From Eledone cirrhosa (taxonomy: Eukaryota), in the NCBI GenBank assembly GCA_964016885.1, contig OZ024741.1, positions 330,956,001-331,020,000 on the forward strand: a stretch of DNA of 64,000 nucleotides. Reading direction: 5' to 3'. The position numbers and the translations under genes were made by a program. Positions 1 to 64,000 of the stretch are shown here, piece by piece; position 1 is the stretch's first letter, and each line of letters begins with the position of its first letter. A model generated the notes under the pieces. It saw only the letters and a program-made list of their open reading frames with translations. It searched no databases and was not told the origin of the DNA.

Positions 1-249
1 CAGAAATTCTGGAGTAAATGTTGCTAATTACACAAGAAATTCTGGTGCAAATGTTGCTAATTACACCAAAGGCTGAAGTGCCAACATTAACAACTAAGTT
101 GACATGGCCGCCTGCAGAATGTGTTCCTAGATCGTTAGAACTTTCCAGACTTGGCTGGGCAGAGTCAAACCATTACCATCTCTTCTCTATTTTTGCCTGA
201 TCTCAATTTGAATACTGTTACCCTGCTATACACAAACATACACATTATC

Positions 250-700
250 GGCATTTCACACCCATTTTTCCATGCTTGCTTTGGCTAGACGAGTTTTCCT
301 GCAAGGCTTTCCTTCACTTGTGTTTCTTTGTCATCTCTTCTGTAATGTTCAAGCATTTTGAGATCAGCTCTTACCACATCTGCCCAAGTCTTCTACTGCA
401 ACCTTCTTTCATTTCTTCACCCAATAATTATCCTCCATATGCATCACATGCCCATACCAGTACAGCTTTCTCTCTTGCACACTACATCTGATTCCTCTTA
501 TACTCAGTTTTTCTCTCAATTCATCTGTGCTGTAGTGTTCATGCAGATCCAACAGAACATGTTCGCTTCCTTTCTCTCCAACCTTCATATATTCTCTGCA
601 TTTACAGCCCATGTTTCACTTCCATGCATCATTGAACTTCTCATACAGGTATCATTGCTCATAGAGAAAAGGTCTTTGTTCTTGACAGAAGTAATACACA
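250..700 (-). mobile_element. Degenerate RTE LINE 3' fragment
   Basis: ORF 409..612 ELREKLSIRGIRCSVQERKLYWYGHVMHMED matches the C-terminus of the RTE at 29722-32894. Confidence 0.8.
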
Positions 701-1249
701 TACATATATTTATATTTTATACTTTCTTTCAGGTACAGAAAGCAGAGGGGCCATCCCCCTTCCTGTAATGTAACACATTTCAGGGCCAGCAACTGTTAAT
801 GTTGGCACACTGAAAGGTAGGTCTGGTGATACTGAAGATGTTTGAGCAAAGATGTGTAAATATGTACTGTGTAGAAGAGGTGAAATGTGGGGAGGGAGCC
901 TCAACTAGATCCCTCACAGGCAAAGCGCACAGATATAAGCTTTTCTGAGTAGATAACAATGATGAGGTAGGTAGAATTTGTAATTTACTGAGAGGTGGAT
1001 AGTTAGAGTATGTGTGTTTGTATATATATACATGCAGAGGAGATCCATCAGTGTAACCAATTCCTGAACACTGCCATAAAACTCACTAATTGTGTTCGTT
1101 CTGAAATGCAACCTATCAACTGCACACTTGTTATCCCATTGAGCTTGTGAGCTATGGCTGGTAGTCACTAAAATAAATTTGGTAACTTCTGTAATATATA
1201 TATATACATTCAGTCATACAGCCAGAAATTAAGGTTTTGCATTGAAATC

Positions 1250-1920
1250 AAAGCGTATTCAGGAAAAATTGGTGTCATCGAGGGAGTCATGGTGAACATC
1301 TGGAAGCAGTGAAATGTTTGTGGACTTTTTAAAAGCCTTTGACTATCTTCATGACAAAATGTATGAAGTTCTTCTCACATATAGGATAGCACAAAAAGTG
1401 GTATCAACAGTTATCACTCTTTATCTGATGGAGACCAATTTCTTCCAACATCACTGCAGGTGTCTTGCAAAGTGTTACAGTTACACCATTTCTATTTATA
1501 TAATGTACCTGGACTGTCCTTCACTCTTCAATGAACAAAATTTTAAAACTCGGCTTCACTAAGAAAATCCACCTCCAGTCAGCCACATTAATGGATGAGG
1601 ATATGCTGATGATATCACTCTCTTCTCAGACATATCAGAAGCTGGTCTTTATGGCAAGGCCTCAAAAGGTTGAATATATCTCACAAAAGCATCGGTTATT
1701 CTTGATGGCTTCAAGTGTCCTTTGGAAGTTATCACTATTAGAGGATCTTAAGAGAAGTTTCTTCCATGCCACTGTGAAATCAGTGCTTTTGTGTGGGTCC
1801 ACAGCCTAGACACTCACGAAACACCTTGAGACAAGGTTTGGTGGTCTTTATACCCAGGTATTATAGGCAATTCTGAATATTTCTTAGGAGCATCTGACCA
1901 ATCAAGATCTGTATGCCAAT
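1250..1920 (+). mobile_element. Degenerate non-LTR retrotransposon RT fragment (RTE-like, second family)
   Basis: FVDFLKAFD and FFHATVKSVLLCGS peptides with frameshifts; a related fragment lies at 59690-60170 (-). Confidence 0.7.
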
Positions 1921-3619
1921 CTGTTGATATTAGCTCCACGATTTCCTGCTCACACAGTATCCCTTTCATGCCATGGTTTTCCTACAATGTACAGCCATAG
2001 TCTTTTAATAACCGTTACACCTGCCAATCACTCTACCATCATACCCTGACTTAACCTGAACAATAACAGATATTAATAAAGAATTGACAAAGATCCAGAT
2101 CCACAACTCTGACAAATTCTTGATTGAGAGAAACAACTATTCCTATAAGGGTTACTTTTTAATAAATTGGTATGTATATATATATATAAATACACACACA
2201 CATACACACACAGATATACAAATATATATACATACATACCATCATAGGGGGTTTCTTGGGAGTTTTAATAACAAAGAACCCAGTTCTATCATGTTTTTGT
2301 TGTAACAGTTCATACGTATGTAGGTTTAGCTGTTCTTTTGTGTGGGTGCATCTCATAGGTTTCTTGGGTGTTTTAATGATAGGGACTGCAGTCCTATCAT
2401 GTAAATGTAGAAGGGTTTGGATTTTTACATCGAAACCAGTGAGTAAACTTGTAATTTTCATCAATAAGAATGACACCACCACCACTTCCAATACTTCCTC
2501 CTCCACCACTATCAACTCTCACCTCCCATACCCATCACCAACACCACTTCCCATACCCTCCTCATCGTCAACTCCCATACTCCCTCCACCACCACCTATA
2601 ACAACATCACCTCCAGCACCACTACCACCATCAACTCCCCCAAAGACAGACAAACCAGTCAAAAGAATATATATTGTTTGTATGGTTTTTACTTTTAATT
2701 TAACAACAAAAATGTAATAAAAAAAGGGACAAATCAATTACTTGAATAAATAAGTTAATTAAAAAGATGAATAAAAAAATAAACTAAAGATAAAGGGAAA
2801 GAAAATAGAATTTGGGGGGATTTTCAAGGGTATCAACTGATGCAAGGTTTTTTTTTTTAATTTATAAACTTTTTTCACAAGTTTTTAGAAAAATTATAGT
2901 TTAAAATTTTTTTTTTAATAAATTAAATATTTATTATTCCAAATTATATTTTTATGGTCTCTTTCCAAGTATAAATTAGAACTGAATGAATAAATTAGCA
3001 AAAACATTGCAAAATATAATATATACGTTGAAAAATGAAGGGAAAATAATTGTGTGTGTGTTTGTGTTGTATGTGTGTATTTATTTCTCTCATTTGTCAG
3101 TGTTTGTGTTTTTTTTATCTTCATATAAAATGGCTATTTCAGAGTGGGGAATGGGGGAAACAAAAACAAACAAAAAAAGAAACAAAAAATATAACTAGAA
3201 AATGCAATTTGACTTCAAAAACAATGAGAGTTGTTGGGTTTCTTCTAGGGGAGGTGGAGGAGCTTATAAGTACCTCAGACATTGAAATAATAACATAAAA
3301 TATATAAAGATTTGATACATGAACAACTGATTTCACAATGACAGAGATTAACTAGAATTCTGAGGAAAAAAAAAAAATCACAAATATTTATAAAAAATAA
3401 AAGTAAAAAACTAGAAAGGAGTTTATAATGAAATTTTTTAAAGGTGTTGGTATTTAAATCACATTTAGTTTAAAAGAAAAAAAAAACAATGTCACAGAAG
3501 CTCAAGTAAAAAGTGAATTGTCAGAGTGCTGAGTTTACACAGAATTTGGATGTAGACAGAAAATTGTTTTTAAAACATCACAAAAGAAATTTAAAAAAAA
3601 ATACAAAAAGAAGAAGAGT

Positions 3620-4583
3620 GAAGGTGGACTGATAATATAACATACACAGGTGACCTAATAATATAACATACACAGGTGAACTGATAATATAACACATTGG
3701 TGAACTGATAATGTAACATAATATACACAGATGAACTGATAATATAACACACACAGGTGGACTAATAACATAACATACACAGGTGGACTGATAATATAAC
3801 ACACACAGGTGGACTAATAACATAACATACACAGGTGAACTGATAATATAACATACACAGGTGGACAGATAATATAATATACACAGGTGAACTGATAATA
3901 TAACATACACAGGTGGACTGATAACATAACATACACAGGTGGACAGATAATATAATATACACAGGTGGACTAATAACATAACATACACAGGTGGACAGAT
4001 AATATAATATACACAGGTGAACTGATAACATAACATACACAGGTGAACTGATAATATAATATACACAGGTGGACTGATAACATAACATACACAGGTGAAC
4101 TGATAATATAACATACACAGGTGGACTGATAACATAACATACACAGGTGGACAGATAATATAATATACACAGGTGAACTGATAATATAACACATTGGTGA
4201 ACTGATAATGTAACATAATATACACAGATGAACTGATAATATAACACACACAGGTGGACTAATAACATAACATACACAGGTGGACAGATAATATAATATA
4301 CACAGGTGAACTGATAATATAACATACACAGGTGAACTGATAATATAATATACACAGGTGGACAGATAATATAACATACACAGGTGGACAGATAATATAA
4401 CATACACAGGTGGACTGATAATATAACATACACAGGTGGACTGATAACATAACATACACAGGTGAACAGATAAATTAAAACACAAGTAGTGTAACATATA
4501 ATACACAGGCAGACTGATAACATAATATATACAGGTGGACTGTATACACATGAGGATAGATAACATAATATACACAGGCAGAC

Positions 4584-4590
<7 letters not shown>
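3620..4590. repeat. 26-bp minisatellite (ACACAGGTGGACTGATAACATAACAT), about 36 units
   Basis: Period 26 read directly (e.g. 3751 and 3777); a variant block recurs at 3691 and 4188. Confidence 0.95.
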
Positions 4591-4619
<29 letters not shown>

Positions 4620-5438
4620 CAGGTAGACAGTTGGACTAAGAAAATGGTCATATCTTTTGACTAGGCATGAAGTCAAATTTGGTAGAAAAAGGAGAGGAGA
4701 ATGAAGTAGAGGATATAATAACTGGCACTTATTTTATCAATCTCAGAAAGAAGACAAAGCACAGTAAAGATAGCAGTTGAACCTGGAATAGAAAAGGACA
4801 TAAATAGAATTTAGTCCACTGTTCTACTATTTCTGCCAATTTGGTATCCCTTGAAAAGATTGGCTATATTAAATTAGAATAAATAATTATTTTAATATAA
4901 ACACACACATATAGAAAAATAGAAGCAAATGCCTATTTAAAAATTGTTTTTTCTTATCAATTAGTATTTTTTTTTTTGTTGCTTTCCTATTGAAATGATG
5001 GTCTTGTTTGTTGAATAACCAGTGGTTAGTAAAAGAAGCAAATTTAGTCTTGTGGTGAGTGGGGGATGACTAGAGTATTACAATAGCTGTACATTGCCCA
5101 TCTTAATGGCAGCCACAGTTCACTACGAGGAGGAACTATCTGCCAAATATAAAAGTAAAATTAGATATATTTTAAACATACAAATTTGACAAAGAAACCA
5201 TATACCTTTAGGTATCTTCACAATAATAATAATAAGATGAAATATGAAGCAACTAATAATCTTCAGTTTCCTTTACATTGATAATGAAAATAGGTTAGAA
5301 TCAACTTGTACACCAACTGAAACAAGCTATTAATGTGAACTGAATGGACGCAACTGAATAAATATACATATATATATATACACATAATATATAAATGTGT
5401 GCATATATAATAGATACATACATACACACACACACACA

Positions 5439-5483
<45 letters not shown>

Positions 5484-6107
5484 AAATCAAAAGATTTTCT
5501 CTAACATGGAGGAGAACGAGTATAAAGTTCATTTTAAGAATCTATATTAAAAGAAGGTGAAAAGTGTTGCATGAAAGGATAAAATAGCTCAAATGCTAGA
5601 GGTTAGTTTCTAAAGAATCAACTTGAAAGAGGTCAAAATATGTAAAAATGACAATTGTAGATTTGAAGCAAACCAATTGACTCGGTGAATACAGAAAACT
5701 GTTGTCAGATATGTAACTTTCTTGATGATCAGGAAAGTAGCATAAATATATGACACAGCTTGTGATATTTTATATATATATATATATATATTATTAGCAC
5801 AGATTAAAAGTTTAAGTAAACAATATCTGCTTTCACCCTATATATATATTTATATATAAATATAAAACTAAGGGACGATGCTAGTCTGATGTAATTGATA
5901 TAGCCTCAATCATTTAATTAAGTTTATATTATTAAAATACAGATCCAACAACTAGTATGGACACTTATGTTAGTGAAAAAAAGCAACTTTGTGTGGATAG
6001 GAAATTGAAGTTTCAATTTTTCTGGTGTGTGTGTGTGTGTGTGTGTTGTGTGGCTCTGATACCATCAACACTATAAACACAGAGCTGGCATATCTAAGAA
6101 CTGACTA

Positions 6108-6163
6108 ACTGCCTGATGAGGTCATAGCCATTCAATGGCTATCATCGAAATATATATAGCAGT
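6108..6163 (+). ncRNA. Minimal type I hammerhead ribozyme motif (Penelope-like element type)
   Basis: actgc CTGATGA ggtcatagcca-ttcaa-tggctatcatc GAAA tatatata gcagt: stem I actgc/gcagt, stem II with 7 contiguous bp, palindromic stem III, followed by aataaa. Confidence 0.65.
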
Positions 6164-6282
6164 AAATAAAGGCTTATGAGTTCATGCAATTGACTTATGT
6201 TTCGTCACTAAATATATATATATATATATATATAACCCTTATTGAGTTCTCTCTGGATTTTGGTCTTTGTATTTATTATTAC

Positions 6283-6353
<71 letters not shown>

Positions 6354-8029
6354 CTTAAGTACATTAGTTAGAATGGCTGAGTAGAAAACGAGACTTCATT
6401 ACAGAGTGAAACATTTCAGGATCCCTATTTGGTGTTTTAATTTTCTTTGTTCCTTAAATAATAGGTACCAAAGCCTTTCAGCAAATAAAGCATGCAGAGA
6501 AATATATTAAGAAAATGTAAATATTTCTATGTTATTTTTTTTTTAATGGTAGGGTTTCATAGTGACAAAAAACAAAAAAAAAAAATCTACCCTTGGCTAA
6601 GTAGTATAAGTAGTAGGAAACATTCTCATATGATTTACCAGTTTCCAGCAGCTTGATGAAGTAAATTGCCTAAACACACAGTATAATATTTGCAGCAGAC
6701 TTGCAAGTTATCATTTAAGACATACTGTCTTTACTAACTTACAGCAATGAAGTGACAAGCTGCTACGTTTAACTTAGAAAGAGCAGAACCTCCAATTGTC
6801 TTGGAAACCAAGATATTTGGTTGTATAGTTGTGAAGAATTACAGAGCACTAACACACCAGTTTTCCCCCTCTCGAATCAATAACAGATCATGTTCTCAAG
6901 CAACTGAACAAGAGCCACAAAATATAAACATCTACTACTCATATACACACTCATCTATTATATATAGAGTGACAGCTATACATATATATAGCTGTAAATA
7001 TATAGTTATATATACACACTCCTGCATATATTTATATACATAGTGATAGCTATACATATAGTTGAGGATATACAGTTACATATATATATGTACACACACA
7101 CACATCTATTACACATATAGAGGGACAACAGCTATATATACATACATATTTATAGCTGAAGATATACACAACCAGTGAAGCCAGAGAAAATGCCCCCATC
7201 CCCATCTTTAGTTTTTACCCACCTTTGATATAAAACAACAAGAACAACAATAAAAGTATCTGTTATAGAGGGAGAGGGACTGAAATAATTAAACAAAGTT
7301 GTTATTAGCTATGAAAAAGAGGAAGAAATATGCAATGGATAACAATCATGGTGGAAAGACTTGAATTCAACAAAGCATCTAGTCTAGGAAAATTGTCATT
7401 TGACATGAAAAAGTAGCTGGCAAAAATGTTCAAGAAGACAAAATAGAAAAGAGGTATTCTAGTTTAACAAGAGGCCCAGTATGATGTAACATTGAAGTAA
7501 TCAATTGCTTTGATGTGGTTTCTCTGACCCGTCTAATTACGGATTGTGACAACCCGTCCAACCCACATCAGCCTGGAAAACAGACGTAAAATGATGATGG
7601 TTTTGTAGTTAAATACACACCAAAATGACCATACACATTCCATCAAGGTAAATACTGACTGTAGTAGGTAGATGTCACAATGATAATTTCTTGAGTTATG
7701 AAAAATTAGAGTTTTGTGGTATTTGTGCCTTGCCAAAGAGCAATAATAACATTTTAAGTGATGTTGCTTCAATTGTAAATTGAAACTGAGTTGCCTATTT
7801 CATGTGAAAAAAACTCATCATTATATCATGCCAGAAAATATGGATATAATAATGGTTTCTAACTTTATCAGAGGCTAGAAGTATATATAAGAGGTATAGT
7901 TCATTGAATCAAACAATCTTAATATATTACTGGTACTTATTTTATCAATCCTACTCAGAAAGTTATAAGCAAATCCTGCAAAGAATTAGGTTCTGCTCTT
8001 TTCCACATGTTACTCAACAGGCATATTAT

Positions 8030-8185
8030 ATTGGCCCCAGTACTTAACTGGTACTTTATTTTATCAACTCCAAAAGGATGAAAGGCAAAGTTGACCATAG
8101 TGGGATTTGAACTCAGAATGTAAAGAACCAGAAAAAATACTGCAATGGCGTTTCATCCGACATTCTACCAATTCTGCCAATCCAT
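8030..8185 (-). mobile_element. tRNA-derived SINE with Deu/Nin-like central domain
   Basis: Reverse complement of ttctgagttcaaatccc..ggtcaactttgcctttcatccttttggagttgataaaataaagtaccag; same family at 25340-25480, 26580-26700, 47560-47770 (-) and 46110-46290 (+). Confidence 0.75.
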
Positions 8186-10289
8186 AATTTGTTCTCCACA
8201 GCTATAATAAAAATGATAATGGTAATTAATAATAACAATTTCTCACATTGGAACAAAGCCACAATTTTGAGAGGAAGTGTGTAGTCAATTTAATTACCCC
8301 GCTCATCACACTATTTATTGTTTCTGGAAGAACGAAAAGTAAAGTTCACTCTGGATTTGCTAATTGCTCTTTGCCAATTTTCCCATCTCCTTGCCTTTCT
8401 CTAATAATAATTTCTTATATAGGCAAGCAGCCTTATGTAAGTTTCAAACTAAAACATTCCACCATAATTTTATGTAAGAACCATTGCTAGATTATGTCCC
8501 AAACACTAGTTTAATAATGAGAAAGTTAGTTATATTACTAAATTCTTCCAAGTTTTTTTATTATTTTCAAAATTATTTGAAAACTAATTAGGAATATTTT
8601 AATGAAATAGATAATTAAACATTATTATTTTACCTATAATTAGATTAACAGAATCTGTAGAGTAATGGACAGAAACATATTGTAGTAATTTAGTTATGGT
8701 CCATTTAAAATCTGAGGTAAAATTGTGCAGAGGTCACCTTTATTTTTACACTTCTGAGCTTGATGAAATACAAGTGAAGGACTAGACTGGATATATTTAA
8801 TTATAATTATTAGGAAAATATTTGTAGATGGTAGGCAGCGTTAGATTTGAAGCTTTACAGTATGCAAAGGTTAGTGTCTCATTGTTCTGAGTTCAAATCA
8901 ACCTGGAGCTGATTCTGCCTTTTACCATTACAAGGAATCTAGTACCAGTAATATACTATAGCAGTAATATAATAAGCATTGGTGTAGTGAAAATACTATC
9001 ATTATTATAATTTCTTTGTTCCGTCTGATATCTTAGATATATAAATATATTCTATGAATATTATTAACAATATAAGTGAAGCAGAAAATAATTTCATTAG
9101 AAAATTCAATGATAAAATTCTTTAAATTTAATTTTCTATACAAATAGATGTTTAAAATGGTAAATCTCTACAAAGAATACTAATTCAATGACAAAATGAA
9201 TTCACATTCAAATATAATCTAGGGAGATTTAAATATTTTAGTCATACACACATACACATATAACAAACTCTACATGTGTTGCCCACAAGCATGCATTGAG
9301 CACTTGAATATTTTTATATATAAAATCATAAGCATATGTAAGATGTGATATAACACTATTCTGCAGTGAAAAACACCAAAGAAGACGATTTTTAGCTTTC
9401 AGTCAGTCAGACCCTCCAGTCTTTAGCAGAGAACAATGACTTTGAAGTTGGCAACTACACAATGTGCCAAGCTATAGAATAAACAAGACACATTGACAAA
9501 TTGAAATAAGCTGTAATAAGTTGAAAATAATATATCAAGTGTTGAAAGTTACACTCACTATCCTTTTAGCTCTCAGAGTTTCTAAGTAGATATTGGTGGG
9601 GATAAGGGTGGGGTAGGGTGGCACTTAAAGATAGGTGTGATAGATGTGAGGGTGGGAACAGGGGACTTGTGTAGAAACAACACAGTATTGAACAGTTAAG
9701 GAAGAACATTTAAAAAACTGGACACTATATAACATTAGTAGCACATACACTGAAATATGTAACTAGTGTCTTGTAATGTTAGAGACAGACAGACACACAA
9801 ACACACACATTGAAATATGTAATTGGTATCAAATATGAATTCTAATTTTTTTTTAATTCTAGATTCTAGAGAAAGTTTTAAAATTATATTTAGTTGTAGA
9901 AATTTCAAATGTTGATTTTTTCATTCAAAGAAATTTTTTTAGGTATTCAACTTTTATAGTTTGAAATATAATTTTGAAGAGGACGGGAGAAAATAGTTTT
10001 GCCCTATTGATTTGAAATTTAATAAATTTAAAGAACTAATTACACCATCAAACACTAACTAATATGCTACTAAATAGAGGAAGGAAGCAGATAAAATCAT
10101 TTCTGAAGTTTAAAGCAGTTCACAAATCCTAGTGGTTCATTAAGTTGGTATCAGCTCTAGAGTTGATCACAAAAATGCTTCAGTAGGGTAGGGTACTAGT
10201 CCTTTGCAGATAATTTGTCCAGAAAAAGTGAAATTAAACACAATTGATTCAGTGATACAATGAAACACTTGCAGTGGGATATGAACTTA

Positions 10290-10565
10290 ATACTTAAAGT
10301 GGAGGGGTTTCATACCATATTCATCCATGATATATCTACTTAAAGTAGAGAGGTGTGACATCACATTCACCCATGCAGTAACTATCTAAAGTGGAGGGGT
10401 GTGATATCATATTCACCCATGATACATCTAAAGCAGTGAGGTGCGATATCATATTCCTCCATGAAGTATCTGTCTAAAGTAGAGTGGTGTGATATCATAT
10501 TCACCCGTGCTGTATCTGCCTAAAGTGGAAGTGTGTGATATCATATTCACTTATGCTGTATCTAT
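10290..10565. repeat. ~44-bp tandem repeat (CTAAAGTGGAGGGGTGTGATATCATATTCACCCATG...), about 6 units
   Basis: Repeated taaagtggagg / gtgatatcatattcacc blocks. Confidence 0.85.
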
Positions 10566-12064
10566 TAAAACAAAACTAAAGAAAATATACAAAGCTGATA
10601 TTCCACAACGAATTGGGAATAAAATTGTTGCTTATCAGTTGACATCAACTGATAATTAACATAAAGAAAACAAGGCTGTGCTCCAGCATGGCCACAGTCG
10701 AATAACTGAAACCAGTAAAAGAGTAAAAGAATAAGATACTAAAAACTTAGCAAAAAATTTCCATACTCAGCCTAGTGTGGACCATGAACATAAATTGCCC
10801 CCTTTTCTTAAGATAAGCAAAATCTCAAGTAGTGTCTGCTTGAGTGTCAATAGTGAGTGTCATGCCTGGACTACATCACATCTCTCGATGAAGCTTAAAT
10901 GAAGATGTTTATTAGGGAAAAGCAAATAATTGCAAAAATATAAAAAAACAACAAGCAAACAAACAGCAGAAACTAGAATTCTGAGGACAATCTTGCAGGT
11001 TTAAATAGGGAAGGAGCAGTGTGTTATAGAAATAACAAAAATCATCTTATTCCAATAAAAAAATAGATTATCTATAAGGTTAACAGCAACAACAACAACA
11101 ATACCACCAATATAGAAGAGTTTGTCTACTACTCCTACCAGTAGAGGGAAATCATTAAAAAAAAGCCACTCTTAATTCTATAATTTGTAGAATAATGAAG
11201 CTATGAAGACATGTAAAAAAAACATGCAATCAGTAATATTGATGAGAAAAGCCTGAAAATAATTAAGCCAAGCTTATTGGATATCACACCAACACTGATT
11301 TTATTGCTGAATATATTTAGAATATCCCTGATGTAGCATTTCCTCTAAGCTATGCAGGTGCATGGTGGTGCACATCAAAATGTTGCCACTTAGTAGCTTT
11401 GAATCTTAAAATATTTTTGTTCAAAGCATCAAATGTTCCACTGAGTGGTTGGGAAAAAATTGAGGGAACGTTGCTAAAGACCCTTTTAACATATTAGTGA
11501 CAGTGTTAATCTTATGTTAAGGATTTCAGACTTAAGTAAGAACTCTACAGCCAGGACCATATTTAGACCTTTGGGGGCCCAGGGCAGTTCAGGTTTGGGG
11601 AGCCTGCTTCCAGAATGCCTGCTTCATCTAATATTTGATTAGGAGCCAGGTTATGTTAAGATACTAAAATGTTACGAGTTAGAATTGCATGTAATACATT
11701 TGATGGCTCTAAGTGCAGTTGAAAACAGAGATAAAATAGCTAGATGGATTAACATTTAGAACTAGACGACTAGTCACCAGAAAATAGCAAAATATTCCAG
11801 ATCACTATAAGTTAATTAACACATGAGTTGTTAATTAACACATGAGTTGCTAATGAACAAGGGCTTATGCCTTCATTTACTGAAATCCTATAAACATTGT
11901 CAGTGGGCAACATAGCTAGAGTAAATATATATATATATATTCATTGCTTGCTTTAGCTTAATGTCTCTATGGAGTCACATCTCTTGGGAGGGAGAACACA
12001 GCACAGAACATGACTGCTTATATTAACTTCAGGCATATTTATATAATGTGTGTGCATGTGTGAA

Positions 12065-12380
12065 GGAGTATGGCTTAGTGGTTAGAGTTTAGGCTCACAA
12101 TAATAAATTTGTGAGTTCAATTCTAAAGTTGTGTGTCGTGTCGTGTTGTGTCCTTGAGCAAAACACTGTATTTCACGTGACTCCTGTCCACTCAGCTGGA
12201 AAAAAAATGAGTTGCGACAACACTGGCACCAAGCTGTGTTGGTCTTTGCCTTTATTCCCTTGGACAACATTGCTGGCATGGAGAGGAGGAAGACTGCTGG
12301 TCTTCCACAATAACACCTTGCGCAGGCTTGTAGCTTGGAGAGAAACTTTTCAGGTAAAAACCCATGGTTAGTCATACATA
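12065..12380 (+). mobile_element. tRNA-headed CORE-like SINE
   Basis: A-box tggcttagtggtt, B-box gagttcaatt, core gtgtccttgagcaaaacact; related copies at 21510-21770 (+), 15340-15455, 28860-28980 and 48120-48250 (-). Confidence 0.75.
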
Positions 12381-12931
12381 AACACACACATATATACACA
12401 TACTAGATGAACATACTAGATAAATAAGTGGCTATATAGATAAAATCTGGGCGAAAATTTATAAATATGATTATTTGGATGGGTATTGGGTCGACAGCCT
12501 TGACTAAACAACATACAATTTAAAAGAAACAGGGTGTGGGGGTGGGAGGTTACATAAGAAAAATTAGAAAAGTGAACGGAAAATGAAATTTGATTGTTTA
12601 AAAAAAGAAACTTCACTGTCAAAAAATTAGTAATACATCATTTTTGTTTAAAAAAAATAAAATAAATAAAAAAATAAAAAACAGCTTTACATGAAATGAT
12701 TGAAAACTCCTCCCAAACAGTAACCTATGTCCGGTGTCTCTGAAATTAAGCTCTAGAGACACACTTCATCCCTTTAACTTTTGGGGATGGGTGGGGGTGG
12801 GGTCTGGGTTTTTTGTTTTCAATATACCAACACCTGATCTTTTGTTTATTTTTTCTTAGAAAGCTTACCACAGTTCCTCCTCACAATCACTAAATAAACA
12901 ACCCAATAAAAACAGAGTTATCAAACCATAC

Positions 12932-13184
12932 TTGTGTGTGTGTATATATATATATATATTATATACACTCATACATACACACGTCTATATATATACATAC
13001 ACATATATACACACACATATATACATACACACACACACATACATATATTATATGTATATATATGTATATATATATATATATATACATACATATATGTGTA
13101 TATATATATATATATACACATACATATATGTGTATATATATATACATACATATATGTGTATATATATATATATATATACATACA

Positions 13185-13218
<34 letters not shown>

Positions 13219-13228
13219 CATACATATA

Positions 13229-13260
<32 letters not shown>

Positions 13261-13266
13261 CATACA

Positions 13267-13326
<60 letters not shown>

Positions 13327-13328
13327 CA

Positions 13329-13376
<48 letters not shown>

Positions 13377-13378
13377 CA

Positions 13379-13420
<42 letters not shown>

Positions 13421-13655
13421 TATACACACATACATACATATATTATATGTATATATATATGTACACATGTACACACATTAAATGTGTATATATATTTATA
13501 TATATATACATATATATATACACATACATACATTGTGTGTGTGTGTATACATATATATATACATATACACACACACATATATATATATGTATATGTACAC
13601 ATGTACACACATTAAATGTGTATATATATTTATATATACATATATATATACATAT

Positions 13656-13700
<45 letters not shown>

Positions 13701-13802
13701 CATACATTATGTGTGTGTGTGTATACATATATATATACATATGCACACACACATATATATATGTATATAGAGAGAGAGCGAGAGAGAGAGCGAGAGAGAG
13801 AG

Positions 13803-13836
<34 letters not shown>

Positions 13837-13875
13837 ACACACACATATATACACATGCACACACACATATATACC
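12932..13875. repeat. Compound (TA)n/(CA)n/(GA)n microsatellite
   Basis: Direct inspection. Confidence 0.97.
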
Positions 13876-14039
13876 CTTTGCATTTTTTTTCTTTTTTGAC
13901 TAGATATAAGCAATGTAGCAAATGATTTAGAAAGGGGAAAGAAGAGAGCAGGATAGACATAAAGGGTTTTAAGTAGTTTCAGAGTATTGTATATCAACCT
14001 TTGGTTGCCCTGCCCTCTTAAGTTAAACATCTGGTGCAC

Positions 14040-14045
14040 TTTATT
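14040..14045 (-). promoter_or_regulatory. Candidate poly(A) hexamer AATAAA of the CPEB 3' UTR, with CPE-like UUUUUAAU (14111-14118) upstream and an overlapping miR-92 8mer site
   Basis: Plus strand tttattgcac reads GUGCAAUAAA on the mRNA strand; U-rich CPE-like motifs lie ~65-145 nt upstream. AT-rich background makes chance occurrence possible. Confidence 0.35.
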
Positions 14046-14849
14046 GCACACTTAATTAGATCATTTCAACCCATTCCACGAAGGATCGCTCCTTCATTAT
14101 TGTTAGGGTTATTAAAAAAAAATAATAGAAAAAACATCCCAAGGAAAAATAATGATACATTTAAAAAAAAGATTTAGAAAAATAAAAATAAAAATATGAC
14201 ACAAAAATAACAGACACGACAAGCAACAGACTTACAACCAGCAAAACAGTAATGTTGAGGGTATGTGCATAGTATAGAATAAGTTGTGTACATGTAAATA
14301 CATATATGTGTGAGAGTGTGTTGTATATGTGTTAAATATATATGTATGTGTGTATGCATATGTGTGTGTATGTGTGTGTGAATGCAGCTATTTGGAGTGA
14401 GTTGAGTGTAGGAGAGAATATTTGTAATAAAGCATTGATGAATATTGTGCATTTATATCTGAAAAAAAATGGGTCTTTATGTGCATGTGAGGTTTAAAAA
14501 AATCTGAATATTTATATTTAAGTTCATAATAAAAAAGTCTTTAGGAAAAAATGTTTTTTTTTTTTTTCAAATATTCTACACATTATACAATAGACATTTA
14601 GCTGTTAGTCCTGCTGCTGTTGTTGTTGCTGTCAAGAATTTACTTTGCATTCACTATGTAAACAAACATTTTCAATAGTTCCCTGTTAGTGTTCTCCATG
14701 AAAGAAATCTCTTGCAAAACCTCCACTCTAGTCAGGTTGTATGTGCCGTACCACCAAGAATTGTGTGTGTCATTGTGACCCACAGTAGCTGATAGAATTA
14801 GTGAGATCAATCAATGAAAAAAGAAAAATGAAATGAGAAAATGAAATTT

Positions 14850-15325
14850 ACAGCTTACACCTATATAGGTTTAGCTGGCCTCTTACGATTTTGCATCTCA
14901 TAGGAGGATTCTTGAGTTTTTTAATGGATAGGGGCCCCAGTATTATTGTTGTCACAGCTTACACCTATGTAAGTTTAGCTAGCCTCTTATGAGTTTGCAA
15001 CTCTTAGGAGGTTTCTTGGGTGTTTTAATGGATAGGGGCCTCAGTGTTGTTGTCATAGTTTACACCTATGTAGATTTAGCTGGACTTCTACGAGTTTGTA
15101 TCTCATAGGAGGTGTTTTAATGATAGGGACCCCAAGTGTTGTTACTGCTTACACCCATATAGGTTTAGCTGGCCTCTTATAAGTTTGCAACTCATAGAAG
15201 ATTTCTTGGGTGTTTTAATGGATAGGGGCACCAGTATTGTATTTGTCACAGCTTACACCTATGTAGGTTTAGCTGGCCTCATATGAGTTTGCATCTCAAT
15301 AGAAGGCTTCTTGGGTGTTTTAATG
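14850..15325. repeat. ~108-bp tandem repeat, ~4.5 units; dispersed single or partial units at 2240-2405 and 28735-28860
   Basis: Repeated cagcttacacctatgtaggtttagctggcctc...ctcataggaggtttcttgggtgttttaatggatagggg. Confidence 0.9.
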
Positions 15326-17001
15326 AAAAGCATGAAAAGCAACATGAAATAAAGAGTCTTACTCAAGAACACAACGTGCAACCTGGTCCAAGAGTTGAAC
15401 TTGTCACCATATAATCATGAGTTCAACACCTTAACCATTAGGCCACATATTTTCACTAAATCAATGGAAAGCAGAGAGAGAGGGGGTGGTGGTGATAAAT
15501 TTAGAAACCAGCCTTTGAAGTAAAACAGAAACAGGAAACGAAATGGAAGACGAGGATAAACAAAGTTTTCTCTCCTTCTTCGGCAGGAAAACAAAAAAAA
15601 TTCTAGGTAATAATAATAATAGTAATAATATTAGTAGTAGAAATAATAATTATATTTTCTAGCATTAACCACAAGGTCACAGATTTAATGGAGGGACACA
15701 GATGATTAGTTATCAACCTGGGTATTTCATTGGTAATAATTACATTTAACTTTGAAAAAGATTTGAAATTCAGAATATGAATAAATACCGAAAAGTATTT
15801 TGTTAGGTGTTCTACCAATTCTGCCATGAAGAAGAAAGACACAGGAGATGGAGAAAAGAGGAATAAAATAAAATAATAATAAAAAACTTTTTTTTTTTTT
15901 ACAAAAGTCAAATAGAAGCAGGTTATTCACCAGAGCAATTAATTATTGTTCTGGTTGGTTTAACCCATTCATAACTGTATTTCTAATGAAATACACTCTT
16001 TTTTAATTAATTAATTATTTCATTATTAAAATAGTAACTATAAAATTATGTTGGAAGATTTTAATTTAAATAGGAATATTTTTTAAAAATGGTTTTGTTT
16101 CATTGAACCAGAGCCAGTTTTGGTCAGGTTGTTATCAAAAGAGTTAAAGGACTTCCAAGTAGATTCCAACAGAAAATAATTAAGATAAATTATTTTAAGA
16201 GTAATAAAAATAAAAATTGAAAATAAAAAAAATAAAAGAAAAGAAAAAAGTGTGAGTTATTTAAGGTGGTGGAATTAATCCTGACTAACAAAGATTTGGG
16301 GAGAGTAATTGGAGAAGAAGCCCAGAGATGAACAGGAGAACACGTTTAGAGAAATATAAAATATAAAAAAGTGGAATAAATAGATTTTGTTTTTTTTAGT
16401 TAAATTCTTTAAGTGACAAGAATGGTTATAGAAAGAGAAGAATCAGGTAAATAGATTTACAAATTGGAGAGAGAGAAAAAAAAAGAGAGAGAACATTTTT
16501 CACCTTAAAAAAAAATAAATAAAACTTTTCTCTTTTTTTTTTCATTACAAAATTTTTTTTTCCTTTTCTCTTCTGTCTTCAAAAAATATTTTAAGAAACA
16601 AAACAAAATGAAAACTATCTTGTCTTGTTCTTTATCAGGACTGTTAGTCTTGTGTGTGTACCTTTTTTTTTTTTTTTTTTTTTACATATCTTCCAAACTT
16701 CAGTGAAAATGGTTCTCGGGTGGTTTATTTAAAAAATAAAACAAATAAAAAATACAATAAAAATAGAACATTTAGCATAACAAGATCAAGCCAAAAATAT
16801 AAATTAAAATTTAAAAAAAAACCCATTATCAATAATAATAGTAATACATACATACAAAATTCTTCAACTTTCTGTTTAACAAGACATACATACATACACA
16901 CACACACACTAGTAATCCAAAAAGGTGTGGATATATATCCTTGTTTGTATGTGAGTAAATAGAAATTTATAATTTATCAATGTGTGAATATGTTGCACGG
17001 A

Positions 17002-17049
<48 letters not shown>

Positions 17050-17118
17050 CATACATACATACATACATAGGTGCATTTACAGATGGACACACACATAGAA
17101 ATGCAGACACACTTTTTA

Positions 17119-17171
<53 letters not shown>

Positions 17172-20100
17172 GCATACAGACATACCATTTTAACAGCTCA
17201 TAGATACAATCAACAACACCTAGATTGACCAACAGGTATATGCTATTCCATTCAAATATAGTCTGCTAGTGTTTTCTTCTTAACAGAAAAAATAGACAGG
17301 GAAAACACCAGCTCATCAATTTTAGTAGCCATGGTGGGGCAACTTGATAATACAGTTTTGTTTGTTTGTTTTTGTTATGGTTGTTGTTGTTGGGAGTGGT
17401 AGTTTCAATAAAGCTATGAATAGACAATGCCTGCAAAATATCGGACAAAAAGTTTGGATTCATGTCATGTTATTTTAGTTAAGTGAACTATCCCACAATG
17501 GGTTGCAAAAATAGCCACTGGCCACCAGAATTTTGCTACCATGCCACAGTAGATTATATATATATATATACACACACACATATATATTTATTTATATATA
17601 TATATATTTATATATATACATACACATGCATGTACACCATGCAAAAGTAGGTATTTATTTTAAATCAATACATCTCACCCATACACAATCATATAGATGC
17701 AATTAATATTTCTTGCATAACTATATGCAAGAGTGTATATATGTTTGTGTTTGCATATACATTGTATGTGAGTGTGTTCATGTGTGTGTGTGTGTGTGTG
17801 TGTGCGCACATGCATGCACATATATCTAAGTATGAGGAATGGTATGGCATGAGATGGTTCAAAAGTAGATTTATTACAAATTAACCTTCTCTGACAGACC
17901 TTACTCATTGAACCCAATAAACCTAATTAGATCAGCGAGAAGTAAGGTTGTCGAAATAAGTCTACATGGGCTAGCAGTGAAAGCAGCCAAAACAGAGGTC
18001 TGAGGTTAAATCAACAGAACTTGTTTTACCAGGGAAGGGTGGGGAGGGGGCATGATTACTTTCTCAGTCACTTGTGTGGCTCAGAGGTTAAATCTACTGA
18101 ACTTGTTATACCAGGGGAGGGGAGAGATGTGGTTACTTCCTCTGGCACTTGTGAAGCCCAGAGGTTAAGCCTAACAAAACAGACTGATCAAAGGTGTGCT
18201 TACCTCAATTTTTCAGCTTCATGGATGAGAAGTCAATTGAGAAAAGGATTACTTGATTATCCTTAGTAAAATCCCATCTCATTGACAAACATTTTACTCC
18301 AACATTGCACAATTTATCAAAGACAACAGCCCCTTCTTTCTAGAGCCATCAACACAATGAATGGGGATCCAGTTGGGGACAGCTCCTGGAGATTCGGCCA
18401 ATGAAGATGCTTCAAATATGATCTTTTCTGGGGGGAAAAGATACACTCAAGTAGTTCTCCAAGTAGGTATGAAGACTAAATATTTATAGCCAGAAGACCC
18501 CATACTTATTTCTGATAGCTAGGTGATCTGAATTAGACAGAGTTAAATCCCCTACCTCAAAACAGGCCACCAGAACAGGTTTGGAACTCATAATACATCA
18601 GTATGTTTATCCAATACCTTTTTCTTTGCTCAATTATTTTATCTCTGGGCAACATAAAAATCTAACAATGTTCTATAAAAATCATAATATCTAAAGATAC
18701 AATGATTAAGTCATTACTGTTGATATTGATGTTGTTTTTGTTGATAATAATAGTAGTAGTAGTGGTGGTGGTGATTGTGTTGAGGTGATGGTGGTGTTAC
18801 TGTAGTTGAAAGGGGATTTTTTGTTTGTTTGTTTTTTTTTTGTAAATACATTTTGTGAATATTTTTTCCTTGTGTTATAAATTAACATCATAGCTTTGTT
18901 TCATAATGCCACTTGCCCACATCCCAAATCCTAATCATTGAACTCAGTCTATGTCTAGGATTTCATATCTCTTTAATCTCTGTTCACTGAAACTTGTGTT
19001 CTAAGAGAGGTACAAGTCCTTGTCTTTGTTGTTGTTGTTGGTGTTGCTTTCTCTTGTTTCATCCAGTTTTTTTTCTTTTGCCAAATCAATTCATACATTG
19101 TTGGACATATTTTCAATACATGTGGGTGAATGAAATTGCCATCTTACAGAATTATCATCATTATTATCATAAATGTGGTGATATTGGTGGTAGTAGTAGT
19201 AATAGTATTAGTAGTAGTATTAATATTATTATTATTATTAGTAGTAGTAGTTTCAACAAAATGGCAGTATGTGAGAGGAAGTGGCAAGTACCTAGAGAAA
19301 TGCAAATATGCATGTGCACATATCTATGCATATGCTCTAAGCAAAATAAAAAATATTACAAAAAAAAAAAGAAATATGCATAAAAAAATAAAATATAATA
19401 CTTTTTAAAAAATTTGAAGAAACGATGAGAGTGAGCAGAAAAGAGGAGAATTAGAATAAAATCCACTTGTCTTTACAATTAAGAGACCAAATTTTTTCAA
19501 GGATGATTGAATATCACAAATGGAATTCTCCAAATATTGGCCTGACCACAAATATCTTTATATATATATAAAATAAAGCAGTCATGAAAACCTGGGAGGA
19601 GGAGTCTTGTTATATGTTGCAGTCTTTATAGGGACTGTTGTAATAGCTTTTTTTCTTTCTCTCCAAAAAGAAGTACCAAAATTTGGTAACAAAACACCTG
19701 AATTGTTTTATCAAGTTGCAGTTACTTGTGCCAGCAGATAAGCAAAGCAAAACTATCATAGCTTTAGTTGGTTGGCCAGCAACCTCTCATCTCATTTAAT
19801 ATAGGAATTTCATAAAAACAATGCGGAATAGACATACGAGCTGTAAGATTGCTGTTTCTAGTTCTATGAGCAACCAAGCAATACTTGCATTCTATTTCAG
19901 TAATAGAGAGGAATTCTAATTCTTGTATCTATCCATGAGTTACAAGAACATTTTTTTTTTGCAACGAATTTGTGTATACATATAAAACAAAAAAATAAAT
20001 AACAACCTATATATATATATATATACATACACAAATATATATACATATATATATATATATATACATACATATATACATATACACACATACATGTACACAC

Positions 20101-20636
20101 ACACACACACATGCTCACACATACATAATATACATGTGTGTGCTTATGCATGTGTGTGTAATATACTCCACACATATATACCTATATATTTATCATAATG
20201 AAAAGTAAAAACACTTTAAAAAAATAATACCTAAAATATAATTTAAAAATTTCCAAAGAATACAAAAAGGAAAAAGGTTTCTCATTAGAAAAACAAATTC
20301 AACGCTTCCTAGTAGGAATAGAAGATCGCAATGAATGAAGACAAGCAAGCAAAAATGTTGCCAGATGAATTTGTTCTCTGATAGCTAAGAATCAGATGAT
20401 AACCAAACAGATAAGGTTAACAACGGAAAGTTAAGCCAAAATACATAGATCTATTGTCTGTTTGGCAATACATCTGACAGTCAAGCTACCATTCCAGGCT
20501 TTTACTTTTTTCTTCTCTTCTCTTGCTTTTTCTTTGTTGTTAAAAACATTTTTGTGTTCATCCATCAAGAACTCAATTCTACTTCTTTCAAATACAGCCA
20601 ACATAGACTGCTATTTGATGTGTTGGCATGTCCGAA

Positions 20637-20864
20637 CTAGCACCATCGGAAAGGGACAGCCCGTGGTCGGTCAGCCCCTTCTTTGACTAGTGGCTTGTGA
20701 AACTCTCGGCCAGGCCGTGTGTGAATGGTGGCCCAACAATTCTCACAATAGTACTGCAGACAAGTCACATTGGCACAGAAGAAGGGGGCAAATTTTCCCC
20801 CACAGCGAGCTCCTTGACACTCATCACACATTTGGTCATCTAAGACGTAAGGCTTCACCTCGAC
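20637..20864 (-). CDS. CPEB2/3/4: CPEB last coding exon: ZZ-type zinc-binding domain and stop
   Basis: Acceptor gttatag|gtc; VEVKPYVLDDQMCDECQGARCGGKFAPFFCANVTCLQYYCENCWATIHTRPGREFHKPLVKEGADRPRAVPFRWC-TAG. Confidence 0.97.
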   Translation of the reverse strand, partial: VEVKPYVLDDQMCDECQGARCGGKFAPFFCANVTCLQYYCENCWATIHTRPGREFHKPLVKEGADRPRAVPFRWC

Positions 20865-21796
20865 CTATAACACAATACACACAAATATAAGACATATGCT
20901 GAAAAATGGAATTTGACGGCTGAAATATGAAAATAAGAGAACATTCAATAACTAATATCTTAGACTGTTGTAATGGTTGACACACACACACTCTAAAGTG
21001 GTTGGCAATTAAACAGAGACAATATACTGTAGAGAAGACTCTCCAGTCTAGCTAAGTGTATGAAAACCTCTCTAGTATTGGTGCCATGATAAAATGAACC
21101 AAGTACACTCTGTAAAGTGGTTCGTGTTAGGAATGGCATCCAGTTGTAGAAACCAAGCAAAATATGGAACATATGAGCCATATAGTTTCACATCACAACA
21201 ACCTGTCCAACCCATGCCATGATATATATATAGACACACACATTTACATATATATATATATAAAGAGAGAAAGAGATAGATGTAATCCCATTGGAAGGAA
21301 GTCACAGTAGAGGAAGACCATGGAAGACCTGGATGGAAGTGGTGGGAGCTGATCTCAAATCACTGAAGCTCATAGAGATGGCAAAGGAGAGATGCTGTAC
21401 TGAGAAGGACCCATCCAACCCATGCAAGCATAGAACAGTGGACATATGGCGATGATGATTTACATACATATTAAATATTCATTTTTTAATACTTTCAGAC
21501 GACACCAGGCATAGTGAGGACTTAGTGGTTAGAGAATTGAATTAGCAATTGTGAAGTTGTGAGTTTGATTCCTGGACCTGGCAATGTGTTATGTCCTTGA
21601 GCAAGACACTTTATTTCATGTGCTCTTTCTGCTAGGAGTTGCGACCGGTAGATAGTATTAGCAATGGAAACCTTGTCCCCTTGATTCAATCTGACAAGTT
21701 CCACTACACTCGATAAGCGAATGAGGTCTGGGATTTTGTCTATTGATTCAATTGATCAAGGCATAGCTAATGTGAAGTAGGAAAGTTAATACTCAC

Positions 21797-21978
21797 CCTC
21801 TTGTCAATATCGGCATGTTGCAGTTGAACAAAGCGAGCACTGATTGCAGCAATGTAACTTTGCTGATTTGAGAAAGCTACACGGCCAGCTCCTTTAGGGT
21901 ATTTTAATTCAGGATCAGTGTCAATGCCTGCATAACAAACACCTCCATAAAGACGATCCATGATCAAAGCTAACTCCA
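21797..21978 (-). CDS. CPEB2/3/4: CPEB RRM2 exon (LELALIMDRLYGGVCYAGIDTDPELKYPKGAGRVAFSNQQSYIAAISARFVQLQHADIDKR)
   Basis: Acceptor ctttttcag|tg, donor agg|gtgagt; 182 nt. Confidence 0.97.
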
Positions 21979-22435
21979 CTGAAAAAGAGCAAAGTAATAT
22001 TTGTATTAATATTTAGTCAAATAAACATGTACTCCAAATTGAGTCATATAACCCTTTTGTTATATTTCTAATGAAAAACATTACCTACTATTTTAAAATA
22101 ATTTTGAAAATAATCAAGTATTTGTAGGGAATTAGTAAAATAACTAACATTTTCATAATTAAGCAGGTGTTTGGAACTTAACATAGCAACAATAACAAAA
22201 ACAACAATAACAATAAAAACGATGCCAACAACAAAAACAATGACATTATTGCTGACAATAACAGCAATAAAAATTATAACAAAAACAACAGCACATCACT
22301 GCTGACAACAACAATAAAATGATGACAATGATAACACCACCACTGCTGATGACAACAACAGCAATAAAAACAATGACAACAACAGCAATAAAAACGATGG
22401 CAAAAACAGCATTAAAAGGAGTGAAAAATACTTAC

Positions 22436-22550
22436 ATGCTCTTAGTGGTCTTGGAACTCCACCAACAAAAATTGTTTTTCGCGGATCCAATGGTTGGCTA
22501 CCATCCATCACAAAATCTGAATCACTCAAGTTCCATGGTCTAATTTGGAC
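22436..22550 (-). CDS. CPEB2/3/4: CPEB exon: RRM1 end / RRM2 start (VQIRPWNLSDSDFVMDGSQPLDPRKTIFVGGVPRPLRA)
   Basis: Acceptor tttttag|gtc, donor gcat|gtaagt; 115 nt. Confidence 0.97.
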
Positions 22551-22639
22551 CTAAAAATTGATAAAAGATAATATTTAAAAAAATAAAACATTAACATCTT
22601 TTTAATCAACAGAAAGCCAACTTTTGTAGAGGAAAATGT

Positions 22640-22882
22640 TAATCCTTTCACGACTGTATTTCTAATGAAACAAATACCTCTAATGGAATTAATTGATGAA
22701 GAATTTTGAGGGATTTACTAAAATTATTAATTATTTTATTATTGAGATAGTAATTTAATATATGGTGTAACATAATATATAATTATGTTGGAAGATATTA
22801 ATTTAAAGGGAACTTTTAAAATGTGTGGTTTTGTTTCATAGAACTGGAACTGGTTTTCACCAGGTTGATAGCAAAAGGGTTA
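22640..22882. mobile_element. piggyBac-like MITE (TTAA..CCTT / AAGGG..TTAA ends), multi-copy
   Basis: ttaatcctt...aagggttaa termini; related copies at about 15960-16147, 22050, 25677-26095, 27930-28135, 29420-29631, 33560-33702 and 40740-40960 in both orientations. Confidence 0.6.
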
Positions 22883-23233
22883 AATAGGAATCCGTTAAAA
22901 TAGGGTCCACGAAAAAATGTTGCTTTCAAAGAAAATATTTTAAGCCTTAGGGAAAAAAAAAAAAAAAAAAAAAACATAAAACAGTTAACTAAAGGAGTTG
23001 GTAAAATACTTTCCTGGGGAATCATTAGAAATCAAAAGAAATGATTCTAGAGAAAAACAAAAACAACCAAATTCAGTGTTGATGAAGTGTAAACACACAC
23101 ACACCAAATATTGTCTCCAGGTTGAGAACCACTGCCTTAGAGAAACAGATTTATGTGTATTGTCCACATATGTTGTACAATACATGCAGCAAGAATTTGA
23201 CAACTAGTGTGGCTTATCTTTTCATGTACTTAC

Positions 23234-23352
23234 AGGTTTGTCTTTCATAGTAGGACTGGACACACACCAGTATAGTTTATCATCATCAGTGATGCAGGCT
23301 TCAATCAACGACTGCACTGACATTTCATCTTGAAACAACAGAAAGCAATAAC
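23234..23352 (-). CDS. CPEB2/3/4: CPEB RRM1 exon (GYCFLLFQDEMSVQSLIEACITDDDKLYWCVSSPTMKDKP)
   Basis: Acceptor ccttgttag|gt, donor cct|gtaagt; 119 nt, phase 1 to 0. Confidence 0.96.
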
Positions 23353-23419
23353 CTAACAAGGAAAGAGAAAACCAAAAATCTTCTGTTAGTCAACACTGAA
23401 TTAGCTGGATTCATTGAGG

Positions 23420-23690
23420 TTGATAATACATGTTGGGTGTTGATAATGCATGTATGTAGGTAATGTTGGTTGATAACGCATGTAGGGAGGTAATGTTTAG
23501 TGTCGATAATACACGTAGGACAGATAATACATGTAGGGTGGTAATGTTGGGGGTTGATAATACATGTAGGGTGGTAATGTTGGGTGTTGATAACACATGT
23601 AGGAAGGTAATGCTGGGTGTTGATAATACATGTAGGAAGGTAATGTTGGGTGTTGATAATACATGTAGGAAGGTAATGTTGGGCATTCAT
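23420..23690. repeat. 33-bp minisatellite (GTTGATAATACATGTAGGAAGGTAATGTTGGGT), about 8 units, in the intron just upstream of exon 23352
   Basis: Direct inspection; explains ORFs 23325-23768. Confidence 0.92.
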
Positions 23691-24268
23691 AATCACAAGG
23701 GTGATAGTAGTAAACGACAGGAAACTGCTCCAGTTTGCTCAGCTGGCAAAAATGAGCCGTATCTGTAATTCAAAGAGTCTCACTGTGTCACGCTGAATCT
23801 CACTGATCTAATCTCTTTTTATCTGAAATTTCTCTTGTAACAAGGCTTCTAGCACGTGCTTGAACTGCTCTGTTACCATCAACTAGATGGAAAAATTTAG
23901 AAAACTGACATATTTAGTAATTGCATTCTACATACCAGCAAGAACTAATGTCATAGTTGCCAGCTGGTGGGAAAAGACCAAAGGGTAAGCCAAAGAAGAC
24001 CTGGAGATCAACCCTAAAAGATGACCTGCACAGGTGTAGCACAAACTAGTTTCAAGCACCAACCCTTGTCAGAAACAGAGAAAGATGGAAGAGCATAGTG
24101 GTTTGTTGATGTGAGGTTGGAGGATCCAGATGACCAGATACTAATTTTTATTGCAGCAAAGTTATTCAGAATTTAATGTATATTTAAAAAACAAACAAAC
24201 ATATAATGCAACTGTCACATGGAAATATATTCTAGGTTATAGAATTTGAAGTTGAAATAACAACCTAC

Positions 24269-24358
24269 CTTTAGGTGGGAAATAGGACTTGCTCTCAGCC
24301 TTGTGAGGCCAATCCACTACTAAAGGACCAAAGCGTCGGAATGCTGATGTAATCTCCT
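24269..24358 (-). CDS. CPEB2/3/4: CPEB RRM1 exon (EEITSAFRRFGPLVVDWPHKAESKSYFPPK-G)
   Basis: Acceptor tatttcag|ag, donor aaag|gtaggt; 90 nt; diagnostic CPEB2-4 peptide. Confidence 0.97.
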
Positions 24359-24922
24359 CTGAAATAGAATGGAATTAGTGAACAAGATTAATTTAAAATA
24401 ATTGATGCCAAAGCTGGACTTACTTATAAGCTAAATAAGCTATGCCCTTGGGGGTCTCATTTTTTAAAATATATTTTTATTCTATCCTTAGTTTTTATTC
24501 TTTAACACTAAATCATTATATATACATATATGTTGAAGGCTTTACTCCAATATTTCAAATTTTAGCAACAATCTGTTTGTCTACTAGTAACGATACCATA
24601 AATACTAACAAATTTCACAATGCTCTGTCCACTAGTAAAGATACCATAAACATTTAAATCAACAAAAATGTTTTAAAATATTTTCTGCTTTACAGGATAA
24701 TTAAACTTAATAATCGCACATGGACAACACAATTTTTAGTACAACTCACTACATTACATTAAAAATTAAAGTCTATAATCTATTACTGCAAATTTTCACA
24801 ATATGTCCACTAATAAAGATACTATAAACATTTGAATTAACAAACCCATTTTTAAAATATTTTCTGCTAAATCATTACAAGATGTTAAGACTTAAAATGA
24901 TAATAAATGAACTTTGTTGCAC

Positions 24923-25105
24923 CTTCGTCAATATCTGGAGGCAATCCCCCAACAAAGACTTTCCGTGAAAAGCGCTCCAATCTCTCCTGGGCAGTTGGAG
25001 GGTTGGGGGACCCACGGGCAGGAGAACTCAAACTAGGAACGGTTTGGTCAAGACTTGAATCGTCAAGTAGATGATTATCTTCACTGAAACCAAATGGAGA
25101 CTTCC
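24923..25105 (-). CDS. CPEB2/3/4: CPEB exon: linker and start of RRM1 (GKSPFGFSED...RLERFSRKVFVGGLPPDIDE)
   Basis: Acceptor tttattccag|gg, donor gaag|gtgcaa (weak); 183 nt, phase 1/1; RNP2 motif VFVGGL. Confidence 0.95.
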
Positions 25106-27118
25106 CTGGAATAAAGAAGAGAAATATGTCAATAGCTAAACAAAGATTTATAGGCAACAATAAACTTCAATTTAATTCAGTTTATGACCCCTTCCATGGG
25201 TCTTAATTCCTGGTGGAGCATCTTTTAAATCTGGTGAAGCCCATCTCTCTCTCCAGATCTGAATACAGCTGATTTCTTCCAGGGTAAGAAAGAAAGAGGG
25301 AGAGGTAGTGACAAAGAGATATAGAGGAAGAATCAACCCTGGTACTGGACTGGTACTTTATTTATCAACCTCAAAAAGATGAAAGGCAAAGTTGACCATG
25401 GCAGGATTTGAACTCAGAGCCAGAACGAATACTGTAAAGCATTCAATCTAACATTCTGACTACTCTATCAATTTGCCAACTAATTCAGTATATTGTCAAC
25501 AATAAAAACAACACCCAAAAACAGACTATATTCCCAAATTGAAGAAATAAAAACAACAACAGCAATCAATACACATCCAGTGATAACATTATTGACATTG
25601 ACAAAACAAATATTTAGATATGATAGAAATGATATATAGAATGATATAATTGTAGAAATCATTTTAATAGTTATGTTTAATCCTTTCGTTATGATATTTC
25701 TAATGAAAGACACCACCACTAATGATTTTCAAATCATTTGTAAAATAATCAAGAATTTGGAGGTATTTAATAATATAACTAACTTTATCATTATTAAGTT
25801 GGTGTTTGGAACATAAAAGTTCTTACATAAAATTATGATGGAATGTTTATAGATAAATATAAACACTAATCCTTTTGTTACCATATTTCTCATGAAAGAT
25901 AATATTCCATATTATTTTCAAATACTTGTGAAAATAATCAACCATTTGAAAGGATTTAGCAATAAAACTTTCTCATTATTAAGCTGATGTTTGGAATATA
26001 TATATAGAGGGTTTTTAGATAAATAAAAACACTTTAAACAGCTTAGTATCATACAACCAAGGCAGTTAGAGATGGTTTGGAATCACAAGGGTAAATTGTT
26101 CATAAGATCCACATTATAGTAAGAAGGCCAAAAATGTTGTCAACTATCAACCTGTCGTGAGCAAGGGCAGGCAATGCCTGGTAGGCCACTGGGTTAGGTA
26201 AAACAAAAAAGAATCAGCTATAAAAAATGTCACAAAAAACTGAAATCATAGTTGCTATACAAAGATTGAAATGAAAATGGAATGAGCCTTAGTTGAGCAA
26301 TGAAAACACACTTCTGGCCCTCAGCAGTAAGCATTGGTTAGTGCCACCTTAGCTAAACAGTAAAAACACACTTCTGGTCCTCAGCAGTAAGCATCGGTTA
26401 GTGTCACCTTAGTTGAGTAGTGAAAACACACCTCTTGTAGTTAGCAGTCTGTTAGTTAGCTAAGTAGTGAAAATGCACCTCTGGCCCCCAACAATCTGTT
26501 AGTCAATGGCACCAGTTTTAAAACCCAGTTGGCTTCTGTTCCTCAGACTATAACTTCAGTACCTGTCAATGTTGATTTCTAATTTAAGCACAAGGCTAGC
26601 AAATTGGGGCAAAGGGCAAAGTTGACTTTGGTGGGATTTGAACTCAGAGTGTAAAGAGGCAGAATAAATACCCTGGTGCTCTACCAATTCTGCCTATCCA
26701 CCATCCTAATTAATAAACCTAATATTTGAAACAAAACTGAATAACAGATATTCATTTCACTGGAGAATTTCAATGGAATTCTAACAGAAGACAAATGGAA
26801 AATCAATGCCAAGATGTCGGGTCAAAGTTTTAGTGAGCTGATGTATACAGTAACAACAATAACGTGTTTTAAGATCAGTTTCTTGCTAAACATGGGTTAG
26901 TCTTACAGGACCTATGATTGGTTTCATATTTATCACAGGGTCCTTTTTGAGGCAGTGTTTTATGGCTGAATGCCATTACTGGCACCAACCCATTTAGTCA
27001 CCATTTAAGACATGAAGGAATTAGGAAACTGATGTATCTAGGATTTTAAATACTTTCAATCCTTTTCAAGGAAAATATCCAGACCGTGCTGGATCAAATT
27101 TGACTTGAAATATAGTAC

Positions 27119-27189
27119 CAGGGCTGATGCTTCCATTCGGGCAAACTAGGCAGCAACCTAGGGTGCTAAATACTCAGGCACCAGTCCTG
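27119..27189. mobile_element. Tiny hAT-like MITE remnant
   Basis: Imperfect TIRs cagggctgatgc / gcaccagtcctg (10/12 match); weak 8-bp flanking similarity. Confidence 0.35.
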
Positions 27190-27543
27190 TGTGGTAGTTT
27201 ATCATTGAAATAATTCTTTCCCAGCCAGATCTATGAAAGAAGAGAAACACTTCCAATATCATGCGTAAAACATTAACAACAAACATGAACCAACAAAACT
27301 CCAGGAATAACACAGAGAGAGGAAGAAAAGGAGGTGGAAAGAGAAAGAAAAGAGAAATGAGAGAACAAAAATACTACATTAACATTTTTTTTATTTTCAT
27401 ATTTAGAATGGAAACAGAAAAAAAAAAACCAGTGTGAAAGTAAAGGAGCTGAAGGGAACAGATAACCAAAACAGGGGACTCTAGAATGACAGGGGTTTAA
27501 GTAAGAATAGAAAAGGAATGTGTGAAAAAAATTGTGAAAATAC

Positions 27544-27567
27544 CTCTTCTTCGTCCATAAGCACGTG
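27544..27567 (-). CDS. CPEB2/3/4: CPEB 24-nt microexon encoding (A)RAYGRRR(G), homologue of CPEB4 microexon 4 / CPEB2-4 B-region
   Basis: ttactgcag|CACGTGCTTATGGACGAAGAAGAG|gtattt; phase 1/1; lies between the ...FK-G exon and the GKSPF exon, as ARTYGRRR does in vertebrate CPEB4. Confidence 0.88.
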
Positions 27568-29721
27568 CTGCAGTAAGCCAAGTAGAAATTGGAAAACTTT
27601 AGAGATTTAACACTGCACATACACACATGCACACAGAAATCACACTATACATACACACACACACTTGTGTATGCATGTATAATGTATGAGTATAGTACAT
27701 GCGTGTGTGTAATTAATAGAAGAAAAAAAAAAGCAATATCTACAAACTGTAGACTATATATATAAAAAGAAAAGTTGAAGTCACATCACCACCATCAAAT
27801 AACAACAAAGATTACCAGTGAACACCATCATCTGTGTATGTGTGCCATGTATGTGGAAAACGGGTATGAACATTGTTCTCTGTCTACCCTATACATGGCA
27901 GACACTGTGTGTAAGAATCCAGAAGAATGGTAACGTTTTTGATATCAGCCTGACTAAAACCACCCATTTTAAAGAGTTCCTATTTAAATTAAAATCTTCC
28001 AACATAAATTTATACAACAACCATATGTTAAATTATTATCTTGGTAATGAAATAACGTTAGTAAATGCCACTAAATTCTTTCTTAATTAATTGAAATAAA
28101 GTGTATTTCACTAGAAATATGGCAAGGAAGGGTTAAGTATTTTCCCACTGTTGACATCCATTTGAAATTGACAGATTCTTCAAGACGATTTCTAGCCTTG
28201 AAAGGACACCAACCAAAACTTACACATGTCAACAACTTAAAAACTAAATTGGAGATGGGAAGAAAGTAACCAGTTGTACAATTTGAACCCACTTTCTCTG
28301 CAATTACCAGCAAATGTTAACATGTTATGGCTATCACTTTTGCGATATTTAAACATTGTTAACAATAGCACCAGTTACACTTAACCATTCAATTCTCCTA
28401 GTTACTTTTATAAAACTACTAACACCTTACTTTCTTATTGAGTTAGTATCTTCACTTAAACATAGTATACTGCAGATACAAGCAGACACACAGAAACGAA
28501 GAGAAATATTTGGGTGAACTAAACAGATACAAAATCTGTATGTATTAAATCTACTACTTCACTTTCTTCCCTCACAAGTCTATTTTAATGTATTCACGTC
28601 TGTAAGATGAATCATTTGTGCTAAATTTGTCTAAAATTGGAAAAAAAAAAGAAAAAAAACCTATCCTTATTTTAAAACTGTCTCTGATAAAACTGTGAAA
28701 TGTAAAATTAACAGCTCACATCCTGGTTGTATTGATTGGGATCCCAGTCCTATCATGTAACAGCTTACACCTGTACAGGTTAAACAGGCCTCCTACCAGG
28801 TTGTATCTCATAGGAGGTTTCTTGGATGTTTTAATAATATGGGTCCCAGTCCTATAATGGAAAGCAACATGAAATGAAGCATCTTGCTGAAGAACATAAC
28901 AAACCACCTGGTCCAAGAATCAAACCCATGACTTTATGATTGTGAGTCCAACAATCCAACTAATAGGTCACATGCCTTCATTTGTTTTTTAAAAAACTGA
29001 AGGAAAAATAATGATTTTTTCCTGAGAAAACAAGAAATTAATTAAAGTTAATAAATAATTGATATTAATCAGTGTTTTCAAAATGACTAAGAAAAAATGA
29101 AAATAGGCTTTAGTTGACGATACTACACTGATGAGACATAATATGACTAAAACATGCCTGTGTAGTGGTCAACTAGCCAGCTGACAAAGATATAAATTTT
29201 CTTTAAAATTGTGTGTATTTAGATTCGCAGCATGACGAACCCAAAATACAAAAATATCAGTTTCACATCAAGAATCTTGCCAAACAATTACAAATTTGTA
29301 TATATATACTAGTAGCAGTACCTAGCATTGCTCAGGTGCCAAATATGAAGAAAATTAGCTCACAATTTATACAGTTCTTTACATATATACTTTACATACT
29401 ATTTTGAGGCAAACACTTCCAAAGCTGCCTCTGGCCCAATGGAACAAAACCACCCATTTTAACGAGTTCCTAAGTAAATTAAAATCTTCCACCAGAATGT
29501 TATATAAGAACCATGTTACGTTGCAAATGCCATCTTAATAACGAAATAATTTTAGTAAATCCTTCCATATTCTTCATGAATTAATTTAAATACAGAATAT
29601 TTTATTTGAAATATGGTAATGAAGGGATTAACAGTCTTGTTGATACACAGAGAAAGACTTACACGAATATATACAAATTCACAGGCATCTAAACACACAT
29701 TTATATATATCTATATATGCA

Positions 29722-32700
29722 CAAGACGTAAATAGAGTGAACGACAGAATAATTAAAATACGACTTGTCCTCAATAGAACTACGGTGACAGTAATATCTG
29801 CGTACGCACCCCAATCCGGACTGCCCGGCACTATAAAAGACAGATTCTATGAGACACTGTTGCTAACTACCTCCCAAATATCTGACAGTGACTATATAAT
29901 TATTGCAGGCGACCTAAATGGTCACGTTGGACAACATTGTGACGGCTACGACGAAATCCATGGAGGCTATGGGTTTGGTACTAGAAATGAGGAAGGCTCC
30001 AGAATCCTGGAATTCTGTGATGCAAATAACCTAACTATCTGTAACACTAACTTCAAAAAACGTGACAATCACTTGATCACCTACAGATCAGGGGAACATA
30101 CCAGCCAGGTAGATTATATCCTTACCAGAAGACGTGACAGAGTGTCTGTTGTAAACACTAAATCCCTCCCCCATGAAGAATGCACCTCCCAACATAGACT
30201 GATAATTAGCGACCTCATAGTCAGGACGAGACGTACTCGACAGCAGAAGAGGACTATCCTCAGGAGGAAAATATGGAAGCTAAAGGACCCCACTGCCAGA
30301 AATAAATTTCAAAGCATATTACTTGATGCTTTCGACAGTAAGGAAGAGCATCTAGAATCGGACAATATAGAGGGACAGTGGGAATTTCTGAAAGCAAACC
30401 TGCTGTTGGCGACAGACGAAGTCTGTGGCTGGAGCAGGCCTGTAGGCAGGAGGAGAGTAACATGGTGGTGGAACAGTAAGGTGGAGGGGTCAATTAAGGC
30501 CAAAAAGCAGGCTTGGAAAGTATGGCGGGATGGGGGAAGTAGAGTAGACTATCAAGTGGCCAGGAGGGAAGCTAGGAGAGAAGTGTACTTAGCAAGAAGG
30601 GAAGCTGAGGAAAGAAAGTTCAAGCATGTTCTACAACGCGATGACCAAAAACGTGAGGTGTTCAGGATTGCTAGGCAATGCGTCAAGGAAAACCGTGATA
30701 TTGTCGGGGAGAAGTGTGTACTTAACGATGATGGCATACTTGCCATCACCGACACTGATAAGAAGGTAGCTTGGAAGTGTCACTATGAAAGGCTACTAAA
30801 TGAGGAGAATAAATGGGAGAAAGACAGTCTCCCCCATATCGACCCAATAGAGGGACCAGCAGTGTTAGTCGAGGGGAGTATAATAAGTAAGGCAATCAAG
30901 GATATGAAGACAGGTAAGGCGGCTGGGCCTTCGGAAATAGTTGCTGAGATGCTGAAGGCATCTGGCACGGTGGGACACACCATGGTCACCCGCATAGTTA
31001 ACCAAGTCGTACAGAATGGGGTTGTTCCGAAGGACTGGCATAGCAGCATCATCGTTAACTGTTATAAGGGTAAAGGAGACGCCCTAGATAGGAGTAACTA
31101 TAGAGGCATTAAATTAATCGACCAGGTCATGAAGGTCACGGAAAAAGTAATAGCGCAACTAATCAGAGAGAGAATTGACCTAGATGAAATGCAGTTCGGG
31201 TTTGTGTCAGGCAAAAGCACCACAGACGCTCTTTTCATAGTACGATAACTACAGGAGAAGTACCTAGCTAAAGGTAAACCCCTCTACTTAGCTTTTGTTG
31301 ACCTGGAGAAAGCCTTCGACAGAGTCCCCCGCTCCATTATCTGGTGGGCTCTTAGAAAACTAGGCGTTGACGAATGGCTTGTGAGGGCTATACAAGCCAT
31401 GTATAAAGAAACAGTCAGCAAGGTTAGAATTAACAACGAATATAGTGAAGAGTTTAGCGTAAAAGTTGGCGTCCATCAGGGCTCTGTTCTCAGCCCCCTA
31501 CTATTTATTATTGCCCTTCAGGCTATAACAGAGGAGTTCAAGACAGGCTGCCCATGGGAACTCCTATACGCAGACGACCTGACACTCATAGCGGAATCAA
31601 TGGCCGAGCTAGAGAAGAAATTCCAAACATGGAAGCACGGCCTAGAGTCAAAAGGACTTAAAATTAACCTGGCTAAGACCAAAGTTCTAGTTTCTAGGAA
31701 AGAAAACAAGGCGGCGGTCCCTTCTGGGAAATGGTCGTGCTCGGTGTGTAGGAAAGGCGTAGGTAGAAACTCCATTTTATGTCCTAAATGCAAAGTATGG
31801 GTGCATAAAAGATGTAGTGGGATCACAGGTAAGCTAACTAAGAACATAGATTTTACATGTGGCCGGTGTTCTGGTGCAATAAGTAGCAGCAAGTGCCCAC
31901 AAAATACTAGCTCTTTCAATTGCGCAGAGGGTTCTATAGAAATAGTGGACAGCTTCCGTTACCTGGGCGACAAGATCAGCAGTGGGGGAGGGTGCTCTGA
32001 AAGTACTGTAGCTAGAGTCAGAACTGGTTGGAAAAAGTTCAGAGAGCTTATACCACTATTAGCTGCTAAAGGGTTCTCCCTAAAAATGAAAGGCAGGTTG
32101 TACGATGCCTGCATACGAACAGCAATGCTACATGGCAGTGAGACCTGGGCATTGTGTGCAGAGGATATACGCAGACTAGAGAGGAACGAAGCTTGCATGC
32201 TCCGCTGGATGTGTAACAGTAATATACGTGAACGGCAAAGCATAAACGAACTAAGGAAAAAATTAGAGATAAGAGGGATCAGATGTTGTTTACTCGAGAG
32301 AAGGCTACGTTGGTATGGACACGTGATGCGCATGAAAGTCGATAGCTGTATAACAAAGTGCAGGGCAATAAAGATAGACGGTAGCCACGGAATAGGCAGA
32401 CCTAGAAAAACCTGGGATGAGCTGATAAACTCCGACCTCACACACTTACACCTCTCCAAGACAATGTCACTGGACCGAGACCTTTGGCGGTACTCAGTAA
32501 CAGAGAAGACCCGCCTTGCCAGTAGGCATCTCTAACAAAATACACCCCGTCCCGCCACCACCCCCACCCCATCCACACCACCCGTTCTATGTAAAGTTAT
32601 GTTGGTGCCGCGCCATCCAGGCCGAAACAAATGAGATCGTGTAGGTGTCACGACAAAAAAACACACAGTCCACGCTGTAATGTGGCCGTGTAGGCAACAC

Positions 32701-32894
32701 GGTAAAAACCTCCCAGACCCACACTGTAAATGTGGTTGGTGTTAGGAAGGGCATCCAACTGTAGAAAACCTGCCAGACAGTCCTATGCGAGCAAGACAAT
32801 CACTCTTGCCTCAAGTGGGACTACCCCCGTCCAAACCCATGCAAGCGTGGAACACGGACGTTAAACGTTGATGATGATGATGATGATGATGATG
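29722..32894 (+). mobile_element. Young, 5'-truncated RTE-clade LINE (APE endonuclease, RT and PHD-finger insert, (GAT)n tail), antisense in the CPEB intron
   Basis: ORFs 29737-31248 and 31381-32535 are one frame broken by a single TAA (VR*LQEK); APE motifs YAPQ, GDLNGHVG, SQVDYIL, SQHR; RT motifs FVDLEKAFD, GVHQGSVLSPLLF, YADD; RLRWYGHV and GRPRKTW; 3' UTR ends in (GAT)n. Confidence 0.95.
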
Positions 32895-34224
32895 TAATGC
32901 ATATATATTAATCTATATAAGCACCAGCACATATTGTATATATATTAATCTATAAACACGGAAACCTGTAATGTGTATCTATGAATCTATATACACCCCA
33001 AAAATATGTATATATGAATCTATGAATGAACAAAACAAGGGAGACAACCGCTACATGTATATGAATCTATATACGCATAAATTTGTAATGTGTATATATA
33101 TCTATGCACAAACCTGTAATGTCTTCATATGAATCTATGAATGCACAAACTTATAAGGTATATATATGAATCTATCTATTCATGCACGAACCTGTAGTGT
33201 GTATATATAGATTCATACAGATGCCAACACAGTGTGTGTGAATCCAGTTTAGAATAGGTAAATAGTATCCGTGTGTGTCATATAAGGTGACTAAAAGAAG
33301 CGGCACCAGGAAAGCTATCTGGTTGCAAAAGACTGCCTAAAAAATGACAAGTATGAAGTCTGTCATGGGTCCCACAAGGCTAGCTCCTGCTTTAGGAGGG
33401 AAAATGGCTTCAAAATGCTTGTTGTGTTCTTGTGTACACACACACACACAGGTACAAACATGTTATGTATTTGTATAAATTTATACAGAAAAAGACATAG
33501 AATCCATATGTAAACACTGTTTTAAAGTATTTATATTTATCTAAAATACTTCCATCATTATTTTATGTAGGATCCTGTGTAAAGTTATGCTCCAAACACT
33601 AGCTTAATAAGAACCTTATATTACAAATTCTTGATTATTTTTTAACTGATTTGAAAGTCACTAATAACGTCTTTCATTAGAAACATGGTAATGAAAGGGT
33701 TACAGGGAAAACAGTTCAATTAAGATGAGAAAACATAATAAACTGTAGTCAAAATAACCTTATCTATTTATTTCTCATGAACATTTTTATTGGCAAGGAC
33801 AAAATGGTTTCTGAGCAATAACATGGGTGTCTAATGAAGAGGGGGTGCAGATGTTAAAGGGAGCCAGTAAGGTGGGAGAAAGAAACCAGTAGGGACCCGG
33901 ATCTGGAGGAAGGTCCTTAAGCCAGCCATGTGTGCGTGTGTGTGAATGTTTGGGGATGGGGGCAGAAATCAAAGTAACCATTAACAAAGAAAAGAGATCA
34001 AATAAGAACACACACAGACTTACACAGACTCACAAATATCAATATATATACACATTCAACATACATACAAATATGTATACACATACACATCTTTATCCAT
34101 GTGTTACTCAAGAAACATGATATATTTTCTCAATGGTAACACCTTGTACATTATAGTTGTATGCAGGTGTGTGTGTGTATATATACACACACAAACACAC
34201 CTGCATACAAATGTATGTATGTGT

Positions 34225-34881
34225 ATCATCATCATCATCAACGTTTAACGTCCGTGTTCCACGCTTGCATGGGTTTGGACGGGGGCTTTCCCACTTGAAG
34301 CAAGAGTGATTGTCTTGCTCGCATAGGACTGTCTGGCAGGTTTTCTACAGTTGGATGCCCTTCCTAACACCAACCACATTTACAGTGTGGGTCTGGGAGG
34401 TTTTTACCGTGTTGCCTACACGGCCACATTACAGCGTGGACTGTGTGTTTTTTTGTCGTGACACCTACACGATCTCATTTGTTTCGGCCTGGATGGTGTG
34501 GCACCAACATAACTTTACATAGGAGGGGGTGGTGTGGATGGGGTGGGGGTGGTGGGACGGGGGTGTATTTTGTTAGAGATGCCTACTGACTGTAGTAGGC
34601 TTTACTTTGTATTTAGGTAAGGCGGGTCTTCCCTATTACTGAGTACCGCCAAAGGTCTCGGTCCAGTGACATTGTCTTGGTGAGGTGTAAGTGTGTGAGG
34701 TCGGAGTTTATCAGCTCGTCCCAGGTTTTTCTGAGTCTGCCTACTCCGTAGCTACCGTCTATCTTTATTGCCCTGCACTTTGTTATACAGCTATCGTCCT
34801 TCATGCGCATCACGTGACCATACCAACGTAGCCTTCTCTCTAGTAAACAACATCTGATCCCTCTTATATCTAATTTTTTCC
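34225..34881 (-). mobile_element. RTE LINE 3' fragment (same family as 29722-32894), inverted
   Basis: Near-identical 3' UTR and C-terminal peptide (RGIRCCLLERRLRWYGHV); (ATC)n at left end. Confidence 0.93.
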
Positions 34882-34884
34882 GTG

Positions 34885-34915
<31 letters not shown>

Positions 34916-35599
34916 TTACATATAAATGTTTTTACCATCTTCTAGTAAGTTCATTGCTTGCCTTCCTTCTTTTCTTATTCCTTTTATATCTATATGCCTA
35001 CACAAGGTCTTGGATATGTTTGTCTAGGTAATATTAACTGATGTGTACACTTTGACCAGTTCTTTTCACTACTAACTTGTCATTGAGTGATTACTAGATA
35101 ATATGATTAATATTATTGTGTATTGATCAAAAGTATTCCTATGTCATCATCATCATCATCATCATTGTTTAACATTTATTTTCCATGCTAGCATGTATTA
35201 GATGGGTTATTCTATTTGAGGCATGTCAGGCTTTTTGTTGTGATATCAACACGACTACTTTACAGTGTGGGCTGGGCACTTTTTGTTGTTTCACTAAAAT
35301 GACCACATTAGTGTGGACTGGAGAGGGTTGTGTAAAGGAAGAGATAATTAATACATGGGTGGAGTATTAAGGCATGGGAGGTGTATGGAAGGGAGGAAGG
35401 ATAGGGATTAAATGGGGCATACTAAATGTATGCTTCTAACCATGCACATGGGAAGGCGGGTCTTTTGTATTACTCTGTGTCATTGCCTTTGAGAGGTGCA
35501 ATTGTGCAAGGTCAATTTTTATCACCTTATCCCAGATCTTCCTACTCCATAGCTTCTTAGATCGGCCAGCACCTTTTTATACAGCTGTGTGTGTGTATA

Positions 35600-37090
35600 T
35601 ACACATGGGCTCATAGAAAACTAGTAGATGAATGACTTGTGATAGCTATACAAGCCAAATATAGAGGAACAGTCAGCAAGGTTAGAATTAACAATGAATA
35701 TAGTGAAGAATTTAGTGTAATAGTAGGGGTTCACCAGGGCTCCGTCCTGAGCCCCTCCTGTTTATGATTGTCATACAGGCTATAACAGAAGGGTTTAAGA
35801 CTGGTTGCCCATGGGAACTTCTATATGCAGATGCTCTAACTCTCATAGCTAAATCCATGACTGAACTAGAGAAGAAGTTCCAAACATGGAAGCAAGGCCT
35901 AGAATCAAAAGGCCTTAGAGTTAACTTGTCTAAGACTAAGTTCTAATATGTAGAAAGGAGAATAGGGCACAGGTGCACTCTGGGAAATGGCCATGCTCAG
36001 TGTGTAAGAAAGGAGTAGGTAGAAATTCCATTCTATGCACCAAATGCAAACTATGGCTATATAAAAGATGTAGTGGGATCACAGGTAAGCTATCTAAGAA
36101 TGTAGATTTATATGTGGCCGATGCTCAGGTGCAGTAAGTAGCAAGGACCCACTGGATGCTATCTCCTTCAACTGCCCAGATGGTTCTATAGAAATAGTAG
36201 ACACTTTCCATTATCTGGGTGACAAAATCAGCAGTGGAGGAGGGTGCTCTGAAAGTGTAGTAGCCAGAGTTAGAACTGGATGGAAAAAGTTCAGAGAGCT
36301 AATACCACTGTTGGCCACAAGGGGTTTTTCTCTAAAAGAGAAAGGCAGATTGTATGATGCTTGTATACAAACGGCAATATTACATGGTAGTGAGACCTGG
36401 GCATTGTGCTGAAGACTTGCATAGATTTAGAAAGAAATGAAACTTGCATGCTCCGATGGATGTATAATAGTAATGTGCACGAATGGCGAAGCATAAACGA
36501 ATTGAGAGAGAAACTAAGCATAAGAGGTACCAAATTTTGTGTTCTGGAGATGAGATTGCGTTGGTATGGCCATGTGATGTGTATGAAAGACGACAGCTGT
36601 ATAAAAAAGTGCAGAGCAATGAAAATTGATGGAAGCTACGGAGTGGGTAGACCAAGAAAAACCTAGGGTGAGGTGATAAAAACTGACCTTGCTCACTTAC
36701 ACTTCTCTAAGACAATGTTACTGGATCGAGATCTTTGGCGCCATACAGTTGTACTGCATTCCCTTCATACAAACCTTCAGTCAGTAGGCACCTCTTAACC
36801 CAATATACATCCCACCCTACACACCCTACCCCATTTCCGTCCACTGTGTCGGTGACACAGCAAAAAGCACTCAGTTCACACTGTAGAGTGGTCGTGTAGG
36901 AGACACGGTAAAAAGGCTCCCAGTCCACACTGTAAAAGTGGTTGTTGTTAGGAAGGGCATCCAGCCATAGAAAACCTGCCAGAGACACTTCCGTACGAGC
37001 GAGAAATGGTCTCCCGACCAATCCTGCATCAAATGGAACAAAACCGTCTAACTCATGCTAGCGTGGAAGATGGACGTTAAACAATGAAGG
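35600..37090 (+). mobile_element. Older degenerate RTE LINE (RT, PHD, 3' UTR)
   Basis: QAITEGFKTGCPWELLYADA, CSVCKKGVGRNSILCTKC and RLRWYGHV with stops and frameshifts. Confidence 0.9.
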
Positions 37091-37856
37091 AGCGCGGGAC
37101 TGCGTACGGTTTATAATTTTTTATCCCATTAGTAAAATAAGTTGCATTACTTTGAATAAATAATGAATGAATATTACATAATTTATCTACTAAATTTCAT
37201 GGCTGTTGATTAAATATATTTTGTTTATTTAAAGATTCACTTCTTTAAAATTTCTGAAATGTCAACACTTCCAGTTGGCCATCGCTTAAATAAACATACT
37301 AATTTTCTCCTAAATCAGTTTATATATAATATCTTTTTTAATGTATCATGGATTGCGTTACTGATTAAATAAGACAGTGTAACGCAGTCTTCGTTCAATT
37401 TCTATGTATTATATATTGTCAATTACGATTTTATTTGATGTATATAAGGTTAACGTATGTTGATGCCCTACGGACAGACACTGGTCTGTTGGAGATGCAG
37501 GATATGGCAGTGATAATGAGGGACAGAGACCACTGGAGAGAACTCTTCCATGGATCTCGGGAATTTTACCCGCCCTAGATAGATACCTGCATATAATATC
37601 AATATGCACACTACACATGCTAGCAGAAAACCACCCTTTGGGTGGTTTTTCTGCTATTATATATAATTATTAAGGCCAGTTACTACAACAACACCATACC
37701 AGGTATGTACGTTTCGTTGGCCCTGAGGACCAACTTGTTTAACTTGTACTGATGAATATGAACTGGACTTGAGTTGCTCTATATCTCTATATCTTGGATT
37801 TTTTACCTACCTACTACTATATATATAAAAAATATGTTATTACATCAACATATATG

Positions 37857-37913
37857 GAACTGATGACCTAGGGGAACCTTATATCCTCCTAGTAAAACAC
37901 GTGTTTTCAGATA
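37857..37913 (+). ncRNA. Degenerate minimal hammerhead motif within a Penelope-type inverted-repeat remnant (37805-37990)
   Basis: gaa CTGATGA c ctagggga..tcctcctag t AAAA(for GAAA) cacgtgtt ttc; flanked by inverted aaaatat..attacatcaaca / tgttgatgtaat..atatttt. Confidence 0.4.
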
Positions 37914-38189
37914 ATGTATTGTTGATGTAATGAAATATTTTATATAACACAATTGATCCCCTGGATTGAGTTCTTTGTCTAATATTTAATATGAAATTCA
38001 ACTATACTATATTTAACGTCCACTTTCCTTGCTAACAAGGGTTGGACGGGTCTACATAGACCATGTAGGTTCTGAAGTGGAGTTACTGACTTCCCAGATG
38101 CCAAGGGGTCTGCATCCTGCTTATTTACAGCCATACATTCTATCAAGTGCAGAGTAGAAGTTGTGCCTTTAATTGTTATTCAACAAATA

Positions 38190-38626
38190 TCATCATCACC
38201 GTTTTACGTCCGTTCTTCCACGCTAGCATGGGTTAGACGGGTTGTCTTGTTGTGGGCAGTGTCTGGTCGGCTGACCATGCCTTGCTCATACAGGAACTGA
38301 TCTGGCTTGATTTCTACAGCTGGATGCCCTTCCTAACACGAACCTCATTTACAGTGAGTGCTGGGTGCTTTTTCGTGGCGCCTACACGTCTACTTTACAG
38401 TGTGGGCTGGGTGCTTTTTTGCCGTGGCACCTCCACGACCACCTTGCGGTGGGGGGTGTGGGGGCATATTGTTTATATGCTTCAGCTTGTACCCATGGGA
38501 GGTCGAGTACTCTGTATTACTGCGTGACGCCAGAAGTCACGGTCGTGTGTCATTGTCTTTGAGAGGTGTAATTGGGTAAGGTCGGCTTTTATCACCTCAT
38601 CCCAGGTCATCTTGGGTCTCCCCACT
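38190..38626 (-). mobile_element. RTE LINE 3' fragment (subfamily 2), inverted partner of 46300-46765
   Basis: Near-identical reverse complement of 46350-46755 (ORFs 38252 + and 46397 - share MGSVWSADHALLIQELIWLDFYSWMPFLT). Confidence 0.92.
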
Positions 38627-39667
38627 TGCAGTAAATCTTTAGAAGCTATGTAAGGTAATTACGATATGTTTGCTGATGTATATATAAATGATGATATTTG
38701 AAGACTTGCATGCATGTGAAAATATAGGAATATTTTAAATGTAATTGCTGAAGCATAATGGATAACAATATAGCTACAATCAAACATCAGACAAATGTCC
38801 TTATCAGATAATCCTTGAAAATCAGCAGCTAAAAACTCACACAACATACAAAAAAAAAAGAAAAACACAAAATGAAAATTCTCCAACTTCCATCTAGACT
38901 CTGATTTTGGCACTTTCTTTCCATACACACACACAGAAACAACATAGATAACTAAAAATTCAAAATCACAAACATACACAATGACACAGGGTAGAGAGTG
39001 AGTGGACTCTTCAGTCCTGTCCAACAAACAATAAAATACATCCAGTCAATGCTGTAAAGTGGTTGGTGATAGGAAAGGTATCCAACCTGAAAAACTCAGC
39101 CAAAAATTATGGAAAGCACAACCTGTAGCATTCACACTAATTGTGTATCTAGGACTAACACTAATCATGTTATTAATGTTGCATCTAGTAGTGAGGTGGT
39201 TAACCTGGCCATGTGTAAGAACTCCTCAATACAGAGGTGGTGTGAGGCTGTGCTGGAAAAGACTCATCCATGATGATACACCTGAAACAGCTGCTAGAAA
39301 AAGCAGCCAAATCTCCCTCAAATTACACAAATATGTCTTAGAAAACGGCATATTGGATGTGGTCCTAGACTCCCTGTACACATGAAATACATAGGACAGT
39401 CATGGCTGGAATACTTTTGACTAAGTCTAAAATTTGTGTCACGCCTCGAGGCTCATCAGGTCAACAAACTGAAGTAACATCATACAGAAGACCCTTCACA
39501 CTCCTATGCACACCTTCAAAAATTCTAGAAAGGTTGACCCTTGATATCACAAAATAGATTCAGACAACTACATTTAACAATCATATTACTCACAAACCTA
39601 ACAGTTCAAAGCAAGAAAGTTATAACAATACATGATTTACATTTAAATAAGAAGACACCACCACCAC

Positions 39668-39712
<45 letters not shown>

Positions 39713-40218
39713 TTTATGTCCGCATTAGTTCACACTGTAAATGTGGTTGGCATTAGGAAGGACATCCAGCTGTAGAAACCAGTCAGAAACAGTTCAGTAT
39801 GATCAAGACACAGTCATCTGATCTGACATAATTCACAACAGGACAGCTCATCTAACCCATGTTAACGCAGAAAAATGCATGTTAAATGGTGATGATGATG
39901 ATGATGATTCCTTGCTGGAATGGGTTGGATGGGTTGTTACAGCTTGAGATCAGATAGGCCAGAGAAACCTCATCTTGCTTACAAGTTCTATATTTAAAAT
40001 GGTTTCTAGAGCTGGATGCCCTCCCTAACACTAACCATCTTACAGGGTGTACTGGGTGCATTTTTATCGTGGCACCACCACTAACACTTTACAGAAAGTA
40101 CTGGGTGCATTTTTTCATGGCACAACCATTATCACTTTATAGAGTGTAATGGGTGTATTTTATAGTGGTACCAGCACTTTACAGGACAAACATATATATA
40201 TATATATAAGTGGCTCAC

Positions 40219-40318
40219 CTTTGAAGTGTTCGTGAGACTCAGTGTTACTTCTCATTAAATCTAACAGGCGACTCTCCAGACCTGTGAAGCGCATGCTGTC
40301 AAAATTATTTCCTCGCTC
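40219..40318 (-). CDS. CPEB2/3/4: CPEB 100-nt exon (ERGNNFDSMRFTGLESRLLDLMRSNTESHEHFK-G)
   Basis: Acceptor tttattttcag|gag, donor aaag|gtgagc; phase 0 to 1; peptide aligns with vertebrate DRSR..DSLN.HSLE.SL.D.MR.E.D.LKG. Confidence 0.9.
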
Positions 40319-41251
40319 CTGAAAATAAATTCATTGAAATGTAAACATCATGTAATTAGAAGTTGGTGGTAGTATTTGAAAATTGAATTGAATTAGTAAC
40401 TTTCACTGTATATTTAATACAAGCCCCCAGAAAGGAAAAAGAAATGAGCATTAGTATGTGTGGGAATCGATTCCTATGCATGCTGATGCCCATTATTTTT
40501 CCATTCAGGAGGTTTATATGCCCTGTTATGGCAAAGCTAACCATGACAGGATTTAGACTCAGTCCCTTCATGTTCTGAGACAGAGTCGATAAAATAAAAT
40601 TGTTAGCCTTGTGCCTAAATCAGAAACCATTATTAGGTTATTTTCTGTTGCATAAATATGGCAGATATTTCTAATTCAATTCAATTACTGAAATGTAGTT
40701 TAGGTTCTCTGTTAGAAATGTACACATGTAGTCTTTTATTTAACCCTTTTGATTCCAACACAACCTAAACTGGCTTCGGTTGTAAGGAACAAAACCTCTC
40801 ATTTGAAAGGGTTCCTATTTAAATCAAAATCTTCCAACATAATTTTATATAGGTATCATATGTTAAGTAACTATCTTAGTAATGAAATAATTCATAATTT
40901 TAGTAAATCCCTCAAAATTCTTCATTAATTGAAATAGAATGTATTTCATTAAGATGGTTAGTTGTATTGGTCTTTTACCTTCCCTTTGGACAACATTGGT
41001 AGTGTGGAGAGGGGAGACTGGCAAGTATATGTGAATACTGGTCTTCCACAAAACACCCTACCCTAGGCTTGTGACACGGGCAGAAATTCCCAGATGTAAA
41101 CCCATGGTCAATCATGACTTAAGGAGAGGGGCAGGGCCATTCCTAGCCATGCTAGATTTTGGTCAGCATTTTTGACCATCTTCAGATTCTATGTAGAGTT
41201 CAGTTATAAAAAAAAAAGGATATTTCATTAATAAACAAAAAGAATACTTAC

Positions 41252-41326
41252 CACAGGAAGATACTCCATCCGACCTGCATCAGTCCAAAGTACAACATTG
41301 TCTGACACCATCTCTCTAGGAATGTT
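41252..41326 (-). CDS. CPEB2/3/4: CPEB 75-nt phase-0 cassette-type exon (NIPREMVSDNVVLWTDAGRMEYLPV)
   Basis: Acceptor tttgtctgacag|aac, donor gtg|gtaagt; open frame, phase 0/0, compatible with both neighbours; unique sequence within a repeat-rich intron. Confidence 0.65.
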
Positions 41327-41708
41327 CTGTCAGACAAACAAAATCAGAGCAACTATATAACAAAAACAGGCTGCGAGACATTAGCACTGTGGCCATTGAG
41401 TAAATTTTCATAAGAATAATCATAAAGATAAAAAGTTAGAATTAAGCTATGGAGAGGTTGGAGAAGTATAATTATAGCTAGAAAGACAAATAAAAAGCAT
41501 TAGGTAGACAGAAAATAAGAACAAAAAACTAATATAGATATATATATATAGGCTGATAGTTAAAATGAAGGATGGAGAGATAGTTCTAAGAAAGATAAAC
41601 AGATAAGCATGAAGACATAAACAGATAGAAGAGTAAGCAAAAATATAAATAAACTCACACACATTTAAAGAACATGATAGGAAATAGTTTGGAACATTGA
41701 GTGTGTAA

Positions 41709-41924
41709 ATATTCCATAAAGTTGTAGTGTACTTGGATACAGATATAGCTGTAAAACAGCTGCCTGCTACGATGGTCATAGCAAAGAATCAGGTTAAACA
41801 AAACCCCTTAATGAACGTTCATTAAGGGGTTTTGTTTAACCTGACTCTAGGCTATGATTATCGTAGCAGCTGGCTGTTTTACAGCTATATCTGCACTCGA
41901 GTTCTCTACAATTTTATGGAATAT
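41709..41924. repeat. ~215-bp palindrome with a perfect 28+28-bp centre
   Basis: tcaggttaaacaaaaccccttaatgaac|gttcattaaggggttttgtttaacctga, with imperfect extension to atattccataaa/tttatggaatat. Confidence 0.9.
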
Positions 41925-41931
41925 ATATATA

Positions 41932-42087
41932 TAGAAGTGGTTACACTACAGTTAGTTCACCATACCGAGAACAATTGTTTCACCTTAGCGGATCCTCAGC
42001 TCGTAATATCCATTACGAGCTGAGGATCCGCTAAGGTGAAACAATTGTTCTCTGTATGGTGAACTAACTGTTGTGTAACCACTTCTA
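41932..42087. repeat. Inverted repeat with 76-bp arms (2 mismatches, 4-nt loop), each arm carrying a minimal hammerhead-like motif; Penelope-like terminal remnant in (TA)n
   Basis: Right arm: tacgag CTGAGGA tccgctaaggt GAAA caattgtt ctc; its mirror image is on the minus strand. Confidence 0.85.
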
Positions 42088-42148
42088 CCTAACTCGTCCC
42101 ATGGACTGAGTGCTCTACCACTACGGATATTACCTTCCAGTGTTCTAC

Positions 42149-42207
<59 letters not shown>

Positions 42208-42210
<3 letters not shown>

Positions 42211-43443
42211 TCATCATCAACGTTTAACGTCCGTGTTCCACGCTTGCATGGGTTTGGACGGGGGTAGTCCCACTTGAGGCAAGAGTGATTGGCTTGCTCG
42301 CATAGGACTGTCTGGCAGGTTTTCTACAGTTGGATGCCCTTCCTAACACCAACCACATTTACAGTGTGGGTCTGGGAGGTTTTTACCGCGTTGCCTACAC
42401 GGCCACATTACAGCGTGGACTGTGTGTTTTTTTGTTGTGACACCTAAATGATCTCATTTGTTTCGGCCTGGATGGCGCGGCACCAACATAACTTTACATA
42501 GAACGGGGTGGTGTGGATGGGGTGGGGGTGGTGGTGGTGGGACGGGGTGTATTTTGTTAGAGATGCCTACTGGCTGGAGTAGGTTTTACTATATATTTAG
42601 GTAAGGCGGGTCTTCTCTGTTACTGAGTACCGCCAAAGGTCTCGGTCCAGTGACATTGTCTTGGAGAGGTGTAAGTGTGTGATGTCGGAGTTTATCAGCT
42701 CGTCCCAGGTTTTTCTAGGTCTGCCTATTCCGTGACTACCGTCTATCTTTATTGCCCTGCACTTTGTTATACAGCTATCGACTTTCATGCGCATCACGTG
42801 TCCATACCAACGTAGCCTTCTCTCGAGTAAACAACATCTGATCCCTCTTATCTCTAATTTTTTCCTTAGTTCGTTTATGCTTTGCCGTTCACGTATATTA
42901 CTGTTACACATCCAGCGGAGCATGCAAGCTTCGTTCCTCTCTAGTCTGCGTATATCCTCTGCACACAATGCCCAGGTCTCACTGCCATGCAACATTGCTG
43001 TTCGTATGCAGGCATCATACAACCTGCCTTTCATTTTTAGGGAGAACCCTTTAGCGGCTAATAGTGGTATAAGCTCTCTGAACTTTTTCCATCCAGTTCT
43101 GACTCTAGCTACTGTACTTTCAGAGCACCCTCCCCCACTGCTGATCTTGTCACCCAGGTAACGGAAGCTGTCCACTATTTCTATAGAACCCTCTGCGCAA
43201 TTGAAAGAGCTAGTATTTTGTGGGCACTTGCTGCTACTTATTGCACCAGAACACCGGCCACATGTAAAATCTATGTTCTTAGTTAGCTTACCTGTGATCC
43301 CACTACATCTTTTATGCACCCATACTTTGCATTTAGGACATAAAATGGAGTTTCTACCTACGCCTTTCCTACACACCGAGCACGACCATTTCCCAGAAGG
43401 GACCGCCGCCTTGTTTTCTTTCCTACAAACTAGAACTTTGGTC

Positions 43444-43444
<1 letters not shown>
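42208..43444 (-). mobile_element. RTE LINE 3' fragment (~1.2 kb), near-identical to 31677-32894, inverted
   Basis: ORF 42597..43376 peptide is almost identical to the C-terminus of ORF 31381..32535; same 3' UTR and (ATC)n end. Confidence 0.95.
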
Positions 43445-43495
<51 letters not shown>

Positions 43496-43523
43496 TATAT
43501 ATATATATGTGTGTGTGTGTGTA

Positions 43524-43557
<34 letters not shown>

Positions 43558-43654
43558 CACACACATGCACATACACAGATAGACTAGGACAGGACTAGCA
43601 AGGAGAGACAAAGATATGAAAAACAAAAAAAACATGTTTAAAGAAAATACTTAC

Positions 43655-45475
43655 AGAATATGCAAGTAAAACATCCCGTTGGTCATCAACACTAGTAATC
43701 TCGACAGAAGGCTTTGCACCGACCGCTGCTTGTTGCTGCATTTGACCTGGGAACGATGTACTCCGCCGGAACTTGGAAGGAGAAATAAGAGCAGTCTGAC
43801 CAAGCTGAGGATGTGACTGGCCTTGGTTAGGGTTCAGAGGACCTTGATGTCCAAGGGAGGTACCCTGGTGAGAATGAGTACCATGTGGTCCGACTGGATT
43901 ACCACCACTCTGCTGTTGCTGTTGTTGTCCTGGTTGGCTTTGAAAAGTTGGTTTTTTAATTGGAGCCACAGGGTTTATACTTGGGACAGAACGACGTTGT
44001 TGGTGATGTTGTCCTGCTGGCTGTTGTTGAGGTATGCTAGCCCAAGGAGAGAGACCAGCAGCTGCCTGCTGTTGGTGATGTTGGTTTTGTTGAGAAGCTA
44101 ATGACACACCCTGTGACTGTGACATAGTCACCCCAGGGCTAACAATAGTACTTTGCCCTTGAACACCTGTACTGCCACCTGGAGTTCCTGCGCCACCACT
44201 TTGACTATTCCCACTGCTATTACCTCCCCCTGGCTGAGCTGTTGCAGTTGCTGTGGTCCACAGTGATGGCTGAGGGGCTGAACTCCATGCAGGATATGTT
44301 TTAGAGGTATTAAGCAAAATATTTGCTTGTTGCTGTTGTCGCTGCTGTTGCTGCTGCTGTTGAAAGTTATGATGGGCTGTTATCGCTCGTCTCTGAGGGG
44401 CTGTAGCTTGCTGCTGAGCAGCCATATGTCCAAGGCTGCTCATATGAGCAGCAGCAGTTATCCCTGTACCAAATAGTGTGTTATGGTTAGGGGGAAATTG
44501 CTGAAAGGCAACGGTTCCATTCAATGACTGGAAGCCCTGCAGGAAAGTATCTTCAGCTGATGCAGTCGACCAAAAGTTTGGTACAACTGATGCAGCAGAG
44601 GAAGATGACGCTGGTGAAGACGATGAAGATGTAATAGATGAGGAGTACGAAGAGGAAGAGGAAGCAGCAACACCAGCAGCAGTCAATGACGTCACCCCAA
44701 CAGCTGGATTTGGAGCAACAGAGTCTGTAGTTAGACCGAGATGTAATGGAGATGAAACAACACCTCCAAGAAGTTGATCTGCTACTGTAGTGGGTTGTTG
44801 TTGTTGTGATGACACTGAACCAGAGCCTATTGATGTCCCCGGTTGTTGCTGTTGCTGTGGCATCTGAGCTTGCTTCTTTTTGTTGCTACTGTTAGGAATT
44901 GCAATATTGCCACAGTTGTTACCAGCTGCACTGCTGTTGTTACTGGTGCTACTGTTATTGTTGTTGCTGCACACTACTGCAGCTGTTGTCGCCACAGTAG
45001 TAGTTCCAGTCCCGCTTGTTTCACTGCCGTTCACACCAGCTCCTACTGTACTGTTGTCTCCCCCTGTTGTGCCGTTGTCTCCAACCACTACAACCCCACC
45101 AACACCATCCATAACTTTACCCAAACGCGCAGAATGCAATGTTCCCACTCCTCCACTGCAGCTTTCACCGTTACAGTTGTTGCTATTGGCAACTATATTC
45201 ACTGCTGAATTATTACCTATTAAGTCAGTTGAGTCAGTGCAGGCCGCCAGCGGCACACCAAACTTCAATAAGTTAGTAGAGGAACAGTGTTGAGGAATTT
45301 GATTACAAAGTCCTCCTAGTACACCAAGTTGGCTGGAGTGCTCAACTTGCTGGCTACTGTCTCTATCAGACATCGTGGACATCTGTTGGACATGCAAATC
45401 ACTGAGGTTGACAGATGCTGGGTGATAAAGGTTTTCGCAGAAAATGAACTGATCCAAAAGACTTCCATCTTGCAT
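43655..45475 (-). CDS. CPEB2/3/4: CPEB first coding exon: 607-aa low-complexity Q/S/G/N-rich (prion-like) N-terminal domain
   Basis: ORF 43595..45475; starts MQDGSLLDQ (cf. vertebrate CPEB3 MQDDLL); carries PQRRAITAHHNF, QRRSVP and ISPSKFRRSTSFP motifs resembling Orb2/CPEB2-4 N-termini; ends ...LLAYS at donor TCT|gtaagt (phase 0). Probable acceptor upstream at 45941 (tttatttag|atg) gives a 5' UTR part 45476-45941. Confidence 0.9.
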
Positions 45476-46109
45476 TTTATTGTAAACTAAAAATAATAGA
45501 TTGGGTGATGTCCTTAGGATTATAAAAATAGACTACTGATACTGCTAAACAGATATAAATTATTTTAGTCCTTTTCTCATCCACAATTAAGTCAGTCAGT
45601 ATGTGTGTGTTTGTTTGTGTATCTTCTAATGTCTTTCCATTTATCCAGTTATCCAGTGGTTAACTTGAAAACAAAACAAATAAATATTTAGTTGTCTTGT
45701 TTGAATTTTCTTTGTCATTACAAAAAGAAAAAAAAAAAAAGAAAAGTTTATTTAAAAAAAAAAAAAAAAAAATCTAAGTGAGGACAAGAAAAGCCATTGC
45801 TTGAACCAGTTACAGTTTACTTAAAGAGTGTATAGAAAGACAGGGAACAGGAAAAAGTTCTTGTCTCACCCTGGGGTGGCTAAGTTTTTCAAGTTTCTTC
45901 TTCCAGTTGAATAAGGTAGTTTATTTTGCAGCCAGCAACATCTAAATAAAATAAAATAAAATAAAAAAGAAAGAGAGATGAAAAATTTATTTCAAAATCT
46001 CCTCAGCATTATCAATAAAATAATAAAGTAATAAGTACCACAAGAGAAATACTATTGGATAAAGATTGTTGTTATGTAGCTTCTGCTAGCTCTGCTTCAG
46101 TAACATTGT

Positions 46110-46290
46110 GGATTGGCAGTATCGGTAGCGGGTCGGACGCCATGCTTTCCAGCATAGTTATGTCCCTTTACGGTCTGAGTTCAAATCCCGCCGAGGTTAA
46201 CTTTGCCTTTCATCCTTACAGGGTCGATAAAATAAAGTACCAGTAATGTACTGGGTAATTGATGGCCTTGTGCCAAAAGTGGAAACAATT
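46110..46290 (+). mobile_element. tRNA-derived Deu/Nin-domain-like SINE
   Basis: tggcagtatcggtagc..ctgagttcaaatcccgccgaggttaactttgcctttcatcc..ggtcgataaaataaagtaccag. Confidence 0.8.
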
Positions 46291-46299
46291 ATGATATTG

Positions 46300-46765
46300 A
46301 TTAAGACAATCAAAAGGTGCAGAGCACTAGAAGTTGATGGAAACCGCGGAGTGGGGAGACCCAAGATGACCTGGGATGAGGTGATAAAAACCGACCTTAC
46401 CCAATTACACCTCTCAAAGGCAATGACACACGACCGTGACCTCTGGCGTCACGCAGTAATACAGAGTACCCGACCTCCCATGGGTACAAGCTGAAGCATA
46501 TAGACAATATGCCCCCACCGCAAAAAAGCACCCAGCCCACACTGTAAAGTGGACGTGTAGGCGCCACGAAAAAGCACCCAGCACTCACTGTAAATGAGGT
46601 TGGTGTTAGGAAGGGCATCCAGCTGTAGAAATCAAGCCAAATCAGTTCCTGTATGAGCAAGGCATGGTCAGCCGACCAGACACTGCCCACAACAGGACAA
46701 CCCGTCTAACCCATGCTAGCGTGGAAGAACGGACGTAAAACGGTGATGATGATGATGATGATGAA
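46300..46765 (+). mobile_element. RTE LINE 3' fragment (subfamily 2)
   Basis: IKRCRALEVDGNRGVGRPKMTWDEVIKTDL and (GAT)n tail. Confidence 0.92.
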
Positions 46766-49700
46766 TCAAATTATGATGATGGAACTATAGATGAACACAC
46801 AGGATATGGCATGTTACAAATGCACCAATACAACATGAAAATGAAAGCAAAATTGGTTTCATCATCATCACAATTTAGTGTCCATTTTCCCACGCTTGCA
46901 TGAGTTAGATGGGTTGTTGTTATGAGACAAGTCAGGTCAGGAGACCATTTCTTGCTCATATGGATCTCTATTTTGGCTTGGTTTCTACGGCTAGATGCCC
47001 TTCCTAACACCAACCATAATACAGTGTGAATTGGGTGCTTTTTATCATAGCACCAAGATGATCTTCTAACAGAGTGAACTGGGTGGTTTTTATCATATCA
47101 CCAGCACAACCACTTTACAGAGTGGACTGGGTACTTTTTGTTGAGTCATCAGTATGACCACCTTACAGGATGAATGGGGTACTTTTACTTGTGTCACCAG
47201 CACAACCACCCTACAGAGTGTATTTGAAGCTGCCACTTGTCATGTTTCCAATATGACCACCTTACAGGATGAACTGGGTGCTTTTGTTGTGGTGCCAGAT
47301 TGCCATTATGGCACAAGCATTATGGGAGAGGGGTGGTCAGATTACAAGTGTATCCAGCTTTCCATGCTTGTATCTAGGGGTTGAACAAAACAGGAGAGGT
47401 ACATCATGAGTGTGGAAGGTGGGGAAGGGATGGAGTACAGAAGTTGGACATGGATGAAGTGGGATATCTAGTTGGCAGGCTATTAAGACTGGGATGGGTG
47501 AGTGGGGGAAGGGAGTAAAGGGAGATAAAAGTATATTTGATACTACAGAATGGATTCTGATTTAGGCACAAGGCCAGCAATTTGAAGGGAAGGGGGAAAG
47601 TCAATTAAATCGATCCCAATTACTAGTACTTTATTTTATCAACCCTGTAAGAATGAAAGGCCAAGTTAGCATCAGGTGGGATTTGCACACAGGACGCAAA
47701 GGTCCATAACTCTATGCCATGAAGCATGTTGTCTGATGCTCTACTGATATTGCAATGCACTGCCCTGTGATACCATAAGTTTTAGATATGATCATCATAA
47801 TTTTACGTCTGCTTTTCCATGCTTGCATGGGTTGGACTATGTATATTATAAGTTATACTTTCCATAATTTTTGGCAGTTTTCTTCCTATCATCAAGCACT
47901 TTACAACATGAACTGGGTGCATTTTATCATGCCACAAGCACTAGAAAAATTGTCTAACAGGACTGAAAGGTCCTCTCTACCCTATATCAGTTTTTATTCA
48001 GTAACTACTCTCCTCGGTGGGTTGTCTTCACTATGGCTTACAGAGCTTATGCTTTATAAAGATTTTAATATAATTTAAAGAGTATTTATATTTAAAACGT
48101 GTATACCTGATAGTGAATGACACTACCCAATTTCACTCACAAAGCTTGGGTTGACCTGAGATTTTAGTAAAAGACACTTGCCACAAAATGCCACACAGAT
48201 AGTTTGAATCCATGATCATATGATTGCAAAGTGAACTTCATAACCACTTTTTTAGATAGATACACAACATCCAGTCATTTTACTTCTATTTCAGTTGTGT
48301 CAACTATAAGACTATACATCGCCACCATAAATATAACAACTGGGTCATCTATCAATCAAATAGGAAAAGCTGTAAAAAGACATTAATTAAAATAACAAAC
48401 AAACAAACAAAAAAGAACAGAAAACCAACATACACCTGCCAAAACAAACTACTCAAATAACTGGCAAAAAAATATATTCATTTTCTATTCAATGTGCTAA
48501 AACACACACATACAACAGCATCATTATCATCATCATTTTATTCCAATTTTCATGCGAGCATGGGCTGGACTGGCTGCCATAGTTCAAGACTGAGGCAACC
48601 ATGTTTTGTCCCAAAACTCCATTTTTGGAATGGTCTCTACGGCTAGATGGCCTTCCTAATGCCAATCACTTTACAGGGTGTACTGGATACATTTTATCAT
48701 GGTATCAGCACTACCACTTTACAGAGTGTACTGAGTACATTTTATTGTAGCGTTAGCACTATCACTTTATAGAGTGTACTGGGTGCATTTTATTGTGGCA
48801 CCAACATTGCCACTTATATTTAAAAACTGAAAATACTGACTTGGAAATTTATTTAGCATTTTTGCATTAAAAAAATAAAAATAATAATGACCTTAAATAA
48901 TCACTAAAATAACTTTTCTAACTTTTCACTCTTTATATGATTTCACCTTTTTTCTTCATTTATTTAACCTTGTCATTCACACACTGCTATAAACTTTCTA
49001 GTTTGACTTGCTGTCTCATCCCCAACACACAGACTATCACAGGAGCTTCAATATAATGAAGTAACCCTGTTTAATTTACACAGAGACACTTTTACTTATG
49101 ACTTTCCTGTATAATATATAGAGGTAAACAAACAGTGCCATTTCTACAGACATATTGTGTGCGTGTGTGCGCGTGCGTGCGTGCGTGTTGGAATGGTATT
49201 AATTATGGCTAATATGGATAGAACTATCACAATTGACTGGACCACACACAACACCCAACCAGGCAGAAGCATTTATACTGTTCAGATAATGCATGGAAGT
49301 GTATTTCATTATAAACAAAGTTAAAGAAGAATAGCAAGTAACCTATATACTATTTGAAATAGGTGATGAAGGATTAAGACATTACAACTCTTGGAAACAC
49401 CATCTTGTTTTTTGTTTCTCAACCATAAGAAATACTAGATACTTCCACTAGTCTGTCATGGCTTACTAGCTCTATACAGACGTTTAAATTGCTTAAATAA
49501 ATAAATAATAAATTGTCATAAATCATCTCTACAACACTGCATTATCTTGTCGTAAACTAAAGACTCAATCATATTTACAAAAATTCTCTCCTGAGGAAAA
49601 GCTAGACATATCTGTTTAACTTTGAAACGTGTAGTGAGAATTTGTAAGCTTTGGGCTATATTGAAACACATTATAACTCTTCTCACAAGACTGAGTTCTC

Positions 49701-50229
49701 TCCACTCCACTGAACATTCTGTTACATCATCATAATTTCTATGTACTTTTTTTGATGCATGCGTGGGATAGAAGTGTATTTTCCAGCACAGCTTCCCATT
49801 GCGTTCTTTTGTCATCTCTTTTGTGAGGTTAAGTGATTTGAAATCAACTATCACCATTTGTACACGTCTTCCTCTTCTGTAGCTTTCTTCCACTGACCAT
49901 CATCATCAATATGCATCATGTGTTCATACCAGCAGTCTTATCTCTTCCACATTGCATCTGACTCCTCGTCTACCTAGTTTTTCTCTTAACTCATCTGTGC
50001 TACATCATTCATGCAAACAAACATTACACCTTCATTGGAACATGCTTGATTCTTTTTTGTCCAGTCCTCACATATCCTTTGCATCTAATGCCCATGTCTC
50101 ACTACCACGCAACATCTGACATCACACACAGGCATCATACAGCCTTCTTGGGCATCACTTTAGACACTCAAAACAAGCCTAATATACATACATAGGAACT
50201 CCCCCACTCCTGCCCTAGACACACCAGCT

Positions 50230-50960
50230 ATAGTTAGGAAACCAGTGAATAAATGGGAATAACAGAAAACTCTCTAGCTTATTGTCAAAGAAATCTGCAA
50301 CAGAGCTGCATTGCATTACAACGAAGCACTACCAAGAAGTAACTTTAAAGAAAAGCTAGTGTACAACAGACTTAGAAAGAGAAACATTTTTTAGTTCAAT
50401 CCTCTAATTAATCTAGATGTATCCCCAAGCTAAGGATTTCCTGTCGCTAATTAGATAGCGCTTCCCAAATAACCACAAATACCATAAGCGCTTTAACTGC
50501 AATAGCATTAAGCTTATCCAACATAGCATGTTGTAACAGAAATAACATGCACCAACATAGACCCCACCACAAGCACCAGCATGCAATTGTTCTCTGGGGG
50601 AAACTGCATCACAAAGGCTATGCTCAAGACAGCCTACTCCACATCACCAGATGGTATCTAAATGGGCTAACAGTCAGTGAAATGGAGGGTAGATCCACCC
50701 AGCATATATACCCCTTTTGAGGCAGGCACGGGGAAAATTTAATCTCTTTGTCCAATTTTATCTGGAGACTTTGAGAAAACATATCTAGCTCAGCATTATA
50801 TGGGACATCAGAGACAGGGCACCTCTTTACAACATGAAAGACCATAACTGCCAACTTTGGCCTCCACAAGAAGCTGCACATATTGGATCAATGAGAAAAC
50901 TGACTCCATATTTTACTGCCAAAGAGGAAACACTTTGTTAGCCAATTTCAATCCACTACT
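50230..50960 (+). mobile_element. Highly degenerate Penelope-like element fragment (RT C-terminus / GIY-YIG region)
   Basis: Remnant peptides RKRNIF-FNP, NHKYHKRFNCNSIKL and CNCSLGGNCIT parallel the 57770-58680 fragment. Confidence 0.5.
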
Positions 50961-51529
50961 ACCAATATCCCACAAACACCACCATAGTGCCATCTGGCCC
51001 ATGGACGAACAACCCTCATCCTCAAACCAGCATATATATATCATAAGAATACCTACATTAATCAGAGTGCAACATCAGATCTAAGAAAAGGACATCTGTA
51101 TTAATCTGACATTAACCTCAAATACACAAAAAATGAACACCTCCATTAAAGCCTGCATCATCATCATTTTACGTCAGCTTTTATTGCTGGCACGCACTGG
51201 ACAGGTTGTCAAAGTCCATGGCCAGGCAAGTCAGAGATACCTCCTCTAGTCCACATGTTCCATATTTGGCATGGCTTCTATGGTTGGATGCATTTTATCA
51301 TGGCGCAGACACTCTAAAGAGGTTGTCTTATGCGCAGCTAGACTGAAGAATCACACTACTCTATATTGTGTCCTTTTGATCGCCAAGAATGTATCGGATG
51401 CATTCTATCATAGTATGAACTTTGTCTCAGTGTGTTAAGGGCCCTGTTCCTCCTCCACATCATATAGTTTCTATTCGCCATATTCACTTTTAGTGTTACA
51501 GAGTTTGTACTGGTGGGCAGGTTTGATGT

Positions 51530-52165
51530 AATACAGCAAATCCCCAGTCAACTTGACCCTGCATCATCCCCTTAGTAAGATTTAGTTTCTTGAGGTCATT
51601 GTTCACAAATTCATCCTATGTCCTCCTTGGTTTTCCTCTGCCACAAGTTCCATTGCTACTCTATACAGCTCTCACTCTCCATATGCTTCCCATAACCATA
51701 TCAGTGCAATCATCTCTCTTGCACACTATATCCAATTCTTCTTATACTCAGCTTTTCATTCAGTTCACTCATGCTGGCATTCATGTAGGCAACATTACAT
51801 ATCTAGTGGAACGCACATGTCTCATTCATTTTAAGCCGATGAAAGTCCATGTCTAGCTGCTATATAACGAAGACTGCGTTGGTATGGACATGTGATGCGC
51901 ATGGATGATGATTGCTGGGTGAAGAAGTACAAGACAGATCTCAGTGGAAGGAAGCCACAGTAGAGGTAGACCAAGGAGGAGCTGAGCAGAGGTGGTGAGA
52001 GTTGATCTCAAATCGCTGAGATTCACAGAGAATATGACGAAGGAACGCAGCAATTGGAGAGATGCTGTGTTGAAAAGGACTCGTCCAAACCATGTGAGCA
52101 TGGAAAAACAGATATAAAGACGATGATGAAGATGATGGTATATATACGATGATGATGATGATGAT
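51530..52165. mobile_element. Two degenerate RTE 3' fragments in opposite orientation
   Basis: cgaagactgcgttggtatggacatgtgatgcgc (RRLRWYGHVMR) on + at ~51870; reverse-strand remnant at 51530-51790. Confidence 0.75.
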
Positions 52166-52699
52166 ATCTATATATATATATACACACACACACAGTACCA
52201 GCAGAAAATGCACACAGAAAAGCAGTTACATAAAACAGACAAGTGTATATACATACACACATATATATATATATATATGAACAGACATATATACAGTGGA
52301 GCCTTGGTTCATGAACTTAATTCATTCCTGAAGACCGTTCGTCATTCAAAATGTTAAGAGAGAGACTGTGTGTGAAAGACAGATATCACCATAGTAACTA
52401 ACTACACAGCAAGTGACGTTTGCCCACCAATACTCCCTGCTTGTCGCCAACTATTGTTGCCGGCTTGCATGCTCATTACTCGAAACACCGTATGTCAACC
52501 AAGATGTTTTAGCTTCAGAAAAATTATTCGTAATGAGGAGTATTTTTGCTTAGTTTAGGCTTGTTGCATTTAGTGTCATATAGGGTTGTGTAAGTAAAAA
52601 TGAATTTTATCTGTACATGTGCGTGTGAGAGCTTCTGTATGTGTGTGTGTATGTATATATGTATTCTTCCCAAAATGGTTGACTGAACACACGTGCTTT

Positions 52700-53062
52700 C
52701 ATCATCATCATCATCATTGTTTAACGTCCATCTTCCACGCTAGCATGGGTTTGGAACGGAATTTTCCCACTTGAGGCAAAATTGGTTGTCTTGCTCGTAT
52801 AGGACTGTCTGGCGGGTTTTCTACGGCTGGATGCCCTTCCTAACACCAACCACATTTACAGTGTGGACTGAGAGGTTTTTACCGTGTTACCTACACGGCC
52901 ACATTACAGAGTGGACTGTGTGTTTTTTTGTCGTGACACCTACACGACCTCATTTGTTTCGGACTGGATGTTGTGGTACCAACATAACTTTACATTGGAA
53001 GGGGTGGTGTGGATGGGGTGGGGGTAGTGGGGCCGGGGTGTATTTTTGTTAGAGGTGCCTAC
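52700..53062 (-). mobile_element. RTE 3' UTR-only fragment; many similar 3'-end fragments with (GAT)n tails occur between 46860 and 63930
   Basis: Same 3' UTR as 34225-34590; shared aggaagggcatccagc..acccatgctagc..ggacgttaaac(gat)n motifs. Confidence 0.85.
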
Positions 53063-53204
53063 TTTGTTCTCCAAAAATTTATTTTTACATTTCTTCCTTT
53101 TCTATCTCTCATCCTATCTTCTGATGAAGACTAATGTCCAAAACGTTAACACTTGTGTTTTCAGCATGGGCTCTGTATAACTATGAGAAAGCAGTAACTG
53201 AATA

Positions 53205-53505
53205 AATCAAGCTGAGTGGGGTAGACATAGACTCTGTAAGCCATAGGGAGGCCAGCATATCTAGATGGGCAGTCATTCAGATTAAACAAAACATGGGGTA
53301 GACATGGACCCCATAAGCCATAGGGTGACCAACATGTCTAGATGAGCAGTCGTTCAGATTAAACAAAACTATATGGAATAGACATGGACTCTGTAAGCTG
53401 TAGAGAGGCCAGCTTGTCTAGGTAGGCAGTCATTCAGATTAAATAAAACTACATGGGGTAAGCATGGACTCCACAATCTATAGTGGAGGCAACCCATCTA
53501 GGGGA
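53205..53505. repeat. ~78-bp tandem repeat, about 4 units
   Basis: Repeated ggggtagacatggactctgtaagccatag..tctagatgggcagtcattcagattaaacaaaac. Confidence 0.8.
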
Positions 53506-54019
53506 TCAGATATTCTGAATAAAAAACTGATACAGAGTGGGAAAGACTCAGAAGTTGTGATAGACAACCTCTCTAGTTCTGATGGCACAAAAATATACCC
53601 AGTCCACATTATAAAATGTTTGGTAATAGGAATGGAATCCAGCCAGAAAAACTGCCAAAATTAGGACTAACACTAATCAAGAGCCAGATGAAAAGTATAT
53701 GTGTGTGTGTGTATATATATATATAAAGTTGGTACCACAACATCCAGTCTAAATTAATGAGATATCGAGATCGTGTAGGTCTCACGACAAAAAAGACGCA
53801 GTCCACACTGTAATGTGGCCATGTAGGTAACACGGTAAAAAGTTCTCAGTCCACACTGTAAATGTGTTAGGAAGGGCATCCAGCCATAGAAAACCTGCCA
53901 GATAGTCCTATACGAGCGAGATACCGTCACCCAACCAATCTTGCCTCAAATTGGGACAACTCCCGTCTAACCCATTCTAGCATGGAAGATAGATGTTAAA
54001 CGATGATGATGATGATGAT

Positions 54020-55424
54020 ATATATATATATATATATATATATTACACAAAGATGAAATCAGGAGGTTTGGCAAGTTCTCTGACATGAGGATTAGTGATG
54101 TAAAGTGTTCTGCATTGTAAAGTAGTATGTCAGTGTGAATCAGAACGTTGTTAGAGGACAAGTGTGATCGAAAAGACATCAGTTCAATTAGAATCACTGA
54201 CACCCAAAAAAAAGAAGCCAGGAAATGCTATTATGACCTGTTGATGACTGGAGAATGAGTGGGAGGAAGAGAAATTACCCACAGTGGACCCAACAGAGGA
54301 ACCAGCTACAGGGCCAAAGATGCAATTAGGTAGATGAAAAATAGGATGGAGTCATACCCAATGACTGACATACTAGTTTAATCATTGTTACAATGGAAAA
54401 GGTGATGTTCTAAAAAGCAACAACTACCGAAGCACAAAACGTATGGTGGGTATGGTATAACAATCTACCATCAATGTGGTAAAGTTATGAATGTGACAAA
54501 AAGCGTTTTAGCACAACTAATTAGAGAAAGAGTCAAATTAAATGAAGTGCAGTTTAGTAGTGTGTCAGGGAAGAGTTCCACAAAAGGTCTTTTCTTAGTG
54601 ATACAATTTCAAGAAAGTTCCTAGCTTTTTTTTTTTTTATTTAGAGAAGGCGTTTGACAGACTACCATGGTCCCTCCTCTAATGATCCTTAAGGAAACTA
54701 AATGTAGAGGAGTGGCTTGTGAGAGCATTGCAAGCAACATACAGAGGAGTTGTCAGTGAAAATAGGTAATGTGTTTAGTGAGGAATTCAATGTACAATCG
54801 GGGCTTCAAGCCATAACAGAGGAGCTTAAAACCAGCTGTCCATGGGAACGACCACATGCTGATGACCTGGTTCTTTTAGCTAAATCTATAGAAGGGCCTA
54901 GGGAAGAAATTTCAGTTATGGAAACAAAACTTAGAATCAGCTTTTACAGCATTATGATTGAGTACTTAAACAGCTGCTCAACTGTTCAAGTATGGATATG
55001 ATATATCTCAACTTTACAAAGGCTTTCGAAAGGCTATTGCATCTGGTTCTTAAACGAGGTGTGAAGGATTGGCATGACACAGTGGTAAGGGAATAATGAG
55101 TGGTCAAACAAACCCCTTCATCCAAACCACACCTACAAACACAATGTTAAATAAACTGAATTATGAACTCAAATGGAGACAGACCTTTGAAATAACAACA
55201 TCGAATGCAGGTCTGTCTCTATATTAATATGTTGCAGTGCCTTAGAAATGCATTACATGATTAAATGTATTGCCTAAGAGGCTGTCTGAAGATGTGTCAG
55301 GAAATGCATTATAGCATCATGACATAACAATGAGACCACAGAAATATGTATTACAGCTTATTGCATAATAAAAGAAATCTAGCCATCGTATTTTATTAAT
55401 ACTGCATATATACAACATACACCC

Positions 55425-55457
<33 letters not shown>

Positions 55458-56035
55458 CACATACAAAGACATATTTATACACACACATACATGTCAATAC
55501 ATATATATATATACACATACAAGGACAGGATGGAAGAAGTTTAGGGAGCTGCTTCCTCTGTTGACAAAGAAGAGTTTCTCGCTACAAATGAAAGGTCGGT
55601 TATATGAAGACTTTGTGAGATGTGCAATGCTGCATGGTATTGAGACATGGGCAACAACTGCGGAGGATATGCAATGGCAAGCATGATCCGATGGATGTGC
55701 AATGTCAATGTGCATGAATGACCAAGCATAGACGAGTTGAGAGTGAAACTATGTATAAGAGAGATAAACTGTAGTGTACGGGATTGAAAACTGCGTTGTT
55801 ATGGCCATTTGATGTGCATGGAAGATGACCACTGGGTGAAGAAGTGCAAAGAAATCCTGGTGGAAGGAAGACACAGTAGAGGAATACCACAAAAAACATG
55901 GGCAGAGGTGGTAAAAGCTGACCTCAGATCGCTGAAGCTCACAGAGGAGATGACGAGGGACCGTGATGAATTGAGAGATGCTGCGCTGAAGAGAACCCAT
56001 CCTACCCTTGCAAACAGGGAAAAGCGGACATAAAT

Positions 56036-56065
<30 letters not shown>
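54020..56065 (+). mobile_element. Old fragmented RTE LINE (with an unrelated insertion at ~54950-55520)
   Basis: LQAITEELKTSCPWERPHADDLVL, RTGWKKFRELLPLL, WVKKCKEILVEGRHSRGIPQKTW and (GAT)n tail. Confidence 0.85.
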
Positions 56066-56066
<1 letters not shown>

Positions 56067-56635
56067 ATACATAATGGCATCTATCTCAGCTTGAGTATAG
56101 CCATTGCTTGAAATTTTCAAACACACTTCTGCATGTGTGTAGCATGGATGTGACTTTTTAGGGCAGAAAGAGTCCTACAGATGTTACAGATACAACCTTT
56201 GGCAACAAGAATCGATGGCTGGTTGCCATGTACTTTCATGTGCTGCCTGATTGGCAGACTTTAACACATTGATGGTAGATTGTTATACTATACCCACCAA
56301 CATCATCTGCTTCAGCTATTTTTACATAGCTCCTTTTGTGGTTCTTTAATCCAGCATATACACTGTAAAGTGGTCGTGTTAGTGTCACTACAAAAAGCAT
56401 CCAGTCCACACTGTAAAGTGGTCATTTTAGTCGCACAATAAAAAGCACTCAATACACAGAGTAAATGTGGTTGGTGTTAAGAAGGGCATACAGCCATAGA
56501 AACAGTTCTGTATGAGCAAGACACGGTCATCTGACCTGACTTGTCTCACAACAGGACAATCTGTCTAACCCATTCTAGCATGGAAAAATGGTTGTTAAAC
56601 AGTGATGATGATGATACAAACACGACAGAGAGACG

Positions 56636-56670
<35 letters not shown>

Positions 56671-56988
56671 TACACACACACAAACAAAAAAAAGCATTAA
56701 AAAATCAGTCCGTTTCCATATCACTAAGTTGTATTATCTAATAAATGCTGTCTGAAGTTGTAATAATTACATAATGGCATCATTACTAACCTTTACCATG
56801 CAAGTAATTTTTATGAGTTATTTCCCTTGACTGCATTATTTATTAAGGGGAGATTACTCTTATAGCACCCTCTGTCACCCACAGCATGTTGAAGGTTAAA
56901 TGAAACTGACATCACAGAAATCCATATAACAGCAAATTAACGTGAACTATGCTTTCATATTCATTTTATATATATATACACACGTATA

Positions 56989-57565
56989 CAGTAATCCCTC
57001 GCTATATCGCGGTTCCACTACATAGCGGATTTTTCTTTGGAACATATCTACTTTCCTATCACAGTAATCCTCACTACATCACAGATTTTTCGTTAGAACA
57101 TATCTATTTTCTTATCACGGCACGTACGTCTGAATAAAAAGTGTTTAAAATTTAAACTTATTAAAAAAGTTTTGATGTATAGCATAAGTCTATAAAAATG
57201 TTTCTATTCTTCATTCCATTACTGTTTTACTGATTGTGTTTTTTCTCTAATCTACTACAAACCCATCGTAGATTGCCTGGAGAGGTGCAGTGTATTACCA
57301 AGCGGCTAACGTGGCTGGTAATAGTCGTCATTAGTAACTAGTGGTACGATGGTTGGTGATAGTTTCTATATGATCGTTACTGGCTGTTTTTGGTGTTTAA
57401 ATACAAAAGTTTTAATGAATTTATATGTACTTAAAGTGTGTAGGAGAGGTATTTTAGGGCTTAAACTATGAAAACGGTTGTCTTTATGGTTTCTCTATAT
57501 CGCAGATTTTCATTTATCGCAGTTGGTTCTGGAACGTATCCCCGATGATAAACGGGGGATTACTG
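56989..57565. mobile_element. Tigger/pogo-like MITE, 577 bp
   Basis: TA|CAGTAATCCCTCG ... CGGGGGATTACTG|TA: terminal inverted repeats with TA target-site duplication. Confidence 0.85.
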
Positions 57566-57769
57566 TATATACATATGTCTATACATATGCATATACATTA
57601 TATAAACGTGTTTGGATGCAATGTGATGTGTGGGTAGGCCTGAGACCAATTTAGAGAACTAAGGCTAATGTAAAATAGTGGTGTTTGGTTTGTCTGGGCC
57701 TGTATTCTTCCATGCTGAGAGATTTGATCTTATATGCAAACATCCTGTGAATAACTTATTTTTAGATTT

Positions 57770-58680
57770 TAAATATTTATCTGGGGATTTCAGCCCTTTG
57801 TAATATCCTTAACTTTTCACTTAACCAAAAAGAACACCTTTTTGAGTCTTTAATGACTTATCCAGCACAATTTGCCAATGTTATAGCTGTCCTTAATTCC
57901 TGGTGTTTAAAAGACAGGATATGTGAATAGTACCGTTGTTTGAACTGATCCTGTGTCATACCCACATATACCTCTGCTCACTGTATAGTTGGTTGTACCT
58001 GGTGTGATGGCCTAAAATTACATTTTTGTTGCAAAGGGCATTCATTTTTGTTTCTGTGTGAACATCCCGGATTTACATCAGGTTCTTTTTTATGTCATTT
58101 TCATCTTCATGGAGGTTCTGCAAGAATAGCTCATTTTCACTCTCTGCCCGTTGAAAATTTTCCAATATGTTCCAAAGGGAAATGTTTATCTATTAATTTT
58201 AAGAGGTTTTTACCTATGTTAGTCTTCACTGCTAGGGAGTAAGGGGGTGTTAACCAAATTATATTTAGTTTCCTACATTTACATGTATTTTGACTGGTGG
58301 TATTGGGTATATATTTAACTTTATCTCTGAAGCTGCTATCTGCAAGTGCTTTGTTATAGTATGAGGGGGCTGCCCTATCAAATATCTCCTTGGAGGATGA
58401 TAAGGTAGAGATCCTATGGCTAATATTAGGGACTAGGTTTTTAAAGATTACTAAGAAGGGGAGGGGACAGGACCTCCTATTAATATATCTTAATTTTTTG
58501 TTAGGCAGATGGGTATCAGTAATTAAATCCAAGTTAACATCTCAGAAATTGACATTGGCTAGATTAGTATCTACCATTATTTTAAGCCCTATATTGCTAA
58601 AGGTCTGTATTAGTTCCTGGTGGAAATTATGCAAGAGTTGTCCATTGCAGTTATAGGATACTGCCAGTCTGTCATTGCTG
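57770..58680 (-). mobile_element. Penelope-like element fragment (RT thumb and GIY-YIG endonuclease), degenerate
   Basis: ORF 58137..58532 (ISTLSSSKEIFDRAAP.YNKAL..RKLNIIWLTPPYSLAVKTNIGK.LLKLIDKHFP) and downstream YVGMTQDQFKQRYYSH at ~57925-57970. Confidence 0.8.
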
Positions 58681-59129
58681 GATGATGATATATATATATC
58701 ATCATCACCATTTCCATTTAGCATCAATTCTTCCATGCTTGCATGGGTTAGATGGGTCGTCCATGCCGGGAGGCAAGTCCGGCCATTTTGCACCTTGCTC
58801 CAGCGAGGACTGTAAATTTGGCCAAGTATTTTACAGCTGGATGCCTGTCCTAACACCAACCGCATTTACATATGAATATACACATACATATATATATAAA
58901 TATATATAGATATATAAACAAAATCAGATGATAGATAGGAGTTCTTAAAACATTTAATGCTTTACAATTGCTTCAATAGATCACTCAGGAAAATAGATTG
59001 GAGGGTAAAAATAATAAAAGAAGAGAAATATGATTGACTGGGGTATTTCTTCAGAAATATTAAAAGAACTAAAGTCAGTGAAAAGCAAGTACAGAAATGT
59101 GTTTTTCGATTGGAGGCTATATATATATT

Positions 59130-59265
59130 CCTTATTTTAAGGCTAAATAGTGAGTCTTGTTACTCTAGAGTTTCACCTGCTTCTCAAATATTCAACTGAT
59201 GACTCTGTGGTAAGCAAGTGGAACTCCAGAGTAACAAGACTCACTATTTAGCTTTAACAAAATGA
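59130..59265. repeat. Inverted repeat with a degenerate hammerhead-like core (Penelope-type remnant)
   Basis: gctaaatagtgagtcttgttactctagagtt / aactccagagtaacaagactcactatttagc; ctgatga at ~59187. Confidence 0.7.
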
Positions 59266-59689
59266 ATATTAAAACTCTACTTCAGTATTGAATACTCTTT
59301 TCTCTCGACCATCAACCACATGCGAATATATATATACCCTGTAATGTAGTCGTGTTGGTGACACGACAAAATGCACCCAGCTCGCCCTGTAAGGTGGTTG
59401 TATTGGTGACACAACCAAAAGCACTCACACCATCCTGAAATAGATTCGTGTTGGTGACAACAAAAAGCACCCAGTCCAACATATTAGTTGGTTGTTTTGG
59501 TGCCATGATAAAAAGCACCCAGACTACGTTGCGGTTGGCAATAGGAAGGGCACCCAGCCAGAGAAACCAAGCCAGAAACAGTTACGTGATCTGATTTGTC
59601 TCACAACGTCAGGACCACTCGTCTAACCCAAGCTAGATGGAAAATAGACGTTAACCGATAATGATCAATAAACATACATACATCCATAT

Positions 59690-60520
59690 ATATATTTATC
59701 AAACATTAAGTCACACTGCTTGCATGGATTCCTGTCATCACAAATCTGCTTGATAAAGGTCTTGGCTTGTCATTCTCTGATAGATCTTCCTTGTGTAGGC
59801 TCCCACAAAAGAACTTCACTAACAATTTTGTCTTTAGCTCTCTTTAGCAATGCCCTGCGAATCTGACTACAGTCTCTGATGACATCTAATACTGGACAAA
59901 GGTTCCCATACAATTGCTCATTGGTCAAACGATCTCTCCAAGTGATATTCAAAACCACTCTTCGCATGCGAGTGTAGGCTCCATCTAATCTTCTTTTCAA
60001 TTTTGTTTGAGGCAAGGGTCCATGCTGTGTAGCCATACAATAGAACAGGTAACTGTTGCTTGGCTCCTTTTCATGTTATTTGGAAGTTTAGATTTCCACA
60101 CTAGAGATAACCAAACCTTGCTAATACATATGTTTACATCACTTTCACAACTAGAGACTTTACTACCCAGAGTAAAAAGAAATAAGGTGAGCAACTTCTG
60201 ATGGATGTGTAATAGTAGTATACATGAATGATGAAGTATCAATGAACTGATAGAATAACTGGGCATAAGAGTTGTCAGGTGCAGTGTTCAGGAGAGAAGA
60301 CTGCAACGTTATGGACATGTAATGTGTATGAAGGATGACAGCTGCATAAGGAAATGCAGGGCTCTTGAAGCCAAAAGAACCTTTGGAAGAGGGAGATCTA
60401 AGAAAGCCTGGCATGATCTGGTAAGGGTCAAATTCATGCAGCTAAACCTCACAAAGGAGATGACACAAACCTAAGAAAACTGGCGACATTTGGTAATACA
60501 AGGAACTGGCCTTCCTATGC
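59690..60520. mobile_element. Adjacent degenerate LINE fragments (minus 59690-60170; plus RTE 60170-60520)
   Basis: LKRRLDGAYTRMRRVVLNITWRD (-); ERRLQRYGHVMCMKDD (+). Confidence 0.75.
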
Positions 60521-61276
60521 AAGTGGAATGAATGCAGTTGAAGCACCCTGTCTAACCTACTTACCTCCCTCCACGCTAAACCCAAAGTACAGAGCGGTGT
60601 TGCAATACTCAAGTCCCATCTCCCACTAGCCAATATATTCCAGAATTCCCTGTTAGCATGCCACTGATCCACCTCTACACCATAAACCCAAAGAAGCAGA
60701 GAGATGGAACAACTGTTGGGTCCTCACATACCAATATACTCCTGACATCTTTGCCCAAACCATGCTAGCATGGAAATTGCTGAACCTCCAACACTCTCCC
60801 AACCCGTAAAAGACTGGAACACCTCCCAAAATAATAGACATAACCCACCAAACCACAAGTCTCAAGAAATGCCCCACTTTTCAGCCACCAAGGGAAGCCA
60901 AGTTCCTCCTGCAATGAAATGCCTAAACCACCCTGGGCACAAACATATACACTGAGCAACTATAATGAAATAGTGCTGGTGAAAACAATACTCCAGGTAA
61001 AGTGGTTGGTATTAGGAGAGGCATCCAACCATAGAAACCAAGCTGAAATATATACATATATATATATAATGTGGTTGGTGTTAGGAACGGCATCCAGCTG
61101 TAAACTACCTGGCCAACCGTGGTTTGTCTCCCGTCATGGAAGACCCGTCTAACCCATGCAAGTAAGGAAGAAATGATACAAAACGGAAATGATGATGATA
61201 TGTAGATATATATATATATTTCGTTTCTAAATTTGTTTAGCAAGATTCTTTATCTGAAAACGTGTGTTAAAACCGA

Positions 61277-61739
61277 TATTGTTATACTTTGGGAGGGTCA
61301 TGTTGCCAATAAGAAACACATGCACCAGTTGCTTTCACTCCAATTTATTATAAATTAAATTATAAATTTAAAAATTTATAAATTTCTGGTTGGTTGGTTG
61401 GTTCCACAACTGGACGGTTGTTCATATATTGTCAAAGTTCTTTCGTCACACATTTGTGACCTCTTCGGTGACTGGGGATTCTTTCCTTTGTTTTATCCTA
61501 CGCCATCTTGTTTGGCGTAGGACAGAACAAAGGAGAGGCACAAAATAAAGAAAAGAATCCCCAGTCACTGAAGAGGTCACAGAATATGTGACGAAAGAAC
61601 TGACAATATATGAAAAACCGTCTGGTTGTGGAAGCAACCAACCAACCGGAAATTTATAAATTTTTAAATCTATAATAAATTGGAGTGAAAGCAATTGGTG
61701 CGTGTGTTTATTATTGGCAACATGACCCTCCCAAAGTAT

Positions 61740-61746
<7 letters not shown>
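61277..61746. repeat. ~470-bp inverted repeat (two ~230-bp arms) bounded by (TA)n, each arm with a mutated hammerhead motif; Penelope-like terminal remnant
   Basis: tattgttatactttgggagggtcatgttgccaataa / ttattggcaacatgaccctcccaaagtataacaata; gtca CTGAAGAg gtcaca-gaata-tgtgac GAAA gaac tgac. Confidence 0.85.
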
Positions 61747-61796
<50 letters not shown>

Positions 61797-63049
61797 TATA
61801 ATCACCGTCATCACTGTTTAACACCCATTTTTCCACGCTAGCACGGGTTAGACGTATATCTATATATACGCATACATAAATACAGAATGTGTATATATAA
61901 ATAAGAAAATGAGATTATTTTGAATTAAAAAAACGAGATGCCCTACACAAGTGAAAGTATAAAGAAAAGAAATCGAAAATGCAACTGAGTCTTTTTAAGA
62001 ATATTTATTTGTTTCTTTTACCGGTTTAACATTTCTTATACTTTTCAAAAGTAGAATTGACATGAGGCTTTGTTAAAATAAATATTCTTAAAAAAACTCC
62101 AGTTGTATTTTCAATTTCTTTTCCTTATATATATATATATATATAATATATAAGATCAAAAGATGGTTAAAAGAGTTCCATGTATTTTATTATGCGCATT
62201 TCAAAAACAAATATCAACATGCGATGACATTTGCGTTTTTGTCAGATATACTACAATAAAACTCACCTCCTACATATATATATATATATACATATATATC
62301 AGAATGGAAGCGGTAAAAATCAGTTAGATCATTACTCGCCACAGTACAAGAGGTAGTAGAGTGGGTAATGTGAGAAATTTGGGATCCCGACAGCTGATCT
62401 GCCATTTCAACTAGATCTGAGTTCGGATCTAGCTGGTAAAAGGGCAGGAGCTCAGTCGTCGGGGTCCGAAATTATTCATATATATACACATACAAATATA
62501 TATATATATACATACATCATCATCTTTTAACGTCCATCTTCCATGCCAGCATGGGTTAGACCCATTTAGAGCCAAGTTGGGTCAAGTGACTGTGTCTCGC
62601 TTATATAGGACTGTTTCTGGCTGGTTTTCTACAGCTGGATGCCCTTCCTAACAGCAACGACATTTACAATGTGTGCTGGATGCTTTTTGCCATGTGTAGG
62701 ACAAAATAGCGGACGTAAAATGATGATGATGACGATACACATATATATATATATCCTGATAATGATATATATATATAAGTGTACATACATCATCATCATC
62801 ACCATCGTTTTACGTCTATTTTCCATGCTAGCAAAAGTTAAACAAGTTATCCTGGTTACTACAGCTGGATGCCCTTCCTCACGCCAACCTCATTTACACT
62901 GAGTACTGGGTGCTTTTTGTCATGACACTTTAGTGTGGGCTGGGCTCTTTATATATATATATATACATATATAGCATGTAGTAAATGTATATATATACAT
63001 ATATATATACACAACACATATATATATATCGATATATATATACAAACAC

Positions 63050-63108
<59 letters not shown>

Positions 63109-63172
63109 TATACACACATATGGCACACATATATACATACAAACACATACATACAGACACACACACATTTAC

Positions 63173-63207
<35 letters not shown>

Positions 63208-63454
63208 TATATATGAATGTCAGAACACACGCATATATGTATGTAAACGGAAGCAAAGCAAACAACACAGTAATATGAAATGAAGAAATACATTAGTTTT
63301 ACACTTAATATAGTAGGAAAATTATTTATGTTTTGGACAATAGTCATTCATCAGAAGATAGATTGAGAAACAAAAGGTGAAATAGAAAGATGGGGTGAGA
63401 AGACGAAGCATGTGCGTATTCAGTCAACCATATATATATACATGTCTATTTGTA

Positions 63455-63492
<38 letters not shown>

Positions 63493-64000
63493 GTTGGTGT
63501 TACGAAGGACATCCAACCGTAGAAAACCTGCCAGATAGTCCTATACGAGCGAAACACGGTCACCCAACCAATATTACCTCAAATGGGACAATTCCCGTCT
63601 AACCCATGCTAGGGTGTAAGATAGACGTTAAACAATGATGATGATGATATACATATGCATACATATTTATGTATATGTATACATATAGAGAGATATAGAT
63701 ATATAACACACATATATATATATAAACATTTATCTTCATCATCCTCATTTAAAGTCCATTTCCTCGCTAGCATGGGTTGGACGGTTTTGTCCGACTTGAG
63801 GCGAGATTGGTTGGGTGAGTGTGTCTTGCTCATACAGAACTGTTTCTGGCAGGTTTTCTACGGCCGGATGTCCTTTCTGACACCAACCACATTTAGTGTG
63901 CACTGGGAGTCTTTTTACCATGTCTCCTACATATATATATATAATAATATTTATAGTTATATATACACTATATACAACTATAAACAGGAAAGGTCAGCAA

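What the first reader, a model, noticed from the sequence alone, without database searches (positions are those of the whole stretch)
27544..27567. Invertebrate counterpart of the autism-linked neuronal CPEB4 microexon: 24-nt exon encoding ARAYGRRR
Seen: cag|CACGTGCTTATGGACGAAGAAGAG|gt, 24 nt, phase 1/1, isolated between introns of ~12.6 kb and ~2.4 kb. It splices in frame between ...HEHFK-G and G-KSPF, giving ...HFK-ARAYGRRR-GKSPF. It is invisible to the ORF track and likely to gene predictors. Known: vertebrate CPEB2/3/4 have an alternatively spliced 8-aa B-region (ARTYGRRR / ARSYGRRR) of the same size, phase and position. In CPEB4 it is neuron-specific, controls condensate reversibility, and its skipping is linked to autism. 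It also creates basophilic kinase sites. Here inclusion likewise builds R-R-R-G-K-S (RxRxxS/RxxS), while the internal S/T is replaced by Ala. Inference: this switch predates the protostome-deuterostome split and may tune a prion-like CPEB in the cephalopod brain. I cannot confirm whether this has already been reported.
Basis: partly seen in the sequence, partly recalled or inferred. Interest (0 to 1): 0.88.

Follow-up and report, generated by a model that had tools for sequence, protein, structure and literature searches.

The report
Ancient CPEB microexon shared across bilaterians
This octopus gene for an RNA-binding translation regulator holds a 24-base exon that matches the autism-linked microexon of human CPEB4 at seven of eight amino acids and at the same site, and database isoform pairs from six animal phyla indicate that this optional exon likely dates from the common ancestor of bilaterian animals.

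Summary
Confirmed. Minus-strand 27567-27544 is a 24-nt, phase-1/1, frame-keeping exon (ARAYGRRR) of a CPEB2-subfamily gene: 7/8 identical to vertebrate CPEB4 me4, against 2/8 for the next best of 38 candidates and at most 5/8 in 300 shuffles. Database isoform pairs differing by exactly this octamer occur in 12 invertebrate genera of six phyla, two Octopus species included. So it is very likely an ancestral bilaterian cassette exon, and RefSeq already annotates it. It is missing from fetched gastropod, pteriomorph-bivalve and echinoderm records and diverged in clams and tunicates. Ten literature searches found no report of this ancestry; a 2026 preprint lists only APBB1 and MADD as ancestral, but the key 2019 paper and some supplements were unreadable. 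Corrections: the serine after the exon is Ser-Pro in invertebrates, which disfavours PKA/CaMKII, and the His cluster behind CPEB4's condensate mechanism is absent. Neural inclusion is untested, though the genome encodes the eMIC regulator. Likeliest job: a splice-gated arginine motif licensing phosphorylation of the adjacent serine. An unnamed gene outside the named bilaterians has a 45-nt exon in the same slot.

The parts
43655..45475 (-). Large first coding exon: Gln/Ser/Gly-rich disordered N-terminal region of the CPEB2-subfamily protein
   Evidence: tblastn of O. bimaculoides P0001 residues 1-620 at 92%; donor gtaagt follows
41252..41326 (-). 75-nt coding exon, phase 0/0
   Evidence: tblastn hit and splice sites; open in joined CDS
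40219..40318 (-). Upstream flanking exon (100 nt), holds the conserved LESRLLDLMR helix-like motif, ends in phase 1
27568..40218 (-). Upstream intron, 12,651 nt, with an inserted non-LTR retrotransposon on the opposite strand
27568..27640 (-). 3' splice region of the microexon: TGC at -5 running into CAG, CTAA at -35, nearest upstream AG at -31, TGCATG at -64 inside a TG-rich tract
   Evidence: not tested against chance, so only compatible with eMIC-type architecture
27544..27567 (-). 24-nt cassette microexon, phase 1/1, encodes ARAYGRRR (residues 666-673), 45 residues before the RRM1 start motif
   Evidence: isoform pairs
25106..27543 (-). Downstream intron, 2,438 nt
24923..25105 (-). Downstream flanking exon (183 nt): begins G-K-S-P-F (candidate phosphosite), ends in the start of RRM1
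20640..24359 (-). Five exons for the rest of RRM1, RRM2 and the ZZ domain (approximate tblastn ranges 24359-24252, 23353-23192, 22550-22404, 21982-21788, 20864-20640)
   Evidence: CEBP_ZZ match; the ZZ exon has one match in the genome

Best explanation
The 24 bases are an in-frame exon of the octopod CPEB2-subfamily gene that is very likely an optional cassette orthologous to vertebrate CPEB2/3/4 me4 (B-region), likely included in neurons through the Srrm234 eMIC regulator, and predicted to work as a splice-gated arginine motif that licenses phosphorylation of the serine three residues downstream. Shown: the exon, its phase, both open frames, the 7/8 match and plus/minus-8-residue database isoforms in six phyla. 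Inferred, step 1 (about 0.93): common ancestry in the bilaterian ancestor, with later loss or divergence in several lineages. Step 2 (about 0.65): neural, eMIC-dependent inclusion, by analogy with mouse Cpeb2/4. Step 3 (about 0.5): inclusion puts Arg at -3, -4 and -5 of the Ser in G-K-S-P. Skipping leaves Lys at -3 and no Arg. The resulting R-x-x-S-P would suit an Arg-preferring, proline-directed kinase (DYRK/CLK type; this consensus is recalled, not from a call) rather than PKA or CaMKII. Phosphorylation of the disordered linker 45 residues before RRM1 would then shift the protein between repressing condensates and its active state in neurons only.
For: Isoform pairs differing only by the octamer: O. 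bimaculoides, O. sinensis, Lingula, Lineus, Ptychodera, Glandiceps, Tachypleus, two Branchiostoma record sets, Liolophura, Schistocerca gregaria, Nephila, Parasteatoda, Centruroides. Phase 1 is fixed by the split-codon pattern in hemichordates (Thr...Gly with the exon, Ser without), and the same pattern shows between two frog CPEB3 records of different species. Mouse Cpeb2 and Cpeb4 24-nt exons are listed as eMIC-dependent and Cpeb3 as neural (PMC8797185 table S2). This genome has an SRRM_C match over the cut-off and, about 21 kb on, an AG-preceded reading ARKRPVPYHR that fits the recalled eMIC last exon. In mouse CPEB3, S419/S420 just after the exon are phosphorylated only when the exon is present (PMC4767366 passages). 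Among fetched proteins with an intact octamer followed by Gly, 154 of 158 keep Ser two residues on (123 Ser-Ser, 31 Ser-Pro). Clams that lack the Ser carry a diverged octamer without the Arg run (ALNFKQKL, ARNFRQLL). Near-letter conservation inside a disordered linker fits a motif read by a folded partner (inference).
Against: No junction read or tissue comparison was obtained. The isoforms are predicted models whose RNA support I did not see. Genomic exon structure was seen only in this window and, as coordinates, in mouse. Amphioxus (ARTYGRRR-DNY), chiton (ARTYGRRQ-GKF) and tunicates (…RRR-GKW) keep an Arg-rich octamer without the Ser, and nemerteans have Gln at -3, so the Arg patch can persist without this phosphosite. 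Haliotis, aphids, termites and Strigamia keep GKSPF with no exon in the fetched records. The 158-protein count is dominated by related vertebrate rows. In N2a cells CPEB4 phosphorylation was low and unchanged by depolarisation (PMC11711090 passage). The cis-elements upstream of the exon were not tested against chance.
Confidence: 0.55

Rival explanations
1. Same ancient neural exon, but its job is physical, as shown for CPEB4 me4: the Arg/Tyr patch makes heterotypic contacts that keep condensates of the Gln-rich N-terminus reversible and stop aggregation, with no kinase needed.
For: Shown for human CPEB4 (PMC11711090 and its preprint, passages). The Arg run persists in amphioxus, chiton and tunicates without the downstream Ser. 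The window protein's N-terminal region is 718 residues long and 11% Gln.
Against: The partner in that mechanism, a His cluster, is absent: at most 4 His in 24 residues here and 3-4 in eight other invertebrates, against 9 in CPEB4; two fish records and one frog CPEB2/3 record also have only 3-5. A generic sticker would be expected to tolerate reshuffling more than ARxYGRRR does (inference).
Confidence: 0.25
2. The exon is real and ancient, but in octopus it is not neuron-specific: it is included broadly, in another tissue, or at low unregulated levels.
For: No tissue data here. The exon is absent from records of 13 of 13 gastropod, 9 of 9 pteriomorph and 9 of 9 echinoderm taxa, so it is dispensable in many lineages. 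eMIC programmes are described as almost fully rewired between phyla. The Mantica 2026 preprint, which included octopus, did not name it as an ancestral neural exon.
Against: The peptide is identical in three Octopus species and the window. All three mouse paralogous exons are neural or eMIC-dependent. That preprint's rule demands a tissue-specific exon in insects, where most fetched records lack it.
Confidence: 0.16
3. Independent origins of a 24-nt exon at a hotspot intron in several phyla.
For: Recurrent neural exons at equivalent positions are reported as common. The distribution is patchy (26 of 70 named invertebrate taxa).
Against: Same length, phase and up to 8 of 8 identical residues between spiders and vertebrates (ARSYGRRR) and between amphioxus and CPEB4 (ARTYGRRR). 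Convergence would not be expected to give this repeatedly.
Confidence: 0.03
4. A chance AG...GT stretch, not an exon.
For: 38 such open candidates exist in the intron.
Against: 7 of 8 match against at most 5 of 8 in 300 shuffles; annotated isoforms in three Octopus species.
Confidence: 0.01

Closest known systems
Human/mouse CPEB4 microexon 4 (me4; MmuEX0012543)
   Same: 24 nt, 7 of 8 residues (ARTYGRRR), same place between the 'LE..L.D.MR' exon and the exon that starts RRM1, followed by Gly-x-Ser.
   Different: Single-copy gene rather than one of three paralogues. Ser-Pro instead of Ser-Ser after the exon. No His cluster. Neural specificity and condensate role untested.
CPEB2/CPEB3 B-region (exon 7 of mouse Cpeb3)
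   Same: ARSYGRRR octamer that supplies the Arg residues for a phosphosite in the next exon.
   Different: The S420 equivalent, preferred by PKA and CaMKII, is Pro in octopus and other invertebrates. The 17-residue optional exon that precedes it in vertebrates and arthropods was not found in the window's intron.
Bilaterian-ancestral neural microexons of APBB1/2/3 (6 nt) and MADD (9 nt)
   Same: Short frame-keeping exons kept in protostomes and deuterostomes.
   Different: Those have measured neural specificity across species. This one is longer, encodes a recognisable motif, has a human disease link and appears lost or diverged in many lineages.
RefSeq isoforms X1/X2 of Octopus bimaculoides and O. 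sinensis CPEB (XP_052828706.1/707.1; XP_029645168.1/170.1)
   Same: The identical exon in the orthologous gene, already annotated.
   Different: Automatic annotation only; no statement of homology with me4 was found in print.

Membership tests
CPEB2 subfamily (CPEB2/3/4, Orb2) | Disordered N-terminus, tandem RRMs and ZZ domain | tested here: met
   All exons present at 74-100% identity to P0001; RRM_7, RRM_1 and CEBP_ZZ in P0001, CEBP_ZZ in the window exon
CPEB2-4 B-region/me4 exon | 24-nt length, frame kept | tested here: met
CPEB2-4 B-region/me4 exon | Same position and phase 1/1 | tested here: met
   Direct in the window. Inferred from split-codon residues in hemichordate pairs and in frog records of two species. 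Vertebrate genomic DNA not seen.
CPEB2-4 B-region/me4 exon | Peptide AR[ST]YGRRR | tested here: met
   7 of 8; the third residue varies across records
CPEB2-4 B-region/me4 exon | Both inclusion and skipping occur | tested here: inconclusive
   Predicted isoform pairs in two other Octopus species; no junction evidence from runs for this organism
CPEB2-4 B-region/me4 exon | Completes a PKA/CaMKII site at Ser-Ser in the next exon | tested here: not met
   Ser-Pro here; mouse S420 is the preferred site; R-3 kinases select against +1 Pro. Sequence comparison only, no kinase assay.
CPEB4 me4 anti-aggregation system | His cluster in the N-terminal region as partner of the Arg patch | tested here: not met
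   At most 4 His in 24 residues against 9 in three CPEB4 records
CPEB4 me4 anti-aggregation system | Reversible condensates with the exon, aggregates without | not testable with these tools
   needs protein work
eMIC (Srrm234/SRRM3/4)-dependent neural microexons | Neuron-specific inclusion | not testable with these tools
   No run on record as RNA held the stretch, only contigs, no tissue labels
eMIC (Srrm234/SRRM3/4)-dependent neural microexons | eMIC-encoding regulator in the genome | tested here: met
   SRRM_C over cut-off at G000:C22:28167743-28167880; AG-preceded ARKRPVPYHR reading in L044 (motif recalled)
eMIC (Srrm234/SRRM3/4)-dependent neural microexons | UGC near the 3' splice site, long AG-exclusion zone, strong branch point | tested here: inconclusive
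   TGC only at -5 (overlapping the CAG), -50 and beyond; CTAA at -35; nearest AG at -31; no chance control

The most novel reading that the evidence does not exclude
The autism-linked CPEB microexon is a third bilaterian-ancestral neural microexon, kept almost letter for letter from octopus and spiders to humans. It arose when a longer basic exon already sitting in the same phase-1 slot before bilaterians (45 nt in unnamed locus L008) was shortened to 24 nt and put under eMIC control. Its original job was a splice-gated R-x-x-S-P kinase switch. Vertebrates turned the Pro into a second Ser (PKA/CaMKII), and CPEB4 later added the His cluster that makes skipping pathogenic. Gastropods, including the memory model Aplysia, and several other lineages lost it.
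Probability: 0.25. Interest if true: 0.82.

Novelty: new member of a known kind. Interest (0 to 1): 0.6.

Why it matters
Neural microexon programmes are held to be almost entirely rewired between phyla: four shared positions between fly and mouse, and two exons confidently ancestral in a 20-species study. An octamer kept nearly unchanged in six phyla would add a third, and the only one of these with a worked-out human disease mechanism. It also separates two proposed functions. Invertebrate CPEB2 genes have the Arg motif but no His cluster and a Ser-Pro in place of Ser-Ser, so they test directly whether the exon's old job is phosphoregulation or condensate control. Octopus offers a single-copy gene, and clams, tunicates, gastropods and echinoderms offer natural variants and apparent losses.

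Tried and rejected
Sequencing runs: no RNA holder listed; 20 of 24 rows were 'RNA?' guesses from two other organisms at share 0.10-0.11. Laying four runs on 24850-40400 was swamped by repeats, and no exon-exon joint at the microexon was among the rows shown (586 joint rows hidden). One contig of X16 covers the upstream exon and stops exactly at the donor 40219, which would fit a non-G continuation, but it is one contig of one study. Laying four runs on 27420-27720 gave no cover of the exon; the pieces listed were 22 letters or longer and all on a TG repeat, so this says nothing. A metagenome scan gave 40 loci; none held a bilaterian-type microexon (2 loose pattern hits, neither like it), and most are short or spliced. 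I guessed P0353 to be non-bilaterian from a tree; it proved to be the tunicate Clavelina, so no named cnidarian, sponge, annelid, nematode or Drosophila record was obtained. A search of the upstream intron for a counterpart of the 17-residue neighbouring exon found nothing (best score 26 among 170 candidates). Supplement search of PMC10284499 for CPEB sequences found nothing. Torres-Mendez 2019 and Parras 2018 are not held. Rejected: 'hidden from predictors'; Ala at position 3 as loss of a phosphosite; a CPEB4-type His cluster. No structure or complex prediction was run, because the segment lies in a low-complexity linker.

Full report
Observation. The window holds, on the minus strand, a complete CPEB2-subfamily gene whose exons match O. 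bimaculoides P0001 at 74-100%. Its ZZ exon has one match in the 3.0-Gb genome. The organism is therefore an octopod; I did not identify it further. The 24 bases at 27567-27544 lie between cag and gtattt, with introns of 12,651 and 2,438 nt, and both inclusion (HFK-ARAYGRRR-GKSPF) and skipping (HFK-GKSPF) are open. Of 38 stop-free AG-24-GT candidates in the intron, this one matches the CPEB4 octamer of a fetched platypus record at 7 of 8 and the others at 2 or fewer; 300 shuffles reached at most 5. The human sequence printed in the Garcia-Cabau preprint has the same octamer at the same place.

It is used, and it is old. Cluster look-ups gave pairs of records that differ by these eight residues alone: O. 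bimaculoides and O. sinensis (ARAYGRRR), Lingula (ARPYGRRR), Lineus (xRGYGKRQ), Ptychodera and Glandiceps (TRTYGRRR), Tachypleus (ARGFGRRR), two Branchiostoma record sets (ARTYGRRR) and two Labrus species (ARSYGRRR). Further pairs came from the chiton Liolophura (ARTYGRRQ) and from Schistocerca gregaria, Nephila, Parasteatoda and Centruroides. That is 12 invertebrate genera in Mollusca, Brachiopoda, Nemertea, Arthropoda, Hemichordata and Chordata. These are predicted models; that such RefSeq isoforms usually rest on RNA alignments is my background knowledge, not checked here. In the hemichordates inclusion gives Thr...Gly where skipping gives Ser, which only a phase-1/1 exon explains. The same pattern shows between Hyla and Xenopus CPEB3 records. 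Common descent is far more economical than convergence.

Patchy retention. Over 70 named invertebrate taxa as I grouped them, 26 show the octamer. I widened the pattern after seeing the data to admit five diverged cases: Mercenaria and Ruditapes ALNFKQKL and Dreissena ARNFRQLL, all three with exact plus/minus-8 pairs, and the tunicates Clavelina and Phallusia, without pairs. It was seen in 0 of 13 gastropod taxa (Aplysia included), 0 of 9 pteriomorph bivalves, 0 of 9 echinoderms, 0 of 1 myriapod, 1 of 6 pancrustacean groups and 10 of 13 chelicerates. Four unnamed records of a close, probably cephalopod, relative (cluster of P0005) also lack it. Most negatives are single records, so they suggest loss but do not show it. 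Unnamed proteins and vertebrates were left out of this count.

An older slot. Unnamed metagenome locus L008 holds a whole CPEB2-type gene with the same two flanking exons in phase 1. In the 7.7-kb intron between them lies a 45-nt phase-1/1 exon with good splice sites, reading AFKYHLQKKGLSHAG; L007 shows the same exon. A similar segment is present in the uninterrupted reading of L005 and in P0357 and P0361. In a FastTree tree these rows, with P0399 and P0402, group at 98 apart from all 19 named bilaterian rows, and they share a signature found in only 4 unnamed proteins of those fetched. I read them as non-bilaterian, perhaps cnidarian, but no name confirms this, and my similar guess for P0353 was wrong. 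Likeness to the microexon is slight (Ala first, Tyr fourth, a basic pair). This is a lead that the slot predates the 24-nt form, no more.

Regulation. Mouse Cpeb2 and Cpeb4 24-nt exons are listed as eMIC-dependent and Cpeb3 as neural in table S2 of PMC8797185; there orb2 occurs only in GO lists, not as a fly exon row. This genome has an SRRM_C match over the cut-off and a downstream AG-preceded reading that fits the recalled eMIC last exon. The exon's own 3' region is only loosely of the described type. No tissue data were obtained, so neural inclusion is inferred at about 0.65.

Mechanism. Two functions are described in vertebrates. In mouse CPEB3 the exon supplies the arginines for phosphorylation of S419/S420 in the next exon, with S420 preferred by PKA and CaMKII. 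In human CPEB4 the exon's arginines contact a His cluster and keep condensates reversible. The octopus protein fits neither fully. Its junction is R-R-R-G-K-S-P. Among fetched proteins with an intact octamer followed by Gly, 123 have Ser-Ser and 31 Ser-Pro; as far as names were shown, these fall to vertebrates and invertebrates respectively. R-3 kinases select against +1 Pro, so PKA or CaMKII are unlikely. An Arg-preferring proline-directed kinase of DYRK or CLK type would fit (recalled consensus). The densest His window holds 4 of 24 residues here and 3-4 in eight other invertebrates, against 9 in three CPEB4 records and 8 in a turtle CPEB2; three fish and frog CPEB2/3 records also have only 3-5. 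I therefore favour a splice-gated kinase motif, with condensate control as a consequence. Against this, amphioxus, chiton and tunicates keep an Arg-rich octamer without the Ser, nemerteans have Gln at -3, and CPEB4 phosphorylation did not change on depolarisation in N2a cells.

What is in print. Ten full-text searches listed no paper whose title, abstract start or read passages report this exon outside vertebrates; most listed papers were seen as listings only. What I saw of each paper read follows. PMC8797185: passages and supplement rows. PMC11711090 and its preprint: passages. PMC4767366: abstract and passages. PMC8011179, PMC7809594, PMC12626424, PMC10735318: passages. PMC11965684 and PMC2807433: term searches hitting only references. 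PMC10284499: supplement search only. Torres-Mendez 2019, which by my recall surveyed microexons in octopus and amphioxus, could not be read. The ancestry may already stand there, in VastDB or in the closed datasets; I put that at about 40%.

Verdict. A real, already annotated exon, and a new member of a known kind. Its interest lies in the depth and fidelity of conservation, in the natural losses and variants, and in the mismatch with both vertebrate mechanisms, which makes the ancestral function testable. Interest 0.6.

Noticed in passing
window 29644-32535 (+), with fragments at 42597-43442 (-), 36098-36706 and 34613-34915: Non-LTR retrotransposon inside the CPEB intron: endonuclease, reverse transcriptase and a PHD-finger match, in two open frames split by one stop; related fragments recur in the gene.
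   Followed up: partly
window 41252-41326 (-): A 75-nt phase-0 coding exon between the large first exon and the upstream flanking exon. Its peptide is seen in Octopus records and the P0005 cluster but not in the other mollusc rows shown, so it may be cephalopod-specific.
   Followed up: partly
L008:8583-8627 and L007:6424-6468: 45-nt phase-1/1 exon in the equivalent intron of an unnamed CPEB2-type gene that groups apart from the named bilaterians; possibly an older form of the slot.
   Followed up: partly
proteins P0295, P0172, P0532, P0232: Arthropods and vertebrates both have a 17-residue segment directly before the microexon, and amphioxus and hemichordates a 20-residue one. This may be a second ancient optional exon; no counterpart was found in the window's intron.
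   Followed up: partly
proteins P0352, P0359, P0373, P0344, P0408: Unnamed representatives, four of which fall with arthropods on the tree (P0408 was not on it), keep a basic run before GKSPFF or a longer linker (RRRGKS, RKRGKS, RGFSRRKG), perhaps remodelled forms of the exon.
   Followed up: no
G000:C22:28167743-28167880 (L041) and L044: Srrm234-like gene with an SRRM_C exon and, about 21 kb downstream, a candidate eMIC last exon.
   Followed up: partly
window about 17500-20636 (-): Long AT-rich region after the stop codon with nine TTTTAT elements, one GTGCAAT at 18310 and AATAAA at 17875, 17659 and 17592. PMC10735318 reports a deeply conserved Cpeb2/3/4 3'-UTR segment, which I did not locate.
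   Followed up: no
window 43655-45475 (-): The octopus N-terminal region (718 residues) is much longer than in the other invertebrate records measured (405-451 residues), with Gln, Ser, Gly and Asn runs.
   Followed up: no
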